Part shown: positions 1 to 42,873 of the stretch, in pieces
Numbering within the stretch: position 1 is the stretch's first letter
Layout of the letters: each line of letters starts with the position of its first letter
IMG/VR virus record: IMGVR_UViG_3300048930_000283
Direction: 5' to 3' (one strand)
Length of the DNA stretch: 42,873 nucleotides
Source of the DNA: a virus
Taxonomy: Duplodnaviria; Heunggongvirae; Uroviricota; Caudoviricetes
The notes under the pieces: model-generated
The model's input: the letters and a program-made list of their open reading frames with translations, nothing else
What the model was told of the DNA's origin: nothing
Database searches by the model: none
Made by a program: the position numbers and the translations under genes

Positions 1-703
1 GTCGTTTCGTGTTCAATCAAAGTAAGCACACCCGTTCGGTATGCATGAGTATCAATCATGAGATGATTTGTCACTTTGTCAGAGTTTATAAATTGGGGTT
101 TCTTCACTGGATTGTGCCCACGTAAGTAATCCGAAAGTTCTGGTCGTAATCTGTACCGTTATAATCCACATTTTCGGATGACTTTACCAAACTGAGATCA
201 CGTAAGTGACGGAGAAGATTACGATTCCATACAAACTCATCCAAAAAAGAATAACAGGAAACCAACTCAGAATGCGTAACAAAGAAACCATTTTTACTTC
301 CACCCACCTGAATGATACCATACATCTTATCCTTTATTAATCTCACATACTCGGATTGTAATGAACTACATAAGGTAGTTGCCCATTCACCACCATTATT
401 GATAAAATCTCTGCGATCATGAATTGAAGAGTAATATTCACCAAAAAAGGTAAGCATCATTAGCTCATGATTACCAATGGTTGCATAAAACCAAGGTTCA
501 TAAAGTAAGTGAAGACATTCTTCTGAATTGGACCCCCTGTCAATCAAATCCCCAGTACAGAATAGCCTGTCACTTTCCTGGTTGAATTTAACTCGGTTGA
601 GTTCTTTTTGTAAAAGGACATAGTTACCATGAAGATCACCAACAATAAAGTCACGACCCTCATGGTTACCTTTCAGTTTTAGTGTTTTGATTTCAGTTTT
701 CAT
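1..703 (-). CDS. NinI/PPP-type metallophosphoesterase, frameshifted near position 118 and continuing past the window start
   Basis: GDLHG, GDLIDRG and GNHE motifs; the C-terminal GHNP...IDTHAYRTGVLT motif lies in the -1 frame after YVG. Confidence 0.85.
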
Positions 704-796
704 TAGAAGTCAAAAATAAAAGGTAACATAAACATGAAAGGAAAGACTATACATGCTAGAATAAATAACCTAACTATGAAATATATTACGTTCATT

Positions 797-1363
797 TTAA
801 ATCATCTCCCGTTCTGCATCGTGATGGGTCATAATAGGACGCTTAACTAAGATCTCATGGATCTCGTCAAAGTCCCACAGCATCATGTCGCCATTAGGCC
901 TAGCATCAATACCAACGTCCATGGCCCTTCGGTCGTTCAGTCCAATGTCCTTGTTATGAACATGGCCATAGCAATGGTAGGAACCTCGATGCATTTTGTT
1001 CCACTCCTTAATAGGATAATGAAACATGACAACATCAATACCATTGATTTTGGTTTCCAGGTATGGCTCAATTCGCTCAAACCTGGTTCGCTGTTCTGGT
1101 TTGAGTACCATCTGATCGTGATTACCTTTAACCAGAATGATCCTACCATTCAGTCGCCGTAGTGTATCTGCAGTTTCAGTATAGGAACCAAAAGAGAAGT
1201 CTCCAAGATGATACACCAAGTCAGTTTTTCTGACTTGAGAATTCCAATTGTAAATCATCATCTCAGACATTTCAATGTAGTCCTTGCCTGGACGTGTGGT
1301 CGGGCAGAACTTTTGAATGTTCTTATGATAAAAGTGTGTATCGCTGACCAGAAATGTTTTCAT
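797..1363 (-). CDS. calcineurin-like metallophosphoesterase
   Basis: SDTHFYH, HLGDF, GNHD, FHYP and GHVH motifs. Confidence 0.9.
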   Translation of the reverse strand: MKTFLVSDTHFYHKNIQKFCPTTRPGKDYIEMSEMMIYNWNSQVRKTDLVYHLGDFSFGSYTETADTLRRLNGRIILVKGNHDQMVLKPEQRTRFERIEPYLETKINGIDVVMFHYPIKEWNKMHRGSYHCYGHVHNKDIGLNDRRAMDVGIDARPNGDMMLWDFDEIHEILVKRPIMTHHDAEREMI

Positions 1364-1465
1364 TTATTCAAAAAGTTACGAATCATAATTAATCTATCTT
1401 GTTCAGATAGTGTAACAAATTCCTTATTTTCTGTCAAGTGTTCAAACAGGGGATAGAACTCCTCT

Positions 1466-2350
1466 TCACTGTTTATTTTTGCAATTATCAAAATGCCACC
1501 TTTTCATGTTTGAGTATGCTTTTGATTCTACTTCACAGTGAGGACATTTAAGTAGAACTCTATTACTCCAACCTTTTTTTATACTTGCCTTCCCTTCTTT
1601 TGTTTGAGACCAATTTTCAACTCCATATTTCTGTTTCATTATTTCTGCCACCAAACCCCTAACCTTAAACGGATTATCTATACCATACGTATCAATATTA
1701 GATCGTTTTCTTTTTTCTACCACTTCATCTGAAGATATTTTCCATGACCCAAATTTTTCATACTGCGTTTTTCTTGATTTTTTTAAAATAGATTCATTTT
1801 GCATGGGCCATTCAACACCATAATTAAGTAACATTGTCTGTCTAGATTTATCTCCTACTTTTGGTATTAACCATGTGTGCTCTACTCCATACCTTTTCAT
1901 TAATGTTTTTTTTAATTTTCTTCTAACTTCTGGTGACTTAAGTGGGTTTGTCACCCCATATTTTTCTAACCATGTATTTACTGCCTTCTGTCTCAACTCT
2001 TGAGACTGCATACAATATTTAACTCCATAAACCTCTAACATTCTTTCTTCTTTCTGCTCTTGTGATAATGGATGATTTAAACCTCTGTTTAAAAATTTTT
2101 TATTATTTGGTACTCCCAGTCTCCTCAATACTTTAGTTTCCCATGTTGTGGCATCTTCTGCAGTTGCAAATACTTTTCTAATCTCAACTATAAAAGACTC
2201 TTTGCCGTCTATTTCAATTAATTCTTTTATTGCTTTACTGCTTGTAAAATATGTTTCCCAGAGGTCCTTGGGTGTTGAGTTTTTTGCATATCTCACCCCA
2301 TAATACATTAGACCTGTTGGTTTGTGTATTATTAAATATGTGTAAGCCAT
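1466..2350 (-). CDS. GIY-YIG homing endonuclease with KYG-type repeats and a C-terminal Zn finger
   Basis: YTY..YYG..YFTSS N-terminus; repeated (K/R)YGVxxP units; CPHC..WHFDNC. Confidence 0.8.
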   Translation of the reverse strand: MAYTYLIIHKPTGLMYYGVRYAKNSTPKDLWETYFTSSKAIKELIEIDGKESFIVEIRKVFATAEDATTWETKVLRRLGVPNNKKFLNRGLNHPLSQEQKEERMLEVYGVKYCMQSQELRQKAVNTWLEKYGVTNPLKSPEVRRKLKKTLMKRYGVEHTWLIPKVGDKSRQTMLLNYGVEWPMQNESILKKSRKTQYEKFGSWKISSDEVVEKRKRSNIDTYGIDNPFKVRGLVAEIMKQKYGVENWSQTKEGKASIKKGWSNRVLLKCPHCEVESKAYSNMKRWHFDNCKNKQ

Positions 2351-2385
2351 AGTAATTCCTTATTTTGTTATTACACATATATTTA

Positions 2386-3261
2386 TCAAATCTCCATTTT
2401 ACTTAAGTAATCTTCTACGATTTTTTTTCTTTTTTCTTCGGTAAAATGTGAAAATCCATCAATATTCTTTACATAAGCTACAACATCATAAAATTCCTCA
2501 TCTACATTTTTAATGTCTAGAGATGAAATTTCTTTAATTCTAGCAATTGCTTTTATACATTTGTAGTACGGCGACTTGATCTTTAGTGAAGTGTATGGAT
2601 CGTCGATTTGATGCACCACAAACCCCTCATGTTCGCATTCTTTGGCTTCCTTTACTATATCACCAAACTTAGCGACCTTGTGTTCTGGCCGATTAATAAA
2701 CATATTGTAGGCGGTTTCATCCAAATATGATTGCGAGAATGGGCGCTTGTCCTCCCAGTCAACTAACTGAACATCAAGCAAATATGCCCCATTTAGTTCA
2801 GGAATAATATGTGGGTCGGATTGGTCACAAATCTCAAACAGATAAGTTTGACCAGTTGAAAAGGTCAATGAATTCACGTGCTCAAGATGTTTACGAACCA
2901 TTTCAGCAAATTCAGAATCTAGTGACCCCGTAGTTGAAAAAATCAAACCATACTTAGGGTCTCGAGTAACAGCTCCCATGAAACCGTTTATTTTGCGAAC
3001 AGCAACTACATCTGCATCCAAAGGAATATCGGTGTTGTTCTCAAACCGATTGAAGATTTTGGTGAATGGACGAACGATGATATTGAAGTCCTTATCAACT
3101 ACCAATCCACGCATGTTGATTAGATAATCATTCCACAAATTATTGTAGAATACGGTCCTAGAGTACTTAAGAACGTAAAGTCCTGGATACGTGGTGGAGG
3201 GCACCATTTTAACTAGTTTTGGGTTGTTTAGAACCCAATTCTTGATTTCTTCTTTATTCAT
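2386..3261 (-). CDS. RNA ligase 1 (Rnl1/RnlA-like)
   Basis: RGLV..PFTKIFN, motif I KINGF, YLFEI, EGFVV, KIKS. Confidence 0.85.
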   Translation of the reverse strand: MNKEEIKNWVLNNPKLVKMVPSTTYPGLYVLKYSRTVFYNNLWNDYLINMRGLVVDKDFNIIVRPFTKIFNRFENNTDIPLDADVVAVRKINGFMGAVTRDPKYGLIFSTTGSLDSEFAEMVRKHLEHVNSLTFSTGQTYLFEICDQSDPHIIPELNGAYLLDVQLVDWEDKRPFSQSYLDETAYNMFINRPEHKVAKFGDIVKEAKECEHEGFVVHQIDDPYTSLKIKSPYYKCIKAIARIKEISSLDIKNVDEEFYDVVAYVKNIDGFSHFTEEKRKKIVEDYLSKMEI

Positions 3262-3291
3262 TCCATTCTACCCATTTACCATTTTCTTATT

Positions 3292-3543
3292 CTACGAAAG
3301 AATTGAACGTGCAACTTGTTCATATAATGATTTTATGGCAGCTTCTGCTTCACCAAACGTGGGATAAACAGCTCCATATTTACGACCATCTCGTCCTGCA
3401 CCAACTGTCGACTTATATAGATATTCATACGGCGGCCGATTGAAGAACTTAGTTCCTCGTTTCCAAATAAAACCAAGTTTAACCTCATTGGCCGTCATAA
3501 CATCCCAGGTATCTTCAGTCGATTGAATAATCTGAATACTCAT
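3292..3543 (-). CDS. hypothetical protein
   Basis: ORF tightly packed in the operon. Confidence 0.6.
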   Translation of the reverse strand: MSIQIIQSTEDTWDVMTANEVKLGFIWKRGTKFFNRPPYEYLYKSTVGAGRDGRKYGAVYPTFGEAEAAIKSLYEQVARSILS

Positions 3544-3544
3544 T

Positions 3545-3988
3545 TTATTTCTCCAACTTGATCCAAGTAATATCAGGGGATTTATAAACTTCCATCAGTT
3601 CATCATTATCAATGAATCGCTCTCGCATCACCTTCATTTTGTTTTCAGGAACTCCATGAATGTTGCCATATTCCTTGCAACACTGAGTAATGACGATCTT
3701 AGCGTCCTCCTCGAATGCAGTCACCAAATAATTTTCCAGTTCCCACTTTTTGGTGAAGGTGTTTGACACCACCACCGAATTTCCCTTCTTGAGTTCCTTT
3801 CGAACCATATCGTGGCACCAGGAATGTGCTTCATTCAGCCGATTAGGATCAAAACAATACTGACCATTCCAATCAAAAAACATATCCGCCTCAAAGTGAT
3901 GCAGATTGTTTTCCAGAGCGAAGTTAGCAGCCTTGGTAGATTTACCAGTACCCGGAACCCCTCGATAAATGTAAAGTGTCTTTGTCAT
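3545..3988 (-). CDS. AAA_33 / polynucleotide-kinase-like P-loop protein
   Basis: RGVPGTGKST, EADMFF, VVSNTF, NIHGVP. Confidence 0.85.
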   Translation of the reverse strand: MTKTLYIYRGVPGTGKSTKAANFALENNLHHFEADMFFDWNGQYCFDPNRLNEAHSWCHDMVRKELKKGNSVVVSNTFTKKWELENYLVTAFEEDAKIVITQCCKEYGNIHGVPENKMKVMRERFIDNDELMEVYKSPDITWIKLEK

Positions 3989-4048
3989 GAGTTACATTAT
4001 ATGTTATTTCTGATTTATTATGGCATATATTTTTATGGTGTTGATACA

Positions 4049-4082
4049 AAAGGAAAATCCCACCGAAGTAGGATTTTCCTCT
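4049..4082. terminator. intrinsic terminator hairpin
   Basis: aggaaaatcc-caccgaagta-ggattttcct flanked by A/T runs. Confidence 0.7.
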
Positions 4083-4188
4083 TTTTTAACCTTTAAGGAA
4101 ATTCACATGATTAACTGTTTTATTGCATCGGGGTAGGAGACCTCCTCGGCTCAAACTATTTATCTAAAGTTACACTAAAGGTCTGAAA

Positions 4189-4548
4189 TTACTTGCCTTT
4201 AGTAACGATCACCTTGGAGGGCTTCTTAGCAGCTTTTTTGGCTTTGACACCGACCACCAGAGCCTTCTCACGCTCAGCCTTGAGGCGAGCTTCCAGCTTG
4301 GCGATGGTGGCAGCACGCTTAGCAGCACGCTCCTTCTCAGCTTCTTTCGCTTTCTCCAGGCGAAGCACCGACTTGGCAGCACGCTCCTTGGCGAGATTCT
4401 CGACTCGTTCCTTAGCAGCTTTCAGTTCAGAAGCCCGAGCAGCTTTCAGTTCGGTCATGGCGACCTTGAAAGTTTCACGGGCAGCCTTGAAGGCAGCCTG
4501 AGCTTCGGCCATCTTGGCCAGGGTAGCGGATTTGGTTTTGACTTTCAT
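4189..4548 (-). CDS. Lys/Ala-rich histone-like basic protein
   Basis: K/A/E-rich helical sequence; AGGAG RBS; codon usage more GC-rich than neighbours. Confidence 0.7.
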   Translation of the reverse strand: MKVKTKSATLAKMAEAQAAFKAARETFKVAMTELKAARASELKAAKERVENLAKERAAKSVLRLEKAKEAEKERAAKRAATIAKLEARLKAEREKALVVGVKAKKAAKKPSKVIVTKGK

Positions 4549-4673
4549 TTAGAACTCCTTCAAAAGATTGTTTGTTAATTAATGTACTACATTTCCTATT
4601 TTACATCAACTCAAATAAATTGCATTAAAAATATGTAACTTATTGATTTCTATTAAAAAATCCCTTAATACTC

Positions 4674-4817
4674 TCAAAAATATGATAAACTATCAAACCA
4701 ATTGCAGCGAAACTTATGCACTTCTTCAATTGGGGCCCATGTTCCAATATGATATTCAATAAACACAATCACAGGTATGACCAGGAATGCAGTAATCCAA
4801 TGCAATGCACGAATCAT
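4674..4817 (-). CDS. small membrane hypothetical protein
   Basis: hydrophobic ORF; ATG overlaps the upstream stop. Confidence 0.4.
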   Translation of the reverse strand: MIRALHWITAFLVIPVIVFIEYHIGTWAPIEEVHKFRCNWFDSLSYF

Positions 4818-5140
4818 TAATCTTCCTTCCACGTATTGTGATAGTGATCCCATTCCCACCCAAACCGAAACTTCTTGTGTCTCTGTTGCCGCTTATGACA
4901 TTTAGCTACCACATACCTGCGTTGGTCATCATAAGATATCCCACCAGACCAGGGTTTGGTAAACTTTAGGCGTATAAATTCTTCACTGTTTCTTATTTCA
5001 GTTAGCTTAGAACCAAAAGCAAACAGTATACAGTTCAGTTCCTTATCGAAAAATTCAACTAAATATTTACAACGAACCCGCCGTCTGCGCCTAGCTAGCA
5101 TTATTTTTCTAGGTGTGTTTCTAAATTTTCTCATGTCCAA
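4817..5140 (-). CDS. hypothetical basic protein
   Basis: ORF coupled to neighbours. Confidence 0.5.
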   Translation of the reverse strand: MDMRKFRNTPRKIMLARRRRRVRCKYLVEFFDKELNCILFAFGSKLTEIRNSEEFIRLKFTKPWSGGISYDDQRRYVVAKCHKRQQRHKKFRFGWEWDHYHNTWKED

Positions 5141-6006
5141 AGGCTCGCTCTGATCTCAATGATTTCTTTTAGATAATACGTATCTTCATCGAAGTATTGT
5201 TTTTCAATTTCAGTACATTGATCTGAACATTTTTTGCCAAGTTGTTTTGATTCTTCTGACTCTTTTGTTTTAGATGAAAATAAAGAAATGCCATTTTTCT
5301 CTAAGCTATCAAAATAATCAGTGTAACCAGAAGCATCCATAGGATCGGGACGCATAGGTCGAATGAATTTCCACCAAACATATGCATCCAAAATTCTTTG
5401 GGCAGCTGCTGCCTGAGGTGTTGGCTTCATGTATTCGGGATTATTTGCTTTGTCGATCTCAACCTGTTCTTTATCATCTCTCCACGAGTATCCAAACCAT
5501 TCATCGTCTTTTTTAAGGGTGATCTCCCATAACAAATAATCCACACCAAGTTGCTGACTACGAAATGGAAGTACTTTATGAATGAAGTATGGTAGGAACA
5601 TTTTACTGAATGGTTTCTTTTTGTCATCGCACCGATAATTCATTGATGCCTTTTGGATCTCAACAAAGTCAACCAATTCAGCAAATACACCATGAAGAAT
5701 CTTTTCTTCGGTCTCGTGGTATTTTCCTTTAGTCAACCCTGTCTTAATCAAGTGAGTTGGTGACACGAAACGATTGTAAAACCAGTAAGACATATCATCA
5801 AGCTTATTTTTAGGCCAATATACTACGTCCTGCAGATCATCAAGAAAATCGTCGGTAAACCAATGAACGAATGGTGCCTTTTCCTTTGATTCCTTGTGGA
5901 AGGCATCCCATCCTTCGATCGTGGCAGCGGTTGGTCTCTCGCTGGCACCAAATTTATTTCGGACCCATTTAGAAAATTTTGAGTTGCTCCAATAAGAAAC
6001 GCGCAT
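5131..6006 (-). CDS. hypothetical phage protein
   Basis: 291-aa ORF. Confidence 0.75.
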   Translation of the reverse strand: MRVSYWSNSKFSKWVRNKFGASERPTAATIEGWDAFHKESKEKAPFVHWFTDDFLDDLQDVVYWPKNKLDDMSYWFYNRFVSPTHLIKTGLTKGKYHETEEKILHGVFAELVDFVEIQKASMNYRCDDKKKPFSKMFLPYFIHKVLPFRSQQLGVDYLLWEITLKKDDEWFGYSWRDDKEQVEIDKANNPEYMKPTPQAAAAQRILDAYVWWKFIRPMRPDPMDASGYTDYFDSLEKNGISLFSSKTKESEESKQLGKKCSDQCTEIEKQYFDEDTYYLKEIIEIRASLWT

Positions 6007-6046
6007 AAATCACCTAAAATGAATTGGGATCCGAAGGCCCCAATTC

Positions 6047-6619
6047 TCAATTGACAATCGAATGAATCCTGCTATGTTTTGGAACACTTGGTAGCAAGAA
6101 GTCCATCTGAGATGCTAAGATCTTCCTATTCTGCAGAATTAAATTTTCTGCGAACCCGGGTTCGTATGGGACGTACAATAATTGCAATCCTGCTTCCTCA
6201 GGAGTCCTATTGGACTTGTGGGTGTTGCAGCGCTTGCAAGCAGCAACTACGTTAGTCCAGGTATTCAACCCACCTCGGGACACTGGGTGGATGTGGTCTC
6301 GACTCAAATCAGAAGATGACTTGAAATGCTTTCCACAGTACGCACAAATATGCATGTCTCGTGCAAACAGCGTCTTATTAGTAAGAAGAACACGACGCAT
6401 TTTAAGTGGCATGAATGTGTTGTTCTTCACTGCAATGATAGCTGAGGTTGATAGTTCAGAACGAATTCCGTCTACTCGTCTGTTGCCTCCACGGAAAGTT
6501 GCAACAATCTCACCAAGACTCCATGCTACCAAGTCTTTGGCTACATACACAATAGCATCCTCTGCGGAAATCCACCGTCGAGGAGTACCAGCTTGATCCA
6601 ATGCTAGAATTGCAGTCAC
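6047..6619 (-). CDS. HNH endonuclease (McrA-type Zn-HNH with a PLMP-like N-terminus)
   Basis: RD..CAYC..DHIHPVSRGG..W.NVVAACKRCN..K; GGAG RBS, GTG start. Confidence 0.9.
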   Translation of the reverse strand: MTAILALDQAGTPRRWISAEDAIVYVAKDLVAWSLGEIVATFRGGNRRVDGIRSELSTSAIIAVKNNTFMPLKMRRVLLTNKTLFARDMHICAYCGKHFKSSSDLSRDHIHPVSRGGLNTWTNVVAACKRCNTHKSNRTPEEAGLQLLYVPYEPGFAENLILQNRKILASQMDFLLPSVPKHSRIHSIVN

Positions 6620-6656
6620 TTTATTTCTCCATTTGTTGCAGTCGTTTAGGTCAATT

Positions 6657-7274
6657 TCATTTTTGTGTCATTCCTCTTTTAAACTCGGGGTTCTGACGAA
6701 TAAAAGAGTTCACATCTTCTTTCAATATGAATTTATTAATTTTTCCGTTTGTTATCCAACATCTATACTCATTAGATTTCTTATTCTTTTTAGATGATGC
6801 TGATCTTCTCATACATGCATCTTTAGTATGAGAAGATATCATTGCTTTCTTGTGAATACTTCTATCTTTGCTAAATGATGCTGGGTTAATATCACCAAAC
6901 CCATTATAACTTCTTTTCTTGTTTGCTTCAACAGCATATTCGTTATATCCACCTCCTAAATTCTCATCAATTAAATTTGCCCATTCTCTTGACTCAACTA
7001 TATTATTTTCTTGACTAAATTTTAATGCAGTCGTTTTGCAATCAGACTCATTTTCAAAGTACCCAAGAATTACTGTTGTTATGTCAAATCCATGTTTTCT
7101 TAAATGGGCGCGCCAATACTTTCCTGAGCCAAGATAGGTGAATGGATCTTTTATAGTTTTACCGAAATACTTTAACCCAGTTTTGTTATGTGTCTTTATG
7201 TATAGATATGTGGGTTTAAACAAAATTAACAACCTTTCCTGAAATACTAACAAATATAAAATATTTATCAGCAA
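6657..7274 (-). CDS. Seg-like GIY-YIG homing endonuclease (true start probably slightly downstream)
   Basis: TYLYIK..KYFGKT..YLGSG; C-terminal WITNG..RG. Confidence 0.85.
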   Translation of the reverse strand: MLINILYLLVFQERLLILFKPTYLYIKTHNKTGLKYFGKTIKDPFTYLGSGKYWRAHLRKHGFDITTVILGYFENESDCKTTALKFSQENNIVESREWANLIDENLGGGYNEYAVEANKKRSYNGFGDINPASFSKDRSIHKKAMISSHTKDACMRRSASSKKNKKSNEYRCWITNGKINKFILKEDVNSFIRQNPEFKRGMTQK

Positions 7275-7284
7275 ATCAAAAAAG

Positions 7285-7361
7285 TGGTGCGGAAGGAGGG
7301 ACTCGAACCCTCAAAACTCGGATTTTAAGTCCGATACGTATGCCAATTCCGTCACATCCGC
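7285..7361 (-). tRNA. tRNA-Leu(TAA), short variable arm
   Basis: cloverleaf; TCGGA-CTTAAAA-TCCGA; CCA. Confidence 0.9.
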
Positions 7362-7384
7362 ATATCCTATTCCACCACTCGGGC
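7362..7384 (-). pseudogene. 5' remnant of a Leu-type tRNA
   Basis: GCCCGAGTGGTGGAATAGG abuts the intact Leu tRNA. Confidence 0.6.
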
Positions 7385-7552
7385 ACAAATTCTTAATGAA
7401 CATTAAAACTGTCTAATTGACAGAGTGTTACTGTTGTTCTCAGCGTTTTCATTTTAAGTCCCATAACCCTGAGAGAAAAGACTTTGTATCTAAATCAACA
7501 ACATGAATCCATTATAACAGTACATGAATAAATGTGGTAAATTACTTGTAAC

Positions 7553-8029
7553 CTATTGTTTTGCAAATGTAAAAAGGTTGATTGTCTCTGTTGAAAACCC
7601 TGTGTCTTTGTTCACCAAAAACAAGTTAGGAACACAATCATCCAACAACCTGCAATTGCATTCCTCCTCAAATCTACACCAGTCAAAGAATGCACGATGT
7701 TTGCCCCAGATAGAAACAACATCATGGACTGACAAGTGAGCTTTCATGTTCCTGCGAATACTATTCACAATCTCTTCAACTGTGACTACTCGTTCAACTT
7801 TTGTCTGCAAGACTGTCTCGATACGTTCTTGCATACTCCAGACAAAGTCTAACTTATCTTTCTCGTTCCAGATAGCAAATGAGAAAATAGTTACAGGGAG
7901 AAGGTTTGCAGAGTTCGCTTCAACGAAACTTGAAGTTTCAATGAACTTTTTAACAGTATTGACGTTGCAGAGAAGTGAGTTGTCCCACGACTTAATTATA
8001 GTTTCTTCTAAATCAAGGAAAAGTTTCAT
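7553..8029 (-). CDS. HAD-like hypothetical protein
   Basis: LFLDLEETI motif-I-like and LLDD motif-IV-like sequences. Confidence 0.6.
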   Translation of the reverse strand: MKLFLDLEETIIKSWDNSLLCNVNTVKKFIETSSFVEANSANLLPVTIFSFAIWNEKDKLDFVWSMQERIETVLQTKVERVVTVEEIVNSIRRNMKAHLSVHDVVSIWGKHRAFFDWCRFEEECNCRLLDDCVPNLFLVNKDTGFSTETINLFTFAKQ

Positions 8030-8042
8030 ATATCTCCTTAAA

Positions 8043-8447
8043 TCATTTGCCTACAACAATGTAAGGTTTCTGGAAATTACCAATATTCACTTCAACGTAC
8101 CAACCAACATCAAAGTAGTCAGTTTGAATATCAGAGTTGTCGTGGTTTCCTGTGTTCAGTGCATCGAACAGCATAGACATGAAGTCCTTGCACTCACCAG
8201 AAAAGTGATCGTGGTACCAGTAAGGATTGACTCGAAGGTAATTAGTCGCAACCCTACCTCCTTCCTTCACAGTCTCATTGTAATTTTTGATGAAGTCCAG
8301 AGTTCCTGACTTGATATTAACTACAATCGTTGAGTGGTTGCGAACTTTGAAGGTAGCTTTGATTTTGTACTTATTAAGTACCTTCTTTGTACCCTCAACG
8401 AGCAACTTCTTCCGTTCCTGATTCATCCAAGCCATTTTAGACTCCAA
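8043..8447 (-). CDS. hypothetical phage protein
   Basis: ORF; DIQTDYFDVGWY. Confidence 0.7.
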   Translation of the reverse strand: MESKMAWMNQERKKLLVEGTKKVLNKYKIKATFKVRNHSTIVVNIKSGTLDFIKNYNETVKEGGRVATNYLRVNPYWYHDHFSGECKDFMSMLFDALNTGNHDNSDIQTDYFDVGWYVEVNIGNFQKPYIVVGK

Positions 8448-8648
8448 TTAGAAATCTTTGAGGTTAAATTTACCACGGGAGGTGAGTTCCATAATGACAT
8501 TAGCCATAATCATAATCAGGTGGTCCTTAGCCTTTGATGTGACCCTACCATCAAGTTTCAGATCACCACCGAATACCTCAACGAATTCCGAAGTACTATA
8601 GGAGGATTTACGACCCAATTTAATACATTCCTTAGCAACGTAACTCAT
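8448..8648 (-). CDS. hypothetical protein
   Basis: AGGAG RBS. Confidence 0.6.
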   Translation of the reverse strand: MSYVAKECIKLGRKSSYSTSEFVEVFGGDLKLDGRVTSKAKDHLIMIMANVIMELTSRGKFNLKDF

Positions 8649-8730
8649 ATCAATCTCCTTTTATTTAGGATGATTAATTATTACATAAATCCAAATTAGT
8701 GTGGAATATTTTTATAATTGCTTGATTATA

Positions 8731-8808
8731 TGGTGCAAATGGTCAGATTCGAACTGACAGTCCCAATCCTCTCATGATTGGAGGTATACCAATTCCCGTC
8801 ACACTTGC
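8731..8808 (-). tRNA. tRNA-Leu(GAG), short variable arm
   Basis: CAATC-ATGAGAG-GATTG; CCA. Confidence 0.8.
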
Positions 8809-8809
8809 G

Positions 8810-8884
8810 TGGTGCCTCTTCCTGAACTTGCATCAGGTTCTATGCTTTACGAGAGCATCGTATCACTATCAATACTTAAGAGGC
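8810..8884 (-). tRNA. tRNA-Thr(CGT)
   Basis: ATGCT-CTCGTAA-AGCAT; CCA. Confidence 0.85.
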
Positions 8885-8891
8885 GAACCAG

Positions 8892-8965
8892 TGGAGCCCT
8901 CGGCCAGAATCGAACTGGCACCAAACCAAGTTTAGGAAACTCGGGGCTACTCCATTAGCGAGGAC
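8892..8965 (-). tRNA. tRNA-Arg(CCT), atypical D region
   Basis: CGAGT-TTCCTAA-ACTTG; CCA; 5' end overlaps the ORF stop at 8955. Confidence 0.75.
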
Positions 8966-9761
8966 TTAGTTCTAAATATGTACCATCACGAGCGCAATAT
9001 TCATTACCAAACTTATACTCACGACCGCATGATGGACAATACTTTTTTCGTTTAACTGTTATGGGTTTAACATCATCTATACCCACCAATTGAATAATCA
9101 TTGAATGAGATTCTGTTTCCAAGGCACCAATATATCCATAGGTGAATTCTTGGTTTGATTCTGATCCCTTAACTGTTATACCAGGATCATTGAATGATGA
9201 TCCACCCCTGAGAACCGAATTCGTGGAGACAGTACCATACCAATTTGAGTCTGGATCTACAGTCCATGGACGTACCCAAGTGTTCTCCCATGGTTTATAT
9301 GGTGGTACGTATGGATAGTAGGGTCTAACAACTTTTTCGTATTGAAATCCAATACGAATTAAACCATCTTCTGAACCAACTCCTCTGTGATCTTCAATCT
9401 CAGATGTTCTTTTAATGAACTTGAACTTGCGACCTTTATACATTGAGTCGCCTAGGAATCGTTCAAGATCAATTGATCCCATGGAGTCAACCAGCAATCC
9501 ATTTTGGGTTACGTTCTCACCATCTATCTCGATGTTTACTATTGCTTTTTGTGTGTTTAAATTTTTGATAAAGATTGAGTATTCTGAGTTCCATGGAAGA
9601 AAAACTTTATCCCCCTGTTCTCTTAATACCTTACCTTTTACCTTGACAGTTGCTACTAACTTATTTGAATACATGCTCATTTTACCTCCTTGTAACGATT
9701 GATGGACTAACAATCCAAAGTTTAAAGTCCATTGGTTAAGCATGATGTAGTTGTTACTCAC
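8955..9761 (-). CDS. conserved hypothetical protein with a C-terminal zinc ribbon (probable start 9680)
   Basis: CPSC..YC at C-terminus; GGAGG RBS before MSMY. Confidence 0.75.
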   Translation of the reverse strand: MSNNYIMLNQWTLNFGLLVHQSLQGGKMSMYSNKLVATVKVKGKVLREQGDKVFLPWNSEYSIFIKNLNTQKAIVNIEIDGENVTQNGLLVDSMGSIDLERFLGDSMYKGRKFKFIKRTSEIEDHRGVGSEDGLIRIGFQYEKVVRPYYPYVPPYKPWENTWVRPWTVDPDSNWYGTVSTNSVLRGGSSFNDPGITVKGSESNQEFTYGYIGALETESHSMIIQLVGIDDVKPITVKRKKYCPSCGREYKFGNEYCARDGTYLELSPR

Positions 9762-9769
9762 TCATTCAT

Positions 9770-9841
9770 TGGTGGGGGCACGGAGAATCGAACTCCGATC
9801 ATACGGAGCCGTAGGTAATTCAGCCATTATACGATACCCCC
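9770..9841 (-). pseudogene. tRNA lacking anticodon-loop positions 34-38 (possibly Lys-derived)
   Basis: intact acceptor, D and T arms and CCA; anticodon arm is TACGG-CT-CCGTA. Confidence 0.8.
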
Positions 9842-9975
9842 AAACTAATACTTATATTCTTTACCACATTTCTTCATTGTCCATTCAATGGCTCGAACGG
9901 GTTGAACTATTGGCCAGAGCATTGCTCTCAGAAACAAAGACCATAGATAATATACTATGGGTGGCCAATTATACA

Positions 9976-10338
9976 TTATTGATTCTCAGTCCACTGTTCA
10001 CCACAATCTGGACAACGGAATTCAATCCAATAGCAATCATCAGACTTAGACCAGTTTCCGGTGTCACCTTTATATGTTTTCAATACCCTCGGATGCTTGC
10101 AACTACCCTGTAATTCAATTAACTTTAGATTGAGTTCTGTTATTTTACCCTCAATCTTACTTCTTTCTCTTTTAATCTTGTTCTGTTCCTTGTGGTCACC
10201 TCGACAACCAGGACACAATCTAACTGTCCTATCAAAATCGTCTGCTGCAATTTCTGAATTACAACACTCGCAGGAACCGAAAACGGGTCGTTTAGTAGAT
10301 CTATTATACTCACTACCATGCTTACAACAGTTCTTCAT
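9976..10338 (-). CDS. Cys-rich zinc-finger hypothetical protein
   Basis: several CxxC motifs and a coiled-coil segment. Confidence 0.7.
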   Translation of the reverse strand: MKNCCKHGSEYNRSTKRPVFGSCECCNSEIAADDFDRTVRLCPGCRGDHKEQNKIKRERSKIEGKITELNLKLIELQGSCKHPRVLKTYKGDTGNWSKSDDCYWIEFRCPDCGEQWTENQ

Positions 10339-10353
10339 AGTAAATCCTTATTC

Positions 10354-10429
10354 TGGAGCTCTGGTGCAGAATTGAACTGCAATTTCTTCATTACCAATGA
10401 AGTGTAATTAACCATTATACGACAAGAGC
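10354..10429 (-). tRNA. tRNA-Thr(GGT)
   Basis: CTTCA-TTGGTAA-TGAAG; CCA. Confidence 0.9.
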
Positions 10430-10432
10430 ATT

Positions 10433-10677
10433 TGGTCATCTAATAGCCGAGGTTCTGTATCAGTACATATGTACCTAATCTATCATTTATCTCAGTTTTT
10501 GTCAAACTGGCACCGAAGTGCTGCCACAACCCGAACCTATAAGCAGAAGTTTCCCAGGTTCTGTTTGTGTTGCTTACTATATCACGGTGGTTTAACGATC
10601 ATTGATCTCCCACTCGACTTCTGCGTAAGCCTCGAACTTCCTCTACCCATAAAGAGCAGCGATAGATTTGATGACCA
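10433..10677 (-). ncRNA. rnpB: RNase P RNA, minimal (245 nt) with a reduced S-domain
   Basis: P1 TGGTCATC/GATGACCA; P4 strands GAGGAAGTTCGAGGC and ACAGAACCTCGGCTA; P5 GCTTAC/GTAAGC; P6-like GCAGAAGT/ACTTCTGC. Confidence 0.85.
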
Positions 10678-10678
10678 T

Positions 10679-10877
10679 TAAGAAATATTCACTTTACTGC
10701 GCAGCAACGATCATTCTTACGTTGCAATCTGGAATGACTTATTATCAGTTACTGTTGGCCTATTCACTGATTGTTTATCATTCGCTTGCCTCACTCAAGC
10801 CTGCTGCAGACAGGTGGTTTGATATTTTAGCAGCAATGTCCTGCGACTTTACGTCAGAACGAGGTGAATATTTCTTA
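10679..10877 (-). ncRNA. unidentified structured ncRNA
   Basis: perfect 14-bp terminal stem; lies between rnpB and tRNA-Val. Confidence 0.5.
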
Positions 10878-10878
10878 G

Positions 10879-10953
10879 TGGTCGATCCTACAGGTTACGC
10901 TCCTGTTACTCTTCCTTGTCACGGAAGTGTGATAGCTACTTCACCAAGGATCG
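10879..10953 (-). tRNA. tRNA-Val(GAC)
   Basis: CTTCC-GTGACAA-GGAAG; CCA. Confidence 0.85.
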
Positions 10954-10955
10954 AA

Positions 10956-11032
10956 TGGTACCCCCAGAGAGATTCGAACTCCCGGCTTCTTCGTTCGAAG
11001 CGAAGCACTCTAGTCCACTGAGTTATGGGGGC
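10956..11032 (-). tRNA. tRNA-Arg(TCG)
   Basis: CTTCG-CTTCGAA-CGAAG; CCA. Confidence 0.9.
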
Positions 11033-11038
11033 AATGTA

Positions 11039-11132
11039 TGGCGGCGGAGGTGGGATTCGAACCCACGAAGCACATTTTCATGGCCTGACATCTTAGCAGG
11101 ATGTTGTCTTAATCCATCTCGACCACTCCACC
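11039..11132 (-). tRNA. tRNA-Ser(GCT)
   Basis: ACATC-CTGCTAA-GATGT; long V arm; CCA. Confidence 0.9.
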
Positions 11133-11138
11133 AAAACT

Positions 11139-11216
11139 TGGTCGTGCATGTTGGAATCAAACCAACCTGTTCTTCTTTATGAGAGAAGCTCGTTGCATCT
11201 TGCTCGACTATGCACG
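11139..11216 (-). tRNA. tRNA-CAT (elongator Met or Ile2)
   Basis: CTTCT-CTCATAA-AGAAG; CCA. Confidence 0.8.
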
Positions 11217-11222
11217 TTTGTG

Positions 11223-11295
11223 CATCCCGTGACGGTGACGATCCGCCTCCTTCGGTTTTGGAGACCGATGTTCTACCAACTTGAACTAACGAGAT
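11223..11295 (-). tRNA. tRNA-Trp(CCA), CCA end not encoded
   Basis: TCGGT-CTCCAAA-ACCGA; 3' end G-CACA. Confidence 0.85.
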
Positions 11296-11296
11296 A

Positions 11297-11632
11297 TTAT
11301 CCTAATACTAGAAATGGAAAAACAAACAAGGCAAACAATAGAAACAAAAATGCCCATCTAAACTTTTTCCAATATTCTTTCTTTTCTATTGAAACACATT
11401 CCTGACACATATAGATGTCTTTATTTCTGTAGTACAATCTACCAGAATTTACTCTAAGTGTTGGTTTAAACCCTTTACCAGAAAATAGACTCTGTACATT
11501 CCCAACAGAAACTGAAGTACCTGAGCGACCAGATTGAATCTCTATTGTTCTGGCCTCACATTCACCAATATCGACAACATTGCCACAATAGTAACATTCA
11601 ACCGCACCAAATTTTGGTTTTCTTCGCCGCAT
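11297..11632 (-). CDS. zinc-binding membrane-anchored hypothetical protein
   Basis: two CxxC motifs; C-terminal TM; GGAGG RBS. Confidence 0.7.
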   Translation of the reverse strand: MRRRKPKFGAVECYYCGNVVDIGECEARTIEIQSGRSGTSVSVGNVQSLFSGKGFKPTLRVNSGRLYYRNKDIYMCQECVSIEKKEYWKKFRWAFLFLLFALFVFPFLVLG

Positions 11633-11659
11633 GATACCTCCATATTATAGTTAGAATTC

Positions 11660-11926
11660 ATGCAGAGGTTTTTGGTAATAAGGAAACCTCTGCGAACCCC
11701 ATCGAAGGTTACGCCGCTAGGCGCAGTTCTCCGAAATATGCACTATCATTTGCATTTATAGTTTTGTCTTCTTTAACTATCACGACTTTCGACCTTGCCG
11801 ATCCCAATATAGTGATTATGACCCAATCGAAACCATGACCGGCCCATCAAAAGGATACCAAATACCCTTTTGGTGGACCGAAAGGGAGTCGAACCCTTGT
11901 CTTGACCCATTTTCCAATATATTGTT
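11660..11926 (-). ncRNA. ssrA: circularly permuted (two-piece) tmRNA; tag ANDSAYFGELRLAA
   Basis: T-arm+CCA piece (ends 11871) precedes GGGCCGG 5' piece (starts 11845); G3.U70; intervening hairpin; tag frame 11753-11709. Confidence 0.9.
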
Positions 11927-12245
11927 TTACTCAGTTACCTGAGTGAATTTTGTTAAAATCCTACCTTTAGTTAATTTAGTTACCATTGTATTACTTGGGT
12001 ACAGATAATAATTCTCACTGCCATCATTGTACCAATGTCTGCCATATGCAGGATTTTTCTTATCCTTTTTGATATCTCTCCACATTGATATTGGAACCCA
12101 TCCGGATGGAATATTATCTTTGTTAAATGATTTTCTTTCACTGCAATCATTCGCATTCTCAGGAATGCACCAAACACACCCATAATGATTGTTGTTGGTG
12201 CCGGTGGCAAGTTCTGAAAGGCGATTCTTTGTTTCTTCTGAAAAC
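11927..12245 (-). pseudogene. C-terminal (NUMOD-like) fragment of a homing endonuclease
   Basis: SEETKNRLS..NNHYG..W, NPAYGRHWYNDG, KGRI; no catalytic domain. Confidence 0.65.
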
Positions 12246-12635
12246 AGAAAACTTCTAAATGAAAGCAATCAAAATAGATTGGCATCAAAAACACATAACT
12301 TTCTAACGAACAACCCGTCGAAAGGAACATCCCATCATAGAACTGGTGCTAAACACACTGAAAGTTCTAGACGAAAAACGTCTGAAAAACTATTAACATT
12401 TTTTAAAGAAAACAAAGGATCGAGGTCTCTTCGAATTCACATTTTCAATGAAAAAAATGAATTACAGTATGAATGTTTTGGAAATTTCAATACCGTTTGT
12501 ATTCAAAATAATCTCCCTCTTTATGCATTAAGAGCTTCATATATAAATCAAGGAAAACCAATTTATACATCATACCCCCCTAAAATTCCTGGTATGGATG
12601 TTTATAAGGGTTGGTATTCCGTTGTTATTAAGTAA
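12235..12635 (+). pseudogene. second homing-endonuclease C-terminal fragment, opposite strand
   Basis: THNF, GAKHTESSRRKTSE (NUMOD3-like), YKGW; no N-terminus. Confidence 0.55.
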
Positions 12636-12686
12636 TAATTGCTTTCACACGGTACTACAAATCACACAAACGCCAGCTTGTGTTAG

Positions 12687-12776
12687 TGGCGGAGAGTGTG
12701 GGACTCGAACCCACGAGACCATATTTCAGGTCCATTGCTTTCCAGGCAATTCTGATAGCCACTACAGGAACTCTCC
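12687..12776 (-). tRNA. tRNA-Ser(GGA)
   Basis: ATTGC-CTGGAAA-GCAAT; long V arm; CCA. Confidence 0.9.
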
Positions 12777-12783
12777 ATTATTT

Positions 12784-12867
12784 TGGAGGCGAATAATAGA
12801 CTCGAACTATCAACCTTTCGGTGGGACGACTTTCGAAGTCGCTTTGTGCCCCGCACACCTACTCGCC
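12784..12867 (-). tRNA. tRNA-Ser(CGA)
   Basis: GCGAC-TTCGAAA-GTCGT; V arm; CCA. Confidence 0.8.
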
Positions 12868-13057
12868 TTTATATCTGGGAAGATTTGAAAACACTTTTCG
12901 GATTTCATATGAGAAACGTATCAAAGTCTCTATCTTCGTCTCTCTGTTTTTCGGGTATCACTGTAGCGATATAGTGGTTAATCCACAAGACTAAGACTTA
13001 CTAGTCCTCTTCCCCAACCCATCCACTCACTAATGAGTGACCTCTCTCTACAATTAT

Positions 13058-13134
13058 TGGTACCCAAGGTCGGACTCGAACCGACAGATTTCTCTTTTTG
13101 AGAGAGATTCCTTTACCAATTTGGACACTTGGGC
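13058..13134 (-). tRNA. tRNA-Leu(CAA), short variable arm
   Basis: TCTCT-CTCAAAA-AGAGA; CCA. Confidence 0.9.
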
Positions 13135-13179
13135 ATTGTTTTCGATGAACCCTCTTCGGAAGATTCATTGAAAACCAAA

Positions 13180-14040
13180 TCACTGAGATTACATGATTTG
13201 CTACAGCCACCTTAGTTCCATTATCCACAGTATTGCGTACCGGGTTCTGAACTTATCCACGGAATCAAATTCCGTCTGACTGCATAACCGCCTTTTTAAC
13301 GTTGTGGCATTTCAACGATCTAGCAACACAACTCTAGTTCTGATCTACTCCCAACCTTGCGGGCTGTTCGGGCTGCTACACCCTAGATGCGACCTCGACT
13401 AAACATCATCAGCCTTGCGAGCCTCAGACGCCAACCTTCATCTTTCGATGGATTGGATTAGGTTATTTTCGTGTTACTATGAGTGCGACTTTGCTTTTTA
13501 GTAAGGTTGGACTTGAACCAACAACGATCTCTTGACATGAGATTGATCTCCTTGATCAACTTATTTGCAACCTACATTTGGAGCGCACTCAACGCTTCGT
13601 AATCTTTTGAATTACGAAATACGCTTCCAAATCTACCTTTCTGCTGCCGCATACTCAGTGAAATTTCTAGACGTCGTCTATGTCATTTCTTACAGACATT
13701 AGCCGAGACCTATTATTTTGAACTAAACCCTTTTCTTGCGGGATCAGAGCTTAATTCTACCCTTTACCTTTATAAGTGATGGATTTGGTACAGCTGTGAG
13801 ATCGGCACCACCCGTCTATGCTTTCGCACTCTCCATACACTGACGTTCCCAGACTAGCTGGCGTCTAAGTGTAAGTTCTTGTCACAGCATCCACTTCCCT
13901 ATTACGACCACCGCATTTGTAAGTGATCGCCCTGTCACCAGGGAGGTTAGGCTTGCATGAATTTCCATTTACATGGCGGGAGTTAAGTAGGATCTGCTCC
14001 CTTTCGCTGACTTGCGCCAGTTTATGTGTCATGCCACTAA
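13180..14040 (-). ncRNA. probable GOLLD large ncRNA (~860 nt)
   Basis: no convincing ORF; many GNRA hairpins (GCAA/GAAA); 3' segments AAAAGGCGG, GTGGATAA and GTAATCTCAG resemble the GOLLD 3' domain as I recall it; tRNA-array context. Confidence 0.7.
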
Positions 14041-14094
14041 TTCTATACTACATTAATACAACTTTAAATACAAATTTACTACTTTACTACTTTA

Positions 14095-14186
14095 TAGACC
14101 TGATGGGATTCGAACCCATGACATAATGTAGTGTCGTTTGACTCCTAGGATAACCACATCTGCTCTGGCCTCTGAGCTACAGGTTT
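14095..14186 (-). ncRNA. tRNA-like RNA with a branched anticodon arm
   Basis: canonical D and T arms; 8-bp anticodon-position stem enclosing 20 nt; no CCA. Confidence 0.65.
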
Positions 14187-14188
14187 AT

Positions 14189-14265
14189 TGGCAACCAGGG
14201 TGGGACTCGCACCCACTTCGGACGGCTTCAAAGACCGTTGCCTCGACTCCTTCGGCATCCTGGCG
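14189..14265 (-). tRNA. tRNA-Gln(TTG)
   Basis: ACGGT-CTTTGAA-GCCGT; CCA. Confidence 0.85.
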
Positions 14266-14274
14266 ATTGTTACT

Positions 14275-14348
14275 TGGAGCAGGTAACGAGAATCGAACTC
14301 GTGCATAAACTTTGGCAAAGTTTTAGGCTACCATTACATCATACCTGC
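14275..14348 (-). tRNA. tRNA-Gly(GCC)
   Basis: AAACT-TTGCCAA-AGTTT; U73; CCA. Confidence 0.9.
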
Positions 14349-14354
14349 ATTCAT

Positions 14355-14430
14355 TGGTACCCATGAGAGGACTCTAACCCCCACCTGATTCTTTAGAAGA
14401 GAATTGCTCTTACAGTTAAGCTACATGGGC
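14355..14430 (-). tRNA. tRNA-Arg(TCT)
   Basis: ATTCT-CTTCTAA-AGAAT; CCA. Confidence 0.9.
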
Positions 14431-14436
14431 ATTGTT

Positions 14437-14591
14437 AGGTCCCACTGGTTGGTGTCGAACCAACATTCCCTAAATGAAGTTTTAACTATCAATCCACATG
14501 CCTTCAGTTAATATAAGGCTGACTCAACTGACAGTGTTACTATCATTCTCTATAGCGTGGTCCGCGGAGACATTCACGCTTTACAGTGAGA
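14437..14591 (-). ncRNA. 155-nt RNA with a tRNA acceptor stem, T arm and a large internal domain
   Basis: TCTCACTG/CAGTGGGA stem; GTTGG-TTCGACA-CCAAC. Confidence 0.6.
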
Positions 14592-14597
14592 TTGTAT

Positions 14598-14688
14598 TGG
14601 AAGCGAGAGCCGGTTCTGCCCACGGCCTATGACCTTTCGGTACCTCTGGGTTATGAGCCCAGTGAGACAACTACTTCTCCATCTCGCT
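14598..14688 (-). tRNA. initiator-like tRNA-Met(CAT) with a long variable arm
   Basis: CTGGG-CTCATAA-CCCAG (three G:C pairs); extra ACC-GAAA-GGT arm; CCA. Confidence 0.75.
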
Positions 14689-14697
14689 ATTATTTCT

Positions 14698-14741
14698 TGG
14701 TCCTCGGCCACGGTAACGATCCGTGCCGTTCCAGCCAATCT
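14698..14741 (-). pseudogene. 3' half of a split tRNA (Ile TAT type)
   Basis: AGATTGGC..CACGG-ATCGTTA-CCGTG-GCCGAGG-A-CCA pairs with the 5' half at 15525-15559. Confidence 0.8.
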
Positions 14742-14744
14742 ATT

Positions 14745-14836
14745 TGGTAGTCCCCCAGGGACTTGAACCCTGACTAACCGCTAATCTGGCGTATCGAGTT
14801 TATAAGGCTCGTCGTGCTACATTACACTAGAGGACT
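14745..14836 (-). tRNA. tRNA-Ile(TAT) with a long variable arm
   Basis: CGAGC-CTTATAA-ACTCG; V arm CGCCAGATTAGCG; CCA. Confidence 0.8.
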
Positions 14837-15489
14837 AATAATTCTATAAATTCTAAATTTATTAAATCATTTGATAATACAACAACTTTAATGTTATTTA
14901 ATTTCATTGCGGAATCTATCTTTTGTTTATCTTTCTTAATCAAGAAATCATTCTTAGGATCAAGAAAAATATTCTGCTTAGGCAAGTAAAAATCAGGAAT
15001 GTAACGCCTTTTCTTTCCATTGTCATCCCAAACATAACCCTGCCTAACACGCTCCCACTCAACATTCAGTTTATCTAGTATTTCAGCAACCCGCACCTCA
15101 TATGAAGATTCTAAAATAACACCTGGTTTATACTCAACATTCTTAGTGTATTTTGAATGTTTTGCCAACCTCTCACATGCGATAATAGAAAGTCTATCTT
15201 TAGTTTCATCAGAATGAACACATCTGGGAAATATATGCCCATTCGCCTCCATTTGTTTCTTTCTCTCATATCCCATTATCCCAAATTTTCTCTGTTGCTC
15301 TGAATTATGGGCCCTGCTTTTATGACCAGAATATCCCTGTGAAGTTTGCAAAATCTTACCGCATAACTCACATTCCCACTTAGTCTTCTTTTCAATAATT
15401 CCCTTGCAACATTTAACATGCCGAACAAAATTAGATGCACTAATTCTTCGCTGACATTTTGAACAATCTTGCTTTTTTATTTGGCTCAT
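14827..15489 (-). CDS. PD-(D/E)xK (EDxHD/TnsA-like) homing endonuclease with zinc fingers
   Basis: ESSYE..RYIPDFYLP..LDPKN; C2H2-like fingers; stop codon inside tRNA-Ile. Confidence 0.8.
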   Translation of the reverse strand: MSQIKKQDCSKCQRRISASNFVRHVKCCKGIIEKKTKWECELCGKILQTSQGYSGHKSRAHNSEQQRKFGIMGYERKKQMEANGHIFPRCVHSDETKDRLSIIACERLAKHSKYTKNVEYKPGVILESSYEVRVAEILDKLNVEWERVRQGYVWDDNGKKRRYIPDFYLPKQNIFLDPKNDFLIKKDKQKIDSAMKLNNIKVVVLSNDLINLEFIELLVL

Positions 15490-15508
15490 TATGCCTCCCT
15501 CATTATAT

Positions 15509-15516
15509 TATTTATA
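15509..15516 (-). promoter_or_regulatory. T4-type late promoter TATAAATA
   Basis: exact motif upstream of the GGAGG RBS; same motif and context at 18270-18277. Confidence 0.65.
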
Positions 15517-15524
15517 TAGGAATC

Positions 15525-15559
15525 ATAAACGCCCTAGCCGCCCACCTGGGCCACCGAGG
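15525..15559 (-). pseudogene. 5' half of a split tRNA, ending at anticodon TAT
   Basis: CCTCGGT..GCCCAGGTGGGC..AGGGCG-TT-TAT. Confidence 0.75.
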
Positions 15560-15641
15560 ATATACGGTCAAGACAATTAAGCCTTACCTTTTACGTTAAA
15601 CACTATGATTAAGATACTTTACTAAAATACACTAATCATAA

Positions 15642-15682
15642 TGGTGGGACTGCAGGATTCGAACCTGCAACGGGACGTTACC
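15642..15682 (-). pseudogene. 3' half of a split tRNA (Thr type)
   Basis: (G)GTAA-CGTCC-CGTT-GCAGG-TTCGAAT-CCTGC-AGTC..ACCA. Confidence 0.7.
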
Positions 15683-16064
15683 TTCGCCTCTTGCCTGAAC
15701 CTTTATTTTTACCTTTAAATGTATCGGTCAAAGAATGACAATTTGAACACAATACTTCTAAATTTATTAGAGAATGGTCGGTACTATCACCGTTTATATG
15801 ATGCAATTCTAAAGGTATTGGTTGGCACATCCATTCTGTCAAATTACATTTCTCACATTTTCTTTGTTTAATACCTTCATCAAATAGTTTGTTTTTTAGT
15901 TTTAAAGATTGAAATGCTGGGTATTTTCCTTCTAAAATATCACTCAATTGTACTTTATTTGGTGGAGATATATTAGTTTTTATACCTTTATTCCATGGTA
16001 TTGAATTTTTCTTTGCTGGCATTTTATTCTCCTTGATTGCACCTATACATCTATTTATGTGCAA
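15678..16064 (-). CDS. HNH homing endonuclease (probable start 16022)
   Basis: PWNKG; CEKC..LELHHINGD..NLEVLCSNCHS. Confidence 0.9.
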   Translation of the reverse strand: MHINRCIGAIKENKMPAKKNSIPWNKGIKTNISPPNKVQLSDILEGKYPAFQSLKLKNKLFDEGIKQRKCEKCNLTEWMCQPIPLELHHINGDSTDHSLINLEVLCSNCHSLTDTFKGKNKGSGKRRR

Positions 16065-16072
16065 TCAAATCT

Positions 16073-16147
16073 TGGTTCCCTGTGAGAATTCCGAGATCTC
16101 GACCTATCGCTTACAAGGCGATTGCTCTGCCACTGAGCTAACAGGGA
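16073..16147 (-). tRNA. tRNA-Thr(TGT)
   Basis: ATCGC-CTTGTAA-GCGAT; CCA. Confidence 0.85.
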
Positions 16148-16159
16148 ATAAATATGTTC

Positions 16160-16179
16160 AACCTTTCAGCCAAGCCAGC
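16160..16179 (-). pseudogene. 5' remnant of a Thr-type tRNA
   Basis: GCTGGCT-TG-GCTG-AAAGGTT. Confidence 0.55.
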
Positions 16180-16187
16180 GTATTCTT

Positions 16188-16261
16188 TGGTCCTTCCTGC
16201 AGGTAATGCTCCTACGTCGCACGATTATCAGTCGTGTGCTCTTCTTTTGAGCTAAGGAAGG
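16188..16261 (-). tRNA. tRNA-Ile(GAT)
   Basis: CACGA-CTGATAA-TCGTG; CCA. Confidence 0.85.
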
Positions 16262-16274
16262 ATTGGTGGTTTTT

Positions 16275-16358
16275 TGGTGGTTCACCACGGTAACGATCCG
16301 TGCGGGCCGAAGCATCTGCTTTACAGGCAGACCATCCTCCTTAGATGTCTAATGAACC
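16275..16358 (-). tRNA. tRNA-Tyr(GTA)
   Basis: TCTGC-CTGTAAA-GCAGA; V arm; CCA. Confidence 0.85.
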
Positions 16359-16504
16359 TCATTCATGCGCTAAATAGTGTGTTCTCCAGGTTTCTCCTAC
16401 TTGTTCTAACAACGAAACAAAACTATGCAACTTATTGGAGTGTGCTAATCTATGACAATTCGGACATAAAATAGTTAAATTATCATGATACTACCCCATG
16501 ATTT

Positions 16505-16578
16505 TGGAGTCTAGTAACAGAATCGCACTGTTCTCTTCGGGTTTGCAATCCGAGGCCCATCTCCTAGACCAACTAGAC
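16505..16578 (-). tRNA. tRNA-Cys(GCA)
   Basis: TCGGA-TTGCAAA-CCCGA; U73; CCA. Confidence 0.85.
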
Positions 16579-16585
16579 AAATTAC

Positions 16586-16673
16586 TGTCGGAAGTGGTAG
16601 GATTTGAACCCACGTGTCCTTTCGGACCATCTGTTTTCAAGACAGCGCCAATAAGCCTCTCTGGCACACTTCC
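16586..16673 (-). tRNA. tRNA-Ser(TGA), 3' end ACA
   Basis: CTGT-CTTGAAA-ACAG; long V arm. Confidence 0.9.
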
Positions 16674-16708
16674 ATAAAACTCTAGCTTACTACCAAGCAA
16701 CCGTATTT

Positions 16709-16790
16709 AGGTGTCGTTGGGTGGGATTTGAACCCACTAACGTCATGACTCGTTATATTCCGTACTGAGAGCGACTCAGCAACAACGACA
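16709..16790 (-). ncRNA. tRNA-like RNA with non-canonical arm order
   Basis: TGTCGTTG/CAACGACA stem; GTGGG-TTCAAAT-CCCAC. Confidence 0.55.
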
Positions 16791-16795
16791 TTGTT

Positions 16796-16872
16796 TGGCG
16801 CCACCAGAGGGAACTCGAACCCTCTCCATTGCTTTGACAGAGCAATATGCAATACCCATACACTATGATGGC
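16796..16872 (-). tRNA. tRNA-Asp(GTC)
   Basis: TTGCT-CTGTCAA-AGCAA; CCA. Confidence 0.85.
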
Positions 16873-17055
16873 AAATTTTTTATATGAAGTCGACAAAAGG
16901 ACTTACGTGTATTGATTCGATCTACTTGGCTTTACCCAGCGTGAGTCTATGTCTCTATCAATGCCTATCCACAATACCCTACTGGTCGATTACAAGGCAC
17001 GCCGTCCGAGCATTATTCTCCATCTACTATTTTGTGGTATCAACCTCATATTTCT

Positions 17056-17138
17056 TGGTACTCTCGGTGGGACTCGAACCCACAATGACAGGATTTTTAA
17101 GACCCTTAGCTGTGCCAATTCGCATTAGTCACGAGAGC
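17056..17138 (-). tRNA. tRNA-Leu(TAA), second copy with extra nt before the D arm
   Basis: AGGGT-CTTAAAA-ATCCT; CCA. Confidence 0.8.
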
Positions 17139-17146
17139 ATTTTGTT

Positions 17147-17223
17147 TGGTGCCCCAGAGGAGACTCGAACTCCTAAAATTTACGTTCTAAGCGTAACACG
17201 TATACCAATTCCGTCACCGGGGC
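17147..17223 (-). tRNA. tRNA-Leu(TAG), short variable arm
   Basis: TTACG-CTTAGAA-CGTAA; CCA. Confidence 0.9.
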
Positions 17224-17229
17224 ATTATT

Positions 17230-17309
17230 TGGCGACACATAAGGGAATCGAACCCTCCTGAACCTCTGCATTGACAGTGCAGCGACCACACCAAGCAGTC
17301 CCATGTGCC
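17230..17309 (-). tRNA. tRNA-Asp(GTC), second copy
   Basis: CTGCA-CTGTCAA-TGCAG; CCA. Confidence 0.85.
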
Positions 17310-17321
17310 ATTATATTATTT

Positions 17322-17396
17322 TGGTCCCACCTGCAGGTAACGCTCCTGCCTCTATGGATTTTCAGTCCATCACTAATCTATCTCAGTTAAAGTGGG
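17322..17396 (-). tRNA. tRNA-Phe(GAA)
   Basis: ATGGA-CTGAAAA-TCCAT; CCA. Confidence 0.85.
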
Positions 17397-17527
17397 TCAA
17401 TACTGTTATAAAACACACCCGAAGTCATATAAATCCTGACAGAAATATACTCGCATGTGTCAGCATACCGACCTAACACCCACTGGGAGGCCGCAACAGA
17501 TGTGGTTTGTAACAGTATTTGGAAAAT

Positions 17528-17560
17528 TGGTCCTCGGTGTCAGACTCGAACTGACATGCT
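17528..17560 (-). pseudogene. 3' half of a split tRNA (probably Val)
   Basis: AGCAT-GTCAG-TTCGAGT-CTGAC-ACCGAGG-A-CCA pairs with the 5' half at 18279-18312. Confidence 0.8.
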
Positions 17561-17564
17561 ATCT

Positions 17565-17637
17565 TGGTGGGTCTTGACGGTTACGCTCCGCCGACTTCCG
17601 CTTGTAAGGAGGATGTTTTACATTAAACTAAAGACCC
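17565..17637 (-). tRNA. tRNA-Val(TAC)
   Basis: TCCTC-CTTACAA-GCGGA; CCA. Confidence 0.85.
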
Positions 17638-18249
17638 AATTATACTCCAAGTTAGTTGGTTTGATGTTAAAACTAGAACCCTAACTGAATTTTGTTCTAC
17701 AACGGCAGATATTTTACGTTGGTCCTTCTTGATTAAGAAGTCATTTTTTGGATCAAGATAAACACCGTAATTTGGCAAGTAAAAGTCGGCAAAGTATTTT
17801 CTCTCTCTGCCATCTAACACATACATTAGATAGGCCGGTCGTATCCAGACAATACCGACTGCATCTAATTCTTGAGCAACTCGAAACTCGTATGAAGACT
17901 CGAGCCAAACTCTGCCTGCGGTAGGAGACTCGTACCACCCATGAGCGTACCTGTTTTTATTCTGACAGCCGAAATTTCTTTCTATAGCAATCTTGCTCAA
18001 CTTCTTTCTAGTCTCTAGTGTAATAGGTATAGATCTTGCTCGGCCTTTAGTTGTTCTCGAAACGCTCTCAGAAATCTTCTTAACCAAATCACTTGTTTCT
18101 TTTGTCAATCCTTTATTCCATGCTAGACAACCTTTTCTATTTCCGCCAGTCGGAACATTGGTTCTCAAAGGATTGTTTCGACATAGCCTTTCATGGTTGC
18201 GGTGAGAATTAGAATTCTTACATTCTTTTTGACAAAACTTACATATCAT
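17623..18249 (-). CDS. PD-(D/E)xK homing endonuclease, paralog of 14827-15489
   Basis: ESSYE..YFADFYLP..LDPKNDFLIKKD; AWNKG; GGAGG RBS; stop codon inside tRNA-Val. Confidence 0.8.
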   Translation of the reverse strand: MICKFCQKECKNSNSHRNHERLCRNNPLRTNVPTGGNRKGCLAWNKGLTKETSDLVKKISESVSRTTKGRARSIPITLETRKKLSKIAIERNFGCQNKNRYAHGWYESPTAGRVWLESSYEFRVAQELDAVGIVWIRPAYLMYVLDGRERKYFADFYLPNYGVYLDPKNDFLIKKDQRKISAVVEQNSVRVLVLTSNQLTWSIIGSLV

Positions 18250-18278
18250 CGTTGTACCCTCCTTTATATTATTTATAA

Positions 18279-18312
18279 AAGGAAGGCGCTTGAACCTCTC
18301 AGCTACCCGAGG
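18279..18312 (-). pseudogene. 5' half of a split tRNA, broken in the anticodon loop
   Basis: CCTCGGG-TA-GCTGAGAGGTTCAAGC-G-CCTTC-CTT followed by TATAAATA. Confidence 0.8.
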
Positions 18313-18493
18313 ATATAAAGTGGAAGAATATGTTCTCATTACGATCTAACTTAGCCGACTCATCTTTCCGATAACCAGGTAGCCTCCCAAGAATGGAGGT
18401 GATCTACGTTTTAGAATAGTAGTCTTTTTTCCTGGCCAGGATAACTGGACGACTATAATGAAAGAGGCTCATAACCACTTCGTTTTACTATTT

Positions 18494-18572
18494 TGGTCTC
18501 AGTGGTAGGATTTGAACCTACGATATCCTGCTCCCAAAGCAGGTGCTATTGACCAGGCTAAGCGACACTGAG
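18494..18572 (-). tRNA. tRNA-Pro(TGG)
   Basis: CCTGC-TTTGGGA-GCAGG; CCA. Confidence 0.9.
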
Positions 18573-18580
18573 TTATTCTG

Positions 18581-18656
18581 TGGTGGACCATGGCGGTACC
18601 GCCCCGCCTCTTCCAAGGTGCAAGCTTGGTGTGCTACCTTCTATCACTAATGGCCC
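18581..18656 (-). tRNA. tRNA-Ala(TGC)
   Basis: CCAAG-CTTGCAC-CTTGG; G3.U70; CCA. Confidence 0.9.
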
Positions 18657-18782
18657 AATTCTGTATTCTTTTTTAGTGTAAATTCGTTGTTTAGGCTTGT
18701 ATGTGGATTTCCCACAGGTTTTACATATTTTCATATCAATTATTTATAACACCCCAAGCAGGCCCATCCCCGTCTAATTTTG

Positions 18783-18968
18783 TATTCACATAAGGCTGTC
18801 GACTGAAACGTGCTTGTTGGATTCGAACCAACGATAGGCCTACATCGGGACCCGTGTTTCCGCTACACCATTGCACTCATTAACCCAAATTTGCGCCAAC
18901 AAAAATGAATGTTAATGCCAATCTAGAGCCACTGCTACATTTGGCGATATAACAGCCTTATGTGAATA
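18783..18968 (-). ncRNA. Y RNA (YrlA)-like RNA: long closing stem plus a tRNA-like domain
   Basis: 17-bp terminal stem; internal D and T arms at 18810-18876. Confidence 0.55.
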
Positions 18969-19170
18969 AATTGTCCCTTCATCATTCTGTCTTCGGAAAT
19001 GAAACTAGAATGGACTCGACGTTTGAATCTACATTCTGACAGACATTAGGACTTTCATTTCATGTTCCTGCCACCTATTATTGGTTCCTTTACCCGACTA
19101 AACGGTCTCACCATACTGTTGCCAGTGGCTATCATAGCGCCCTAGTGGCATGGGGCTCGAGGTATCATAC

Positions 19171-19830
19171 TCATATCGTCATATGAGCTAAGATTCTTCC
19201 TTTTCTATATCCGGTCGGTATTTCATCACTCTTTTTAATTTTCTTATTGAAAATACCGTTAGTTATCCACATAGTACCAAACTGGGAATTACCCACACCA
19301 GTTTGATTTTTAGAATTTTTCCTACTTATTTTTTCCTTAGACAACAAATTGTGCGTTTTTCCTAGAAAAGCAGTTTTACCCGCACTAGAAAACGCCTCGC
19401 TAATTCCATGTCTACTATAAGATATTGTTCCACCCAACGAACCCAATTTGGAATGAAAATTATCACCATATAAGTTTCGAAGTTTCTCATTCGCAAGAAG
19501 TCGTCCCTTACGTGTTCTGGAAATATGCAATTCAGACCCATCATTTAAATAGTCAAACCCACCACTACCGCCTCGTCTTAGATTATAGGTATCATCACGA
19601 GCTAGAAATTCTTCGGTTACGATTTCTGCTTCTCTTGCATACATCGCTTCTTTTGATTCGAAGTACTCTAGGATAGTTTTGGTGAAATTTTCCACACCAT
19701 ATTTCTCGATCGCTGCTAGAATTACTTTTCCAGAGCCCATATAACCATCATTTAAATCTTTGGTTTTATGCACTCCTACGTAAATTTTGCCATTGAGATT
19801 ACATCTCACTTCATATAAGTAATAGAACAT
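19171..19830 (-). CDS. Seg-like GIY-YIG homing endonuclease
   Basis: YYLY..KIYVGVH..YMGSG..YNL; NSQFGTMWITNG. Confidence 0.9.
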   Translation of the reverse strand: MFYYLYEVRCNLNGKIYVGVHKTKDLNDGYMGSGKVILAAIEKYGVENFTKTILEYFESKEAMYAREAEIVTEEFLARDDTYNLRRGGSGGFDYLNDGSELHISRTRKGRLLANEKLRNLYGDNFHSKLGSLGGTISYSRHGISEAFSSAGKTAFLGKTHNLLSKEKISRKNSKNQTGVGNSQFGTMWITNGIFNKKIKKSDEIPTGYRKGRILAHMTI

Positions 19831-19872
19831 TTTGTCCTCCTTACTTATATTTATGCAAAATCTACTTTTGTG

Positions 19873-19950
19873 AGCAGATCGGGAGAGTCGAACTCCTTGC
19901 TTTCGCGTCGGTTTGGAAGACCGATTCCTCTACCCTAAGGAACGACCTGC
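19873..19950 (-). tRNA. tRNA-Gly(TCC) with a small extra arm, CCA not encoded
   Basis: TCGGT-CTTCCAA-ACCGA; GC-GAAA-GC V arm; 3' end T-CACA. Confidence 0.8.
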
Positions 19951-19957
19951 ATATTAC

Positions 19958-20037
19958 TGGGGTGTCTAGTGGGACTCGCACCCACTAAAACTATGATTCA
20001 CAGTCATAGGGCTCGACGACTTTGCTCTTTAGACACC
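19958..20037 (-). tRNA. tRNA-His(GTG)
   Basis: TATGA-CTGTGAA-TCATA; G-1:C73; CCA. Confidence 0.85.
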
Positions 20038-20100
20038 ATTGAATTTGTGGAGGGCTCTCTCCCTCCGCGGACCTTGCTTGAGCATTCAGTATAGGTCTAA

Positions 20101-20130
20101 TCATCTCCTTGCAAGTCATCTCCTTGCAAG
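20101..20130. repeat. 15-bp direct tandem duplication
   Basis: tcatctccttgcaag x2. Confidence 0.9.
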
Positions 20131-20137
20131 TACAATC

Positions 20138-20213
20138 TGGCTCCGGTACCTGGAGTCGAACCAAGATCAAGTGATTAACAGTCACCCCGCACAACCACCG
20201 CGCGTCTACCGGA
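20138..20213 (-). tRNA. tRNA-Asn(GTT)
   Basis: GGTGA-CTGTTAA-TCACT; CCA. Confidence 0.85.
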
Positions 20214-20221
20214 ATTGAATT

Positions 20222-20292
20222 TGGTACCCCAGAGAGGACTCGAACCTCCGTAAGCTTGCTTCGTAGGCATGCCACCATCCTTTGGCTGGGAT
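20222..20292 (-). tRNA. tRNA-Arg(ACG), shortened D region
   Basis: CATGC-CTACGAA-GCAAG; CCA. Confidence 0.75.
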
Positions 20293-20300
20293 ATTAATCT

Positions 20301-20375
20301 TGGTGAACCGTATGGGTTTCGATCCCATCTGCGTAGTTTGAAAGACTACTGACCACACCAGCCGTCCCACGGTTC
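20301..20375 (-). tRNA. tRNA-Glu(TTC)
   Basis: GTAGT-CTTTCAA-ACTAC; CCA. Confidence 0.85.
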
Positions 20376-20380
20376 ATATT

Positions 20381-21045
20381 TGGCCTCAGCTATCTCAGTC
20401 GATAAACGTCCGAGATTGTCTTAATCTGTATCCTGAGGCAATACAGAAGCATCACCAATACTATAAGATGAGATACCACTTGGTGATGTAGTAATCCCAC
20501 CACTACTCTTTAATGATTTCTCCCAGGAAACTAACGCCCCCTGTTCCATCTGCCAATGGCTGTGGTTTTGTGATAATCCCTGGCAGGGGTCGTGTCACTT
20601 ATCCACTCTTCTGAAGAGAAACCATTAAAGAGTGCTCTATTTCTAGAGCAAATCAACATGAATCCTATTAGTATGTCTACCCACAGACTACACCTCGCCG
20701 ACGCATGGCCGATGGGGGAGTGCATACCAGCTGTGTCTATAATAGAATCATATTGACCTAAACGACCCATTTTTCCGCTGACAAATCAGCTTCCATCCTT
20801 GTCGCCGCCCATTCGGTTTTATTTACAAGGTTCCGCAGTCTCGTTCCGCATTTCCTTGACTCACTGTTGCCTGGCATCAGCTTACTTCATCGATTGTCTT
20901 TCGACTCGATTGCCCTCTTTAGGTCACTAACAACCCGGAGTACCGATTGTTAGAAGAGGTCTTCTTGGCGGGCTCTTGACCCCACTTAGCCCTTAATTAC
21001 TTCGCATCATTTACCTGTTACTCACCTTCAAATCAATCAACATGA
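20381..21045 (-). ncRNA. structured non-coding leader of the tRNA array (several modules)
   Basis: no convincing ORF; closed stems at 20505-20633 and 20651-20758 and many hairpins. Confidence 0.55.
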
Positions 21046-21049
21046 ATCC

Positions 21050-21078
21050 ATTATATTTAATTCGGTATTAATTGTCAA
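21050..21078 (-). promoter_or_regulatory. consensus sigma70 promoter facing the RNA island
   Basis: TTGACA-17 nt-TATAAT. Confidence 0.85.
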
Positions 21079-21100
21079 AACAAATTTTAAATACTTGATT

Positions 21101-21137
21101 ACAAACAAAAAACCCCAGATTTTAATGTCTAGGGTTT
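21101..21137 (-). terminator. intrinsic terminator of the putative attenuator
   Basis: AAACCCTAGA-CATTAAAA-TCTGGGGTTT followed by a U-tract. Confidence 0.8.
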
Positions 21138-21167
21138 CTGTTTACTACACACCAGTAACCCTAGAAC

Positions 21168-21248
21168 TTATGCTGGTGCACCTTCCCATCCACAATTCAA
21201 TAGAATTGAATCGGATATTAAACTATATGTAAAGGGTTTGCGCTGCAT
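21168..21248 (-). CDS. putative attenuator leader peptide MQRKPFTYSLISDSILLNCGWEGAPA
   Basis: AGGA RBS 6 nt before ATG; followed by mutually exclusive hairpins; 25 distinct codons out of 26. Confidence 0.7.
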   Translation of the reverse strand: MQRKPFTYSLISDSILLNCGWEGAPA

Positions 21249-21276
21249 TTCTGTTCCTAAGGTTAATTTGTTTTCC

Positions 21277-21307
21277 ATTATAATATATATGCCTGCTGCG
21301 AGGTCAA
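21277..21307 (-). promoter_or_regulatory. sigma70-like promoter for the leader
   Basis: TTGACC followed by TATTAT (16 nt spacer) or TATAAT (19 nt spacer). Confidence 0.5.
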
Positions 21308-21331
21308 AACTAAGAAATTTTGAAAAATATT

Positions 21332-21622
21332 TTACAGTTCTATATAGTTGCTCTTAATTAGATTTATACCCAATAGTTTACAATAAACCACAAACGAATC
21401 ACGACCACTTAAACTATCAAAGTAAACGTGTCCTGCATTAGAAATACCACCAAACATTGTAGCGTCGGGTAATTCAGCATTATAACGTGTTTTTGGTGGT
21501 AGTGTTATCCCAAACCACCCCAAATACTTTTCAGTTGGAGGAATTTCAAAATATAGAATGTTAACTGAATTCATTATCGTCTCGGTGCCCAACTCGCATT
21601 GCCATATTTGACTCTGTTTCAC
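21332..21622 (-). CDS. hypothetical protein (probable start MNSVN)
   Basis: ORF overlapping the queD end. Confidence 0.5.
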   Translation of the reverse strand: MKQSQIWQCELGTETIMNSVNILYFEIPPTEKYLGWFGITLPPKTRYNAELPDATMFGGISNAGHVYFDSLSGRDSFVVYCKLLGINLIKSNYIEL

Positions 21623-22037
21623 GAACTTCTACCTTGCAACACCAAACTCGTTCTGCCTCAGATGTCCCAAAACTAGGAAGCAGTATAGTATTGATGTATT
21701 CGTAGAGATAATCTGCTAATCCCTCACAACCAGTTTTCTCAACCTCGATTATTTTAGCTAATCCTTTAATCCCCAAATTCTTTATTGTTTCATATTCTGG
21801 GTCGTCTTGTGCCAATAATAATGTATGGTCAAACCACTCTTCGAGGCATTCTTTTAGTGGTTTAAGACCACCAAAATCCATCACCCAATTACGAGCATCT
21901 AAATCATCAGCCTCAAATTCAAAATGAAATGACAACGAGTATCCGTGCAGCAGGCGGCAATGGGAATCCGCCTTCCATTGTCTATATGCAACAGATCCTA
22001 AGTTTTTATATGTTTTGGTTGAGATATACTTACTCAT
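21561..22037 (-). CDS. queD: 6-carboxytetrahydropterin synthase / PTPS family
   Basis: SHCRLLHGY, VMDFG, FDH, EVRET. Confidence 0.85.
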   Translation of the reverse strand: MSKYISTKTYKNLGSVAYRQWKADSHCRLLHGYSLSFHFEFEADDLDARNWVMDFGGLKPLKECLEEWFDHTLLLAQDDPEYETIKNLGIKGLAKIIEVEKTGCEGLADYLYEYINTILLPSFGTSEAERVWCCKVEVRETESNMAMRVGHRDDNEFS

Positions 22038-22684
22038 TTTACCTTCTTCATGAGATTTGATAGATTGTTATATGCTATCATAACTTTTTTATCATATCCA
22101 TTTGGAGACTCGTTTGAACCATTGTAACATAGTAACGCAGAATCCTGTTTTTTGAACCTATTCAAACAGTCCTTGTATATCCATGCCCCCAAAAATATAT
22201 TGGTGTTAGTGTCAAACAACTCAGGATTACCAAATCGTTTTCTAGCTTCTAGTATCTTTTCCAAGTGCCATCTAGGGACAACTTGCATTAACCCCATTGC
22301 CCCAGCATTAGATATTGCGTGGCGATAGAATGTGGATTCTACCGTCATAATAGCAAATAACATTTTTTCATCAACACCAAATTCAGACGCCCATTTTTTT
22401 GTGGTTTCGACAATCTCAACCACATTGGGCCCAGTCAAGTCAGATGTGTGAGATAGAATATAATCTCGGTAAATCACATCCTTAACTGGTGGGGAATACT
22501 TGGATGAGACATATTCCAAATTACTTTGAATATGACTTCTAACTATTTCATTTGGATAGAAAGTTGCTGATAGAAACAGGATCGAAAAAAGAATCTTTAC
22601 TCGCTTGATCCAAGGACTTTTTCTAACAAACCATCCACTTTTGTCTAGGTAATAATCACCCAAACTTAGAATTTTGGTAGTCAC
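22034..22684 (-). CDS. lytic transglycosylase (SLT)
   Basis: VES..AISNAGAMGLMQV..ALLCYNG. Confidence 0.9.
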   Translation of the reverse strand: MTTKILSLGDYYLDKSGWFVRKSPWIKRVKILFSILFLSATFYPNEIVRSHIQSNLEYVSSKYSPPVKDVIYRDYILSHTSDLTGPNVVEIVETTKKWASEFGVDEKMLFAIMTVESTFYRHAISNAGAMGLMQVVPRWHLEKILEARKRFGNPELFDTNTNIFLGAWIYKDCLNRFKKQDSALLCYNGSNESPNGYDKKVMIAYNNLSNLMKKVK

Positions 22685-22723
22685 AATAGGCTCCTTTTGA
22701 GTTGTGATTATTATTTATCACTC

Positions 22724-22993
22724 CTATTTCATAATTGTTTCGTAAAGAGATTCAAATTCCTCAACTTCTTTGATTTCTTTATCGAATGATGCCTTATTAT
22801 AGACACGAACCATTCGATTGAAGAATTTCTTAGGGATGTTTAGTTCTTCTTGCATGACCTCGGCAATGGCCTTCATTTCATCCCGCTCAGATTGCATCCT
22901 GATCAAGCAATCGTTACTTTCTTTAACAGCAGCCTTAACTCGCTCAATATCTTTAGGATTTGTTGGTAGAATTACTGTAGTTGGTTGAGTCAT
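22724..22993 (-). CDS. T4 DsbA-like dsDNA-binding protein
   Basis: IPKKFFNRMVRVY..FESLYE pattern and size. Confidence 0.7.
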   Translation of the reverse strand: MTQPTTVILPTNPKDIERVKAAVKESNDCLIRMQSERDEMKAIAEVMQEELNIPKKFFNRMVRVYNKASFDKEIKEVEEFESLYETIMK

Positions 22994-23157
22994 ATTTGTT
23001 CCTTATGCAGTTAATGAGTGAATAATAGGTTTAATGAGTTCCCATAATTTAGGTAAACCCCAAACAGTAAGGGAACCAAGTAAAAAGAAAACCACCCCAA
23101 CCAAAATAATCAGCAGGGTTATTTGTCTTCCAATTTCTGCTCCGAAACCTGGGCCCA

Positions 23158-23367
23158 TCATTTCTTCGCTTTCGGCTTCAATGAATTTTTATAGTATTGC
23201 ATGTCTAGCTTACCTGCTGCAATTTCCTTGAGAGCAATGGTTGCTGCACCAGGTGTCTTAGAGTTACCCAACTCTCGAACCCTGGTAGCAGCAATAAGAG
23301 CCAATTCATATTGATTTGGAATCTTTTTCCTTGCATCTTCAACTGAATACAATGCTTGTACTGTCAT
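23158..23367 (-). CDS. rpoZ: RNA polymerase omega subunit-like protein
   Basis: SVED..IPNQYELALIAATRVREL..IALKEIAAG matches the omega signature. Confidence 0.8.
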   Translation of the reverse strand: MTVQALYSVEDARKKIPNQYELALIAATRVRELGNSKTPGAATIALKEIAAGKLDMQYYKNSLKPKAKK

Positions 23368-23377
23368 GATTGCTTCC

Positions 23378-23656
23378 TTAGTTACAAAATGAAATTAGAG
23401 AATCAACTCGGAACGATCTCCAACCACTATTATCTAAATCCCACACGGCTATCACTCCATCACTCTTTTTACGAGAAGTTCCGGTTCCAACATACTGAGG
23501 AACTACAGAAGGATTCAGTGTGCAATTCATAATTCGCTCCTCCCCGTTAACCTTACGAAATCGAACAGTTACACTACCCCTACTCAGTGCGTCTTTTAAC
23601 TCACTAACATATTCGTCGTGTGTCATTATTCGTTCTTCCATATTACACCTCCACAA
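23378..23656 (-). CDS. WYL_2/DUF2693 Sm-like protein
   Basis: FRKVNGEERIMNCTL..VWDLD..WRSFR. Confidence 0.8.
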   Translation of the reverse strand: MWRCNMEERIMTHDEYVSELKDALSRGSVTVRFRKVNGEERIMNCTLNPSVVPQYVGTGTSRKKSDGVIAVWDLDNSGWRSFRVDSLISFCN

Positions 23657-24371
23657 TTAGATCTTTGTTGAATGCATTTCCTTCATGAAAATATCCACGA
23701 GGGTTGCACACGATTTGGCAATCACCAATTTTGTAATCAAATGCGTCGTGGGTATGACCATGAATCCAAAGTTTGAACTCCTGTTCCATGCCATATGGCA
23801 ACTTAGTTGCAAATCCCGCAGTCACAGGGTCGGTCTTGAATCGATTTGCAATCGACCACTCAGCACAATGGTGAGTGACCAAAACATAAGTCTTCTTCGG
23901 ATCCTTGTTTTTGATCACTTTTTCAAGGAAGCGAATTGCGACCTTGTTATATGCAATTTGAGCATCTATGGTAAATCGGTGACCCTTGCGTTGAATCCAA
24001 ACATAGTCATTCAGTGCTCGACGAGTCATCTCTGCATGTAATGGTTGATTGCCAAAGATATTGAAGTCAGTCCAAAGCACAGTTCCGACAAATACAACAT
24101 CATCAATTTCCATCACTTGATTATTCAGAATGTTGCAATGTTTGACCTTACGAAATTCAGCATTGAGTTTTCCAATATCCTGACCGTAGTATTCGTGGTT
24201 ACCAGGAACATAGATAACTGGAACGGTAATGTTTTGTTGTTTGATCCAACCGCAACCTTGCATTCCTTCCGCAATGTCACCTGCAAAAACAACCACATCC
24301 TCATCCAATTGTTGGAAAGGAAAATCATTTTTGTGGTGAATATGTAGATCACTTAATATACGTAATTTCAT
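23643..24371 (-). CDS. metallophosphoesterase
   Basis: SDLH, AGD, GNHEYY, THH, HGHTH, CNPRGY. Confidence 0.9.
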   Translation of the reverse strand: MKLRILSDLHIHHKNDFPFQQLDEDVVVFAGDIAEGMQGCGWIKQQNITVPVIYVPGNHEYYGQDIGKLNAEFRKVKHCNILNNQVMEIDDVVFVGTVLWTDFNIFGNQPLHAEMTRRALNDYVWIQRKGHRFTIDAQIAYNKVAIRFLEKVIKNKDPKKTYVLVTHHCAEWSIANRFKTDPVTAGFATKLPYGMEQEFKLWIHGHTHDAFDYKIGDCQIVCNPRGYFHEGNAFNKDLIVEV

Positions 24372-24414
24372 ACTTTTATTATAGTAAAATGAAAAATATC
24401 TGTCAATTACTCTA

Positions 24415-24705
24415 CTATTTTACCTTATTAGACAATAACTTAACTATAAGTTCTTTTTCCAATTCATCTTTGAAATAAGGAAAAACACTAAATAGTAGGA
24501 AACTATCAACTTCCTTGTAGTATGTTTTCTTAAAATTCTCTACAACAACTAAACTTTTATCAGTGTGTTTTTTGAACGATAACTTCTTACCTCTACGACC
24601 CCAAGCACAATAATAAGAATGACCAACCTCAAAGGAAACCCAAACTTTATCGTGGGAGTTATCCTTACACCATCCGATAAATCTAAAGTTAATCTCGTCG
24701 CTCAT
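24415..24705 (-). CDS. WGR-like hypothetical protein
   Basis: SHDKVW..WGRRG. Confidence 0.6.
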   Translation of the reverse strand: MSDEINFRFIGWCKDNSHDKVWVSFEVGHSYYCAWGRRGKKLSFKKHTDKSLVVVENFKKTYYKEVDSFLLFSVFPYFKDELEKELIVKLLSNKVK

Positions 24706-24837
24706 AAACCATGCCGCCTAAGTTCATTCTTTAGTTTTCTGGCATTCTCAACTGTATCTAATTCAATTGTTACTTCAGTTCCTTCGTTAACTGCATCCGT
24801 AAAGGTGATGCTTTCGTTGATTAACCTTTCAGAAAAC

Positions 24838-25149
24838 TTATTTTCTGTCACCATAACCATTCTTTAGAACAAAGGTCATTAAATCCTTCTCCGACATTTT
24901 TATTGCGAAGCCACCCATTAAACAATCACGATCTGCGGCGTGGGTTAAACTCCATACCTCAACCGACCGATATTCAATGTTATTCTGTTTTAAACCTAAC
25001 ATAATGTTCTCAGCATACCTCATAATACTATTTAAAACATACTCGTAGTTTTCAGTGCTGTTACCTTCCAAAGTGTAAGTGTAGTTATAAAAGGTGCACT
25101 CAAATAGAACCCTATTATTGGGGGCATCAACTTTCCAATTATTACTCAT
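24838..25149 (-). CDS. hypothetical protein
   Basis: ORF coupled to neighbours. Confidence 0.55.
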   Translation of the reverse strand: MSNNWKVDAPNNRVLFECTFYNYTYTLEGNSTENYEYVLNSIMRYAENIMLGLKQNNIEYRSVEVWSLTHAADRDCLMGGFAIKMSEKDLMTFVLKNGYGDRK

Positions 25150-26359
25150 AGTTTGCAGCTAATCCATACGGTGGCACGATTCCCTTGTTATGGGGGTTGT
25201 GAATAATCCAAACAACGTCACAATAGTCCTCCTCGCCCCATCCATCATAACTTTCACCATCAGTGAAAAAGATCAATTTCTTAGGTTGGATGTCGTTTTC
25301 TTTCATGAAATTCCAGTTGGCTTGGAATGAGGTTCCACCACCACCTTTAATTTCATAGGTCATCAAATCTTCTGCGGTGTCTGTAGTAAATACCTGCATG
25401 TTATGCACTTCGGTGTCGAAACACCAAACAGTTAACTTGAAGTCATCAAATGCTTCCATGATACCTTTAATCTCAGACATGAAATCCTTAAGCATCACGT
25501 CTGAAATAGAACCGGAGTTGTCAATTGCGATTGCAATGTCAATAGATGTGCCGGGAACAAACCCCGGAAGAATAGCATCACAGTGCCACCCTTTGCGGTT
25601 CATTCGCATCCAAGAGTAATTAACCTTAGCGCAACTTTCAACCTGTTGCTGAATCAACTCACGCCAATTCATTTTGGGTTCAGTCAATTCTTTGATTATT
25701 CTTTGAACCCCAGCTGGACAATTTCCAGCCCCAACTAGTTCGGCTGCGGAAAGCATCGCCTCACGAATTTCGTCCTTAATGGATTCCAATTCTTCCTTGG
25801 AGAATTTCGGGGAACCATTTTCGTTACCTTCATCATCAGTACCAGACCCATCCAAGTGCTGATCCAATACCATTTTCATAAGATCAGACAGGTTAATGGT
25901 TTTTACGTTCTTCATCAGGTCTTCATAAACCTGCTCAAACGACCAACCACGATATTTAGTATCATGACAAATTTTTATGGTTGTGATTTTCTGACCAATA
26001 CCTTGCAGGATAAGATCATCATTGACTACGTAATCAGCCGCAATGTTGGCAATTTCTTTGTTTCTATCACCGAATCGATCCATGTGGTCATAACAGACAT
26101 GGAGCACTTCATGCCCGAACAGGAACTCGACCTCACCCTTACTCAATTTACTAATGAACTCGGTGTTGTAGTAAAATTTACGCCCATCGGTTGCTGCGGT
26201 GGGACACCAATCATCTGCATTGGTTAGTTCTAGTCTGGTTGCCATGTTACCAAAAAATGGTTGGCTCATCAGCAGGCCAATCCTAGCTACCACCAATTTC
26301 TCCCTAACCTCAGCATCAAGTTTGGGGTCAATTACCTTGGTCTGTTCTTTCGTAGTCAT
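25142..26359 (-). CDS. DUF2201 metallopeptidase plus VWA domain protein
   Basis: TAATDG, HEVLH, DNSGS, GGGGT, FTDG. Confidence 0.9.
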   Translation of the reverse strand: MTTKEQTKVIDPKLDAEVREKLVVARIGLLMSQPFFGNMATRLELTNADDWCPTAATDGRKFYYNTEFISKLSKGEVEFLFGHEVLHVCYDHMDRFGDRNKEIANIAADYVVNDDLILQGIGQKITTIKICHDTKYRGWSFEQVYEDLMKNVKTINLSDLMKMVLDQHLDGSGTDDEGNENGSPKFSKEELESIKDEIREAMLSAAELVGAGNCPAGVQRIIKELTEPKMNWRELIQQQVESCAKVNYSWMRMNRKGWHCDAILPGFVPGTSIDIAIAIDNSGSISDVMLKDFMSEIKGIMEAFDDFKLTVWCFDTEVHNMQVFTTDTAEDLMTYEIKGGGGTSFQANWNFMKENDIQPKKLIFFTDGESYDGWGEEDYCDVVWIIHNPHNKGIVPPYGLAANYE

Positions 26360-26525
26360 GATCGTATTTCAACTTCCAATATATGATTGCTTTATCCAAT
26401 AAATCTTGAAGTATTGGGTCATGTAGGGCTGCTGTTCTAATCATCTTCCATTGTTGTTCCTCCATCCGCCGTCTTTGTTGAATTGGATAAATTGGCGAGA
26501 TGGGAGGAACAACTGGTTTGACCAT
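26328..26525 (-). CDS. hypothetical protein
   Basis: ATG overlaps the upstream stop. Confidence 0.45.
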   Translation of the reverse strand: MVKPVVPPISPIYPIQQRRRMEEQQWKMIRTAALHDPILQDLLDKAIIYWKLKYDHDYERTDQGN

Positions 26526-27625
26526 TAGCTAGCTTTCATAATCAGTTTGCCAAACTTAGTGTAAAACTCGTCAAACTTGACGATCTTTTTCGGATCCAAG
26601 GGCAACTTATACACTTGCAGAGCCATCCTCATAGCCATGACAACAACTTCAGTTTGGAAATTATCCATAATGAAGGACAGGAAGTTGTTGGTTCCTTCAT
26701 GGAACACTTTTTCATTTTTGGTTCGACCAACCTTTTCCCATGTATCCTTCATTTCATAACAGCAGCTAACCGCCAAACTGTATTGAGCCGAAACTTCCTT
26801 GACTTTAAGTTCGGTTTCGGTACCATCAAGGATAGCAGAGGGCTTCGGCATTCTCGCCGCAACCTTACGGTGTGCCAGGAATTTAAGAGCGAGCCCCTCG
26901 CCAATGGTTCCGGAGATCAGGTCAGTCATAGTAACTTCATCAATCGTATCCTCAAGCAATTGACTGACGAATTCCCAAGAACGAGGTGTAGCAAACGCTC
27001 GTTCATTGCTCTGGGGTTTGAAGTCATACAGCGAATCCTTGCTGAATGAAATAAAACCAACCACATCTCGATGCAATTTCCGATTCACTGCCCATTCTTC
27101 CCAGGAATCGAAATCCACTTTCAGTTCAAAGTGAACGAAACGGTTGGCCAACGGTGTTGGCATTCTGAATGTAACACCTTTATCACCGTCACGGTTACCT
27201 GCAGCGACAATGACTACGTTGTCGGGTAGTTTGTATGTACCAATTCGACGATTGAGGGCAATCTGATAACACGCAGCCTGAACTGCAGGACCTGCACTGT
27301 TCATTTCATCGAAGAACAAGAACACAATCGGATACTTGGAACATAGTTCCGGATCAGGAAGATCGATGGGAGGTGCCCATTCCATTCGGCCTGTTTCTTT
27401 ATTGTAGAAAGGGATTCCACGGAGGTCGGTGGGTTCCATGAGAGACAGACGAATATCATACAGATACCCACCCATCTCATGGCAGAGCTGGGCAATGGTA
27501 TCAGATTTTCCAATTCCGGGAGGACCCCAAATAAATGCAGGTCGTTTCACTGCGACACATCGCTCGAGTGATTTTTTAAGACGGCGAGTGGAGATGGTGC
27601 GTTTAGAACTAACTTCATTGGCCAC
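26525..27625 (-). CDS. MoxR-like AAA+ ATPase
   Basis: GPPGIGKS, FFDE, AAGN, NRF, TPRSW. Confidence 0.9.
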   Translation of the reverse strand: MANEVSSKRTISTRRLKKSLERCVAVKRPAFIWGPPGIGKSDTIAQLCHEMGGYLYDIRLSLMEPTDLRGIPFYNKETGRMEWAPPIDLPDPELCSKYPIVFLFFDEMNSAGPAVQAACYQIALNRRIGTYKLPDNVVIVAAGNRDGDKGVTFRMPTPLANRFVHFELKVDFDSWEEWAVNRKLHRDVVGFISFSKDSLYDFKPQSNERAFATPRSWEFVSQLLEDTIDEVTMTDLISGTIGEGLALKFLAHRKVAARMPKPSAILDGTETELKVKEVSAQYSLAVSCCYEMKDTWEKVGRTKNEKVFHEGTNNFLSFIMDNFQTEVVVMAMRMALQVYKLPLDPKKIVKFDEFYTKFGKLIMKAS

Positions 27626-27685
27626 AATAGAATCCTTTCATAATTTAAATTAAACCACAATCCAATTATAATTCAACTACTATTT

Positions 27686-28087
27686 TTATGCAACAATTAA
27701 TGCATTATCGTTATCCATCAAGTGTTTATACACATCCCAAATATTTTCTTTAAAGTATTCATAATTGGTATTACCCATCAAGTCAATACCAAATTTGGAA
27801 TCTACAGTACCAACCGTCAATCCTCGCATTCTATAAAAATAAGTATAACTATCAGTATAATTATTTTCATCAACAATATTGTGTTGAATCGACTCTTTAA
27901 AAAGGAAATCCAATTCGACATTGTGGATATTGAGATTGCAGTATAGGTTTGCTAAAATTGCCAATGTCATGTTTCTAGTTAAATGCACCCCATTTAGGCA
28001 ACAATAGTAGTTGCTACCTAACTTATAAAGAACTGGTTTTGGATCTATTTTAGACCAAGACTCAATCGAATGAATATCAGTATTCAT
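27686..28087 (-). CDS. hypothetical protein
   Basis: ORF. Confidence 0.55.
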   Translation of the reverse strand: MNTDIHSIESWSKIDPKPVLYKLGSNYYCCLNGVHLTRNMTLAILANLYCNLNIHNVELDFLFKESIQHNIVDENNYTDSYTYFYRMRGLTVGTVDSKFGIDLMGNTNYEYFKENIWDVYKHLMDNDNALIVA

Positions 28088-28643
28088 TATCAGACAAAAT
28101 CGAAAAGTTTATATCTTCTCTATGTGCATCCAATAACTCTGTGGTTTCTTTATCTGGGTTGTATCCACGAAATTGGTACTTCAATAATCTGCTGAATGCG
28201 GTCTTATGATTTTGTAATGACGTCATATGAAGTTGTTTTTTCTCATTATGGTCGATTGCGTCTTTAGTGCATACAATAATATTATCACCCAACAAAAACT
28301 GACAGACAGATATATCAAAGTCATCAATCACGTCATATGCTTTATCATAATAACGTTTAACTATTACCTGAATTTTAGGAGACATCCCATTAGAAAATGT
28401 TAAAGCATTATCAGTACTAAAGGTCATAGAATACATACTGGACTTTAAAACGTTTATCAAACCCATAGCCTGATCTTTTGAATTAACAAAGACATCTATA
28501 TCTGTATCAACGAATTCATTATTAAACCACCTTAATATGCTACCACCAGCAATCCATGGACCGTATTTTAACGTAGGCTGAATCAGCTTTTTATAAACAT
28601 CAGCCTGTGCAGAAAGATTTTTCTGCAAATGTATATACTTCAT
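28077..28643 (-). CDS. Pol-beta-superfamily nucleotidyltransferase (PolyA-pol/CCA head-like)
   Basis: IAGGS..DIDVF..FDISVC..RLLKY..RGY. Confidence 0.75.
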   Translation of the reverse strand: MKYIHLQKNLSAQADVYKKLIQPTLKYGPWIAGGSILRWFNNEFVDTDIDVFVNSKDQAMGLINVLKSSMYSMTFSTDNALTFSNGMSPKIQVIVKRYYDKAYDVIDDFDISVCQFLLGDNIIVCTKDAIDHNEKKQLHMTSLQNHKTAFSRLLKYQFRGYNPDKETTELLDAHREDINFSILSDNEY

Positions 28644-28981
28644 TTGTTTGTGATTAATTCGAGTGAGATGATATTTGCTATTTCATTTTTTATATCTGCA
28701 GAATCATTTGGTATAATATGCAATTTTACGTTTTTTCTATCACCGTTAGAGTCATATCCACTAACCCTGATTACAACCCCATTATTAGCGTAATAAAAAG
28801 TACATTCCATACATGGAACACCAGCATGAAAACTCCCAACCTCTAAAGCCGCATTAGTATTTTTATGTGACCTTTTTGCTGTATTATACGGCCACCGTGA
28901 CCCTGGTGCTGGTATACTTGCTAGTTCATTTAGGTTGTCTAATTGTTCCTGAACCCACATCCAAAATCTAAGAAATCTCAT
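28640..28981 (-). CDS. hypothetical protein
   Basis: ORF coupled to neighbours. Confidence 0.55.
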   Translation of the reverse strand: MRFLRFWMWVQEQLDNLNELASIPAPGSRWPYNTAKRSHKNTNAALEVGSFHAGVPCMECTFYYANNGVVIRVSGYDSNGDRKNVKLHIIPNDSADIKNEIANIISLELITNK

Positions 28982-29259
28982 TTGCTTAACCTTTCTATCA
29001 AAATTTGTTTTTGTGCTAAATCTATAGCATCTATCAACTCATGGATTAACAGTAATTGTTCCATCGATGGTTCCGCAAACTGTCCCCTATATCTCCTATA
29101 GGCTTCAATTCGTCCTAACTTTCTATTCATGGATACAATATTACCGATAAACTTCCATAGATCAGATTTAACGGTTTTCGGACGATGTACCATCAATTCG
29201 GTTATATCTTTCTCAAACTCAATTGCAGTTTTCACCATTATATAATAAGTGTAAACCAA
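28978..29259 (-). CDS. hypothetical protein
   Basis: ORF. Confidence 0.5.
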   Translation of the reverse strand: MVYTYYIMVKTAIEFEKDITELMVHRPKTVKSDLWKFIGNIVSMNRKLGRIEAYRRYRGQFAEPSMEQLLLIHELIDAIDLAQKQILIERLSK

Positions 29260-29295
29260 TAAATAATCAATGTCAAACCTATACAGAATAAAAGT

Positions 29296-29763
29296 ATGAA
29301 AAATCAGTGGATTTACAAAGGAAAACCCCTAGACGACACTAAAATACCAGAGAATGCAATAGGTTTCTTATATATGATCTCAGATACAAGTACCTCTAAA
29401 TCATACATAGGTAAAAAACTGTTGACCAAGGCAGCAACCAAAGTAGTTAATGGCAAAAAGAAAAAAATAAGAAAACCATCTGATTGGCAAGACTATTGGT
29501 CATCTAGTCCCACAATACTGGAAATGATAGAGAAAGATGGTTGTGATTCACTAAAACGAGAGATCCTATTGTTTTGCAATACCAAGTCTGCTCTAAACTA
29601 TGCCGAAGAAAAGGCACAGTTCATTTTTGGTGTACTAGAGTCTGACCATTGGATCAATAGTAATATACGATCAAAAATCTTCAAAAAACACTTTCAAAAC
29701 CAACAAGAGTTTATTAAAGAATTAAACTCAACTCTTAGTTTACTCATTGGATTCCCAATCTAA
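29296..29763 (+). CDS. T4 endonuclease II (DenA)-like GIY-YIG nuclease
   Basis: GFLY..SYIGKK..SDWQDYWSSS..REIL..E..N.NI. Confidence 0.8.
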   Translation: MKNQWIYKGKPLDDTKIPENAIGFLYMISDTSTSKSYIGKKLLTKAATKVVNGKKKKIRKPSDWQDYWSSSPTILEMIEKDGCDSLKREILLFCNTKSALNYAEEKAQFIFGVLESDHWINSNIRSKIFKKHFQNQQEFIKELNSTLSLLIGFPI

Positions 29764-29877
29764 ATCCTCATCTGCGGTTTCTAGTGATTCTGCACACAAA
29801 GGACAAAATAATACTGGTTCATCACTTATGACAGTAAATTCGTTTTCACACGAGTAACAGTAGAATTTCTTTCTCAT
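29740..29877 (-). CDS. 45-aa zinc-ribbon protein (below the ORF-track cutoff)
   Basis: MRKKFYCYSC..FCPLC..; ATGA overlap with the nrdJ stop. Confidence 0.65.
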   Translation of the reverse strand: MRKKFYCYSCENEFTVISDEPVLFCPLCAESLETADEDLDWESNE

Positions 29878-31766
29878 ATCAGCTCGCAAACGCCAGAGGA
29901 GCAGGCTAATTGTTGAGCACCAATAGTGTTGTCCTCGTGCTCATTGATATTAAACAACGACCAATCAATCGTTGGCATTTTATTTCGCAACTCTAAATAT
30001 TTCTCCTCGGATATCGGTTGATATGGGGCCTGCTGATATATGTGAGTTGAATGTGGTAAGAAACTAACACCATTAAGAATGTCGAAGTTATCGTATACCC
30101 AAGCACCAACAGTCATCCACTCAGGCTCATTAACATATATGGTTATGGAGATATTATGGTCTGCCCAATATTCGTTATAAATTTTGTATATTTCTAACTG
30201 TCCAAGAGCGTTAATATCATCGGTGGTAACACAATGATCTGGTGATTTTATTGGGAAACTGAAAACCCAATTTTGCGGATTCATAACATCCAATTCATGC
30301 GGAACTCCCTGGGAAACTAGAAAATCACTTAATGGATCTTTCCTATCATTCCTAACAGTTCGAATATAATACTTAGCATATCTAGGGTGAATTCCGCTGG
30401 ATGAATCCACTAATTGCGAAACAGTGCCAGATGGTTTCACTGTCGTCAGTGCAGTTGATTCGTTTATGCCCAGCATTGATGCCCACTTTTTATTTGTCTC
30501 ATGCACAGTGTTTCTCATTTCAGCCAGCCAACTTTGCAGTTTCTCGGCACCTAGCTGACCAGACAAGACCTCATGATCCATAATGCCAGTTAATGAAACA
30601 CCCAATAGGCGTTCTTCTTCACAATTCTTTTTCCATGCAGATCTCAAATATCTGAAATTAACCAATGTTGATTGCATAGTACCTATAATTGTTGCCACTT
30701 CTAACTTTTTCTTCAATGTGGCTAATGTATCTCCATCTCTAACAACCACCTCAGACAAGTTACAAAATTGCATTGATCTTAGGGAAATTTCGGCACATGG
30801 ATTGGTCAGAAAATCTATGTTTTCCCACTTACGGATACCCAATTTTTTGGCCTTGCGTTGAGCTGCCATTCGATTGAAAATACCTCGTTCACCAGATTTA
30901 GACTCATACAGTGACAACCATTCCTTCATGAAAATACCAATTTCGGGTTTCTCAGTATATGCAACAGAGTTATTAGCCAACGATCTATGAGAATATTCAA
31001 TCCACCACTGACCAGATTTTGCGACACGCATTCTATCGTCTGATAGATTGGATAATGAGATCATCGCACTTCGACGAACACCACCAACAACCACAATTTC
31101 ACCAATTTTGCACATTAAATCGTGGCATTCAATGGAGGATAATCTCCTACCTCTAGCATTTTTAAATAACCGTACAGTGAAGTCAAAAAGATCGTTTAAT
31201 GGTGCTGGACCGGAACTTCTACCACCGAATGTCTTTAATGGTGCACCCGCAGGACGTAATGATGTTAAATCCCATTTTGGAACCTGACCTGCATAAAGTA
31301 GTGATATTAACTCTCTAAAGGAAGACGCCCATCCAATTTTAGAATCTCTAACCTTTATGACAGTTTCGGTTTCATAAAACTCTTCTGCAATTTCTGGCAT
31401 CTTCGAAACAAACTGACGTTCTACCGAAAACCCGACACCACATCCACACATACTAACGTACATTGCTTCGTCAAAAGCTCTAGGATCATCCACCGCAATT
31501 GCAGAACAGTTATACCCAGCAACATTGTCCCTATCTAATGCCTTACCTGCAGTCATTAATGCCCTCATTGATGGCATCACTTCTAAACCGTATATTGCCT
31601 TTTTGATATCCTCTGTTGGGAACTTATCTGGGTATTTTTGCTCCCAATAATTACAAAACCTAGTTACTGTTTCATCCCATGTTTCTCTACGCTGCTCCTC
31701 TGGTAAATATCTTGAGTATCTACTAATAGCAATGTAATGCGAGTAGTCTGTCATTTTGTTTTTCAT
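29874..31766 (-). CDS. nrdJ: class II (B12-dependent) ribonucleotide reductase
   Basis: RETW, YNC, GGVRRSA, TNPCAE, KPSGT, C-terminal CSSGVC. Confidence 0.95.
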   Translation of the reverse strand: MKNKMTDYSHYIAISRYSRYLPEEQRRETWDETVTRFCNYWEQKYPDKFPTEDIKKAIYGLEVMPSMRALMTAGKALDRDNVAGYNCSAIAVDDPRAFDEAMYVSMCGCGVGFSVERQFVSKMPEIAEEFYETETVIKVRDSKIGWASSFRELISLLYAGQVPKWDLTSLRPAGAPLKTFGGRSSGPAPLNDLFDFTVRLFKNARGRRLSSIECHDLMCKIGEIVVVGGVRRSAMISLSNLSDDRMRVAKSGQWWIEYSHRSLANNSVAYTEKPEIGIFMKEWLSLYESKSGERGIFNRMAAQRKAKKLGIRKWENIDFLTNPCAEISLRSMQFCNLSEVVVRDGDTLATLKKKLEVATIIGTMQSTLVNFRYLRSAWKKNCEEERLLGVSLTGIMDHEVLSGQLGAEKLQSWLAEMRNTVHETNKKWASMLGINESTALTTVKPSGTVSQLVDSSSGIHPRYAKYYIRTVRNDRKDPLSDFLVSQGVPHELDVMNPQNWVFSFPIKSPDHCVTTDDINALGQLEIYKIYNEYWADHNISITIYVNEPEWMTVGAWVYDNFDILNGVSFLPHSTHIYQQAPYQPISEEKYLELRNKMPTIDWSLFNINEHEDNTIGAQQLACSSGVCELI

Positions 31767-31768
31767 TT

Positions 31769-32236
31769 TTATACTCCAGTACTACCAAATCCATTGGATC
31801 CCCGTTGGGTATCTACAGAGAATTTATCAACGATCTTAAAATTAGCTGTTATAATTGGTACGATTACTAACTGAGCTATTCTGTCACCATGTTTAACAGT
31901 TCGTGTTACACTATGGTTGGGGTTGTTTCTATTCCAAAGTGAGACAAAAATTTCACCGTGATAGTCTTGATCTATAACACCAGTAGAATTGCCCAAAACA
32001 ACACCATCTTTGTGACCTAACCCAGACCTAGGAAAAATCAATCCAACACACGCCTCAGTTATTGACATCATATTTATACTGATTCCAGTTGGAATCAAGA
32101 CGGATTTATCACCAGAATGAATGGTTATACTCTCATCCAAGCACGCATATAGATCTAAACCAGCTGAACAATCGCTACCATAGGTGGGTATTGTGGCGTT
32201 TTCACGTAATCTAATTATCTCAACTTCACGAATCAT
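31769..32236 (-). CDS. dut: dUTPase
   Basis: AGLDL, PRSG, GVIDQDYHG, RIAQL, RGSNGFGSTG. Confidence 0.97.
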   Translation of the reverse strand: MIREVEIIRLRENATIPTYGSDCSAGLDLYACLDESITIHSGDKSVLIPTGISINMMSITEACVGLIFPRSGLGHKDGVVLGNSTGVIDQDYHGEIFVSLWNRNNPNHSVTRTVKHGDRIAQLVIVPIITANFKIVDKFSVDTQRGSNGFGSTGV

Positions 32237-32240
32237 ATTT

Positions 32241-32420
32241 TTATTTTCCTTTATAATCGTTTTTGTAAAATCCTGGTCCTTTCAATTCAAACGAACCAGG
32301 AACACTGGGAACCTTAGTCATAACAAAACCACACTCACATCTAGGGTGTGACTCATTTATCTTGCATAACTTCTCAATTTCTTTTTTGCAGTTAATGCAC
32401 TTAAAAGTATATATTGGCAT
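32241..32420 (-). CDS. FmdB-family zinc ribbon protein
   Basis: MPIYTFKC..C; FELKGPGFYKNDY. Confidence 0.85.
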   Translation of the reverse strand: MPIYTFKCINCKKEIEKLCKINESHPRCECGFVMTKVPSVPGSFELKGPGFYKNDYKGK

Positions 32421-33073
32421 TATACTTCCCAAATAATAGTTGCCGGGGATGGGTGTGTCAACTCAGAATAATCAGAAAACAATGAAGGCCATCTGCACTG
32501 AAATTCTTTGGCTAGTGGGATCATTATTTGCTGAATCTGAGGATGCGCATCCCTATGCGTTCTGAGTTTAAAGATGTGGTTCCATTCCCTAACATTAGCA
32601 GAAACCTGAATCTCTGTCTTTAAAGAATTTGGCAATATAGATCGAGCCTCTTGTGGTTTGGCTCCACCATTTAGTAGTGTCATATAATTATGTTCTGCCA
32701 CATCACAAGAGGTCTTCCATATAGCGAAGTTGTCTGTTCCCACATCCCAAAAGAATGGTCGTATAACCGTTATCTCATTATTAAATTTACCCTTACTATA
32801 ATTGCAATATCTAGTACTTTCTTGGGAAAAAGCACATAATCGGTGTCTCACTAGTTCGTGTGTCACACCACGATCAGTGATAATTTGCACAGTAATGAGG
32901 GAGTGTTCCAAAACACTTTCATGTTTAAAACTCTTCAACTTTTCAATCAACTGAACATCTGATCCAGGACCAATTTTATCCTCAGATTTGTAGCAAATTC
33001 TACCACCTCGTTCGATGGTTTTCATCATGTTGCTATAATCAATAACTTTGGCCTGAGGTTCAATTATATTCAT
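32420..33073 (-). CDS. thyX: FAD-dependent thymidylate synthase
   Basis: HESVLEH, HELVRHR..SQESTRY, EARSILP. Confidence 0.95.
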   Translation of the reverse strand: MNIIEPQAKVIDYSNMMKTIERGGRICYKSEDKIGPGSDVQLIEKLKSFKHESVLEHSLITVQIITDRGVTHELVRHRLCAFSQESTRYCNYSKGKFNNEITVIRPFFWDVGTDNFAIWKTSCDVAEHNYMTLLNGGAKPQEARSILPNSLKTEIQVSANVREWNHIFKLRTHRDAHPQIQQIMIPLAKEFQCRWPSLFSDYSELTHPSPATIIWEV

Positions 33074-34091
33074 ATTTTTCCTCCTTAATCTGCACTCTAC
33101 ACCAGGACCCAAACTTCAATTCCGCAGCTAAGCCCTGATATGTATTATCATCAATTAACTGTTTTATTTCATCCTTCTTCATTCCTGAAAGTACCATTTC
33201 ATTAATGTCTTTGCCATGTTCGCCAGTAGGCAACATACAAACTTTCAGACCATCCATAACCATCTTCCGAACAATCTTCATAACCTCTTTATTTCGTACA
33301 TCAGTATCTGGAATATAAACCGTATCACTTGTACTAGTGAACTTCCATAGTGCAGAAGTACCAACAGCCACACAGTTATCCAGAAATAGAGCATCAATTG
33401 CACCCTCTAGAACATATACTGTTTTAGAAAAGTCCAACCGATCCAAACCGAAAAATCCCTTTTCTTCTTGCAGAGGTATCGTGTAATATTTTGGTTCAAC
33501 CTGACCAATAGTTCTAGCCGAGTATGCTGTCATTTTTCCATGCAAATCTCTCCACGGAAAAATCAATCTAGGATGATCCGCCAAAACTTTATTTGGAAAC
33601 TTGTCAGGAACATGACCCTTTGCCCAAGAAACGAATCTCTTCGCAAAATATATATCAGACCATCTCTCTCTAGGAATTTTTCGTTTAAGCAAATACTGAT
33701 ATGCAACCCCAGCTGGGTCCATATCACTAACCAACTCTAGTTTGTTAAGTAAAAGATTAACATCGTTAGTTTCATCCTTTGCTTCTTCTTTTTTTGGTGT
33801 ATCTAGAATTGGTTCATTCTTACCAAACTTATCCAGTAAATATGTTCTGTGGAGGTTTGTATCTAACCACTTTAGAAACGATCCAAACGACATTGATGCG
33901 CCACAATTATGGCATGCATAGTTTATATTGGATGACTTAGCATAGAAGTATCCACGACGCTTTTTGTTATTACGACTAGAGTCACCACAGATTGGACATC
34001 TGCAGTTGTATAACTCGTTCGGTTTCTTTTCCTTAAATCCTTCAATTCTATAGGAAATCATCCGAAGATATTTCAGGTCTACCCAAAGCAT
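33060..34091 (-). CDS. DNA primase, T4 gp61-like
   Basis: CPICGDS..CHNC; EGAIDALF; KDINEM. Confidence 0.93.
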   Translation of the reverse strand: MLWVDLKYLRMISYRIEGFKEKKPNELYNCRCPICGDSSRNNKKRRGYFYAKSSNINYACHNCGASMSFGSFLKWLDTNLHRTYLLDKFGKNEPILDTPKKEEAKDETNDVNLLLNKLELVSDMDPAGVAYQYLLKRKIPRERWSDIYFAKRFVSWAKGHVPDKFPNKVLADHPRLIFPWRDLHGKMTAYSARTIGQVEPKYYTIPLQEEKGFFGLDRLDFSKTVYVLEGAIDALFLDNCVAVGTSALWKFTSTSDTVYIPDTDVRNKEVMKIVRKMVMDGLKVCMLPTGEHGKDINEMVLSGMKKDEIKQLIDDNTYQGLAAELKFGSWCRVQIKEEKYEYN

Positions 34092-34235
34092 ATCACTTAA
34101 TACCAGTATTCAATCAATACATTATAAAATAGATGGGAATTTAATACAAGAAGTTTTTAGTTATCGATTTGACAATAAATAAATCGCATGTCAGTATGTG
34201 CTTGTTGCTGCTTCGGTATGTAATATAAAACCAAA

Positions 34236-34481
34236 TTAATCAATTTCTTGATTATTCTTATTTTTAATCTCTTCAAGTATATTTTCAAGCTTTAAGCTAT
34301 ATTCGATTACATCAATATAGTTCAATTCAAGATTTCTTATTTGTCTAGCATCATCAATATCGTTATCTCTAAGGACAGGCCTAGCTGGTAGCTCAAATTC
34401 AGGTGCTTGATACACATATTTAGTTGAGCTACATGCAGATATAAGAAGAAAACATAATATTGTAACCACTATCTTTTCCAC
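34236..34481 (-). CDS. o-spanin-like lipoprotein
   Basis: lipobox LISAC; overlaps the i-spanin end. Confidence 0.65.
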   Translation of the reverse strand: MEKIVVTILCFLLISACSSTKYVYQAPEFELPARPVLRDNDIDDARQIRNLELNYIDVIEYSLKLENILEEIKNKNNQEID

Positions 34482-34834
34482 AACTCAATCGCCTTATCGT
34501 TAGTTTCTCTGGTTTCACTTACCAAATCATTGCAAGTTTTTGGTAGAGGTTTTTGTTTTAGTTTATCCCTAAACACGTTCACTTTAAGAGATAAGGTATC
34601 ATTTTCCTTTTTAACTTTATCAATATTTGATTGTAACCTGATCGTGCTAGAACTAATATCATTTAATGACGACTCAAGTGTACGTTTTTCTATCACCAAC
34701 TCATTTAATTTACCCTCTAATTTTTCAGTCTTACTTTGATATCTGTTAATAACCAACATCTGAAAAAGTAAAAATGCAATGAGAGATATTACTAAAAAGT
34801 TAGTAGTGTTTTTTCGTACTGGTTTGTTATTCAC
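34469..34834 (-). CDS. i-spanin-like protein
   Basis: N-terminal TM plus coiled coil. Confidence 0.65.
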   Translation of the reverse strand: MNNKPVRKNTTNFLVISLIAFLLFQMLVINRYQSKTEKLEGKLNELVIEKRTLESSLNDISSSTIRLQSNIDKVKKENDTLSLKVNVFRDKLKQKPLPKTCNDLVSETRETNDKAIELWKR

Positions 34835-35315
34835 CTACAATTTCCTTAAACCTTGGATATTTTCGTTTTTCATTCCTTCTAACCATTTTAGGTTTTCTAT
34901 TAACCAATGGTTCCAAATCCAATCCCTGAACATTTGCCACCGCAGTGGAAGCTATTTCTTCAAACAAGGATATTTCATCAGATGAAACCAAATCACTTAA
35001 AGAAGTTATATCTTCAAGCAAGATGTCATTTCGCTTACCTTCTAGGCACTCTCTCATCAACAAAAATGACGCAACCAATGATTTAAGTCTAGAATCACCA
35101 CCAGGTAGAGAGGCCAGCATTCGTTTTACACGAAAAATCAATCTATGAAGATATGTAACAGAATCCTTTTCCTCTTGAGTCATCTGACTAGATTTCTTTA
35201 GGATATTTCCGTTAGAATCAATAACACCAAGTGCATATGCATCAAAGTCAGTAAAAGGCATCTGCAAAAGATAAACCAATCTTAAGGCAATAGCATTATC
35301 TACAATGGATGTCAT
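34827..35315 (-). CDS. conserved T4-like phage protein
   Basis: PFTDFDAYALGVID.NG. Confidence 0.75.
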   Translation of the reverse strand: MTSIVDNAIALRLVYLLQMPFTDFDAYALGVIDSNGNILKKSSQMTQEEKDSVTYLHRLIFRVKRMLASLPGGDSRLKSLVASFLLMRECLEGKRNDILLEDITSLSDLVSSDEISLFEEIASTAVANVQGLDLEPLVNRKPKMVRRNEKRKYPRFKEIVGE

Positions 35316-35686
35316 ATCCGTTTTAGTTCGTTAGTTATGGTGTCATCAAATGGTATGTTATCACTCACTACTTTTAATTCTATAATGGTATCAGGCATTA
35401 GATTAAGAAATGATAACACTGTTTTTAGTTTGGGCCATTTACATACTTCAATATATGAAAATAACATTTTAGTACACATATCTCTGTCGAATACGTTATA
35501 AACGACAACAATGTGATTTAGAAGCAACCTAATATCACATTCGCTTCTGTTTAACAATTTCTTTATATACTTGAATCTCTTAAAGTCCTCTTCAAACTCA
35601 CTCACAGTAACACAGTGTGGATTGTCATAATATTTTAATGCCAATGGTAAAATGTTTTTTTGCCTAAGAAACTCACTATCTATCAT
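35312..35686 (-). CDS. conserved T4-like phage protein
   Basis: YDNPHC..EFEED..RLLLNHI..YNVF. Confidence 0.75.
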   Translation of the reverse strand: MIDSEFLRQKNILPLALKYYDNPHCVTVSEFEEDFKRFKYIKKLLNRSECDIRLLLNHIVVVYNVFDRDMCTKMLFSYIEVCKWPKLKTVLSFLNLMPDTIIELKVVSDNIPFDDTITNELKRI

Positions 35687-36324
35687 ACCGTAGATAATGT
35701 TGCTCCGTTGTTACCAACACATACCCACTTAGAGTTTAAGTATTTTAGTGTCAATGCATCACCAATTGCAGTTGATAAACCTATTCTATTAAAACCTAAA
35801 CCATCCACAGTTATCGTAGCAGTAGAACCACCTGTATCTATTGCCTTAAGATAGATGTTTTTTGTTTGCCCATCTGTTCCACTACCTAACGTGTAAGTGC
35901 ATGAACCATATATTTCTAAGGCTGTAGTTTCCCTTAATGGAGATATAGTTGCACCAGTAACTGATGCACTTGGTGGGTGGGTAATAATCTCTGAAGAACC
36001 AACAAACACTCCGTCAGTAGTTGCTGACCCTACCTGAACATTGCCTATATTTACATGAAAGGTACTATTTGGAGTTGATGTTCCAATTCCAATTCTATCA
36101 TTAACACCATCAACAAACAATAAATTTGAAACTCCATTTGATGAGAATACAACGTCTATAGCATTCTGTGTTGGATTAAATCTTATAGTGTCATCACTGT
36201 TAAGATTTTTGAGAAGAGATGCCACAGAAATTTTCTTATTAACACCATTCTGAATCACCATCAAAATATCTGTTGGTGTTAATGTAAGGGTGCTTGCTAA
36301 CTGTGTTACCTTTATCTCAGCCAT
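35683..36324 (-). CDS. virion structural protein
   Basis: KVTQL..D N-terminus; IGIGTSTP; beta-rich. Confidence 0.7.
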   Translation of the reverse strand: MAEIKVTQLASTLTLTPTDILMVIQNGVNKKISVASLLKNLNSDDTIRFNPTQNAIDVVFSSNGVSNLLFVDGVNDRIGIGTSTPNSTFHVNIGNVQVGSATTDGVFVGSSEIITHPPSASVTGATISPLRETTALEIYGSCTYTLGSGTDGQTKNIYLKAIDTGGSTATITVDGLGFNRIGLSTAIGDALTLKYLNSKWVCVGNNGATLSTV

Positions 36325-36325
36325 A

Positions 36326-36769
36326 TTATGCTACCACCACACCGTTTCCGCCAACAATGTACCAATAACCACCAACCTCTTTTAGAGTAACCGATTCACC
36401 AGTAGCACTTAATGTTGCTGTAGTAAAACCAACACCTCCAGTAACAGTTATTGTTGCTGTGTATGTAGGAGTGACTGCAGATGCAACTATTATTTTTTGT
36501 TTGCCCACATCTGCAGCTATTGGTGCAGCTAAAGTATAGTTGACGTTTGCAGCTGATGGTACAGATACTACACTAACCTCAATATTTTTTGAGAGAGCCC
36601 CTGATACAACTGTCTCTGGTGTTTCTTGTGATACCGGTGCTTTAGGAACCTTTGATAGAAACGTAGAAACATCAACATTTTTGGTTTCCCCTGACTGAAC
36701 TAATACAAGTAGGTCACCAGTGTTTAGTGTTGATGCTGCATTTAGGTCACTGATTTTTGCGTCTGCCAT
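36326..36769 (-). CDS. virion structural protein
   Basis: MADAKISDL; resembles the adjacent gene. Confidence 0.7.
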   Translation of the reverse strand: MADAKISDLNAASTLNTGDLLVLVQSGETKNVDVSTFLSKVPKAPVSQETPETVVSGALSKNIEVSVVSVPSAANVNYTLAAPIAADVGKQKIIVASAVTPTYTATITVTGGVGFTTATLSATGESVTLKEVGGYWYIVGGNGVVVA

Positions 36770-36771
36770 AA

Positions 36772-37950
36772 TTACTCCTTACTCCTTGCTACTGTTTTAG
36801 CTATATCCAAAACCTGTTTTGTCTCGATTGGTTCCTCAAAAATATTCTCAAAACCCTCCATCATAGTTAATACTTTTCTGATTCCCATAGTTTGGGCACC
36901 AGATAGAGTAACCGACTTGCCTTCTTTGATAATTTCACCATCTAAGGTCACTTCATATTTATACATCACACCTTCTTGGTATGTATCAACACCATATTCG
37001 TACTCAGTTCCATCAAAATCTTCGTGAACGATCTTAATACCTTTCTGATTTGAATGTTTAGACCAAGCATCAAGTGCTGCCTTCTCAGATGGGTGACTTG
37101 AAATTCTCTGCCCATTTCTGACTAAATGATGTCTATGAGCTAAATTACCTGCACCAGATTTACTACTCATTTCATCGTGCCATTCTCTTTCAGCATGACG
37201 CCCCATAGCCGCCATAGATTGTTCATTCACATGTGGGTCAAACATGGGGTCAAACATGCCAACTACTAATTGATCGTAGTAATTACCTTTATCTTCTAAT
37301 TTAGCAATATACTTTTCTCTATCCTTAACTGATTTGTGCCATGTTTCTTTTTGACCGAGGCGTTTTTCTTTACCCATAAATTCCATGTGTCTTAAGCCAT
37401 ATGGGTGTGACGGATGATATTGTGATTTAACCTCATTCAACTCGAGTTCTTCATTTTGTCTCCCATAATATGCACCAAGTGCCATCTTAATTCTTTCCTC
37501 TTTTGACTTTCCTTTGAACCTAGGATTATCTGAATGAACAAAATCATGAATCCATTCACCTGCAGATGCATCCTTTGATAGAACCTCATTTAGTTCCAAT
37601 TCAATCTCTTCCATTCTAACCTTTCTGGTTGCCTTGATTGCCTTATAACCATCTTTTGGTTTTAGAACTTTAGGCATTAGTGAAGAGGGAAACTCCATCT
37701 TCTTAGGTAATTCTTGAGTCGCCTTACGTGGTCTCCCTCGCCCACGTTTAACTTCTGGTTTTGGTTGCTCTTTGGTTTCGTCTGCCCCAGCGTCGTAGTC
37801 TGCCCCATATGATTTGCCACGGACCACCTTACCTTTAACCACTGGTTTTACCTTATACTTACCAGATACTCTTCGATTAAATGAAATGGGTTCATCCATG
37901 AATTCGGATGGATCAATGGATTCATTCGTTTTGGTGTTTTTTGTTGTCAT
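36772..37950 (-). CDS. modular hypothetical protein, probably an internal head protein
   Basis: AT-hook RGRGRP; repeated ELELNE. Confidence 0.6.
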   Translation of the reverse strand: MTTKNTKTNESIDPSEFMDEPISFNRRVSGKYKVKPVVKGKVVRGKSYGADYDAGADETKEQPKPEVKRGRGRPRKATQELPKKMEFPSSLMPKVLKPKDGYKAIKATRKVRMEEIELELNEVLSKDASAGEWIHDFVHSDNPRFKGKSKEERIKMALGAYYGRQNEELELNEVKSQYHPSHPYGLRHMEFMGKEKRLGQKETWHKSVKDREKYIAKLEDKGNYYDQLVVGMFDPMFDPHVNEQSMAAMGRHAEREWHDEMSSKSGAGNLAHRHHLVRNGQRISSHPSEKAALDAWSKHSNQKGIKIVHEDFDGTEYEYGVDTYQEGVMYKYEVTLDGEIIKEGKSVTLSGAQTMGIRKVLTMMEGFENIFEEPIETKQVLDIAKTVARSKE

Positions 37951-37968
37951 TAGTTCTTCTCCATCAAT

Positions 37969-38220
37969 TTACTTAGGTAAAATACAATCATAGTCATCAG
38001 TATCAATGACTCTATTTTTTGCAATCATGTTCTCCACCATTTTGTGTAGAGCAACATCATCTTTAGCTTCTTCTCTGGCCCACTCTAAGCAACGAATAAT
38101 TAAGGGAACAGATAATGTTACTGTCTGTCGATATTTAGAAATCTGCTCTAATAGGTCTTTGGATATCATACCAATTCCATAAATTTTTGTGTTGGTTTGG
38201 CGTAAATATTCTTGTCCCAT
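37969..38220 (-). CDS. hypothetical phage protein
   Basis: VPLIIRCLEWAREEAK. Confidence 0.6.
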   Translation of the reverse strand: MGQEYLRQTNTKIYGIGMISKDLLEQISKYRQTVTLSVPLIIRCLEWAREEAKDDVALHKMVENMIAKNRVIDTDDYDCILPK

Positions 38221-39758
38221 TTTATGCCAGCCTTTGTGGCAAGATTAAGCATTTTACCCCATATTTTCCACCCCTCAGGTGTATGCTTTTCTGCTTTCAT
38301 TTTAATTGCAGCACTGTTTACTACATCAACTGGGCTACCATCACTAGATACTCCAGCAGACATTGCTAAGATAGCAGCTACCTTACTCTGGTCTGCTGCA
38401 GCAAAACTAACTCCCTCGACTATTGCATACTCCAATAACTTGTCCTCAGCGTTTGACAAAACTGACGTAGGTATGTCAAATTTTTTCATGTATCTCAATG
38501 CACGATCATATTCAGTTCGATAGTATTCAAATTTTTCATTCAGGTTTGATATATCTAACAATGCATCAGTACTCTTAATACAATTTAATAACGCATAACT
38601 GTCTTCATTATCGCTGCAGAGATCCGCAAACACATTCTTCAGTTCACTATTAAAGTTTCTAGGGGTATATCCCTTATAATTAAAATCAGGTGACTCTTTC
38701 AATTTGAGTGGTTTGTTTTCTGAAATCTTAACATCGTCTAACCATCTCTTAAATATATTGCCCTCTTTAACTAAGGTTAGATAGTTTGTACCTAGATTGA
38801 TGATCTCTGCTAACTGTCCATCCTTGGTTTCTACAATATCTCCAACCTTAAACAGTTTTCCGTCCTTATAATCTTCTCGAATATTTCCGGCATATACTTT
38901 AGTGAACGCTTTGCTAAAAGCCTTATTACTTTTCTCTCGTTTCTCTCGAGATCTTTTGTTGAGTGCTCCTTCTGGTTTATCGTTATCAGCAACCACTTTA
39001 TTCATGTAGTTAACCAACTTAACCTTAGAAATTTCATCTAAATATAAAGATTCATTAAGAAAATCCTCTGCTACATCTTTTCTAGTTAGTCCTTTTGATT
39101 TTAGAACTGTATCAACGTAATTTTTCTTATCTCTTTTACCAAGATTTTCACTTTTTGGTTTTACCCTAGTTCTAATCTTACTCATTAGAGCGTGCACTTC
39201 ATCATCAGTTACGTTATGGTGAATCATACTTCTGACAGATTCAAAGTCGCCTTTTATTGCTGCTTCTCTAACCTTGGTACCGCTGACATTATTTTGCTCA
39301 TTTCTCTCTGCCGCACTAACCACATTTATCTTATTGAAGGCATATCCAGACTTATCTTTTCCATCAGGGGATACCTTAAACTTACCATTATACTTATCTA
39401 ATTTCTCCTGAAACTCACCTTGACGATCACTCCCTGTCACTACTGTAACATGAGTATATCCTTGCTTATGCAAGTTAGCCATTGCATGAAAAATCGTTGG
39501 TTCCTCTTTTGATGAGGACTTAAATGCCTTCTTATGTGTGGGATATGACTTTCGTAGAATATCTAATTTTTCATCTGCAGTCAACGGATCAGATTTTGCA
39601 TTTTGCCCATGAGAAACATATAGGTGATGGTCTCCAGGATATGAGATCGCTTTCTCAATAACCTTAGAGTGTCCTGTGGTTGGTGGTTGCATACGTCCAA
39701 ATACTAAAACCGCATGTTTCCCCTTGGTTGCTTCTTGAAGTTCTTTTAGAGTTTTCAT
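38166..39758 (-). CDS. cytidylyltransferase-like protein
   Basis: FGRMQPPTTGH, DPL, GSDR, SGTKVR. Confidence 0.85.
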   Translation of the reverse strand: MKTLKELQEATKGKHAVLVFGRMQPPTTGHSKVIEKAISYPGDHHLYVSHGQNAKSDPLTADEKLDILRKSYPTHKKAFKSSSKEEPTIFHAMANLHKQGYTHVTVVTGSDRQGEFQEKLDKYNGKFKVSPDGKDKSGYAFNKINVVSAAERNEQNNVSGTKVREAAIKGDFESVRSMIHHNVTDDEVHALMSKIRTRVKPKSENLGKRDKKNYVDTVLKSKGLTRKDVAEDFLNESLYLDEISKVKLVNYMNKVVADNDKPEGALNKRSREKREKSNKAFSKAFTKVYAGNIREDYKDGKLFKVGDIVETKDGQLAEIINLGTNYLTLVKEGNIFKRWLDDVKISENKPLKLKESPDFNYKGYTPRNFNSELKNVFADLCSDNEDSYALLNCIKSTDALLDISNLNEKFEYYRTEYDRALRYMKKFDIPTSVLSNAEDKLLEYAIVEGVSFAAADQSKVAAILAMSAGVSSDGSPVDVVNSAAIKMKAEKHTPEGWKIWGKMLNLATKAGIKWDKNIYAKPTQKFMELV

Positions 39759-39783
39759 AATCTGTCCATCAATGTTATATTTA

Positions 39784-40182
39784 TTATCCTTTATATTGTT
39801 CCGTGTCTGAGATAGGAGATGTAAGTATCTCATTAGCACGACCTGATCCAATAATACCTGCTGCCTCCAATAATTGAACCCCTGCTATTGTTTCGGGTAA
39901 CGTCAGATCTATATAAGTTGCTGCATTTACGTCGTCAAGATAAACCTTAAGTTGAACGTTGCTCTCTGCTGCAGTGTAAAGGGCAATCTTTTCGTTTGTA
40001 GTAAACCTATTTCGGAATGCGAGTCGTGTGACCTTACTATCAATTGGTGTTGGAAATGGAAGCACCTCCTCAACTACTAACACAAAATCGTTCGGATGAT
40101 GATTCTGCATGAACTGCTCGTCTGCTAAAATTTCCTGGTTTGTTGAAATTATTTTATATCTCATCTCTTCCTCAATATTCAA
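39784..40182 (-). CDS. tail-fibre-associated hypothetical protein
   Basis: TRLAFRNRFT..IDL..RANEIL. Confidence 0.65.
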   Translation of the reverse strand: MNIEEEMRYKIISTNQEILADEQFMQNHHPNDFVLVVEEVLPFPTPIDSKVTRLAFRNRFTTNEKIALYTAAESNVQLKVYLDDVNAATYIDLTLPETIAGVQLLEAAGIIGSGRANEILTSPISDTEQYKG

Positions 40183-41203
40183 TAACTACTAGTCCACCGC
40201 CGCCGGCGCCGCTGGTGACGGTGCCGGGCGCGGCGTTGACGCTTGCCGCCCCGCCGCCGCCTCCGCCACTGGCACCAGCGGCGCCGGTGCAGGCGGCAGT
40301 CCCATCATGTGCTGAACCCCCGCCGCCGCCACATAGGCCACCCCCACCGGCCGCACCTGCCGCCGCGCCGGACGAATATTTCCCGGCGCCGCCGCCGCCA
40401 TAGGCCCCTGCGCCAGCGGTACCAGAACCATTCCCGCAACCACCAGACCCAAAAACCGGTAAAACACCATTAATGCCAGAGGGTAGTTCGCCCACACCAC
40501 CGGTATTTACAACCCCAAACACGTCAGCGCCACCAGTTCCGGCGGCTGCCAGTCCCACACCGCCTGGCCCACCCGCACCGCCGCCGCCGCCAACATGGGT
40601 CGTTGTCGTGGGTTCTCCCCCGATGCCACCGACGCCTGCCCCGCCCGCAGCGACAGATCCGGAAGTAATCACCGCCGCGCCGCCTGCGTAAGCTGTCCCT
40701 GCCGCTGCAACCGCACCGCCACCACCCGCACCGCTGCCGGATGTCGTCACCGTCGCCGCACCGCCCGCGCCGCCCGTAATATTGATGTCGCCGCCTGTCG
40801 CAGTTCCACCCGCGCCTCCCGCCGCAGCAACCGCAGTGGTAGTGCTTACCGCACCCCCGCCGCCGCCGTTCGCGGTGATCGTGTTCGTGCCATCGGCGTA
40901 GCTACTGTTGCCGCCCGCATTGCCAGGATTCGAGGAAGTTACCGCCGCACCGCCCGCACCGACTGTGATCGTGCAGGTCACGCCAGCAGCGAGGGATAGG
41001 GTCTTTTGCGCGAATCCACCAGCACCGCCACCGGAAGCAGCGCGAACGCCAGTCCCGCCCGTTGCTCCACCTGAGCCGCCAGCGCCGATTACCGTGATGC
41101 GATACTTCCCGGCCTTCGGCGTGGTGAAACTGCCGGATGCGCTGAAATAGCGGCGATTGGGGAAATCCACGCCCCCGCCAAAGAATTGATTCAGATTACT
41201 CAT
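40172..41203 (-). CDS. glycine-rich tail fibre / receptor-binding protein
   Basis: GAGGSGG..ITVGAGG..GAGGGGLVVIEY. Confidence 0.8.
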   Translation of the reverse strand: MSNLNQFFGGGVDFPNRRYFSASGSFTTPKAGKYRITVIGAGGSGGATGGTGVRAASGGGAGGFAQKTLSLAAGVTCTITVGAGGAAVTSSNPGNAGGNSSYADGTNTITANGGGGGAVSTTTAVAAAGGAGGTATGGDINITGGAGGAATVTTSGSGAGGGGAVAAAGTAYAGGAAVITSGSVAAGGAGVGGIGGEPTTTTHVGGGGGAGGPGGVGLAAAGTGGADVFGVVNTGGVGELPSGINGVLPVFGSGGCGNGSGTAGAGAYGGGGAGKYSSGAAAGAAGGGGLCGGGGGSAHDGTAACTGAAGASGGGGGGAASVNAAPGTVTSGAGGGGLVVIEY

Positions 41204-41643
41204 GTCAGTCTCCAGCCTTCCGTAGCATCAATGTAAGTGAGGGTGAATGCAGCGTTGCTGTCAGATACCGTCATGTCCTCCGACAGCCCCATGATCTTCA
41301 GACTGTTCCGGGCAACCGTGAGGTTGTAGGTGGCGAACGTCCCGGCGTAGTCGGCAACATGCACAACATCATTAGCAGAAGGAGAGGCGGGAAGCGTTAG
41401 TGTCCATGCGCCGCCAGAGGTGTCAGCCATGATATATTCACCTGATGATGCTGTATAGTTTGCAGTTTTAACCTGCCATGATGGGGTTGATCCACCACTA
41501 GGAACGGCTAAAGTGCCATCATCACGAACAAATTTAGTCCCGTCAGGTGTGCCAGTAGCAATAGATGATATGGATATCTTATCCCCGCTGGGCATTTCAG
41601 CATATTGCCCTGATACCTGAACTATTGGTTTTCTATCAGTCAT
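41200..41643 (-). CDS. tail fibre-associated structural protein
   Basis: ADTSGGAWTLTLPASP..D..GW. Confidence 0.7.
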   Translation of the reverse strand: MTDRKPIVQVSGQYAEMPSGDKISISSIATGTPDGTKFVRDDGTLAVPSGGSTPSWQVKTANYTASSGEYIMADTSGGAWTLTLPASPSANDVVHVADYAGTFATYNLTVARNSLKIMGLSEDMTVSDSNAAFTLTYIDATEGWRLT

Positions 41644-41646
41644 ATG

Positions 41647-42864
41647 TTACAGTTGAATTGGTTCACCAAAATTTAGCAAAAGTTGAGTGGTTGATAACCC
41701 TATTCCTACTCTGCAAATATACCCAGTACTAGGAGCAGTTGTTGTTAAATTACCAGCAGTTGAATTAGATAGAAAGTACACTGACCCAGGAGTCAATCCA
41801 CCAGTTTGACCCGTAACTGCATCCCACTCTCCTGTTGTCCCAGTAATAGTACCATTGACGATAATAGTACCAGATGATGTATCATTTATCGCCGCTGATG
41901 CTAAACCAATACTTCTGAAGGTAGATGCACTATTAGCATTGGCTTTTGCTATTTCGTCAGCAGTAGTTGTTTTATAAACGGCCTTGAATTTTTCAATTGT
42001 TGCACCAGTTTGATTGGTTAGTGAAACTCCTAGTTGAGGAGCAGCACCATCTGCTGTACCAGCAGTTACCCTTCCATAAGTATCAACAGTAACAGAACCA
42101 TATGTTCCAGGAGTAACAACACCTGAAGCCAAATCAAATGTTGGGTTTCCAGCAACACCATCACCATTAGTTACCGAAACCCTTCCTGAACCTGTTAAAG
42201 TTCTCTTAGTAAACGTATCTGCTGCTGTCTCAACAACTACACCTGCGGTAGCATCAAGACCAGCCAACGCAGTTAATGTTGCATCTGATTGTTGTGCACC
42301 AACATCTGAATATGTGGCAGCACCAGTATTGGTTACCCTACCATATATATCAACGGTAACTTTGGTAAATCCAGACCCAGCTCCGCTTCCACCAATCGTT
42401 GGTTGACCTAAATCAATGTTATCTGCATTTACTAAAACTCTGGTTGAATCTGCAGTTGCAATATCTAACTGATTACCTGTTTTAGTTAATCCTGCCCCCG
42501 CAGTAACCTGACCCAACCCACTAGTCTGTGTGAAGGTTAGAGATGTAGATCCTACTGTTATTGGATCATTGGTTGTTAATGTCCAACCAGTATCTTCATT
42601 TGTGGTTCCTTCGTTGACCCACAATGTGGCACCTGCAACAACCTCTCCTGAACTACTATTCCCATCAAAGTCAGTTGCTCGAGTTGCAGGAGTTGTTGAT
42701 GTATCCCAAATATACACACCATTTTGAGAAGGAGTAGATTGATTTTTTGCTAAAAATCTATCACCATTAGCCATTGAAACACCGTCAATGGTTGCTCCTG
42801 GCAGCGATAAATTAATATTCCCGGTTGATGCCACTCTAACGGATTCATATAGTCGCTGCCCCAT
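41647..42864 (-). CDS. tail fibre / head decoration-like structural protein (true start may lie beyond the window)
   Basis: [18 protein letters not shown]; VTVD.YGRVT repeats. Confidence 0.75.
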
Positions 42865-42873
42865 AACCCTGGC

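Follow-up and report, generated by a model that had tools for sequence, protein, structure and literature searches.

Zinc-finger nuclease genes that run into tRNA genes in a phage tRNA array: a probable linked unit, with loss of the mRNA stop codon as a likely secondary effect

Results

Three reading frames end inside tRNA genes

The window, that is, the whole stretch of 42,873 nucleotides analysed here, belongs to a virus of the Caudoviricetes (IMG/VR record IMGVR_UViG_3300048930_000283). Direct reading of the sequence places three open reading frames (ORFs) with their stop codon inside a downstream tRNA gene, all of them, like their tRNAs, on the minus strand:

14827..15489, minus strand: nuclease 1, 220 amino acids, predicted N-terminal C2H2-type zinc fingers and C-terminal PD-(D/E)XK domain
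14745..14836, minus strand: cargo tRNA-Ile(UAU), starting at 14836 (ARAGORN; Rfam tRNA, 42.3 bits)
17623..18249, minus strand: nuclease 2, 208 amino acids from the ATG at 18249 (mechanical ORF 17623-18339)
17565..17637, minus strand: cargo tRNA-Val(UAC) with CCA (Rfam, 48.6 bits at 17568-17637)
8955..9680, minus strand: third overlapping ORF (P0003), 241 amino acids from the ATG at 9680 (mechanical ORF to 9761)
8892..8965, minus strand: atypical tRNA-Arg(CCU) without the 8-9 linker (ARAGORN)

The TAG of nuclease 1 (14829-14827) coincides with nucleotides 8-10 (U8-A9-G10) of tRNA-Ile(UAU), a tRNA with a long variable arm and an encoded CCA. Nuclease 2, for which the ATG at 18249, with AGGAGG just before it, is the likely true start, ends with a TAA (17625-17623) at nucleotides 13-15, in the D arm of tRNA-Val(UAC); this tRNA was missed by ARAGORN and found by Rfam at 17637-17568. 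The third ORF, probably starting at the ATG at 9680, has its TAA (8957-8955) at nucleotides 9-11 of tRNA-Arg(CCU). All three overlaps had been proposed in a preliminary description made from the letters alone and are confirmed here, with the qualification that the tRNA-Arg is atypical: it scores 16 bits in the Rfam tRNA family (RF00005) against a cut-off of 29 bits, which the Ile and Val tRNAs exceed, because its 8-9 linker is missing. It is conserved, with compensatory pairs, across four contigs, and its overlap with the third ORF is kept in L081-L084. As identical overlaps recur in homologous loci, they exceed what chance would give. Two more ORFs of the window end 0 and 1 nt short of a tRNA.

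The third ORF encodes a conserved phage protein with a C-terminal zinc ribbon (589 homologues, many with PF13240). It is not recognisable as a nuclease. Its overlap is lineage-specific, a 45%-identical homologue being without it, and it shows that the identical type of overlap also arises with a non-nuclease gene.

The two nucleases

Nuclease 2 is a paralogue of nuclease 1 (41% identity over 132 amino acids, E=3e-28), and nuclease 1 matches PHROG endonuclease entries. Across 32 sequences, both window nucleases among them, four residues do not vary: E131, D166 (in PDF/ADF), D177 and K179 (in LDPK). In the AF2 model of nuclease 1 (pLDDT 90.5), residues 112-220 adopt a restriction-endonuclease-like alpha/beta fold that aligns to Vsr, I-Bth0305I, Bax1, TnsA, VRR-NUC and Hjc (Z 5.7-7.8), and the C-terminal helix is confident at residues 212-219 of 220. 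Judged by this motif and the modelled fold, both window nucleases are members of the PD-(D/E)XK superfamily; searches against solved nucleases gave no match at the sequence level.

Membership of two better-known groups was considered. No GIY-YIG domain was matched in Pfam or PHROGs, so that the proteins do not fall in the T4 Seg family. The EDxHD active-site motif is absent from the family alignment, in which the metal-binding residues follow a D...D-x-K pattern; with E...PD...D-P-K in its place, an EDxHD homing endonuclease of the I-Bth0305I type was ruled out. A search for group I introns within 7000-21000 returned none at E up to 1. The nucleases have the layout of free-standing homing endonucleases, outside any intron or intein and, at the tRNA-Ile(UAU) site, with presence/absence polymorphism in related arrays. 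Both are assigned to a widespread family of homing-type phage endonucleases that combine zinc fingers with a PD-(D/E)XK domain of Vsr-like fold.

Similar signals precede the two genes:

15509..15516, minus strand: late-promoter-like motif TATAAATA ahead of nuclease 1, followed by the ribosome-binding site GAGGGAGG
18270..18277, minus strand: TATAAATA motif ahead of nuclease 2, within the 14-nt junction TATAAATAATATAA

The junction TATAAATAATATAA is common to the nuclease 2 and Ile cassettes, and strong Shine-Dalgarno sites lie behind the TATAAATA motif in both.

Split resident tRNAs

Both cassettes are flanked by the halves of an interrupted tRNA gene:

15518..15559, minus strand: orphan 5' half of the resident tRNA-Ile(UAU) that the cassette interrupts
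14698..14744, minus strand: matching orphan 3' half, comprising variable arm, T arm and acceptor strand GCCGAGG-A-CCA
18278..18312, minus strand: orphan 5' half of a tRNA, situated upstream of nuclease 2 and within the mechanical ORF extension
17528..17564, minus strand: orphan tRNA 3' half of the nuclease 2 cassette (T arm GTCAG-TTCGAGT-CTGAC, then ACCGAGG-A-CCA)

When 15518..15559 is joined to 14698-14744, ARAGORN predicts a tRNA-Ile(tat), and joining 18278..18312 to 17528-17564 likewise yields tRNAs. A homologue of the resident tRNA-Ile 3' half in locus L002 has a fully covarying acceptor. Three related contigs (L087-L089) carry intact tRNA-Ile(UAU) alleles without a nuclease homologue, and one of the nuclease-free arrays has a tmRNA tag near-identical to that of the window phage. 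Since orphan halves are absent from most homologous loci, the split-tRNA arrangement is not general.

Conservation of the overlaps among related loci

The survey covered 80 related viral loci with 65 unique members of the nuclease family. Of the unique family ORFs, 43 have a tRNA on their own strand at most 150 nt downstream; 35 of these stop inside it, and 2 others stop close to it without overlap, at +4 and +7. Of 63 other ORFs in these arrays, 15 run into a tRNA and 21 lie 0-20 nt from one. Comparison of 35/43 with 15/63 gives p=4e-9 by Fisher's test, uncorrected for phylogeny, and comparison of overlapping with close-but-separate ORFs (35 vs 2 for the nucleases, 15 vs 21 for the others) gives p=7e-7; the family members are not phylogenetically independent. 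At least 18 combinations of tRNA type and offset are represented, and the nuclease clades track tRNA identity. The preliminary description had raised the possibility that homologues usually stop before the tRNA; given 35 of 43 inside it, in that many combinations, this is not the case, and the overlaps prove to be conserved in dozens of related phages.

The position of the stop codon appears to be set by the tRNA. The modes of the offset, -10 and -15, coincide with the two positions at which the first stop most often falls in 495 array tRNAs. In eight orthologues of tRNA-Ile(UAU) all 7 acceptor pairs are kept, 18 of 24 pairs show a compensatory change and T8-A9-G10 is invariant; full covariation of the acceptor together with an invariant TAG indicates that the tRNA dictates the overlap sequence. 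Short overlaps predominate: 25 of 35 measure at most 15 nt, against 34% expected, the share of random fusions to array tRNAs that would meet a stop that early; 29% would meet none.

For 19 of the 65 unique members the two programs used found no tRNA at the stop, although at least 4 have a concealed degenerate tRNA or 3' half there. Seven family members are convergent with an opposite-strand tRNA, which they abut or overlap, so that tight adjacency of nuclease and tRNA is independent of orientation. Among the overlapping ORFs that are not nucleases are a dCMP deaminase, ORFs of functionally unassigned PHROGs and the third ORF of the window. In a sample of other homing-endonuclease families from these arrays, 4 ORFs overlap a tRNA and 5 stop just before one.

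RNA elements and shared transcripts

RNase P cuts at tRNA +1, and tmRNA tags the products of stop-less mRNAs for proteolysis. Two elements of the window bear on these activities:

11618..11964, minus strand: permuted tmRNA (ARAGORN; RF04321, 85.3 bits, cut-off 47) with the tag ANDSAYFGELRLAA, which ends in LAA
10439..10674, minus strand: RNase P RNA-like element (RF00011, 48.2 bits, cut-off 97, E=3.5e-12, local search)

The RNase P RNA-like element has the catalytic-domain helices, with both P4 strands and J18/2 aligned; its specificity domain is absent, which sets it apart from class B (RF00011), and a wider search gave only 14 bits to class A. The earlier statement that the island encodes both RNAs therefore holds for the tmRNA; for RNase P RNA there is only a catalytic-domain-like match, below the cut-off.

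No terminator-like site was found on the minus strand in 14300-18800, hence none between ORF and tRNA. With neither spacer nor terminator, a nuclease ORF and its tRNA must share transcripts, from which maturation of the tRNA must remove the stop codon.

Discussion

The overlap of endonuclease genes with tRNA genes has precedents. In the record of phage T5 (NC_005859), hegC is annotated as running 14 nt into tRNA-Ser2 and hegD 23 nt into tRNA-Gln2. As in the window, these endonuclease genes belong to a phage tRNA cluster, are read in the same direction as the next tRNA and end inside it. In contrast to the PD-(D/E)XK nucleases described here, their catalytic domain is HNH, and no flanking split tRNA or replacement tRNA has been described for them. 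SegB of phage T4 is also a free-standing homing endonuclease encoded between tRNA genes, and recognises tRNA gene sequence (PMC2330249). It differs in belonging to the GIY-YIG family, in cutting tRNA genes at their 3' ends without cargo or split tRNA, and in its TAA, which in the T4 record lies 5 nt before tRNA-Arg +1 and not inside the tRNA. Cleavage between the last codon and the stop codon during tRNA-Arg maturation was proposed to impair the SegB mRNA, and processing-limited expression was proposed for SegB and for T5 enzymes (PMC2330249), which may include hegC and hegD.

I-Bth0305I, also a phage homing endonuclease, and Vsr are among the best structural matches of residues about 125-220 (Z 7.7 and 7.8, rmsd 2.6-3.2, 83-87 residues), moderate matches at Z below 8, with equal or higher scores for Bax1 (Z 7.8) and two mitoribosome chains (Z 8.1-8.4). 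I-Bth0305I differs from the window nucleases in being intron-encoded and in its active-site motif.

Animal mitochondria have protein genes that apparently overlap the next tRNA, with a partial T or TA stop completed by polyadenylation. There too, the coding frame enters a same-strand tRNA, excision of which sets the mRNA 3' end. In contrast to the mitochondrial case, the bases before tRNA +1 in the window are TT and ATT, so that polyadenylation would not complete a stop codon here.

We favour, with a probability of roughly 0.55, the reading that nuclease and tRNA form a mobile unit that is free of a spacer mainly for linkage and compactness, with the stop-less mRNA as a secondary effect. The nucleases live in tRNA arrays fused to a tRNA; the last helix of the protein ends where the tRNA begins, leaving no spacer, and the frame enters the acceptor stem by a few codons, the stop being supplied by conserved tRNA nucleotides, either U8-A9-G10 as TAG or a TAA, TAG or TGA at positions 13-15. 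We infer from the sequences that this junction is kept mainly for reasons at the DNA level. It would, first, tie the selfish nuclease gene extremely closely to the cleavage-resistant tRNA allele that it accompanies or adjoins, so that repair or recombination could hardly retain the tRNA while losing the nuclease; second, it would fit the general compaction of tRNA arrays. In the window phage, such a unit appears to have inserted into the anticodon loop of a resident tRNA of like kind, leaving two orphan halves. Whenever RNase P matures the tRNA out of a shared transcript, the nuclease mRNA must lose its stop codon and would then be handled by host or phage tmRNA. Maturation of the tRNA probably lowers nuclease yield in this way, which we regard as tolerated or secondary and not as the reason for the design, though selection may act on the expression level too.

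The preliminary description had combined two ideas, a weld between nuclease and tRNA and a built-in limiter of nuclease expression. The weld is borne out by the clades that track tRNA identity, the unit inside a split tRNA and the intact alleles elsewhere. An evolved limiter, in which the in-tRNA stop lets RNase P produce a non-stop mRNA and tmRNA tag the toxic nuclease, assisted by the phage's own tmRNA and RNase P RNA, we consider unlikely. Its attraction lies in the shared transcripts, the conservation of the overlap across the nuclease family, the preference for short overlaps, the phage-encoded tmRNA with its LAA tag and RNase P-like RNA, and the related proposal for SegB and the T5 endonucleases (PMC2330249). 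However, non-nuclease ORFs overlap as well, other homing-endonuclease families end inside a tRNA about as often as just ahead of one, and RNase P cannot matter for the seven convergent members. Nor do the strong ribosome-binding sites behind TATAAATA point to any restraint on expression, and the RNase P RNA match lies under its family cut-off. Moreover, tmRNA is, to our knowledge, present in every host, which would make a phage copy unneeded. The broader version, a general and selected self-limiting mRNA device of selfish array nucleases, with the phage's own minimal RNase P RNA and tmRNA running the circuit independently of the host, seems to us distinctly improbable.

Neutral compaction alone, in which a gene packed against a tRNA loses its stop and runs to the first stop within the tRNA, neither linkage nor expression being under selection, is in our view a doubtful account of the nucleases. 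It agrees with the number of other array ORFs that overlap or closely approach a tRNA, among them the two further window ORFs at 0 and 1 nt, with the lineage-specific overlap of the third ORF, and with the annotation of T5.057 and T5.069 as overlapping tRNAs. It does not readily explain why the nucleases overlap so much more often than they merely approach, across many tRNAs and offsets, nor how they would find an early stop when random fusion so often gives a late one or none. That the overlaps reflect decay, with the ORFs being pseudogenes or the tRNAs dead and the overlap without consequence, is very improbable: tRNA-Arg(CCU) scores under the Rfam cut-off, the T5 tRNA-Gln2 under hegD is flagged as a pseudogene and some relatives sit on degenerate tRNAs, but the catalytic residues show no variation in 32 sequences, the protein structure is modelled with confidence, compensatory changes occur in the tRNA-Ile and tRNA-Arg alignments, and the Val and Ile tRNAs score above the cut-off.

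As the T5 layout was already annotated and the idea already proposed for T4, the overlap extends a known theme and, in conceptual terms, adds only modestly to what has been published on T4 and T5. What emerges is that, in many uncultured phages, the genes of a large and uncharacterised family of zinc-finger/PD-(D/E)XK nucleases are physically joined to tRNA genes, with a gene-into-tRNA layout also annotated for the unrelated HNH enzymes of T5. For annotation it is a warning, as gene callers that forbid overlap between coding sequence and tRNA will truncate or miss such genes. For the biology of these phages, the family offers a natural system for asking how selfish endonucleases stay linked to the allele protecting their carrier, and whether processing of the tRNA throttles nuclease expression.

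Open Reading Frames Ending Inside tRNA Genes

The preliminary description of the window reported three ORFs whose stop codon lies inside the downstream tRNA, and reading the minus strand directly confirmed all three. Two of these encode zinc-finger proteins with a PD-(D/E)XK region (nucleases 1 and 2, each overlapping its cargo tRNA). The overlapping ORFs, and two further genes that end at a tRNA or tRNA fragment, are:

14827-15489, minus strand: nuclease 1; TAG 14829-14827 is nt 8-10 of tRNA-Ile(UAU) (14836-14745; Rfam 42.3 bits)
17623-18249, minus strand: nuclease 2; TAA 17625-17623 is nt 13-15 of tRNA-Val(UAC) (17637-17568; Rfam 48.6 bits)
8955-9680, minus strand: third ORF (protein P0003); TAA 8957-8955 is nt 9-11 of tRNA-Arg(CCU) (8965-8892; ARAGORN only, Rfam 16 bits)
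15678-16064, minus strand: HNH endonuclease gene; TAA stop at the junction with an orphan tRNA 3' half
18573-18748, minus strand: 53-aa CxxC ORF behind a third TATAAATA motif (18741-18748), ending flush against tRNA-Pro (18572)

The mechanical ORF of nuclease 2 reaches 18339, but this extension is the translated 5' half of a tRNA, and translation most likely begins at ATG 18249, preceded by AGGAGG. In tRNA-Arg(CCU) the D stem adjoins the acceptor stem without the usual two-base 8-9 linker, and this keeps its score below the Rfam cut-off of 29; the helices of this atypical tRNA are kept through compensatory changes in four contigs (the window, L083, L084 and L089). Besides the three overlapping ORFs, one window ORF ends directly against a tRNA (0 nt, at 18573) and another 1 nt ahead of one (11297); the former, the 53-aa CxxC ORF, may be a remnant cassette. 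The orphan half beside the HNH gene (about 15677-15642) comprises a T arm and an acceptor strand ending in CCA.

Conservation of the Overlap in the Nuclease Family

Searches of viral contigs with single proteins (P0001 and P0003) gave no loci, whereas an alignment-based scan yielded 80, in which each match was extended to its stop and tRNAs were identified with ARAGORN, then with Rfam where there was no hit. The stop lies inside the tRNA in 35 of the 43 unique family ORFs that have a same-strand tRNA within 150 nt, with two more at +4 and +7; homologues thus usually stop inside the tRNA and not before it, which leaves the preliminary description standing on this point. The offsets lie between -6 and -45, most often at -10 (11 cases) or -15 (8 cases), and at least 18 distinct junctions involve Ile(UAU), Ile(GAU), Thr(UGU/GGU/CGU), Gly(UCC), Val(UAC), Leu(UAG), Met, Arg(UCU) and Phe tRNAs. 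In a tree of 65 unique sequences, nuclease clades track tRNA identity. Among the 19 sequences scored as having no tRNA, at least four (L005, L012, L054, L078) lie on degenerate tRNAs or 3' halves that both programs missed. Across the family, seven members are convergent to a minus-strand tRNA, from a gap of +17 down to a 65-nt overlap. Locus L005 also carries a group I intron match (4043-4228, plus strand; 61.4 bits) about 900 nt downstream of its nuclease, in a related phage tRNA array. The third-ORF overlap is kept in relatives at 91-57% identity (L081-L084) and is absent in a 45%-identical homologue without a nearby tRNA.

Of 63 other ORFs of at least 90 aa in the same arrays, 15 overlap the tRNA that follows and 21 stop 0-20 nt from it. 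The family differs from them at 35:2 against 15:21 (p=7e-7) and at 35:8 against 15:48 (p=4e-9), a strong excess of overlaps in the nuclease family, from counts that are not phylogenetically independent. Ten of the overlapping other ORFs include four HNH or other homing endonucleases, the rest including a dCMP deaminase and proteins of unknown function, and five of ten that stop just before a tRNA are likewise homing endonucleases, so overlap is no general mark of nucleases.

Reading into 495 unique array tRNAs in each of the three frames met a first stop within 15 nt in only 34% of entries and none at all in 29%, which indicates that the observed short overlaps have been filtered by selection. 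These short overlaps use the most conserved tRNA bases; TAG occurs at nt 8-10 in 42% of the 495 tRNAs. The overlapped tRNAs are under structural selection. In eight orthologous tRNA-Ile(UAU) genes all seven acceptor pairs are kept, six of them with compensatory changes, and T8-A9-G10 is invariant. In the overlap it is the tRNA that dictates the sequence, with the protein tail following.

The Proteins

Nucleases 1 and 2 are paralogues (41% identity over 132 residues, E=3e-28) with 286 homologues in a large protein database. Pfam gave sub-threshold hints only and PHROGs matched endonuclease and resolvase families. An alignment of 32 of the homologues shows one or two C2H2-type zinc fingers followed by invariant E131, D166, D177 and K179, the PD-(D/E)XK signature. 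The confident AlphaFold model of nuclease 1 (pLDDT 90.5) aligns over residues 112-220 to Vsr, to the homing endonuclease I-Bth0305I, and to Bax1 and TnsA (Z about 7.5-7.8). The nuclease family lacks the EDxHD motif that characterises the I-Bth0305I family, Foldseek against the PDB gave no match at an E of 0.001 or better, and a sequence search of solved structures matched the zinc fingers only. In the model the final helix spans residues 212-219 of 220; the folded protein would therefore end exactly at the tRNA start. The third ORF belongs to a large phage protein family of unknown function whose members carry a C-terminal zinc ribbon.

Insertion Into a Resident tRNA

A strong ribosome-binding site and an identical TATAAATAATATAA junction precede both window nucleases. 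Each has a tRNA 5' half upstream and a 3' half downstream of the cargo tRNA, and joining these flanks by script restored tRNAs recognized by ARAGORN for both the Ile and Val cassettes, although ARAGORN in intron mode had missed both of these split tRNAs. L002, the closest orthologous locus, shows the same split arrangement with a fully covarying acceptor stem. A pattern scan recovered three related arrays in which the resident tRNA-Ile(UAU) is intact and the fetched flanks contain no nuclease homologue; one of these arrays encodes a tmRNA tag nearly identical to that of the window:

4313-4731 of L087, plus strand: permuted tmRNA, tag AANDAYFGEVRLAA, close to the window tag; nuclease-free array

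Intact nuclease-free alleles beside split alleles identify the nuclease+tRNA unit as an insertion with presence/absence polymorphism. The split context was rejected as a general cause of the overlap: in a join test on 39 homologous loci almost none had convincing flanking halves, and since most loci lack orphan halves, the overlap is not produced by it.

In the AUA-reading tRNA(UAU) of these phages the variable arm is long and carries a conserved CAGAUUAG loop, an uncommon feature among Ile tRNAs (window 14745-14836, minus strand; L001, L002, L003, L007, L008, L011, L019; L087-L089), and the T loop of the resident tRNA(UAU), split or intact, departs oddly from UUCRANY, reading AUCGU(A/U)A. Intron mode also joined a tRNA-Met(CAU) across a 404-nt ORF-less insertion (14189-14688, minus strand); this could be a further case of a split tRNA, or a cassette that has decayed.

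The tRNA Island and Its Other RNAs

The window is AT-rich and phage-like (GC about 38%, against 0.56 at 40001-42000), with nearly every gene on the minus strand. A megablast of 8000-19000 found no close relative in the phage record collection, matching only tRNA fragments of 41-49 nt.

7285-20375: tRNA island; 27 tRNA genes and one tmRNA by ARAGORN, further tRNAs by Rfam only
within the island: permuted tmRNA (RF04321, 85.3 bits), tag ANDSAYFGELRLAA
10439-10674, minus strand: RNase P class-B-like RNA, about 236 nt (48.2 bits, cut-off 97; E=3.5e-12 in a local search)
13180-13634, minus strand: GOLLD RNA (184.5 bits), with an embedded tRNA-Asp (13498-13566, ARAGORN)

The preliminary description placed both a tmRNA and an RNase P RNA in the island. 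The tmRNA is secure. The RNase P candidate has both P4 strands aligned and J18/2 conserved, but it scores well under the cut-off and the local class B search found no specificity domain; on its sequence it is a lead rather than a demonstrated ribozyme. To our knowledge, no RNase P RNA encoded by a phage has been described.

Precedents and Proposed Origin of the Overlap

A paper on T4 SegB (PMC2330249) states that the segB mRNA may be impaired when tRNA-Arg maturation cuts it between the final codon and the stop codon, and adds that this effect had been proposed for T5 enzymes. The T4 record separates the segB TAA from the following tRNA-Arg by 5 nt. The T5 record shows overlaps of 14 nt between hegC and tRNA-Ser2 and of 23 nt between hegD and tRNA-Gln2; T5.069 and T5.057 likewise overlap tRNAs. 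Arrangement and idea therefore both have precedent; new here are the nuclease family, the breadth of overlap conservation and the link to the cargo tRNA. A literature search found neither a direct study of the RNase P/non-stop/tmRNA link in phages nor papers on the T5 gene-tRNA overlaps.

At the overlaps, ORF and tRNA share DNA, and no terminator-like site was found on the minus strand anywhere in 14300-18800. RNase P processing and trans-translation are established biology, and it follows that each tRNA matured from a shared transcript leaves a stop-less nuclease mRNA. The ARAGORN list of window tRNAs holds no suppressor tRNA that could bear on stop-codon recoding, and stop codons completed by polyadenylation, as in mitochondria, are ruled out by the bases before tRNA +1. 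The preliminary description saw in the non-stop mRNA a built-in limiter on the expression of a toxic nuclease. Although the consequence itself is expected, a dedicated limiter is argued against by the overlaps of non-nuclease ORFs, by family members convergent to the tRNA, by other endonuclease families showing no enrichment and by the strong translation signals of the nucleases; the earlier interpretation as a whole is partly supported, its observation confirmed and extended. We favour a cause at the DNA level: a zero-spacer junction would maximise linkage of a selfish gene to the tRNA allele beside its likely target and would suit the extreme packing of these tRNA arrays, with lowered nuclease expression as a probable side effect.

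Follow-up and report, generated by a model that had tools for sequence, protein, structure and literature searches.

The window, that is, the whole stretch of 42,873 nt analysed here, is part of the genome of a large tailed phage and encodes a class II ribonucleotide reductase, tail-fibre-like proteins, a T4-type DsbA regulator, several homing endonucleases and a gp61-like primase with 37% identity to cyanophage gp61; of its 31 ORFs with 150 aa or more, 30 are on the minus strand. An RNA island at about 7.3-20.4 kb comprises 27 tRNA genes (ARAGORN), a permuted tmRNA and a GOLLD RNA (184 bits). Within this tRNA gene array, between tRNA-Val(gac) and tRNA-Thr(ggt), positions 10433-10677 hold a 245-nt RNase P RNA gene on the minus strand (read from 10677 to 10433). 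An earlier note, made from the letters of the DNA, had proposed a phage-borne minimal RNase P RNA of 245 nt at this place; its length and bounds are exact, as an 8-bp P1 stem (UGGUCAUC, 10670-10677, with GAUGACCA, 10433-10440) closes the RNA, and the strand, which it left unstated, is the minus strand. Thirteen studies of activated sludge, bioreactors and aquatic habitats, six of which are metatranscriptomic, have runs that contain the stretch, and contigs of four metatranscriptome runs span the gene, although assembled contigs cannot show transcription, ends or level.

At the gathering score, which is 97 bits for RF00011 (RNaseP_bact_b) and 100 bits for RF00010, an Rfam scan gives no match at 10433-10677. 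In E-value mode RF00011 aligns over its full length (model positions 1-365) with 10439-10674 of the minus strand at 48.2 bits, with an E-value of 3.9e-12 for the 521 nt searched, or about 3e-10 scaled to the window. The covariance-model check proposed in the earlier note thus returns a significant match of bacterial class, but one that stays under the Rfam threshold. In the alignment the C-domain is complete while the model positions of P5.1 and P7-P12 are deleted or replaced by short stretches, which agrees with the previous description of a recognisable catalytic domain that has almost lost its S-domain. Compared with shuffled sequences, the fold has z = -3.1 on the minus strand and z = -1.9 on the plus strand. 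In the Rfam clan competition (CL00002) class B ranks best for the window copy and class A for all relatives, and the archaeal type T model (RF02357) is never best for either.

Five JGI contigs of the same phage population carry an RNA that is 100% identical, and a Logan contig (L105) differs from the window copy at two unpaired positions. A more distant homologue of 273 nt lies at the syntenic site (L100:5279-5551) of a 57-kb IMG/VR contig (G001), which was found through its primase (66% identity) and has the same island order as the window (GOLLD, tmRNA, Trp, Arg, Val-gac and onwards). RF00011 finds no match on the G001 and G002 records even at E<=10, and since a clear homologue in G001 is missed in this way, Rfam is insensitive to the phage family. 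Because the window and G001 represented only two independent lineages, further ones were sought with a pattern from the motifs GAGGAAGTTC.GG and GTGGGAGA, which retrieved nine loci from viral contigs. Seven of the nine are also matched, immediately 3' of the motifs (E 9e-14 to 8e-6), by R1, a covariance model of the 3' 145 nt only, so that its matches are independent of the motif pattern; the window copy itself scores 190 bits with R1. The remaining two retrievals (L182 and L184) were rejected as chance matches in coding sequence. As the copies in L178 and L186 are identical, the seven contigs amount to six further lineages, all on large-phage contigs (12 to 358 kb) that have tRNA arrays; L181 carries a permuted tmRNA in addition, and L183 a GOLLD RNA. 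Against RF00010 these six are sub-threshold class A matches of 41.8-67.4 bits (cut-off 100), and with the window at 48.2 bits no member of the family reaches a gathering threshold.

The family also includes a cultured virus, Stenotrophomonas phage DLP6 (KU682439.2), in which R1 matches 105882-106017 (43.5 bits, E 9e-10) and RF00010 matches 105774-106022 (54.7 bits, under the cut-off). By its P1-to-P1 bounds the DLP6 RNA measures 245 nt; it occupies an unannotated stretch between a hypothetical CDS and a tRNA-Arg(CCG) gene that begins a few nt after it, and the DLP6 paper makes no mention of RNase P or a ribozyme. Family genes always lie in the tRNA islands of large phages, where they share the signature GAGGAAGUUC..GG, GUGGGAGA, AAACAG and CGGGUU together with a reduced S-slot, all of which the window copy possesses. 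In L108, a related lineage with a tRNA island of the same kind, the RNA is absent at the syntenic site, as only about 90 nt separate the 3' half of a split tRNA from tRNA-Thr(ggt); a 196-aa HNH-type ORF appears to split this tRNA (L108:4339-4975), the 3' half of which ends at about 4975.

Other routes to relatives were unproductive. Searches of deposited phages by blastn with the window, L181 and L183 RNAs gave no match to the RNA, so that a covariance model is needed to detect the family. The exact pattern AGAGGAAGTTCGAGGC gave 11 matches in coding sequence, GGTTCGGGTTGTGGCAGC gave one chance match plus G001 in viral contigs and 64 chance matches plus G001 again in metagenomes, and all four matches of a J18/2...J2/4 junction pattern were due to chance. 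Among neighbouring genes, tRNA-Thr(ggt) is too diverged between lineages to serve as a search anchor, relatives of the ribonucleotide reductase proved unsuitable as lineage markers, and the neighbour protein at 8955-9761 has no relative in viral contigs.

All of the elements named in the earlier note (P1, P2, P4, P5, a P6-like pseudoknot and P15) are present in the window RNA, and to these can be added P3, P16, a P15.1-like UUCG hairpin, P18, P19 and the bulged U of P4. In P1 a GG/CC of the window is AA/UU in G001. P2 (AUCUAUC, 10661-10667, forming 7 bp with 10478-10484) covaries family-wide and differs from that of G001 by one double and one single compensating change, and the P3 hairpin (CUGCUC-UUUAU-GGGUAG, 10643-10659) is seen in the RF00011 alignment, in the fold and in the comparison with G001. 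The 5' strand of P4 with CR-I (AGGAAG-U-UCGAGG including the bulged U, 10630-10642), whose core GAGGAAGUUC is invariant in nine lineages, pairs with the CR-V strand ACAGAACCUCGGCUAU (10443-10458), AAG-U-UCGAGG being opposed to CCUCGGCU with the bulged U kept. CR-V carries ACAGAAC..GGCUA, of which ACAGRAY is conserved across the family, and CR-I reads GGAAG-U in the window, one A fewer than the universal GGAAAG. P5 is formed by CUUAC (10625-10629) and GUAAG (10573-10577). The adjoining strand GCAGAAGU (10617-10624) forms the 8-bp P6 pseudoknot with ACUUCUGC (10543-10550) in the P16/17 loop, and the location of this partner in the apical loop of P15/P16 corresponds to the P6 topology of type A RNAs.

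J5/15 (CAACACAAAC, with a CAAAC tract), P15 (CACAA/UUGUG) and P16 (GAACCU/AGGUUC) together occupy 10525-10572, and both stems covary. The L15 loop GGG (10530-10532) is part of a CGGGUU that is invariant in nine lineages, and J18/2 (AGAUAAAU, 10485-10492) fits the RF00011 consensus AGAuAgAU and is conserved in the family; J18/2, CR-I, CR-V, J5/15 and the 'GGGU' CCA-binding loop of L15 are thus all retained. Between J18/2 and P15 lie the P18 hairpin (10493-10509) and the P15.1-like UUCG hairpin (10510-10521), while an optional P19 hairpin (GUAC-AUAU-GUAC, 10463-10474) is found in the window and L105 and is cleanly absent in G001. In L105 (L105:2178-2200, window position about 10563) the final A of the CAAAC tract of J5/15 is replaced by G; the tract corresponds by position to the E. 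coli A248 region, which contacts nucleotide -1, and the change is seen in a single contig and may be an assembly error.

What is left of the S-domain occupies 39 nt between the 5' strand of P6 and the 3' strand of P5 (10578-10616), close to the 40 nt estimated before. It consists, in this order, of a P7-like stem (CG.GUGG/CCACCG), a 4-bp hairpin (GAUC-AAU-GAUC) and the conserved GUGAUAUA, after which the 3' strand of P5 follows; P8-P14 with CR-II and CR-III are missing.

The predicted structure can be judged from substitutions between lineages. In the alignment of the window with G001 (A2), 73 of 73 proposed pairs are standard in every sequence, and 12 pairs have changed on both sides (two in P1, one in P2, three in P4, one in P5, four in P6 and one in P7), seven of them in the pseudoknots P4 and P6. 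When the partners are slid by 1-3 columns as a control, pairing falls to 32-40% with 0-2 double-change pairs, and no shuffle attains 12. The family-wide comparison covers the eight metagenomic lineages, with DLP6 analysed separately. Over the 3' domain 96.8% of cells are paired and 17 of 25 pairs have changes on both sides, in an alignment fitted to the model. For P4, 47 of 48 cells are paired in the eight lineages, which show six sequence combinations; with DLP6, where six of six cells are paired, the combinations number seven. P5 occurs among the eight in six complementary versions (CUUAC/GUAAG, CUUUC/GAAAG, CAUGC/GCAUG, CGCC/GGCG, CUGC/GCAG and CUGGC/GCCAG), and P1 differs yet remains complementary in seven lineages. 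P2 is likewise lineage-specific and complementary, the P1 and P2 of L180 and L178 having been left out of the count owing to unreliable automatic assignment.

P6 is kept in all members and covaries at homologous positions in two subfamilies, reading GCAGAAGU/ACUUCUGC, GUGAAAGA/UCUUUCAC and GUGAGAAU/GUUCUCAC in the one that resembles the window and GAGCAG/CUGCUC, GAACAG/CUGUUC, GAGUAG/CUACUC and GAGCAA/UUGCUC in the other. Covariation of P1, P2, P4, P5 and P6 thus extends over lineages of 39-56% GC, and the single-stranded elements GAGGAAGUUC, AAACAG in J5/15 (family consensus GCAAnnnAAACAG) and CGGGUU in L15 are invariant in nine lineages. As judged by this pattern of substitutions, the predicted RNA structure is under purifying selection, and the RF00011 match and the covariation uphold the view of a phage-borne RNase P RNA by identifying it as a homologue of bacterial type.

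The S-slot is the variable part of the family. The distance between the two strands of P5 is 44 nt in L179, 47 nt in the window, 67 nt in L181 and 85 nt in G001 (with an S-slot of about 77 nt against 39 nt in the window), and rises to 97 nt in L180, 113 nt in L185, 135 nt in L183 and 235 nt in L178. Constant in the slot are the P7-like GUGG...CCAC stem and the GAGA that follows it, all distal parts being variable. L181 has the same design as the window, and so does DLP6, with CGAGUGGGAG, a GUAA-capped hairpin and then ...CACCACCGUGAUAAA. In L180 the P15.1 and P18 hairpins are lost as well. Judging from these lengths and alignments, loss or replacement of the S-region is under way in the family, with the window copy among the smallest.

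Measured against type A RNase P RNA (E. coli M1 RNA or rnpB, RF00010), with which the phage relatives score best, the phage RNA shares P1-P2-P3, P4 with CR-I, CR-V and the bulged U, and P5, and likewise a P6 pseudoknot that joins J5/7, the strand following P5, to the P16/17 loop; P15/P16 bearing a GGU-type CCA-binding loop, P18 and the J18/2 sequence AGAUxAAUG are also common to both. It differs from type A in its length of 245 nt compared with 367 RF00010 model positions, in having only a P7-like stem in place of P8-P14, CR-II and CR-III, in its CR-I of GGAAG rather than GGAAAG, in being virus-encoded and in scoring below the gathering threshold. With type B (B. subtilis, RF00011), the best match of the window copy, it has in common the hairpins at the P15.1 position and at P19, but it lacks P5.1 and P10.1, its P19 is optional in the family, and it possesses P6 and the P16/17-type extension that type B does not have. 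Archaeal type T RNAs of the Thermoproteaceae, cited in the earlier note as a known S-domain-reduced form, have lost nearly all of the S-domain and work like a C-domain-only enzyme (PMC3579882). The two are alike in the natural loss of nearly the whole domain, but the phage RNA is not related to type T: type T belongs to an archaeal lineage with different core details and a multi-protein holoenzyme, and since the best Rfam models are bacterial (class B for the window, class A for the relatives), the phage RNA is of bacterial ancestry and its loss is independent of, and convergent with, that in type T. A further parallel is the engineered E. coli construct Eco CP RPR (PMC5839562), in which the C-domain likewise acts alone, depends on a P6-type interaction and can dispense with P18; it is a laboratory construct of low activity, while the phage RNAs are natural conserved genes that, unlike it, keep a small conserved S-slot element (GUGGGAGA...CCACCGUGAUAUAG).

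On these comparative grounds the gene is a phage version of the bacterial RNase P catalytic RNA reduced to its C-domain, for which we infer catalysis, a protein partner and a role in vivo along the following lines. In our view the RNA likely functions as a catalytic subunit for trimming the pre-tRNAs of the phage itself, probably together with host RnpA, and recognises them by U at -1, G at +1 and the encoded CCA instead of the elbow. It would be transcribed within the minus-strand island of tRNAs and non-coding RNAs and then cut out by processing: neither a sigma-70-like promoter nor a T4-type late promoter nor a terminator was found next to the gene, so that it is probably excised from the island transcript. 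A gap of 3 nt separates its 3' end from tRNA-Thr(ggt) (10354-10429, minus strand), a layout that is alike in G001 and, with tRNA-Arg, in DLP6, so cleavage by RNase P at +1 of this tRNA would release the ribozyme and set its 3' end. The RNA is predicted to fold into a P1-P2-P3, P4 and P5-P15-P16 core, with P4 and P6 as the pseudoknots that lock it, and most likely borrows the host RnpA protein, which is assumed because no Ribonuclease_P Pfam domain or RnpA-like gene is found among the 47 small ORFs of the window, itself part of the genome.

The holoenzyme would remove the 5' leaders from the roughly 28 or more tRNA precursors of the phage. The L15 GGG(U) loop would pair with the 3'-CCA of the substrate, J5/15 and the active site would read nucleotides -1 and +1, and RnpA would contact the leader. 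The parts that are kept are those that form the RNase P active site and hold the acceptor end of the substrate; gauging the acceptor/T-stem stack and docking the T-loop/D-loop elbow are the tasks of the S-domain in bacterial RNase P. Without an S-domain the elbow clamp would be impossible, so determinants read by the C-domain would be needed; elbow-independence would thus follow from the missing domain. The C-domain of the E. coli RNA cleaves alone, slowly in vitro, with an efficiency that depends on a P6-type interaction (the 'P6-mimic'), and P18 is dispensable once the S-domain is gone (PMC5839562). Retention and loss in the phage family follow the same pattern, P6 being universal and P18 lost in L180. 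The absence of the RNA from the syntenic site in L108 indicates that it is dispensable and an accessory gene.

The tRNAs of the window carry the signals that such an enzyme would read: 23 of the 27 have an encoded 3'-CCA, nucleotide -1 is U in 19 and G in none, and nucleotide +1 is G in 18. Their T-loops bear on the proposal of the earlier note that an elbow-independent enzyme would suit many tRNAs with non-canonical T loops. Nine of the 27 predicted tRNAs have non-canonical T-loops, such as AGCGUAA in Val-gac, AGCAUUA in Ile-gat, AUCGUUA in Tyr, AUCGUCA in Trp and AUCGAAA in Glu, and several tRNAs with odd T-loops also lack the D-loop GG, which makes 'many' a fair word, although two thirds (18 of 27) are canonical. 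A link between the RNA and odd elbows is plausible and partly supported, with the nine non-canonical loops in its favour and the 18 canonical ones and the L108 island without the RNA against it. T-loops drift fast between close lineages, as the tRNA-Thr(ggt) of G001 (L100:5557-5627) has a non-canonical AGCGUUA and its orthologues in the window (UUCAAUU) and L108 (UUCGAGU) are canonical. A bolder and rather doubtful extension is that large phages carry an elbow-blind RNase P with which their tRNAs could drift in T- and D-loop shape and become poor targets for host tRNA-directed defences while still maturing, ribozyme and tRNA set co-evolving as a private translation-supply module. If elbow-blind reading is true, new specificities would be tried out in the variable S-slot (44-235 nt).

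The retained core can also be read in other ways. The regions of the C-domain that hold RnpA, namely P2-P3, J18/2 and the surroundings of P4, are all kept, and an RNA that is itself a poor catalyst might soak up the host RnpA, thereby stopping host tRNA maturation or redirecting the protein. The lack of a visible phage RnpA gene among the 47 small ORFs of the window fits such a sponge, as does the altered CR-I (GGAAG-U), which could weaken catalysis; we nevertheless regard it as unlikely, given that the elements for substrate binding and chemistry (CGGGUU of L15, the A-tract of J5/15, the bulged U of P4 and P6) are invariant or covarying and that about 28 tRNA genes call for more RNase P activity and not for less. 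Bacterial RNase P is known to have non-tRNA substrates, and loss of the S-domain might have freed the core for host or phage mRNAs, island RNAs or defence RNAs. Consistent with this are the structured and abundant 200-nt RNA that adjoins the 5' end of the ribozyme (described below) and an S-slot that is highly variable and filled by other inserts in relatives, but no candidate substrate was identified, the constant genomic partner of the gene is a tRNA array and the U-1, G+1 and CCA signals are found on tRNAs, so that retargeting appears distinctly unlikely.

The short distance to the downstream tRNA, 3 nt to tRNA-Thr in the window, a few nt to tRNA-Arg in DLP6 and 5 nt to a tRNA-Thr-like gene in G001, would also suit a ribozyme that mainly cuts a tRNA fused to its own 3' end or the island transcript. 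In the six other family members examined, the 140 nt downstream contain no tRNA, and the invariant CCA-binding loop and full core equally suit action in trans, which leaves a cis-acting module very unlikely. Least credible of all, and close to dismissed, is a functionless, decaying relic of a captured host rnpB. Its sub-threshold Rfam scores and its absence from one sister lineage (L108) would be expected of a relic, yet the pairs are 100% conserved with many compensatory changes, the RNA is conserved over phages that differ widely in GC content and genome size, one of them cultured, and its sequence is identical in five independent samples. Trimming of the phage's own pre-tRNAs by a working catalytic RNA is the reading we prefer.

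In the searchable literature RNase P RNA is a gene of cells and organelles, and no description of a virus-encoded one was found, the texts consulted including the Bcheck survey, a review of RNase P from 2024 and a paper on tRNA clusters that bear GOLLD; as few subscription journals were covered, this absence is not proof. Rated against the published literature, a bacterial-type RNase P RNA that is borne by viruses and has lost its S-domain independently of archaeal type T would be new. Because every copy lies under the Rfam threshold, the gene has been missed by standard annotation. With a conserved form encoded by viruses, the translation-related functions that large phages bring along (tRNAs, tmRNA and GOLLD) would extend to a catalytic RNA, and there would be a natural experiment on how little ribozyme suffices, in which evolution repeatedly kept the C-domain and P6 and dropped or replaced the S-domain, as laboratory truncations predicted. 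With an unannotated copy in the cultured phage DLP6, activity, protein partner, substrate range and fitness effect are directly testable.

Several further observations concern the surroundings of the gene. The 200-nt spacer just upstream of the ribozyme (10678-10881, minus strand) folds with a 14-bp closing stem (z -4.6) and has neither an Rfam match nor similarity to RNase P. Three studies have RNA runs in which it assembles as a separate short contig, at a depth of 237-381 compared with 18-46 in the flanks, and contigs from two studies connect 10876/10881 directly back to 10682/10685, which suggests an RNA that is circular or joined head to tail. G001 carries a 68-aa ORF in its place; owing to this and to the lack of Rfam or RNase P similarity, the idea that the 200-nt RNA is a conserved S-domain acting in trans was discarded. 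Two polymorphisms affect the tRNA array. Directly downstream of the ribozyme, inside tRNA-Thr(ggt) (10343-10396), some contigs have an insertion of about 850-865 nt with a 244-aa ORF, a population polymorphism (L014:1478-2329, RNA run X17), and inside tRNA-Arg(tcg) (10985-11007) contigs of three runs have 21 nt replaced by 147 other letters, a second insertion or replacement polymorphism. A CUA-anticodon tRNA (an amber suppressor, 'Pyl' in ARAGORN) is encoded in L100 (1872-1946) and L108 (1467-1543) but is missing from the same place in the window. Finally, the 167-kb contig L181 encodes a two-piece tmRNA (6659-6983, minus strand) that matches the betaproteobacterial model RF01850 with 100 bits, and its tag ANDDTFEVRLAA resembles the tag ANDSAYFGELRLAA of the window, which hints that the two phages may have related hosts.

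Follow-up and report, generated by a model that had tools for sequence, protein, structure and literature searches.

To our knowledge, homing endonuclease genes are thought to persist in essential genes only by way of self-splicing introns or inteins, or else to reside between genes. Mobile group I introns of bacterial tRNA genes sit at the anticodon loop, and the one in the Synechocystis tRNA-fMet gene reportedly encodes the PD-(D/E)xK enzyme I-Ssp6803I. A ribozyme splices such inserts out, the host tRNA is functional, and the empty allele is the presumed target. Some homing endonuclease genes lie inside essential genes without an intron, as mobE, which is said to split nrdA in phage Aeh1, and those of the "fractured genes", which reportedly carry split inteins. 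The products reassemble, either as a split protein or through a trans-splicing intein. Integrative elements (prophages, islands) insert into tRNA genes and bring along a second copy of the end that they displace. They use an integrase and attP/attB sites, duplicate the 3' end only, and so restore the gene itself. Synthetic "cleave and rescue" and "home and rescue" drives are engineered Cas9 systems in insects, which couple a nuclease destroying an essential gene to a rescue copy that resists it. SegB, encoded in the tRNA cluster of phages T4 and T6, is described as a homing endonuclease of the GIY-YIG fold with a free-standing gene (Brok-Volchanskaya 2008, PMC2330249, as cited in PMC13096335). 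It cuts relatives within tRNA genes, for which peaks and the motif RAWTSGAAC are reported (PMC13096335). The segB gene lies between intact tRNA genes, disrupts none and has no nested tRNA, and flanking tRNA genes spread with it by gene conversion.

The window analysed here, 42,873 nt of DNA from a virus of the Caudoviricetes (IMG/VR record IMGVR_UViG_3300048930_000283), carries a cassette which resembles each of these systems in part. As segB, it includes a free-standing nuclease gene in a phage tRNA array; unlike segB, whose product has a different fold, it interrupts a tRNA gene that shares the anticodon of the spare tRNA to which its ORF is fused. Anticodon-loop site, nuclease type and presumed target are shared with group I introns of tRNA genes, but no ribozyme is found, the host tRNA appears dead and a second gene would supply the function. 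In contrast to mobE and fractured genes, the gene pieces seem to be abandoned, and a spare gene takes over. As in integrative elements, damage to a tRNA is compensated by tRNA sequence brought along; here, however, a nuclease and, presumably, recombinational repair do the work, a whole tRNA of different structure is provided, and both old ends are orphaned. The cassette is probably a free-standing homing endonuclease of a "destroy and replace" kind in a tRNA(UAU) gene. Its apparent components are a promoter of late type, the gene of a zinc-finger/PD-(D/E)xK nuclease and a tRNA(UAU) fused to the ORF end. It interrupts a resident tRNA(UAU) gene, whose structural type differs from that of the cargo, in the anticodon/variable-arm region. 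The parts, and a neighbouring HNH cassette, are as follows.

About 15525-15559 (end at 15560 in the feature table), minus strand: 5' piece of the outer tRNA(UAU), recognized by sequence and by its match to the intact family A4
15524-15517, minus strand: junction sequence GATTCCTA, the 8 nt after TAT, with TCCTA as a possible remnant strand of the anticodon hairpin
15516-15509, minus strand: TATAAATA box, like the T4 late promoter, upstream of the nuclease ORF
15489-14827, minus strand: nuclease ORF, 220 aa, with two C2H2-like zinc fingers at the N-terminus and a PD-(D/E)xK domain at the C-terminus
14836-14745, minus strand: complete cargo tRNA(UAU), 92 nt, called tRNA-Ile(tat) by ARAGORN and tRNA by Rfam
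14741-14698, minus strand: 3' piece of the outer tRNA(UAU), from local alignment to the consensus and a partial covariance-model match
15676-16156: neighbouring HNH and tRNA-Thr(UGU) cassette, whose nuclease is unrelated to the PD-(D/E)xK one

A preliminary description, drawn from the letters of the window, had listed 5' half, TATAAATA box, nuclease ORF, complete tRNA and orphan 3' half in this order, and order and coordinates were confirmed. Both pieces are present, yet they are not clean halves: 10–20 nt are missing, and the 3' piece starts in the variable-arm loop. The 5' piece opens with the acceptor strand CCTCGGT (15559-15553), followed by one linker nucleotide (G), the D arm GCCC-AGGT-GGGC, GGC, the 5' strand of the anticodon stem, and TT-TAT up to 15525. 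The 3' piece includes loop and 3' strand of the variable arm AGATTGGCTGG, AACGG, the T arm CACGG-ATCGTTA-CCGTG, the acceptor strand GCCGAGG, A73 and CCA. The pairing of GCCGAGG with CCTCGGT, already pointed out, is complete (7/7, one G-U among them), and D stem (4/4) and T stem (5/5) are also intact. As the 3' piece begins in the variable-arm loop, the outer tRNA of the window has lost both its anticodon-stem 3' strand and its variable-arm 5' strand.

Homology of the pieces to an intact tRNA family is stronger evidence than acceptor pairing, which may occur by chance. IMG/VR contigs yielded 54 distinct uninterrupted sequences of this family, A4, all with anticodon TAT. The cargo is also TAT, in agreement with the earlier claim of a same isoacceptor. 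Members measure 95 nt, and feature a 7-bp acceptor stem, a 1-nt linker, a 4-bp D stem with a 4-nt loop, GGC, a 6-bp anticodon stem, the loop CTTATAA, the variable arm GGAGA..GGTCAGATGGGCTG.AACGG, a 5-bp T stem, A73 and CCA. In the alignment 98.5% of cells are paired, and compensatory changes occur in 17 pairs. In the 5' piece, columns 3, 9, 10, 14, 15 and 19–23 have the invariant letters of the family, and the TT fits invariant columns 30–31 if 1–2 extra anticodon-stem nucleotides are allowed. The 3' piece retains the invariant block AGAT..GGCTG.AACG, along with T arm and ACCA, aligns locally to consensus positions 52–95, and is matched by the covariance model R1 of the family at positions 43–84 (13.4 bits, E 0.025). 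The outer pieces are thus recognized, by sequence, as a member of the 95-nt tRNA(UAU) family, which lacks the anticodon-stem 3' strand and the variable-arm 5' strand because the gene is broken.

Allo-tRNAs of the 8/4 type have an 8-bp acceptor stem and a 4-bp T stem (Mukai 2017, PMC5389517). An 8/4 reading of the outer family was discarded: T-stem pair 68:86 covaries (AU, CG, UA, GC) and column 8 does not covary with 86, which makes the family 7/5. Its likeness to allo-tRNAs is limited to a tetraloop D arm, a long variable arm and UAU as a frequent anticodon. No match to the exact 29-nt 5' piece was found in IMG/VR, and among isolated phages neither the region nor an intact family member had an informative blastn match. 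ARAGORN, with introns allowed, did not recover the outer tRNA in the window, and gave arbitrary anticodons at other loci.

The 5' piece had been described as ending at TAT. TT-TAT is found at 15525, but the TCCTA stretch of GATTCCTA is complementary 5/5 to an allele-specific TAGGG, with a hairpin loop of 10 nt (estimated chance about 3%). GATTCCTA may thus be the rest of a degenerate anticodon hairpin; the reading is ambiguous, and the break is therefore placed somewhere between anticodon and variable arm, not provably at TAT. Being 10–20 nt short, and in the absence of a ribozyme, the outer tRNA gene is dead; broken and with no intron core, it is predicted to be unable to yield a tRNA. Alternatively, an insert of ~800 nt might be spliced from the outer transcript, and both tRNAs be made. 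Group I introns with homing endonuclease genes are known in bacterial tRNA anticodon loops, and the outer tRNA has kept its acceptor, D and T helices. Against this, a permissive Rfam scan of 6000-22000 gave no intron family at E<=1, and beyond ORF and cargo tRNA only ~35 nt upstream and 3 nt downstream are left, too little for a ribozyme core. In addition, the stem strands mentioned above are absent from the window, and in locus L368, in which the 3' strand is retained, it does not pair with the 5' strand any longer. Splicing is hardly credible on these grounds, and the insert is intron-less, as had been proposed. Contigs from RNA libraries (X15, X17) do not contain a joint of the outer pieces; contigs cannot show absence, and the observation is neutral.

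The nuclease gene is preceded by GGGAGG, 5 nt before the ATG at 15489. A [T/C/A]ATAAATA box was found <=70 nt upstream of the ORF in 41/116 distinct homologous loci, and in 0/116 control windows inside ORFs. All 5 copies of the TATAAATA box in the window are on the transcribed strand, in a number not above chance. A T4-type late promoter would be expected about 10–30 nt before the start, and would be served by a gp55-like sigma factor. With expression signals of its own (TATAAATA box, GGGAGG), and outside any intron, the gene appears to be free-standing. The motif E131, P165-D166, D177-P178-K179 is invariant in 35 homologues and the AF2 model (pLDDT 90.8) provides fold matches, which bear out the PD-(D/E)xK assignment made earlier. 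Residues ~95–220 match TnsA (Z 8.2), I-Bth0305I (Z 7.8), Vsr (Z 7.8), Hjc and Bax1; the top fold rows are all nucleases of the PD-(D/E)xK fold bar two mitoribosomal protein chains, and Z values near 8 are moderate. Foldseek pairs the C-terminal domain with 3r3p (probability 1.00, 21% identity). This is I-Bth0305I, a homing endonuclease from an intron of a Bacillus phage. TnsA, I-Bth0305I and Vsr are the best structural matches of the domain, by Z values of 7.8–8.2; the window nuclease differs from I-Bth0305I in having family-specific N-terminal C2H2-like zinc fingers, and in not being intron-borne. A profile search of PDB sequences matched the zinc fingers only, and gave no sequence-profile match for the nuclease domain. 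The protein is predicted, on the model, to combine the PD-(D/E)xK motif with an alpha-beta-beta-beta-alpha-beta core fold.

The cargo tRNA is well scored by ARAGORN (108), Rfam (42.3 bits, vs a gathering score of 29) and covariance model R1 (32.2 bits). Its variable arm is long (CGC-CAGATTA-GCG), and A73 and CCA are both encoded. Nucleotides 1–10 overlap the ORF end, and correspond to the last two sense codons and the stop, U8-A9-G10 being the TAG. Among 19 homologous cargo tRNAs, compensatory changes were observed in 18/20 predicted pairs; one mismatch, C31xA39, is present in the window tRNA. UAU anticodon and A73 are its sole visible isoleucine-identity features, and a variable arm of such length is unusual in a bacterial tRNA-Ile. 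The variable-arm loop shared by cargo and outer tRNA, singled out in the preliminary description, stood up to comparison: AGAT is invariant in both types. No other UAU tRNA was found in the window, in which AUA is used 15 times per 1000 codons.

Filled and empty alleles can be compared in relatives. The cassette of L368 is 74% identical to that of the window, and its outer halves are identical (27/27 and 60/60) to the intact tRNA L353, and 97% identical to the intact tRNA L298, with collinear flanks. At the exact window locus no empty allele was seen, as the sludge-strain contigs X2, X11 and X15 all carry the cassette. The composite unit 14691-15562 (minus strand) shows 0 differences in the three (in X15 up to 15487), and its flanks, 14600-14691 and 15562-15625, are swapped for other sequence. 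Uninterrupted alleles, the existence of which had been anticipated, are therefore at hand in the 54 intact family sequences and in L353 and L298 vs L368, not at the locus itself. Presence/absence polymorphism was observed for L368 vs L298/L353, in this 74% relative, and for the neighbouring HNH cassette. In near-identical strains 29 nt replace the latter, completing an unbroken CCTGA-TTTGTAA-TCAGG anticodon arm of a tRNA(UGU). The ARAGORN call on this cassette-free allele was set aside as unreliable, because of an imperfect acceptor stem; only the 29-nt anticodon arm is reliable.

Homologues of the nuclease were collected by alignment-based scans of IMG/VR, whereas a scan with the single protein found nothing. 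The family resides in >100 metagenomic loci; only 5 distant homologues were found by tblastn. Stenotrophomonas phage Bhz51 has a homologue that is not annotated. In ~70/115 distinct loci the ORF ends inside a tRNA (TAT 24, TGT 11, GAT 7, TCC 5, others), and across >100 loci at least 15 different anticodons are found in the overlapped tRNAs. Many loci sit in a split tRNA broken at positions 34–36, anticodon being the same. The 5' piece type of the window was found upstream of homologous nuclease genes in L002, L006, L009, L011, L012, L088, L092, L366, L368 and L369. The left junction is conserved after C32-U33-U34 (CTT|TG-TATAAATA) in L002, L012, L088, L366, L368 and L369, and is CTTA| in L015, L026, L028, L033, L091 and L098. 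Split outer tRNAs of matching or compatible anticodon, with 7/7 acceptor pairing, occur in L058 and L379 (GAT), L077 (TGT) and L115 (TCC). The layout of half-tRNA, nuclease, same-anticodon tRNA and half-tRNA, proposed as the object of a survey, thus recurs with other anticodons, and also with the unrelated HNH nuclease. In the literature on phage tRNA genes interrupted or split with a homing endonuclease, no description of such a cassette was found.

The pieces could be debris of array recombination, unrelated to a nuclease whose gene would simply lie among tRNA genes, as those of other free-standing nucleases do. The arrays show strong mosaicism, strains swap whole tRNA genes, T arms are common to different tRNAs, and at the HNH locus strains feature an additional 135-nt difference (15625-15675). 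The distribution of the pieces makes this very improbable: the 5' piece type lies only directly upstream of the nuclease promoter in the loci examined, and the junction falls at the same tRNA position in dozens of loci, involving three nuclease lineages and at least 5 anticodons.

Two observations on the junctions speak against the homing account. The right junction varies, from the loop (L002, L368) to the middle of the variable arm (L011) and the variable-arm loop (window, L009, L012), and later deletions, or more than one insertion mode, must therefore be assumed. Moreover, L006, L366, L037 and L098 have the 5' piece alone. The latter loci also fit a unit which carries just a replacement tRNA 5' half and leaves completion of the gene to the 3' half of the target, in integrase-like manner; the orphan 3' piece of the window would then be a secondary duplication, or the trace of a nested second event. 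The ORF overlap is always with the 5' part of the tRNA, the inner 3' acceptor strand pairs with the orphan 5' piece 6/7 in L006 and 5/7 in L037, the inner variable arm of L006 is like the target type, and identity of the anticodons is explained without any selection. A complete inner tRNA with matching acceptor stem, followed by a separate 3' piece pairing with the upstream 5' piece, is however found in the window, L002, L368, L009, L011, L012, L017, L028, L058, L077, L115 and L379. The acceptor stems of target alleles of the 95-nt family also differ strongly, so that a fixed 5' half would often mispair. Mobility of a half gene is accordingly judged improbable.

The window hosts a second, paralogous cassette, which carries a tRNA-Val(UAC). 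The two nucleases have 41% amino acid identity, and yet the cassettes have identical outer ends, TATATCCTCGG ... CCGAGGACCAA, which simple independent insertion does not predict. The outer pieces may have been kept because the acceptor/T-arm helix clamps both transcript ends of the cassette together in a handle resembling a tRNA; recognition by RNase P and by 3' processing enzymes would release, or stabilise, nuclease mRNA and cargo tRNA from the array transcript. This would explain the identical ends, as the exact conservation in other strains of the unit, which spans the outer tRNA end to end, amid swapped flanks. The acceptor, D and T stems of the window are intact although the anticodon/variable-arm part is lost, acceptor pairing is 7/7 in nearly every locus having both pieces, and two compensatory changes distinguish the outer acceptor stem of the window from that of L012. 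On the other side, the 3' piece, or both pieces, are missing in many loci (L006, L010, L365, L366, Bhz51), and L011 ends in CTA, not CCA. Intact-looking ends are expected for recent splits, as in L368, whose halves are identical to an intact allele. Unrelated tRNAs of the arrays also have common T arms, and gene conversion could therefore explain the shared ends. Retention of the pieces as a processing handle is unlikely on balance, and may be compatible with homing at the DNA level. If true, a dead tRNA gene would have come to serve a selfish gene as a module for processing and stability.

Homing by destruction and replacement, as put forward in the preliminary description, is supported by the broken outer gene, the cargo of same anticodon, the uninterrupted alleles and the recurrence of the layout. 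In a mixed infection with a relative that has no cassette, the nuclease would cut the uninterrupted tRNA(UAU) gene of the latter, in or close to the anticodon, and repair would copy the cassette, tRNA pieces and neighbouring array serving as homology arms. The cargo gene would escape cutting because it is devoid of the invariant blocks GCGGC and GGAGA, which flank the anticodon loop in the target; the identical CTTATAA loop of cargo and target is a point against. The cargo would maintain AUA decoding, and invasion would therefore cost the phage little. By analogy, the cassettes appear to follow in nature the logic of "home and rescue" gene drives, with a resistance of the rescue copy that is presumed here. 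The likeness is one of working, not of membership, the cassette being natural, protein-only and of phage origin.

The cassette would represent a third solution for homing endonucleases, in which an essential gene is broken and a working, differently built copy is brought along. The type is common in tRNA arrays of large uncultured phages, and involves two unrelated nuclease folds. The 95-nt tRNA(UAU) with a long variable arm is a widespread, undescribed type. Annotation is affected: the halves escape tRNA finders, spurious introns arise in intron-aware modes, and the nuclease is truncated or overlooked by gene callers. New sequence-specific enzymes may be obtained from among the nucleases, with targets readable from the broken gene. 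In the phages, such cassettes probably drive rapid turnover and mosaicism of tRNA sets.

The cassette that interrupts a tRNA(UAU) gene resides in a phage-like tRNA island transcribed from the minus strand, part of which makes up the window. ARAGORN identified 28 tRNAs in the window, and further tRNAs were seen by Rfam only; GC content is 39.6%. The nuclease protein is recorded from a contig of 170,873 nt, and DNA near-identical to the window was found in metagenomes of activated sludge, bioreactors and soil that come from 11 studies. Re-reading of the sequence showed that the preliminary description had placed all cassette parts correctly.

Parts of the tRNA(UAU) cassette, and two RNAs of the same island (window coordinates)
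15559-15525, minus strand: 5' part of the outer tRNA gene (acceptor strand CCTCGGT, 1 linker nt, D arm GCCC-AGGT-GGGC, GGC, TAGGGCG, TT-TAT)
15516-15509, minus strand: putative late-type promoter box TATAAATA, followed by a GGGAGG ribosome-binding site
15489-14827, minus strand: nuclease ORF, 220 codons
14836-14745, minus strand: complete cargo tRNA, 92 nt, anticodon TAT (ARAGORN and Rfam)
14741-14698, minus strand: outer 3' piece (AGATTGGCTGG-AACGG, T arm CACGG-ATCGTTA-CCGTG, GCCGAGG, A, CCA)
11709-11934: permuted tmRNA (Rfam, 85.3 bits)
13180-13634: GOLLD RNA (Rfam, 184.5 bits)

The outer 5' piece features a D arm with a 4 bp stem and a 4 nt loop, and its acceptor strand pairs, as had been claimed, with that of the 3' piece at 7/7 positions. 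Bases 1-10 of the cargo tRNA (AGTCCTC-TAG) are also the last two residues and the stop codon of the ORF, and 3 nt separate the cargo tRNA from the outer 3' piece. The same layout is found in L002, a related 345-kb phage contig encoding a nuclease 74% identical; its outer acceptor pair, AGTACTC/GAGTACT, differs from that of the window and is again complementary.

IMG/VR was scanned with short conserved stretches of the outer pieces. At locus L187 both stretches lie just 42 nt apart, in an uninterrupted 95-nt tRNA called Ile(tat) by ARAGORN, and the screen of all fetched loci yielded 54 distinct members of this family (L187:3489-3583, L170:4074-4168 and 52 further loci; alignment A4). All members feature a 7 bp acceptor stem plus 1 linker base, a 4 bp D stem with loop TGGT followed by GGC, a 6 bp anticodon stem with loop CTTATAA, a 6 bp variable arm with loop AGATG within the block GGAGA..GGTCAGATGGGCTG.AACGG, a 5 bp T stem, A73 and an encoded CCA. 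Cells of the A4 cloverleaf are paired in 98.5% of cases, against 31-49% when partners are slid; compensatory changes occur at 17 of the 28 pairs, and the covariation score was reached by no shuffle. The predicted cloverleaf is strongly supported by these patterns. A search of isolated phages (INPHARED, 50,697 records) gave no match to the family, which is widespread and apparently undescribed. A73 and the long variable arm would also fit Leu or Tyr systems. An 8/4 fold, as known for allo-tRNAs (PMC5389517), was ruled out, as covariation between column 8 and the end of the T stem is lacking.

The window 5' piece retains the invariant family columns 3, 9, 10, 14, 15 and 19-23, while its TT fits columns 30-31 only if 1-2 extra stem nt are allowed. 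The 3' piece aligns to consensus positions 52-95, retains the invariant AGAT..GGCTG.AACG block, and is a partial match to the family covariance model (model positions 43-84, E 0.025). The outer gene thus once belonged to this tRNA(UAU) family, and the isoacceptor identity previously deduced from the shared AGAT loop is borne out by homology to intact genes. Within the window the model scores highest on the cargo tRNA (32.2 bits), and the two tRNA types are thus related.

Break points were compared among loci. The left junction is common to L002, L012, L088, L366, L368 and L369, in which the target is kept through C32-U33-U34 and followed by TG-TATAAATA; the corresponding window sequence is GTT|TATGATTCC-TATATAAATA. 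TT-TAT is present at 15525, as reported; the 8 nt that follow it up to the promoter box, GATTCCTA, may derive from the anticodon stem in degenerate form (TAGGG/TCCTA), which leaves the exact break point ambiguous. Right junctions differ. In L002 and L368 sequence is kept from the loop onward (ACAT..CTGGAGAG..), in L011 the 3' piece begins within the variable arm, on its 5' strand, and in L009, L012 and the window it begins at the variable-arm loop, so that the window lacks 10-20 nt of the original gene. In L368 the retained 3' strand is no longer complementary to the 5' strand. The outer gene cannot yield a tRNA. The insert leaves no space to hold a ribozyme, and the Rfam scan gave no intron family at E<=1, in keeping with the intron-less element originally proposed. 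No joint between the two outer pieces was reported in the compared contigs, which cannot show its absence. The contig of strain X15, from an RNA library (14200-15487), ends 2 nt inside the start of the nuclease ORF, whereas contigs assembled from DNA in other runs extend further; at best this hints weakly that a transcript starts downstream of the TATAAATA box.

The cargo scores well with ARAGORN and Rfam; no other TAT tRNA was found in the window, where AUA accounts for 15 per 1000 codons of the long ORFs. The 19 homologous cargo tRNAs compared show compensatory changes at 18 of their 20 predicted pairs, so selection acts on the cargo as a tRNA. The cargo lacks the invariant GCGGC and GGAGA blocks which flank the anticodon arm in the target family, a plausible basis for its putative resistance to cutting. 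All three cargo tRNAs of the window (14745-14836, 16076-16147, 17565-17637) carry U34 and read codons ending in A; among the codons of the long ORFs, AUA, ACA and GUA occur at 15, 21 and 15 per 1000.

Homologues of the nuclease number 286 at E<=1e-3, nearly all unnamed and metagenomic. Residues 1-60 form two C2H2-like zinc fingers at the N-terminus, and the C-terminal domain features invariant E131, P165-D166 and D177-P178-K179. The AF2 model (pLDDT 90.8) matched I-Bth0305I in Foldseek (probability 1.00, E 5.6e-3, 21% identity); VIA-align matches were TnsA (Z 8.2), I-Bth0305I and Vsr (Z 7.8), then Hjc, Bax1 and Can2, and PHROGs returned 'endonuclease' (4e-10). Motif and predicted fold support the assignment to PD-(D/E)xK endonucleases made at first sight. 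Of 116 distinct loci, 41 have a [T/C/A]ATAAATA box upstream of the ORF; none of the 116 control windows has one. One unannotated homologue resides in an isolated phage, Stenotrophomonas phage vB_SmaM_Bhz51 (OR797040.1, ~80000-80720; L370:1136-1860), between tRNA-Ile(gat) and tRNA-His(gtg), and its ORF enters the 5' half of tRNA-His; this phage offers a culturable system for the nuclease family.

The arrangement, for which a survey had been proposed, recurs in many fetched loci. Examined were 160 loci retrieved by nuclease profile, five by look-up, and paralogues in complete jumbo-phage records. The ORF stop codon lies within a tRNA in ~70 of 115 distinct loci, typically at U8-A9-G10, the overlapped tRNAs having anticodons TAT (24), TGT (11), GAT (7), TCC (5), GGT, CAT, CCA, TAC and others. 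In many of these loci the cassette lies between a 5' piece that stops within the anticodon loop and a matching 3' piece, the acceptor strands of the two pairing 7/7. Wherever enough remains, the outer anticodon agrees with that of the cargo.

Outer and cargo anticodons
L058, L112, L379: outer GAT, as cargo
L077: outer T34, cargo TGT
L098: outer TA, cargo TAC
L115: outer T34, cargo TCC
L015, L017, L026, L028, L033, L091: outer CTTA (break follows), cargo TAT

Four loci (L006, L366, L037, L098) carry the 5' piece alone and do not simply fit homing with replacement. They suggest a variant element that supplies no more than a fresh 5' half, or else a later recombination event in which the inner and the outer tRNA exchanged their 3' halves.

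The window hosts two further cassettes, the second of which shares the design and has an unrelated nuclease; preliminary descriptions of both hold on checking.

Further cassettes in the window
17528-18312, minus strand: second PD-(D/E)xK cassette (Val)
18312-18279, minus strand: Val 5' piece
18277-18270, minus strand: Val box TATAAATA
17637-17565, minus strand: Val cargo tRNA-Val(TAC)
17564-17528, minus strand: Val 3' piece, starting AGATAGC, which resembles the variable-arm loop typical of the tRNA(UAU) family
15642-16179, minus strand: HNH cassette
~16177-16157, minus strand: HNH 5' piece, from a long-variable-arm tRNA
16147-16076, minus strand: HNH cargo tRNA-Thr(TGT), upstream of the ORF
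16059-16052, minus strand: HNH box CATAAATA
16022-15678, minus strand: HNH ORF, its end overlapping the 3' piece
ending at 15642, minus strand: HNH 3' end, T arm and ..CCA

Filled and empty states were found in relatives. The outer pieces of L368 (nuclease 74% identical) match the uninterrupted tRNA of L353 at 27/27 and 60/60 positions, and that of L298 at 97%; upstream bases and downstream features of L298 are collinear with L368. Contigs of strains X2, X11 and X15, from other sludge samples, show zero differences from the window over 14691-15562, and lack 15676-16156 (tRNA-Thr(TGT), CATAAATA box, HNH ORF). In its place are 29 nt which, with the flanks, form an anticodon arm, CCTGA-TTTGTAA-TCAGG (TGT); the HNH cassette, built on the same plan, thus represents a genuine insertion polymorphism. 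Of the empty HNH allele this arm is the reliable part; a reconstruction of the remainder is unreliable, 135 nt of the contig not being visible. The outer acceptor strands of the HNH cassette are mismatched in the window because the 135 extra nt found near 15653 in these strains are absent there. The uninterrupted allele expected in relatives thus exists for L368 and for the neighbouring HNH cassette, but no empty allele of the TAT cassette was seen among the contigs of the compared strains.

The island varies elsewhere. X2, X11 and X15 have a different 85-nt sequence instead of tRNA-Arg(TCT) (14355-14430), so strains differ by whole-tRNA-gene swaps. A tRNA-like gene with anticodon CAT (14598-14690, minus strand), replaced in other strains by a different 77-nt sequence, has a long variable arm and an aberrant T arm, ends AGCGAGA/TCTCGCT-T-CCA, and folds as a cloverleaf, uncalled by Rfam or default-setting ARAGORN. 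Many tRNAs of these phages feature the T loop ATCGTTA or ATCGTAA, not TTCGAAT (window 14711-14717, 16291-16297; A4 columns 74-81); positions 54 and 58 are swapped jointly (T..A to A..T), as if a reverse-Hoogsteen pair were inverted, and both forms occur inside one tRNA family.

The Val nuclease is a paralogue of the TAT nuclease (41% identity in the nuclease domain), and despite this distance the outer ends of the two cassettes are identical (TATATCCTCGG ... CCGAGGACCAA). This identity, and the exact conservation of the unit across the whole outer tRNA in strains, find no simple place in homing with replacement. Gene conversion among tRNA genes of the array could account for both; T arms are common to unrelated tRNAs too, the orphan T arm being equal to that of tRNA-Tyr (16358-16275). 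An RNA-level role of the kept acceptor/T helix is another, improbable, explanation.

Intron-less homing with functional replacement is the best-supported reading; the arrangement itself is confirmed, and this account of it is quite likely correct. It draws on the architecture, the intact-family homology, the one recurring tRNA position, the filled and empty states, the nuclease fold and the integrity of the cargo. The nuclease would cut the uninterrupted allele near the anticodon; repair would copy from the cassette-bearing genome, tRNA pieces and array serving as homology arms; the cargo gene would resist cutting, and the benefit would be that AUA decoding is kept.

In its mode of action the cassette resembles the free-standing homing endonucleases known from phage tRNA regions, such as T4/T6 SegB, which cuts inside tRNA genes (PMC13096335), but the present cassette sits inside its presumed target gene. 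It shares the insertion site with tRNA group I introns, and unlike them has no ribozyme. Integrative elements targeting tRNA genes also repair damage by bringing tRNA sequence; they use an integrase, whereas this cassette uses a nuclease and brings a whole, structurally different tRNA gene. A literature search for interrupted or split phage tRNA genes with a homing endonuclease found no paper describing the arrangement. Its logic is that of engineered home-and-rescue gene drives, and the data support viewing the cassette as a homing endonuclease element that carries its own rescue gene as cargo.

Follow-up and report, generated by a model that had tools for sequence, protein, structure and literature searches.

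SegB of phage T4 cuts tRNA genes at a T-loop motif and drives the inheritance of neighboring tRNA genes (PMC2330249), and is also capable of amplifying a segment of tRNA (PMC13096335). The genes for SegB of T4 and T6 and for F-Tfl of T5 are intronless nuclease genes in phage tRNA clusters (PMC2330249; PMC13096335), as is the gene described here, which lies in a Caudoviricetes DNA sequence of 42,873 nucleotides (IMG/VR record IMGVR_UViG_3300048930_000283; this whole stretch is hereafter called the window). Both SegB and F-Tfl cut tRNA genes of relatives that lack them and are inherited together with the neighboring tRNAs via repair from the donor. Processing of the tRNAs in the transcript is believed to dampen their expression, which we count as a further likeness to the window locus. 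The enzymes themselves differ: SegB is of the GIY-YIG type and the T5 enzymes are of the HNH type, whereas the window enzyme is of the PD-(D/E)XK type. SegB recognizes a conserved T-loop motif and sits between genes. In contrast, the window cassette is located inside the anticodon loop of a single tRNA gene, kills this gene and carries a replacement of the same identity fused to its stop codon.

In fungal mitochondria, mobile endonuclease ORFs displace the end of a gene and supply a foreign substitute for it (PMC3630166). The cases named in PMC3630166 and its ref. 48 are atp6 of Allomyces macrogynus and atp6, atp9, cox2 and nad3 of Glomus. Like the window cassette, these ORFs land in an essential gene and bring a divergent copy of the displaced part, the native part is left as an unexpressed remnant, and close relatives keep the intact gene. 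The fungal ORFs replace, in frame, only the 3′ end of a protein gene, encode LAGLIDADG or GIY-YIG enzymes and reside in mitochondria, whereas the window cassette supplies a whole RNA gene, leaves both old ends in place and has a phage as its host. By analogy, the cassette has the replacement layout of the fungal cases; the resemblance is one of design rather than homology.

The E...D...(D/E)xK set of residues and the fold are common to the window nuclease, T7 endonuclease I (1M0D), I-Bth0305I (3R3P) and I-Ssp6803I. The last of these is encoded in an intron in the anticodon loop of tRNA-fMet, and T7 endonuclease I is a junction resolvase, not a homing enzyme, and has no N-terminal zinc-finger/NUMOD3-like region. 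The window nuclease scores below the threshold of every recognized family model and has no intron. Integrative elements that target tRNA genes (attP type) are large, encode integrases and restore the gene with their own identical copy of the displaced 3′ end. They resemble the cassette in targeting a tRNA gene and in carrying sequence that preserves its function. The cassette differs from them in that it has no integrase, replaces the whole tRNA and would spread by break repair. Our literature searches, which were incomplete in coverage, returned no description of this cassette design. The cassette unites two known ideas in a form that is new, with a PD-(D/E)XK enzyme, insertion into the anticodon loop and a whole replacement tRNA fused to the stop codon.

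Anatomy of the cassette and its empty site

The window carries genes for ribonucleotide reductase, primase and tail-fiber assembly, together with several homing-endonuclease-like genes. Its minus strand contains an array at ~7.3–20.4 kb with ~30 tRNA genes, a permuted tmRNA and a GOLLD RNA. No sequenced phage in INPHARED was close to the window at the DNA level, and a blastn "distant" search of the INPHARED phages with positions 17300–18600 as query returned only tRNA-Pro matches and no relative of the cassette.

The features of the cassette are listed in Table 1. All parts were found where the first-pass annotation had placed them, and positions 17528–18312 delimit one broken tRNA gene (type B). 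The orphan 5′ half reads CCTCGGG TA GCTGAGAGGTTCAAGC G CCTTC CTT and comprises the acceptor strand, the D arm, the 5′ anticodon stem and C32-T33-T34. The orphan 3′ part reads AGCAT GTCAG TTCGAGT CTGAC ACCGAGG A CCA and comprises the variable loop, the T arm, the acceptor strand ACCGAGG, A73 and CCA. These are the 5′ and 3′ parts of a single split gene, as had been proposed, but they are not contiguous: nt 35–43 (9 nt) of the type B gene are missing from the window. Acceptor pair 7-66 of the orphan halves is a G·A mismatch.

The ORF between the halves encodes a protein of 208 aa. Its start codon assignment is supported by the ribosome-binding site and by an M..C..C start common to the homologs. 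A longer 238-aa frame was rejected as the ORF, as it merely reads through the tRNA half. The ORF is fused at its other end to the cargo tRNA (type A): the first 15 nt of this tRNA (17637–17623) double as the final codons of the ORF and its TAA stop, and the stop codon falls within the D loop. Four more bases lie between the end of the cargo tRNA and the orphan 3′ part. A hairpin of CCTTCCTTT and AAAGGAGGG, which would hide the ribosome-binding site in the Val cassette, was discarded as a cassette feature; it is not conserved in the Ile cassette described below.

Table 1. Features of the Val cassette, of the sister Ile cassette and of two nearby nuclease genes; positions are those of the whole window.
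Feature	Positions	Strand	Basis
Orphan 5′ half of type B tRNA-Val(TAC), nt 1–34	18312–18279	-	Sequence; continuous with X1 empty-site contig
Inserted cassette, whole, 718 bp	17561–18278	-	Comparison with X1 record 1
14-mer TATAAATAATATAA, promoter-like (T4 late-promoter type)	18277–18264	-	Sequence
AGGAGG, Shine-Dalgarno site	18263–18258	-	Sequence
Putative homing endonuclease gene, 208 aa, ATG at 18249	18249–17623	-	Homology, profile, model
Cargo tRNA-Val(TAC), type A, complete	17637–17565	-	Rfam 48.6 bits; cloverleaf minimum-energy fold
Orphan 3′ part of type B tRNA-Val, nt 44–76	17560–17528	-	Sequence; X1 contig; rebuilt gene
Sister cassette in tRNA-Ile(TAT) with long variable arm (5′ part, 14-mer, nuclease, cargo, 3′ orphan)	14693–15559	-	
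Copy of 14-mer TATAAATAATATAA in Ile cassette, identical	15516–15503	-	
Paralogous nuclease ORF of Ile cassette, 220 aa	15489–14827	-	
Cargo tRNA-Ile(TAT) of Ile cassette	14836–14745	-	
HNH gene, candidate driver of insertion if the cassette nuclease is a passenger	15678–16064		
GIY-YIG gene, candidate driver of insertion if the cassette nuclease is a passenger	19171–19830		

Parts of positions 17000–19000 are covered by 20 public runs from nine studies, mainly of sludge or bioreactor metagenomes and including one soil study. The contigs of four runs (X1, X4, X5 and X13) were compared with the window over positions 14000–20500. Record 1 of X1, a 15,537-nt contig from a sludge metagenome, matched 17288–17560 with 0 differences and resumed at 18279–20500, so that both flanks are the same as in the window or almost so. 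In place of the 718-bp cassette, this contig has 9 nt, which read CCTACTTGT on the plus strand and ACAAGTAGG on the minus strand. Joining the halves via ACAAGTAGG resulted in a 76-nt gene that was called by ARAGORN as tRNA-Val(tac), with the anticodon loop CTTACAA. The 9 nt correspond to tRNA positions 35–43 and complete a canonical anticodon arm. The halves do not flank the ORF by chance, since a natural contig joins 18279 to 17560 via these 9 nt. The short allele of X1 is also not a deletion derivative of the occupied one, because its nine letters are absent from the window. As judged from these alignments, the X1 allele is the ancestral, uninterrupted tRNA-Val gene of a near-identical phage, and X1 and the window represent a presence/absence polymorphism with an intact target at the empty site. 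Similarity between CAAGAT at the cassette end and CAAGTA in the target leaves an uncertainty of up to ~7 nt in the position of the right-hand junction. The occupied Val cassette was represented by the window copy alone; X1, X4, X5 and X13 have a coverage gap at 17689–18122, which does not speak for absence of the cassette. No exact match to the 26-nt flank pattern that follows the 3′ half was obtained in IMG/VR.

The sister cassette in the tRNA-Ile(TAT) gene has the same order of parts as the Val cassette. On the X1 contig it is absent as well: only 30 nt stand there for 797 nt of the window, and ARAGORN called the joined gene as tRNA-Ile(tat) of 95 nt. The contigs of X4, X5 and X13 contain the Ile cassette with 0 differences from the window, and they have 160 other letters where the window has 17397–18286. 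The presence of the Ile cassette in these three contigs and its absence from X1 indicate that the Val and Ile cassettes vary independently among close relatives. The 5′ half beside the Ile insert differs from the empty-site allele over ~20 nt, which may hint at co-conversion of the flank. Elsewhere in the array, the HNH gene and the neighboring tRNA-Thr (15676–16156) are replaced by 29 nt containing TTTGTAA in 4/4 runs; with the boundaries chosen, ARAGORN made no call on the reconstructed empty Thr site. X4 and X13 lack the GIY-YIG gene.

The 14-mer TATAAATAATATAA is identical in the two cassettes, as had been noted in the first-pass annotation. It is a conserved (T)ATAAATA element rather than a junction scar, and in many of the family members listed such an element precedes the start codon by ~10–25 nt. 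The 14-mer is part of the cassette and resembles a late promoter of the T4 type, and the TATAAATA motif may act as a promoter. In the window, TATAAATA is not enriched (5 matches versus 3.35 expected).

The identity of the broken tRNA was taken from a D-arm pattern search and from the empty site. All 14 IMG/VR tRNAs found to share the D arm TAGCTGAGAGGTTCAAGCG are tRNA-Val (12 with TAC and 2 with CAC), and the intact X1 homolog has the anticodon TAC, in agreement with the earlier assignment of the split gene to Val. In one of these 14, at locus L082, the first 26 nt are the same as those of the orphan 5′ half. Assigning the orphan halves by best local alignment to a tRNA library proved unreliable and was abandoned; by this method the 5′ half scored best against Lys-ttt.

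The cargo was described from the outset as an intact tRNA-Val(TAC), and both the Rfam score and the fold bear this out. It matched Rfam RF00005 over the full-length model with 48.6 bits (E 7.5e-10 in a 201-nt search; gathering score 29), and its predicted structure is a cloverleaf with a 7-nt anticodon loop, a discriminator base and CCA. Its D loop contains no GG, and the canonical G18-G19 and T54-Psi55-C56 are absent. The T loop, AGCGTAA, has A54/T58 instead of T54/A58. ARAGORN, when run on the window, did not call the cargo tRNA at 17637–17565, presumably because of this T loop and the D loop without GG. The cargo may supply tRNA-Val(UAC), a role that is putative in view of the odd D and T loops and the missing ARAGORN call.

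The nuclease and its family

The 208-aa protein has a CxxC...H...C pattern followed by two helices in its N-terminal region and a PD-(D/E)XK domain in its C-terminal region. The AlphaFold (AF2) model of the protein has a mean pLDDT of 89.3. Its N-terminal 90 residues were modeled with high confidence as a zinc-finger-like hairpin-helix and two helices, which suggests that this region consists of a zinc finger and NUMOD3-like motifs. When residues 94–208 were compared with known structures by VIA alignment, the fold matches were PD-(D/E)XK nucleases only: TnsA (Z 8.7), Bax1 (7.8), I-Bth0305I (7.3) and Vsr (7.1). Foldseek returned no match in the PDB at E up to 0.001, and the fold was assigned instead from the VIA alignment and the sequence profile.

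A profile built from 34 homologs matched T7 endonuclease I (1M0D) in the PDB with an E value of 6.7e-5. In this alignment, E121, D155, D166 and K168 correspond to the catalytic residues E20, D55, E65 and K67 of T7 endonuclease I. E121 and K168 are invariant among the 34 homologs, and D155 and D166 are conserved in at least 90% of them. Taken together, sequence and model predict a nuclease with an intact active site and with DNA-binding modules. The Pfam family Phage_endo_I (PF05367) was matched with 16.2 bits, below its gathering threshold of 29.1. The 208-aa protein is therefore a relative within the superfamily and not a member of that Pfam family. Matches in PHROGs were to unnamed families and to "endonuclease / Holliday junction resolvase," and neither the 208-aa nor the 238-aa form had an exact counterpart among recorded proteins.

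The first-pass annotation had described the two window nucleases as paralogs with different N-terminal regions. They are 37% identical, with divergent N-terminal halves and conserved C-terminal halves that share ESSYE, DFYLP and LDPKNDFLIKKD. A wider search identified 131 relatives in IMG/VR, from which 80 loci with 66 distinct ORFs were analyzed; the protein database contained 127 more relatives at E up to 0.001. The suggestion that the two window cassettes belong to a family of elements was supported, as the same layout is present at many other loci. The predicted link between nuclease homologs and cargo tRNAs was also found: a phage tRNA gene lies within 400 nt of 59 of the 66 distinct ORFs, and in 31 of the 66 a tRNA on the same strand starts between -40 and +10 nt of the stop codon, most commonly at -9 or -14. 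Where tRNA and stop codon overlap, the stop is provided by tRNA nt 8–10 (TAG) or by a TAA or TGA in the D loop. In seven ORFs of a sub-branch whose N-terminus is longer, the tRNA that adjoins the stop is antisense.

Remnants of broken tRNAs recur in the family. Upstream of the ORF, many loci retain an orphan 5′ tRNA half that extends to about nt 34–38, with (T)ATAAATA after it. The residual anticodon letters agree with the cargo identity in several of them, namely CTGAT with Ile-GAT cargo (L003, L026 and L060) and TTTG or CTTG with Thr-TGT cargo (L019, L037, L053 and L070). In L039, L050, L060, L095 and L099, as at both window sites, the cassette lies between a 5′ orphan and a complementary 3′ orphan.

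In a maximum-likelihood tree of the 66 proteins, clades defined by cargo identity were recovered with SH-aLRT values of 96 (Val), 97 (Gly) and 99 (Ile-GAT), and two Ile-TAT clades had values of 100 and 97. A phylogeny of the nucleases set against cargo identity had been suggested in the earlier annotation, and the two agree: cargo identity (8 states) requires 7 changes on the tree, which is the minimum possible, versus at least 12 (mean 17.4) in 1000 label shuffles, although related sequences share labels, so that this statistic overstates independence and speaks for linkage rather than for independent co-evolution. Among the best 22 relatives listed, C-terminal identity to the window Val enzyme is 49–59%, and the N-terminal 100 residues are 14–43% identical. 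The top N-terminal value (43%) belongs to L001, the only other Val-linked enzyme among the 22 listed. This pattern lends indirect support to retargeting via the N-terminal region.

Proposed mechanism and alternatives

[quoted passage not shown] During mixed infection with a phage that lacks the cassette, the 208-aa nuclease would cut that phage's type B tRNA-Val(TAC) gene, either within the anticodon loop or next to it. The break would be repaired from the cassette-bearing genome, and the promoter, the nuclease gene and the replacement tRNA would thereby be installed. In the recipient, the old gene would persist as two dead remnants, the 5′ half and the 3′ part, with the cassette between them, and tRNA-Val(UAC) would be supplied by the cargo. 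The sequence of the cargo departs from that of the type B gene in the T arm and the variable loop as well as in both strands of the anticodon stem, and we propose that it escapes cutting because of these differences. If the donor and recipient tRNAs are too different for recombination on the 3′ side, the old 3′ part would stay, as in the window; if they are able to recombine, only the 5′ half would stay, as in L001.

The cassette could instead contain a PD-(D/E)XK protein that is a passenger, or an enzyme of recombination or repair such as a junction resolvase, with its insertion driven by illegitimate recombination or by other nucleases of the array (the HNH and GIY-YIG genes in Table 1 are candidates). 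The catalytic domain is indeed closest in sequence to a resolvase, T7 endonuclease I, enzymes of the SegB type target many tRNA genes for cleavage and favor the rearrangement of tRNA arrays, and several other indels separate close relatives in the tRNA array of the window. We nevertheless regard this explanation as unlikely. The borders of the cassette enclose the ORF and its cargo in two independent window cassettes and at dozens of loci in unrelated phages, and a GIY-YIG or HNH neighbor is absent from many such loci. Moreover, the nuclease clades track cargo identity, the predicted zinc-finger and NUMOD3-like DNA-binding modules are typical of homing enzymes, and there are two paralogs per genome, each within a different tRNA.

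Because the window lacks nt 35–43, and with them the entire 3′ strand of the anticodon stem, excision of the cassette could not restore a cloverleaf. This makes it extremely improbable that the outer tRNA-Val is still made and that the cassette is a self-splicing (group I) or otherwise excised intron with an ORF and a nested tRNA, even though the insertion sits at the anticodon loop and group I introns with homing-endonuclease ORFs occur in the anticodon loops of bacterial tRNAs. Rfam gave no intron or ribozyme match within 14000–20500 at E up to 10, ARAGORN did not join the outer halves when introns up to 1200 nt were allowed, and L001, the closest locus in IMG/VR, has no 3′ half at all. Equally, tRNA arrays accumulate pseudogenes, and the mismatched pair 7-66 of the halves would suit leftovers of tRNA duplication or decay that flank the ORF coincidentally, or the short X1 allele could be a secondary deletion. 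We consider this very improbable as well: deletion cannot create the 9 nt of X1 that are absent from the window and complete the anticodon arm, and the nested layout with matching identities recurs in many unrelated contigs. Intronless homing with delivery of a replacement tRNA is the explanation that we prefer.

Mirror-image Val cassettes and implications

The five closest enzymes (50–55% identical to the window enzyme) all have tRNA-Val(TAC) as cargo. In L001, L095/96, L098 and L099/100, this cargo resembles the type B tRNA, which is the broken one in the window, at 52–57 of 68–74 aligned positions. The cargo of L101 is a third sequence type of tRNA-Val(TAC). Conversely, the orphan 5′ half resembles the type A cargo of the window in at least four of these loci (L001, L095, L098 and L101), with 30 of 32 positions the same in L098, and by eye it is of type A in L099 too. 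L095 and L099 additionally retain a 3′ orphan of type A, which has the same unusual T arm (GGCGG AGCGTTA CCGTC) and matches at 25 of 28 positions in L099, and the 3′ half is wholly absent from L001. The broken type A halves in these relatives indicate that type A is a real and widespread phage tRNA-Val, which is the victim there and the replacement here.

We tentatively suggest, as a possibility that we hold to be somewhat short of even, that the two types of tRNA-Val(TAC) and the two sister nuclease lineages form a reciprocal drive. Under such a drive, the tRNA-Val allele that one enzyme targets would travel as the immune cargo of the other; the alleles would replace each other back and forth in phage populations, with switches of specificity arising from the variable zinc-finger/NUMOD3 region. 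If true, this would be a family-wide, intron-free way to colonize essential RNA genes, and it could explain "nested" tRNAs and orphan half tRNAs in large phages.

To our knowledge, homing endonucleases have been thought to enter essential genes only when hidden by an intron or intein, or else to sit harmlessly between genes. The cassette offers a third route, in which the gene is broken and a cut-resistant substitute would be delivered in the same package; the occupied and the empty alleles are both natural. The points of most value are this empty-site allele and the reciprocal Val arrangement, and the latter provides a directly testable pair of enzymes and targets. The constant catalytic domain, combined with a variable DNA-binding region that tracks tRNA identity, represents a natural series for the study of specificity change. 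For phage biology, the mechanism would account for orphan halves of tRNAs and for "tRNA within tRNA" arrangements in phage arrays, as well as for the fast turnover of phage tRNA sets and the persistence of odd-looking tRNAs.

A third cassette-like locus and other variable sites

At 15676-16156, which comprises an HNH endonuclease gene and an intact tRNA-Thr(TGT), the window differs from related contigs of all four public metagenome runs compared (X1, X4, X5, and X13), where this region is replaced by 29 nt that include the anticodon loop TTTGTAA. The HNH stop codon is followed by an orphaned T arm and acceptor strand. This locus looks like a third cassette built on the same design as the Val and Ile cassettes, but with an unrelated nuclease and with the cargo tRNA positioned upstream.

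Features of the minus-strand tRNA array
Feature	Coordinates	Strand	Score	Remarks
Permuted tmRNA	11709-11934	minus	85.3 bits	inside tRNA array
GOLLD RNA	13180-13634	minus	184.5 bits	inside tRNA array
tRNA-like gene, 92 nt	14095-14186	minus	45.6 bits (Rfam)	
HNH endonuclease gene	15678-16064	minus		within 15676-16156
tRNA-Thr(TGT), intact	16147-16076	minus		within 15676-16156, alongside HNH gene
53-aa ORF	18573-18760	minus		N-terminus MKICKTCGK (zinc-finger-like)
GIY-YIG homing endonuclease gene	19171-19830	minus	E 2e-41 (PHROG 314)	tRNA genes on both sides

The GIY-YIG gene is a further presence/absence element of the array; 19196-19871 was skipped by the contigs of X4 and X13. The X1 contig carries ~715 extra nt at the position of the window's 60 nt 17228-17287, in tRNA-Asp(GTC) (17230-17309), and 361 extra nt at 16488/16489. 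Both sites are intact in the window and may hold cassettes in X1.

The 53-aa ORF may be a decayed member of the same cassette family. It is preceded by TATAAATAAT, and CTGCTTGGGGTG, located upstream, is similar to a Pro anticodon loop. The end of this ORF coincides exactly with the first base of tRNA-Pro(TGG). In X4, X5, and X13, 164 other letters were found in place of 18501-18749.

Unusual tRNA genes

A long variable arm was observed in tRNA-Ile(TAT) genes of 91-95 nt, both in the window (14745-14836, the Ile cargo) and at seven IMG/VR loci with relatives of the window's nuclease (L019, L043, L045, L051, L057, L059, and L065). The broken resident Ile gene of the window is of this same kind. 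The motif CCAGATTAG in the variable-arm loop was kept in most of these phages, with L043 carrying a variant. To our knowledge, no long-arm tRNA-Ile of such a sort has been described.

At 17565-17637 (the Val cargo) and 14693-14730 of the window, and at L095 and L099, the T loops read AGCGTAA, AGCGTTA, or ATCGTTA as opposed to TTCGAAT. These altered loops have A54 and T58 at the positions of the usual T54/A58 pair, which looks like a swapped pair, and the D loops of the same tRNAs lack GG. Because this combination recurs across several phages, it is a lineage trait and not a product of decay.

The 92-nt tRNA-like gene lacks a CCA end and was called by ARAGORN as Val(tac) only when a 17-nt anticodon-loop insert was permitted. 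The X1 relative differs from the window at many positions of this gene.

Nuclease stop codon within the cargo tRNA

Among the 66 distinct ORFs of the nuclease family (loci L001-L080), the nuclease stop codon was located within the cargo tRNA, usually at position -9 (TAG at tRNA nt 8-10) or -14 (TAA or TGA in the D loop). A sub-branch of nucleases with a longer N-terminus overlaps an antisense tRNA instead. Where the stop codon lies within the cargo tRNA, RNase P processing of this tRNA would therefore remove the stop codon of the nuclease mRNA.

Follow-up and report, generated by a model that had tools for sequence, protein, structure and literature searches.

A codon-diverse leader reading frame and competing hairpins ahead of a phage tRNA island: a candidate translation-sensing attenuator

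The leader locus and the tRNA island behind it

The window analysed here is a stretch of 42,873 nucleotides (IMG/VR record IMGVR_UViG_3300048930_000283) from an uncultured phage of at least about 171 kb, which occurs in activated-sludge and bioreactor samples. The phage encodes a T4-like DsbA and an RpoZ-like gene, and its nearest cultured relatives as judged by DsbA (Xanthomonas phage Xoo-sp13 and Vibrio KVP40-like phages) show an identity of only 36–38%. The RNA polymerase omega-like protein (PF01192) adjoins the T4-type DsbA late-transcription factor (PF11126) at 23158–23367 and 22724–22993, and this pair is kept in relatives. All features that are placed on the window in the following lie on its minus strand.

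The leader locus begins with a promoter-like element, P1 (21277–21307), consisting of a -35 hexamer TTGACC and an AT-rich -10 block that contains both TATTAT and TATAAT; a promoter scan scored it 10/12, the match being TTGACC-16-TATTAT at 21307–21280. It is followed by a Shine-Dalgarno-like AGGA (21255–21258), found by direct reading 6 nt before an ATG, and by the leader open reading frame itself (21168–21248), which has 26 codons followed by TAA. A hairpin is predicted inside this frame over codons 11–21 (21187–21217), and codons 24–26 contain segment 1, GCACCAG (21173–21179), which can pair with CTGGTGT at 21149–21155. Segment 2, TCTAGGGTT (21157–21165), begins 2 nt past the stop codon and forms the 5' arm of a putative antiterminator, in whose loop the segment 1 partner lies. 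Segment 3, AACCCTAGA (21128–21136), is the arm common to antiterminator and terminator, and segment 4, TCTGGGGTT with its U-tract (21107–21119), is the 3' arm of an intrinsic terminator that a terminator scan placed at 21108–21139 with 12 pairs and a U-tract. A second promoter, P2 (21050–21078), follows 30 nt past the terminator and has the perfect sigma-70 sequence TTGACA-17-TATAAT.

An earlier note, made from the sequence of the window, had read a promoter, an AGGA site, a 26-codon frame with 25 different codons for 18 amino acids, a terminator and a further promoter on this strand, and each of these elements was found where it had been placed; direct reading gives the same codon and amino-acid counts, and the downstream promoter, described there as a perfect sigma-70 promoter, indeed matches in 12 of 12 positions (21078–21050). 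A longer frame of 36 codons, starting at an in-frame ATG ten codons upstream in lineages A–C (see below), was rejected as a product of P1 because this ATG falls in the -10 box, upstream of the starts of the RNA-derived contigs.

Such contigs are available from Logan metatranscriptome assemblies. In two studies they start at 21269 and 21272, a few bases past the -10 box of P1; in library X20 the contig that begins there has a depth of 127, compared to 4.5–8.5 for contigs over the upstream gene. The RNA-library contigs continue across the terminator and P2. These starts and the run-on fit an active P1 and some read-through, and give a weak hint of both, as the data are assembled contigs that provide neither 3' ends at the terminator nor reliable levels, and in which carry-over of DNA is possible. 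In one of the libraries, the contig of the downstream RNA has about 10 times the depth of the contig that covers the leader, contig depth being a poor measure. The X12 contig matches 21021–21272 and then continues upstream with 95 unrelated bases that include a UUCG-capped hairpin; it is chimeric, or stems from a strain in which the upstream region differs.

The first element that read-through from the leader would meet is a structured RNA of about 660 nt (20380–21043), which lies between P2 and the first tRNA, contains blocks conserved in all four lineages described below, and has no family in an Rfam search. It is abundant in RNA libraries. In one of these, the pieces 20792–20899 and 20870–20940 have depths of 1176–1526 compared to about 45 beside them, and the former piece, of 108 nt, is bounded by adapter sequence, which suggests a discrete abundant RNA.

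Behind it lies the tRNA island, which the earlier note had described as comprising 36 tRNAs, a tmRNA and RNase P. The tRNAs and the tmRNA are borne out, although ARAGORN counts 28–32 tRNAs, to which Rfam adds a few more; the RNase P RNA is found at sub-threshold level only. The tmRNA is of the permuted type (11618–11964; 85 bits in Rfam), and ARAGORN gives it a tag peptide of 14 residues ending in AA. The candidate minimal class B RNase P RNA (10439–10671) is a 233-nt end-to-end Rfam match that scores 34 bits where the cut-off is 97 (E = 6e-8, for a search of 351 bases). The island also includes a GOLLD RNA (13180–13634), recognized as a full-length Rfam match of 184.5 bits, and a tRNA-like gene with a four-base anticodon (ccta) at 14094–14187, identified by relaxed ARAGORN settings and by Rfam (tRNA, 45.6 bits); it could act in suppression or frameshifting, or the fold could be wrong. 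Between tRNA genes, at 19171–19830, lies a gene for a GIY-YIG (SegE-like) homing endonuclease; in the variant L013, this part of the island has a tRNA-Ala instead.

Relatives of the locus and competing hairpins

Relatives were found by using the neighbouring transglycosylase and QueD genes as anchors, and the evidence base consists of four lineages. Lineage A comprises the window and eight close variants (L013–L020), lineage B a single IMG/VR contig (L001), lineage C two Logan contigs (L007 and L012), and lineage D a single distant ENA sequence (L025), the transglycosylase of which is 41% identical. The same order of elements is present in all four: a short reading frame with a ribosome-binding site, an antiterminator, a terminator, a near-consensus sigma-70 promoter, the structured RNA and the tRNAs. 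A P1-like upstream promoter is recognizable in lineages A–C, with the AT-rich -10 block kept, and not clearly in D. The AGGA site is present in L001, weaker in L007, and replaced by AAGAAGG in L025, and the equivalents of P2 score 11/12 in L001 and L025 and were read by eye in L007. Leader homologues of 26–27 codons occur in L001, L007, L012 and L013–L020. The earlier note had proposed to look for a conserved short reading frame upstream of the tRNA arrays of related phages; such a frame is present, with frame and length retained, and the other computational checks proposed there likewise turned out in favour of the note.

The gene directly upstream of the leader differs between the lineages; thus the leader is conserved and its neighbour is not. 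Between QueD and the leader, the window has a gene at 21332–21574 that is unrelated in sequence to the gene in the same place in L001 (7090–7332); L007 has a gene at 1769–2026 there, of 85 residues in L007 and L012. Some lineage A variants have an extra gene of 125 residues between the transglycosylase and QueD genes, i.e. there is a variable slot beside the conserved switch region.

Within lineage A, the window and L014 have zero substitutions from 21320 to 20781, where they differ only in a 3-nt insertion; the flanking genes are 81–98% identical. This insertion, between 21241 and 21242, adds a CAA codon (Gln) after leader codon 2 and is found in many sludge and bioreactor variants. Most of these show no other change in leader, terminator or P2; in L017, the spacer of P2 differs at one position.

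Further searches were made for the leader and for the structured RNA behind it. No match was obtained among cultured phages at the DNA or peptide level, and when IMG/VR and JGI metagenomes were scanned with peptide patterns and degenerate DNA patterns, only the L001 contig was returned; L010 and L011, which have in-frame stops, were discarded as chance matches. A two-motif scan for the downstream structured RNA found only L001 among viral contigs, apart from one chance match (L027), and its 63 matches in bacterial genomes were taken as chance, the 12 with the lowest G+C being devoid of tRNA genes. A protein-database search with a 51-residue frame of L001 found nothing. The other relatives identified through transglycosylase or QueD (L002, L009, L021–L023, L026 and L091) have a different synteny and no such leader.

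In each lineage, the stretch that separates the stop codon from segment 4 folds into a single hairpin, the antiterminator, which uses the 5' arm of the terminator as its own 3' arm. The two hairpins are therefore mutually exclusive in all four lineages, as they are in attenuators, and an intrinsic terminator lies between the leader frame and the downstream genes in the window, with equivalents in L001, L007 and L025. The arms differ in sequence between lineages and remain complementary, segment 3 covarying with both segment 2 and segment 4, and so the covarying hairpins that the earlier note had proposed to look for are present in terminator and antiterminator alike. Folded alone, the antiterminator hairpin of the window has an energy of -16.6 kcal/mol (z = -3.55), and over the four lineages the values are -16.6, -15.9, -14.9 and -12.0 kcal/mol (z from -3.55 to -2.51); the corresponding terminator energies are -15.9 kcal/mol (window), -19.6, -13.9 and -11.4 kcal/mol. 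Since the antiterminator matches the terminator in strength and emerges before it in the transcript, it should form and block termination unless segment 2 is blocked.

The position of the reading frame would offer a means of blocking it. When the stop codon occupies the A site, the ribosome shields about ten bases on the 3' side of the stop, and segment 2 falls within this region, with 2 nt between stop codon and antiterminator arm in the window and 0, 5 and 1 nt in L001, L007 and L025, respectively. Folds were computed with a ribosome-sized mask moved along the leader, which describes equilibrium folds and not kinetics. In lineages B, C and D, the antiterminator persists for almost every position of the masked ribosome as far as about codon 23, and in D it is lost for ribosome positions 22–28. 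A ribosome on the last one or two codons removes or weakens the antiterminator; when located at the stop itself, it masks segment 2 only in part in lineages C and D. Both the distance to the stop codon and these masked folds thus place the reading frame such that the ribosome position is predicted to select between the hairpins, as in known attenuators. Without a ribosome, the antiterminator is predicted to form in B, C and D and not in A. In lineage A, segment 2 has an alternative partner in the 5' untranslated region (-13 kcal/mol), and the antiterminator prevails only with the ribosome at codons 1–3 or 20–24.

Two further pairings involve the reading frame itself. All three pairings proposed by the earlier note (1:2, 2:3 and 3:4) exist in the sequence. 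The 1:2 pairing (GCACCAG with CTGGTGT) is weak and conserved only in part, declining from 7 pairs in the window to 6 of 7 in L001 and 5 in L007, and it is not predicted to displace 2:3. The hairpin inside the frame (codons 11–21) comes out of separate predictions for lineages A, B and C and is kept through correlated codon changes, for instance from A-U to G-C and from G-U to G-C. It could serve as an RNA polymerase pause site that synchronises polymerase and ribosome.

The same structures could be read in another way, namely as an insulator that shields P2 and the island from upstream transcription, or as a terminated RNA of about 165 nt that acts in trans, with regulated read-through being unimportant. 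The consensus promoter directly behind the terminator in all lineages would suit such a role, the whole leader transcript of the window folds well (z = -3.7), and trans-acting attenuator RNAs are known, rnTrpL being an example (PMC6614838). A plain insulator, however, needs neither a reading frame nor an antiterminator as stable as the terminator, and the long-range stem between the 5' untranslated region and segment 2 of the window RNA is not conserved in L001 or L007. We consider this reading quite unlikely.

Coding signature and codon diversity of the leader

The leaders of lineages A, B and C have 26 codons each with the same start and stop, and they differ from each other by whole changed codons flanked by unchanged ones. 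The five isolated single-base differences are all synonymous third-position changes, and the natural 3-nt CAA insertion of lineage A variants keeps the frame. With this pattern of substitution as its basis, the leader frame is probably translated.

An additional constraint acts on the choice of codons. Conserved leader residues keep the identical codon in 84–88% of cases, compared to 42–46% in the pooled neighbour genes QueD, transglycosylase, DsbA and RpoZ (P from 3e-4 to 1.4e-3). Part of this constraint is explained by the hairpin inside the frame, which leaves codons 5–8 and 22–23 to be accounted for; pairing of the conserved codons 3–10 with segment 2 is no better than that of shuffled sequence. 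At the amino-acid level, 15 of the 26 residues are invariant across lineages A–C, a PFTY near the start of the leader is conserved, and the dipeptide EG is located five residues before the stop in all four lineages. The conservation of PFTY and EG, as residues and as codons, is not predicted for a pure sensor of composition, and is not explained by RNA pairing.

The coding signature would also be expected if the locus were an ordinary small gene, encoding a 26-residue micro-protein with its own promoter and terminator, and if the second hairpin were structural or incidental; the amino-acid identity of the leaders (58–81%) is indeed similar to that of neighbouring proteins. Against this reading, the terminator arm has a nine-pair complement, which shows covariation in the four lineages and in each of them adjoins the stop codon, and the synonymous sites of the leader are constrained, unlike those of the neighbour genes. 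The D leader keeps the composition and not the sequence, and no protein family match was obtained. This explanation appears improbable to us. Both the micro-protein and the insulator or small-RNA readings are the weaker because neither needs a covarying antiterminator that abuts the stop codon.

The leader is also diverse in composition. The lineage A leader of the window has 25 distinct codons and 18 amino acids in 26 codons; among 6361 same-length windows of the phage's own genes, this corresponds to P = 0.0014 for the codons and P = 0.005 for the amino acids, and compared to random open frames of the same base composition P is 0.008–0.01. The lineage B leader (L001) has 23 distinct codons and 19 amino acids in 26 codons, a number of amino acids reached by 0 of the 6361 gene windows, and the lineage C leader (L007) has 24 distinct codons and 17 amino acids in 26 codons (P = 0.03 for amino acids, gene windows). 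Against random open frames of matched composition, the 18, 19 and 17 amino acids of A, B and C have P values of 0.008, 0.0007 and 0.05, respectively. As these three leaders are homologous, their diversity values are not independent and amount to roughly one observation.

Lineage D provides a second one. Its leader (L025) has 36 codons, of which 31 are distinct, and includes 20 of 20 amino acids (P about 0.002; 0.0015–0.003 under three nulls), and the encoded peptide can barely be aligned with those of A–C and has little in common with them beyond EG. The D leader, although a single sequence, is a near-independent replicate of a hypothesis that had been stated beforehand. The earlier note had proposed a comparison of codon diversity with same-length windows of reading frames; the diversity is above chance in that comparison and recurs in D. 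The 26-codon leaders each lack 1–3 amino acids, those missing from the leader of the window being His and Val. Runs of one amino acid, the usual regulatory codons of attenuators, are absent, and diversity is significantly high rather than low. For Ser, Leu, Ile and Gly, every synonymous codon that the leader of the window uses matches a different isoacceptor encoded by the phage, an excess over chance that is not demonstrable with about 33 phage tRNAs.

Pausing or arrest by the nascent peptide is known from TnaC and SecM, and a nascent-peptide attenuator would place the signal in the conserved residues: these would make the ribosome pause or arrest close to the end of the frame when a specific ligand or state is present, and the switch would report that signal and not tRNA supply. 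The invariant residues of lineages A–C, the EG shared by four lineages at the same distance from the stop, and the extra constraint on codon identity all point in this direction. The D leader shares almost only the EG, and yet it has the same architecture and an extreme diversity; in addition, no known leader or arrest peptide family (Pfam, NCBIfam) matched the three peptides of lineages A–C at E values up to 10, and no candidate ligand is evident. A mechanism of this kind is rather unlikely, and the conserved residues leave room for a nascent-peptide effect.

Known attenuators and the proposed switch

In trp/his-type attenuators the regulatory codons form a run or cluster for the amino acid that is made by the operon. 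The phage leader resembles the attenuators of enterobacterial amino-acid operons (trpL, hisL, leuL, thrL, pheL and ilv) in having a short leader reading frame, translated in those operons and predicted to be so here, followed by a terminator and an antiterminator that shares an arm with it; in both, as we propose for the phage, the position of the ribosome would pick the hairpin, and a ribosome at the stop codon would favour termination. It differs from them in the absence of a single-amino-acid run, since almost every amino acid occurs once or twice, in the absence of a convincing 1:2 anti-antiterminator, and in the strong promoter behind the terminator. Downstream of the phage leader there is a structured RNA and a tRNA island, whereas trp-type attenuators precede biosynthetic genes. 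Of the trp/his-type layout that the earlier note had recognized, the terminator, the shared-arm antiterminator and the placement of the reading frame therefore stand, while the run of one amino acid is absent and the 1:2 pairing is weak.

T-box riboswitches, which have no reading frame, make antitermination depend on the state of the tRNA pool through direct binding of uncharged tRNA. The proposed phage switch would likewise tie the tRNA pool to antitermination, with a reading frame as an element of its own. No T-box match to the leader element was found in an Rfam search at E values up to 10, and no Rfam family was assigned to it, the best matches having E values of 0.4–0.7.

Closer in what they sense are two bacterial upstream reading frames. 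Stalling in that of whiB7 (wblC) in mycobacteria leads to antitermination, and is activated by starvation for many amino acids and by knock-down of tRNAs and tRNA synthetases; the composition of the frame, which is enriched in alanine, sets what is sensed, and the output is a bacterial transcription factor (PMC10274678). The phage leader has no sequence relation to it, conserves diversity rather than enrichment, and has phage tRNA genes as its output. The toiL frame of E. coli topAI-yjhQ is multipurpose, in that ribosomes stalled at different positions remodel the downstream RNA; it senses antibiotics, and acts via occlusion of a ribosome-binding site and Rho-dependent termination (PMC12121999). 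Unlike the phage leader, toiL has no pair of intrinsic terminator and antiterminator, and no link with tRNA genes. Full-text literature searches found no published case in which a leader peptide controls tRNA genes or a phage tRNA array.

We propose, with a probability of roughly 0.55, that the locus is a ribosome-mediated transcription attenuator which terminates only when translation keeps pace, and which thereby senses general decoding capacity. Transcripts from P1 and from the upstream operon would carry the 26-codon leader frame. A ribosome in step with RNA polymerase would be on the last codons or at the stop as segment 3 emerges, and would cover segment 2, so that formation of the terminator would end the RNA near 21107. 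With a ribosome that falls behind or stalls early, segments 2 and 3 would pair first and prevent the terminator, and transcription would pass P2 into the structured RNA and the tRNA island. According to the folds, such read-through would be permitted by a stall at nearly any codon in lineages B–D, and at codons 1–3 or 20–24 in the window.

Since the leader includes almost all amino acids and hardly repeats a codon, its translation would reflect general decoding capacity, and a shortage of nearly any charged tRNA would lead to read-through. Possible triggers are a mismatch to the codon usage of the host, cleavage of tRNAs by host defences, starvation, and a general slowing of translation. The direction, the trigger and the benefit of the switch are what we infer from this arrangement: it would constitute a demand loop, in which poor decoding leads to more transcription of the island and good decoding halts the transcripts of P1 and the upstream operon at 21107. 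The idea of the earlier note, an attenuator that samples nearly every tRNA, is upheld in this respect by conservation, covariation, diversity and the geometry at the stop codon, and is not upheld in the role that it gave to the 1:2 pairing.

The main weakness of the attenuator reading is P2, which is able to drive the island without the switch. All lineages have a consensus sigma-70 promoter past the terminator, and so the island can be transcribed without read-through. P1 and P2 may be active at different times of infection.

Why phages carry large sets of tRNAs is an old question, and the control of phage tRNA expression by the phage itself is, to our knowledge, essentially unknown. Recent studies have linked such sets to the evasion of host defences that cleave tRNAs (PMC10264068, PMC11555353). 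A broader proposal, which we put forward tentatively and with somewhat less than even odds, is that large phages gate their tRNA islands by a leader that samples essentially every amino acid and acts as a demand sensor for total decoding, with island transcription rising when any tRNA is short, including under attack by tRNA-cleaving host systems; the four lineages would then be a compact form, of 26–36 codons, of a widespread and unpublished class. If the attenuator reading is true, the leader would be a device of about 170 nt that turns slow translation of any kind into transcriptional read-through, with possible use as a general reporter of translation stress, and it would represent a regulatory logic undescribed for tRNA genes, by which trp-type attenuation would be extended from one amino acid to the whole decoding apparatus.
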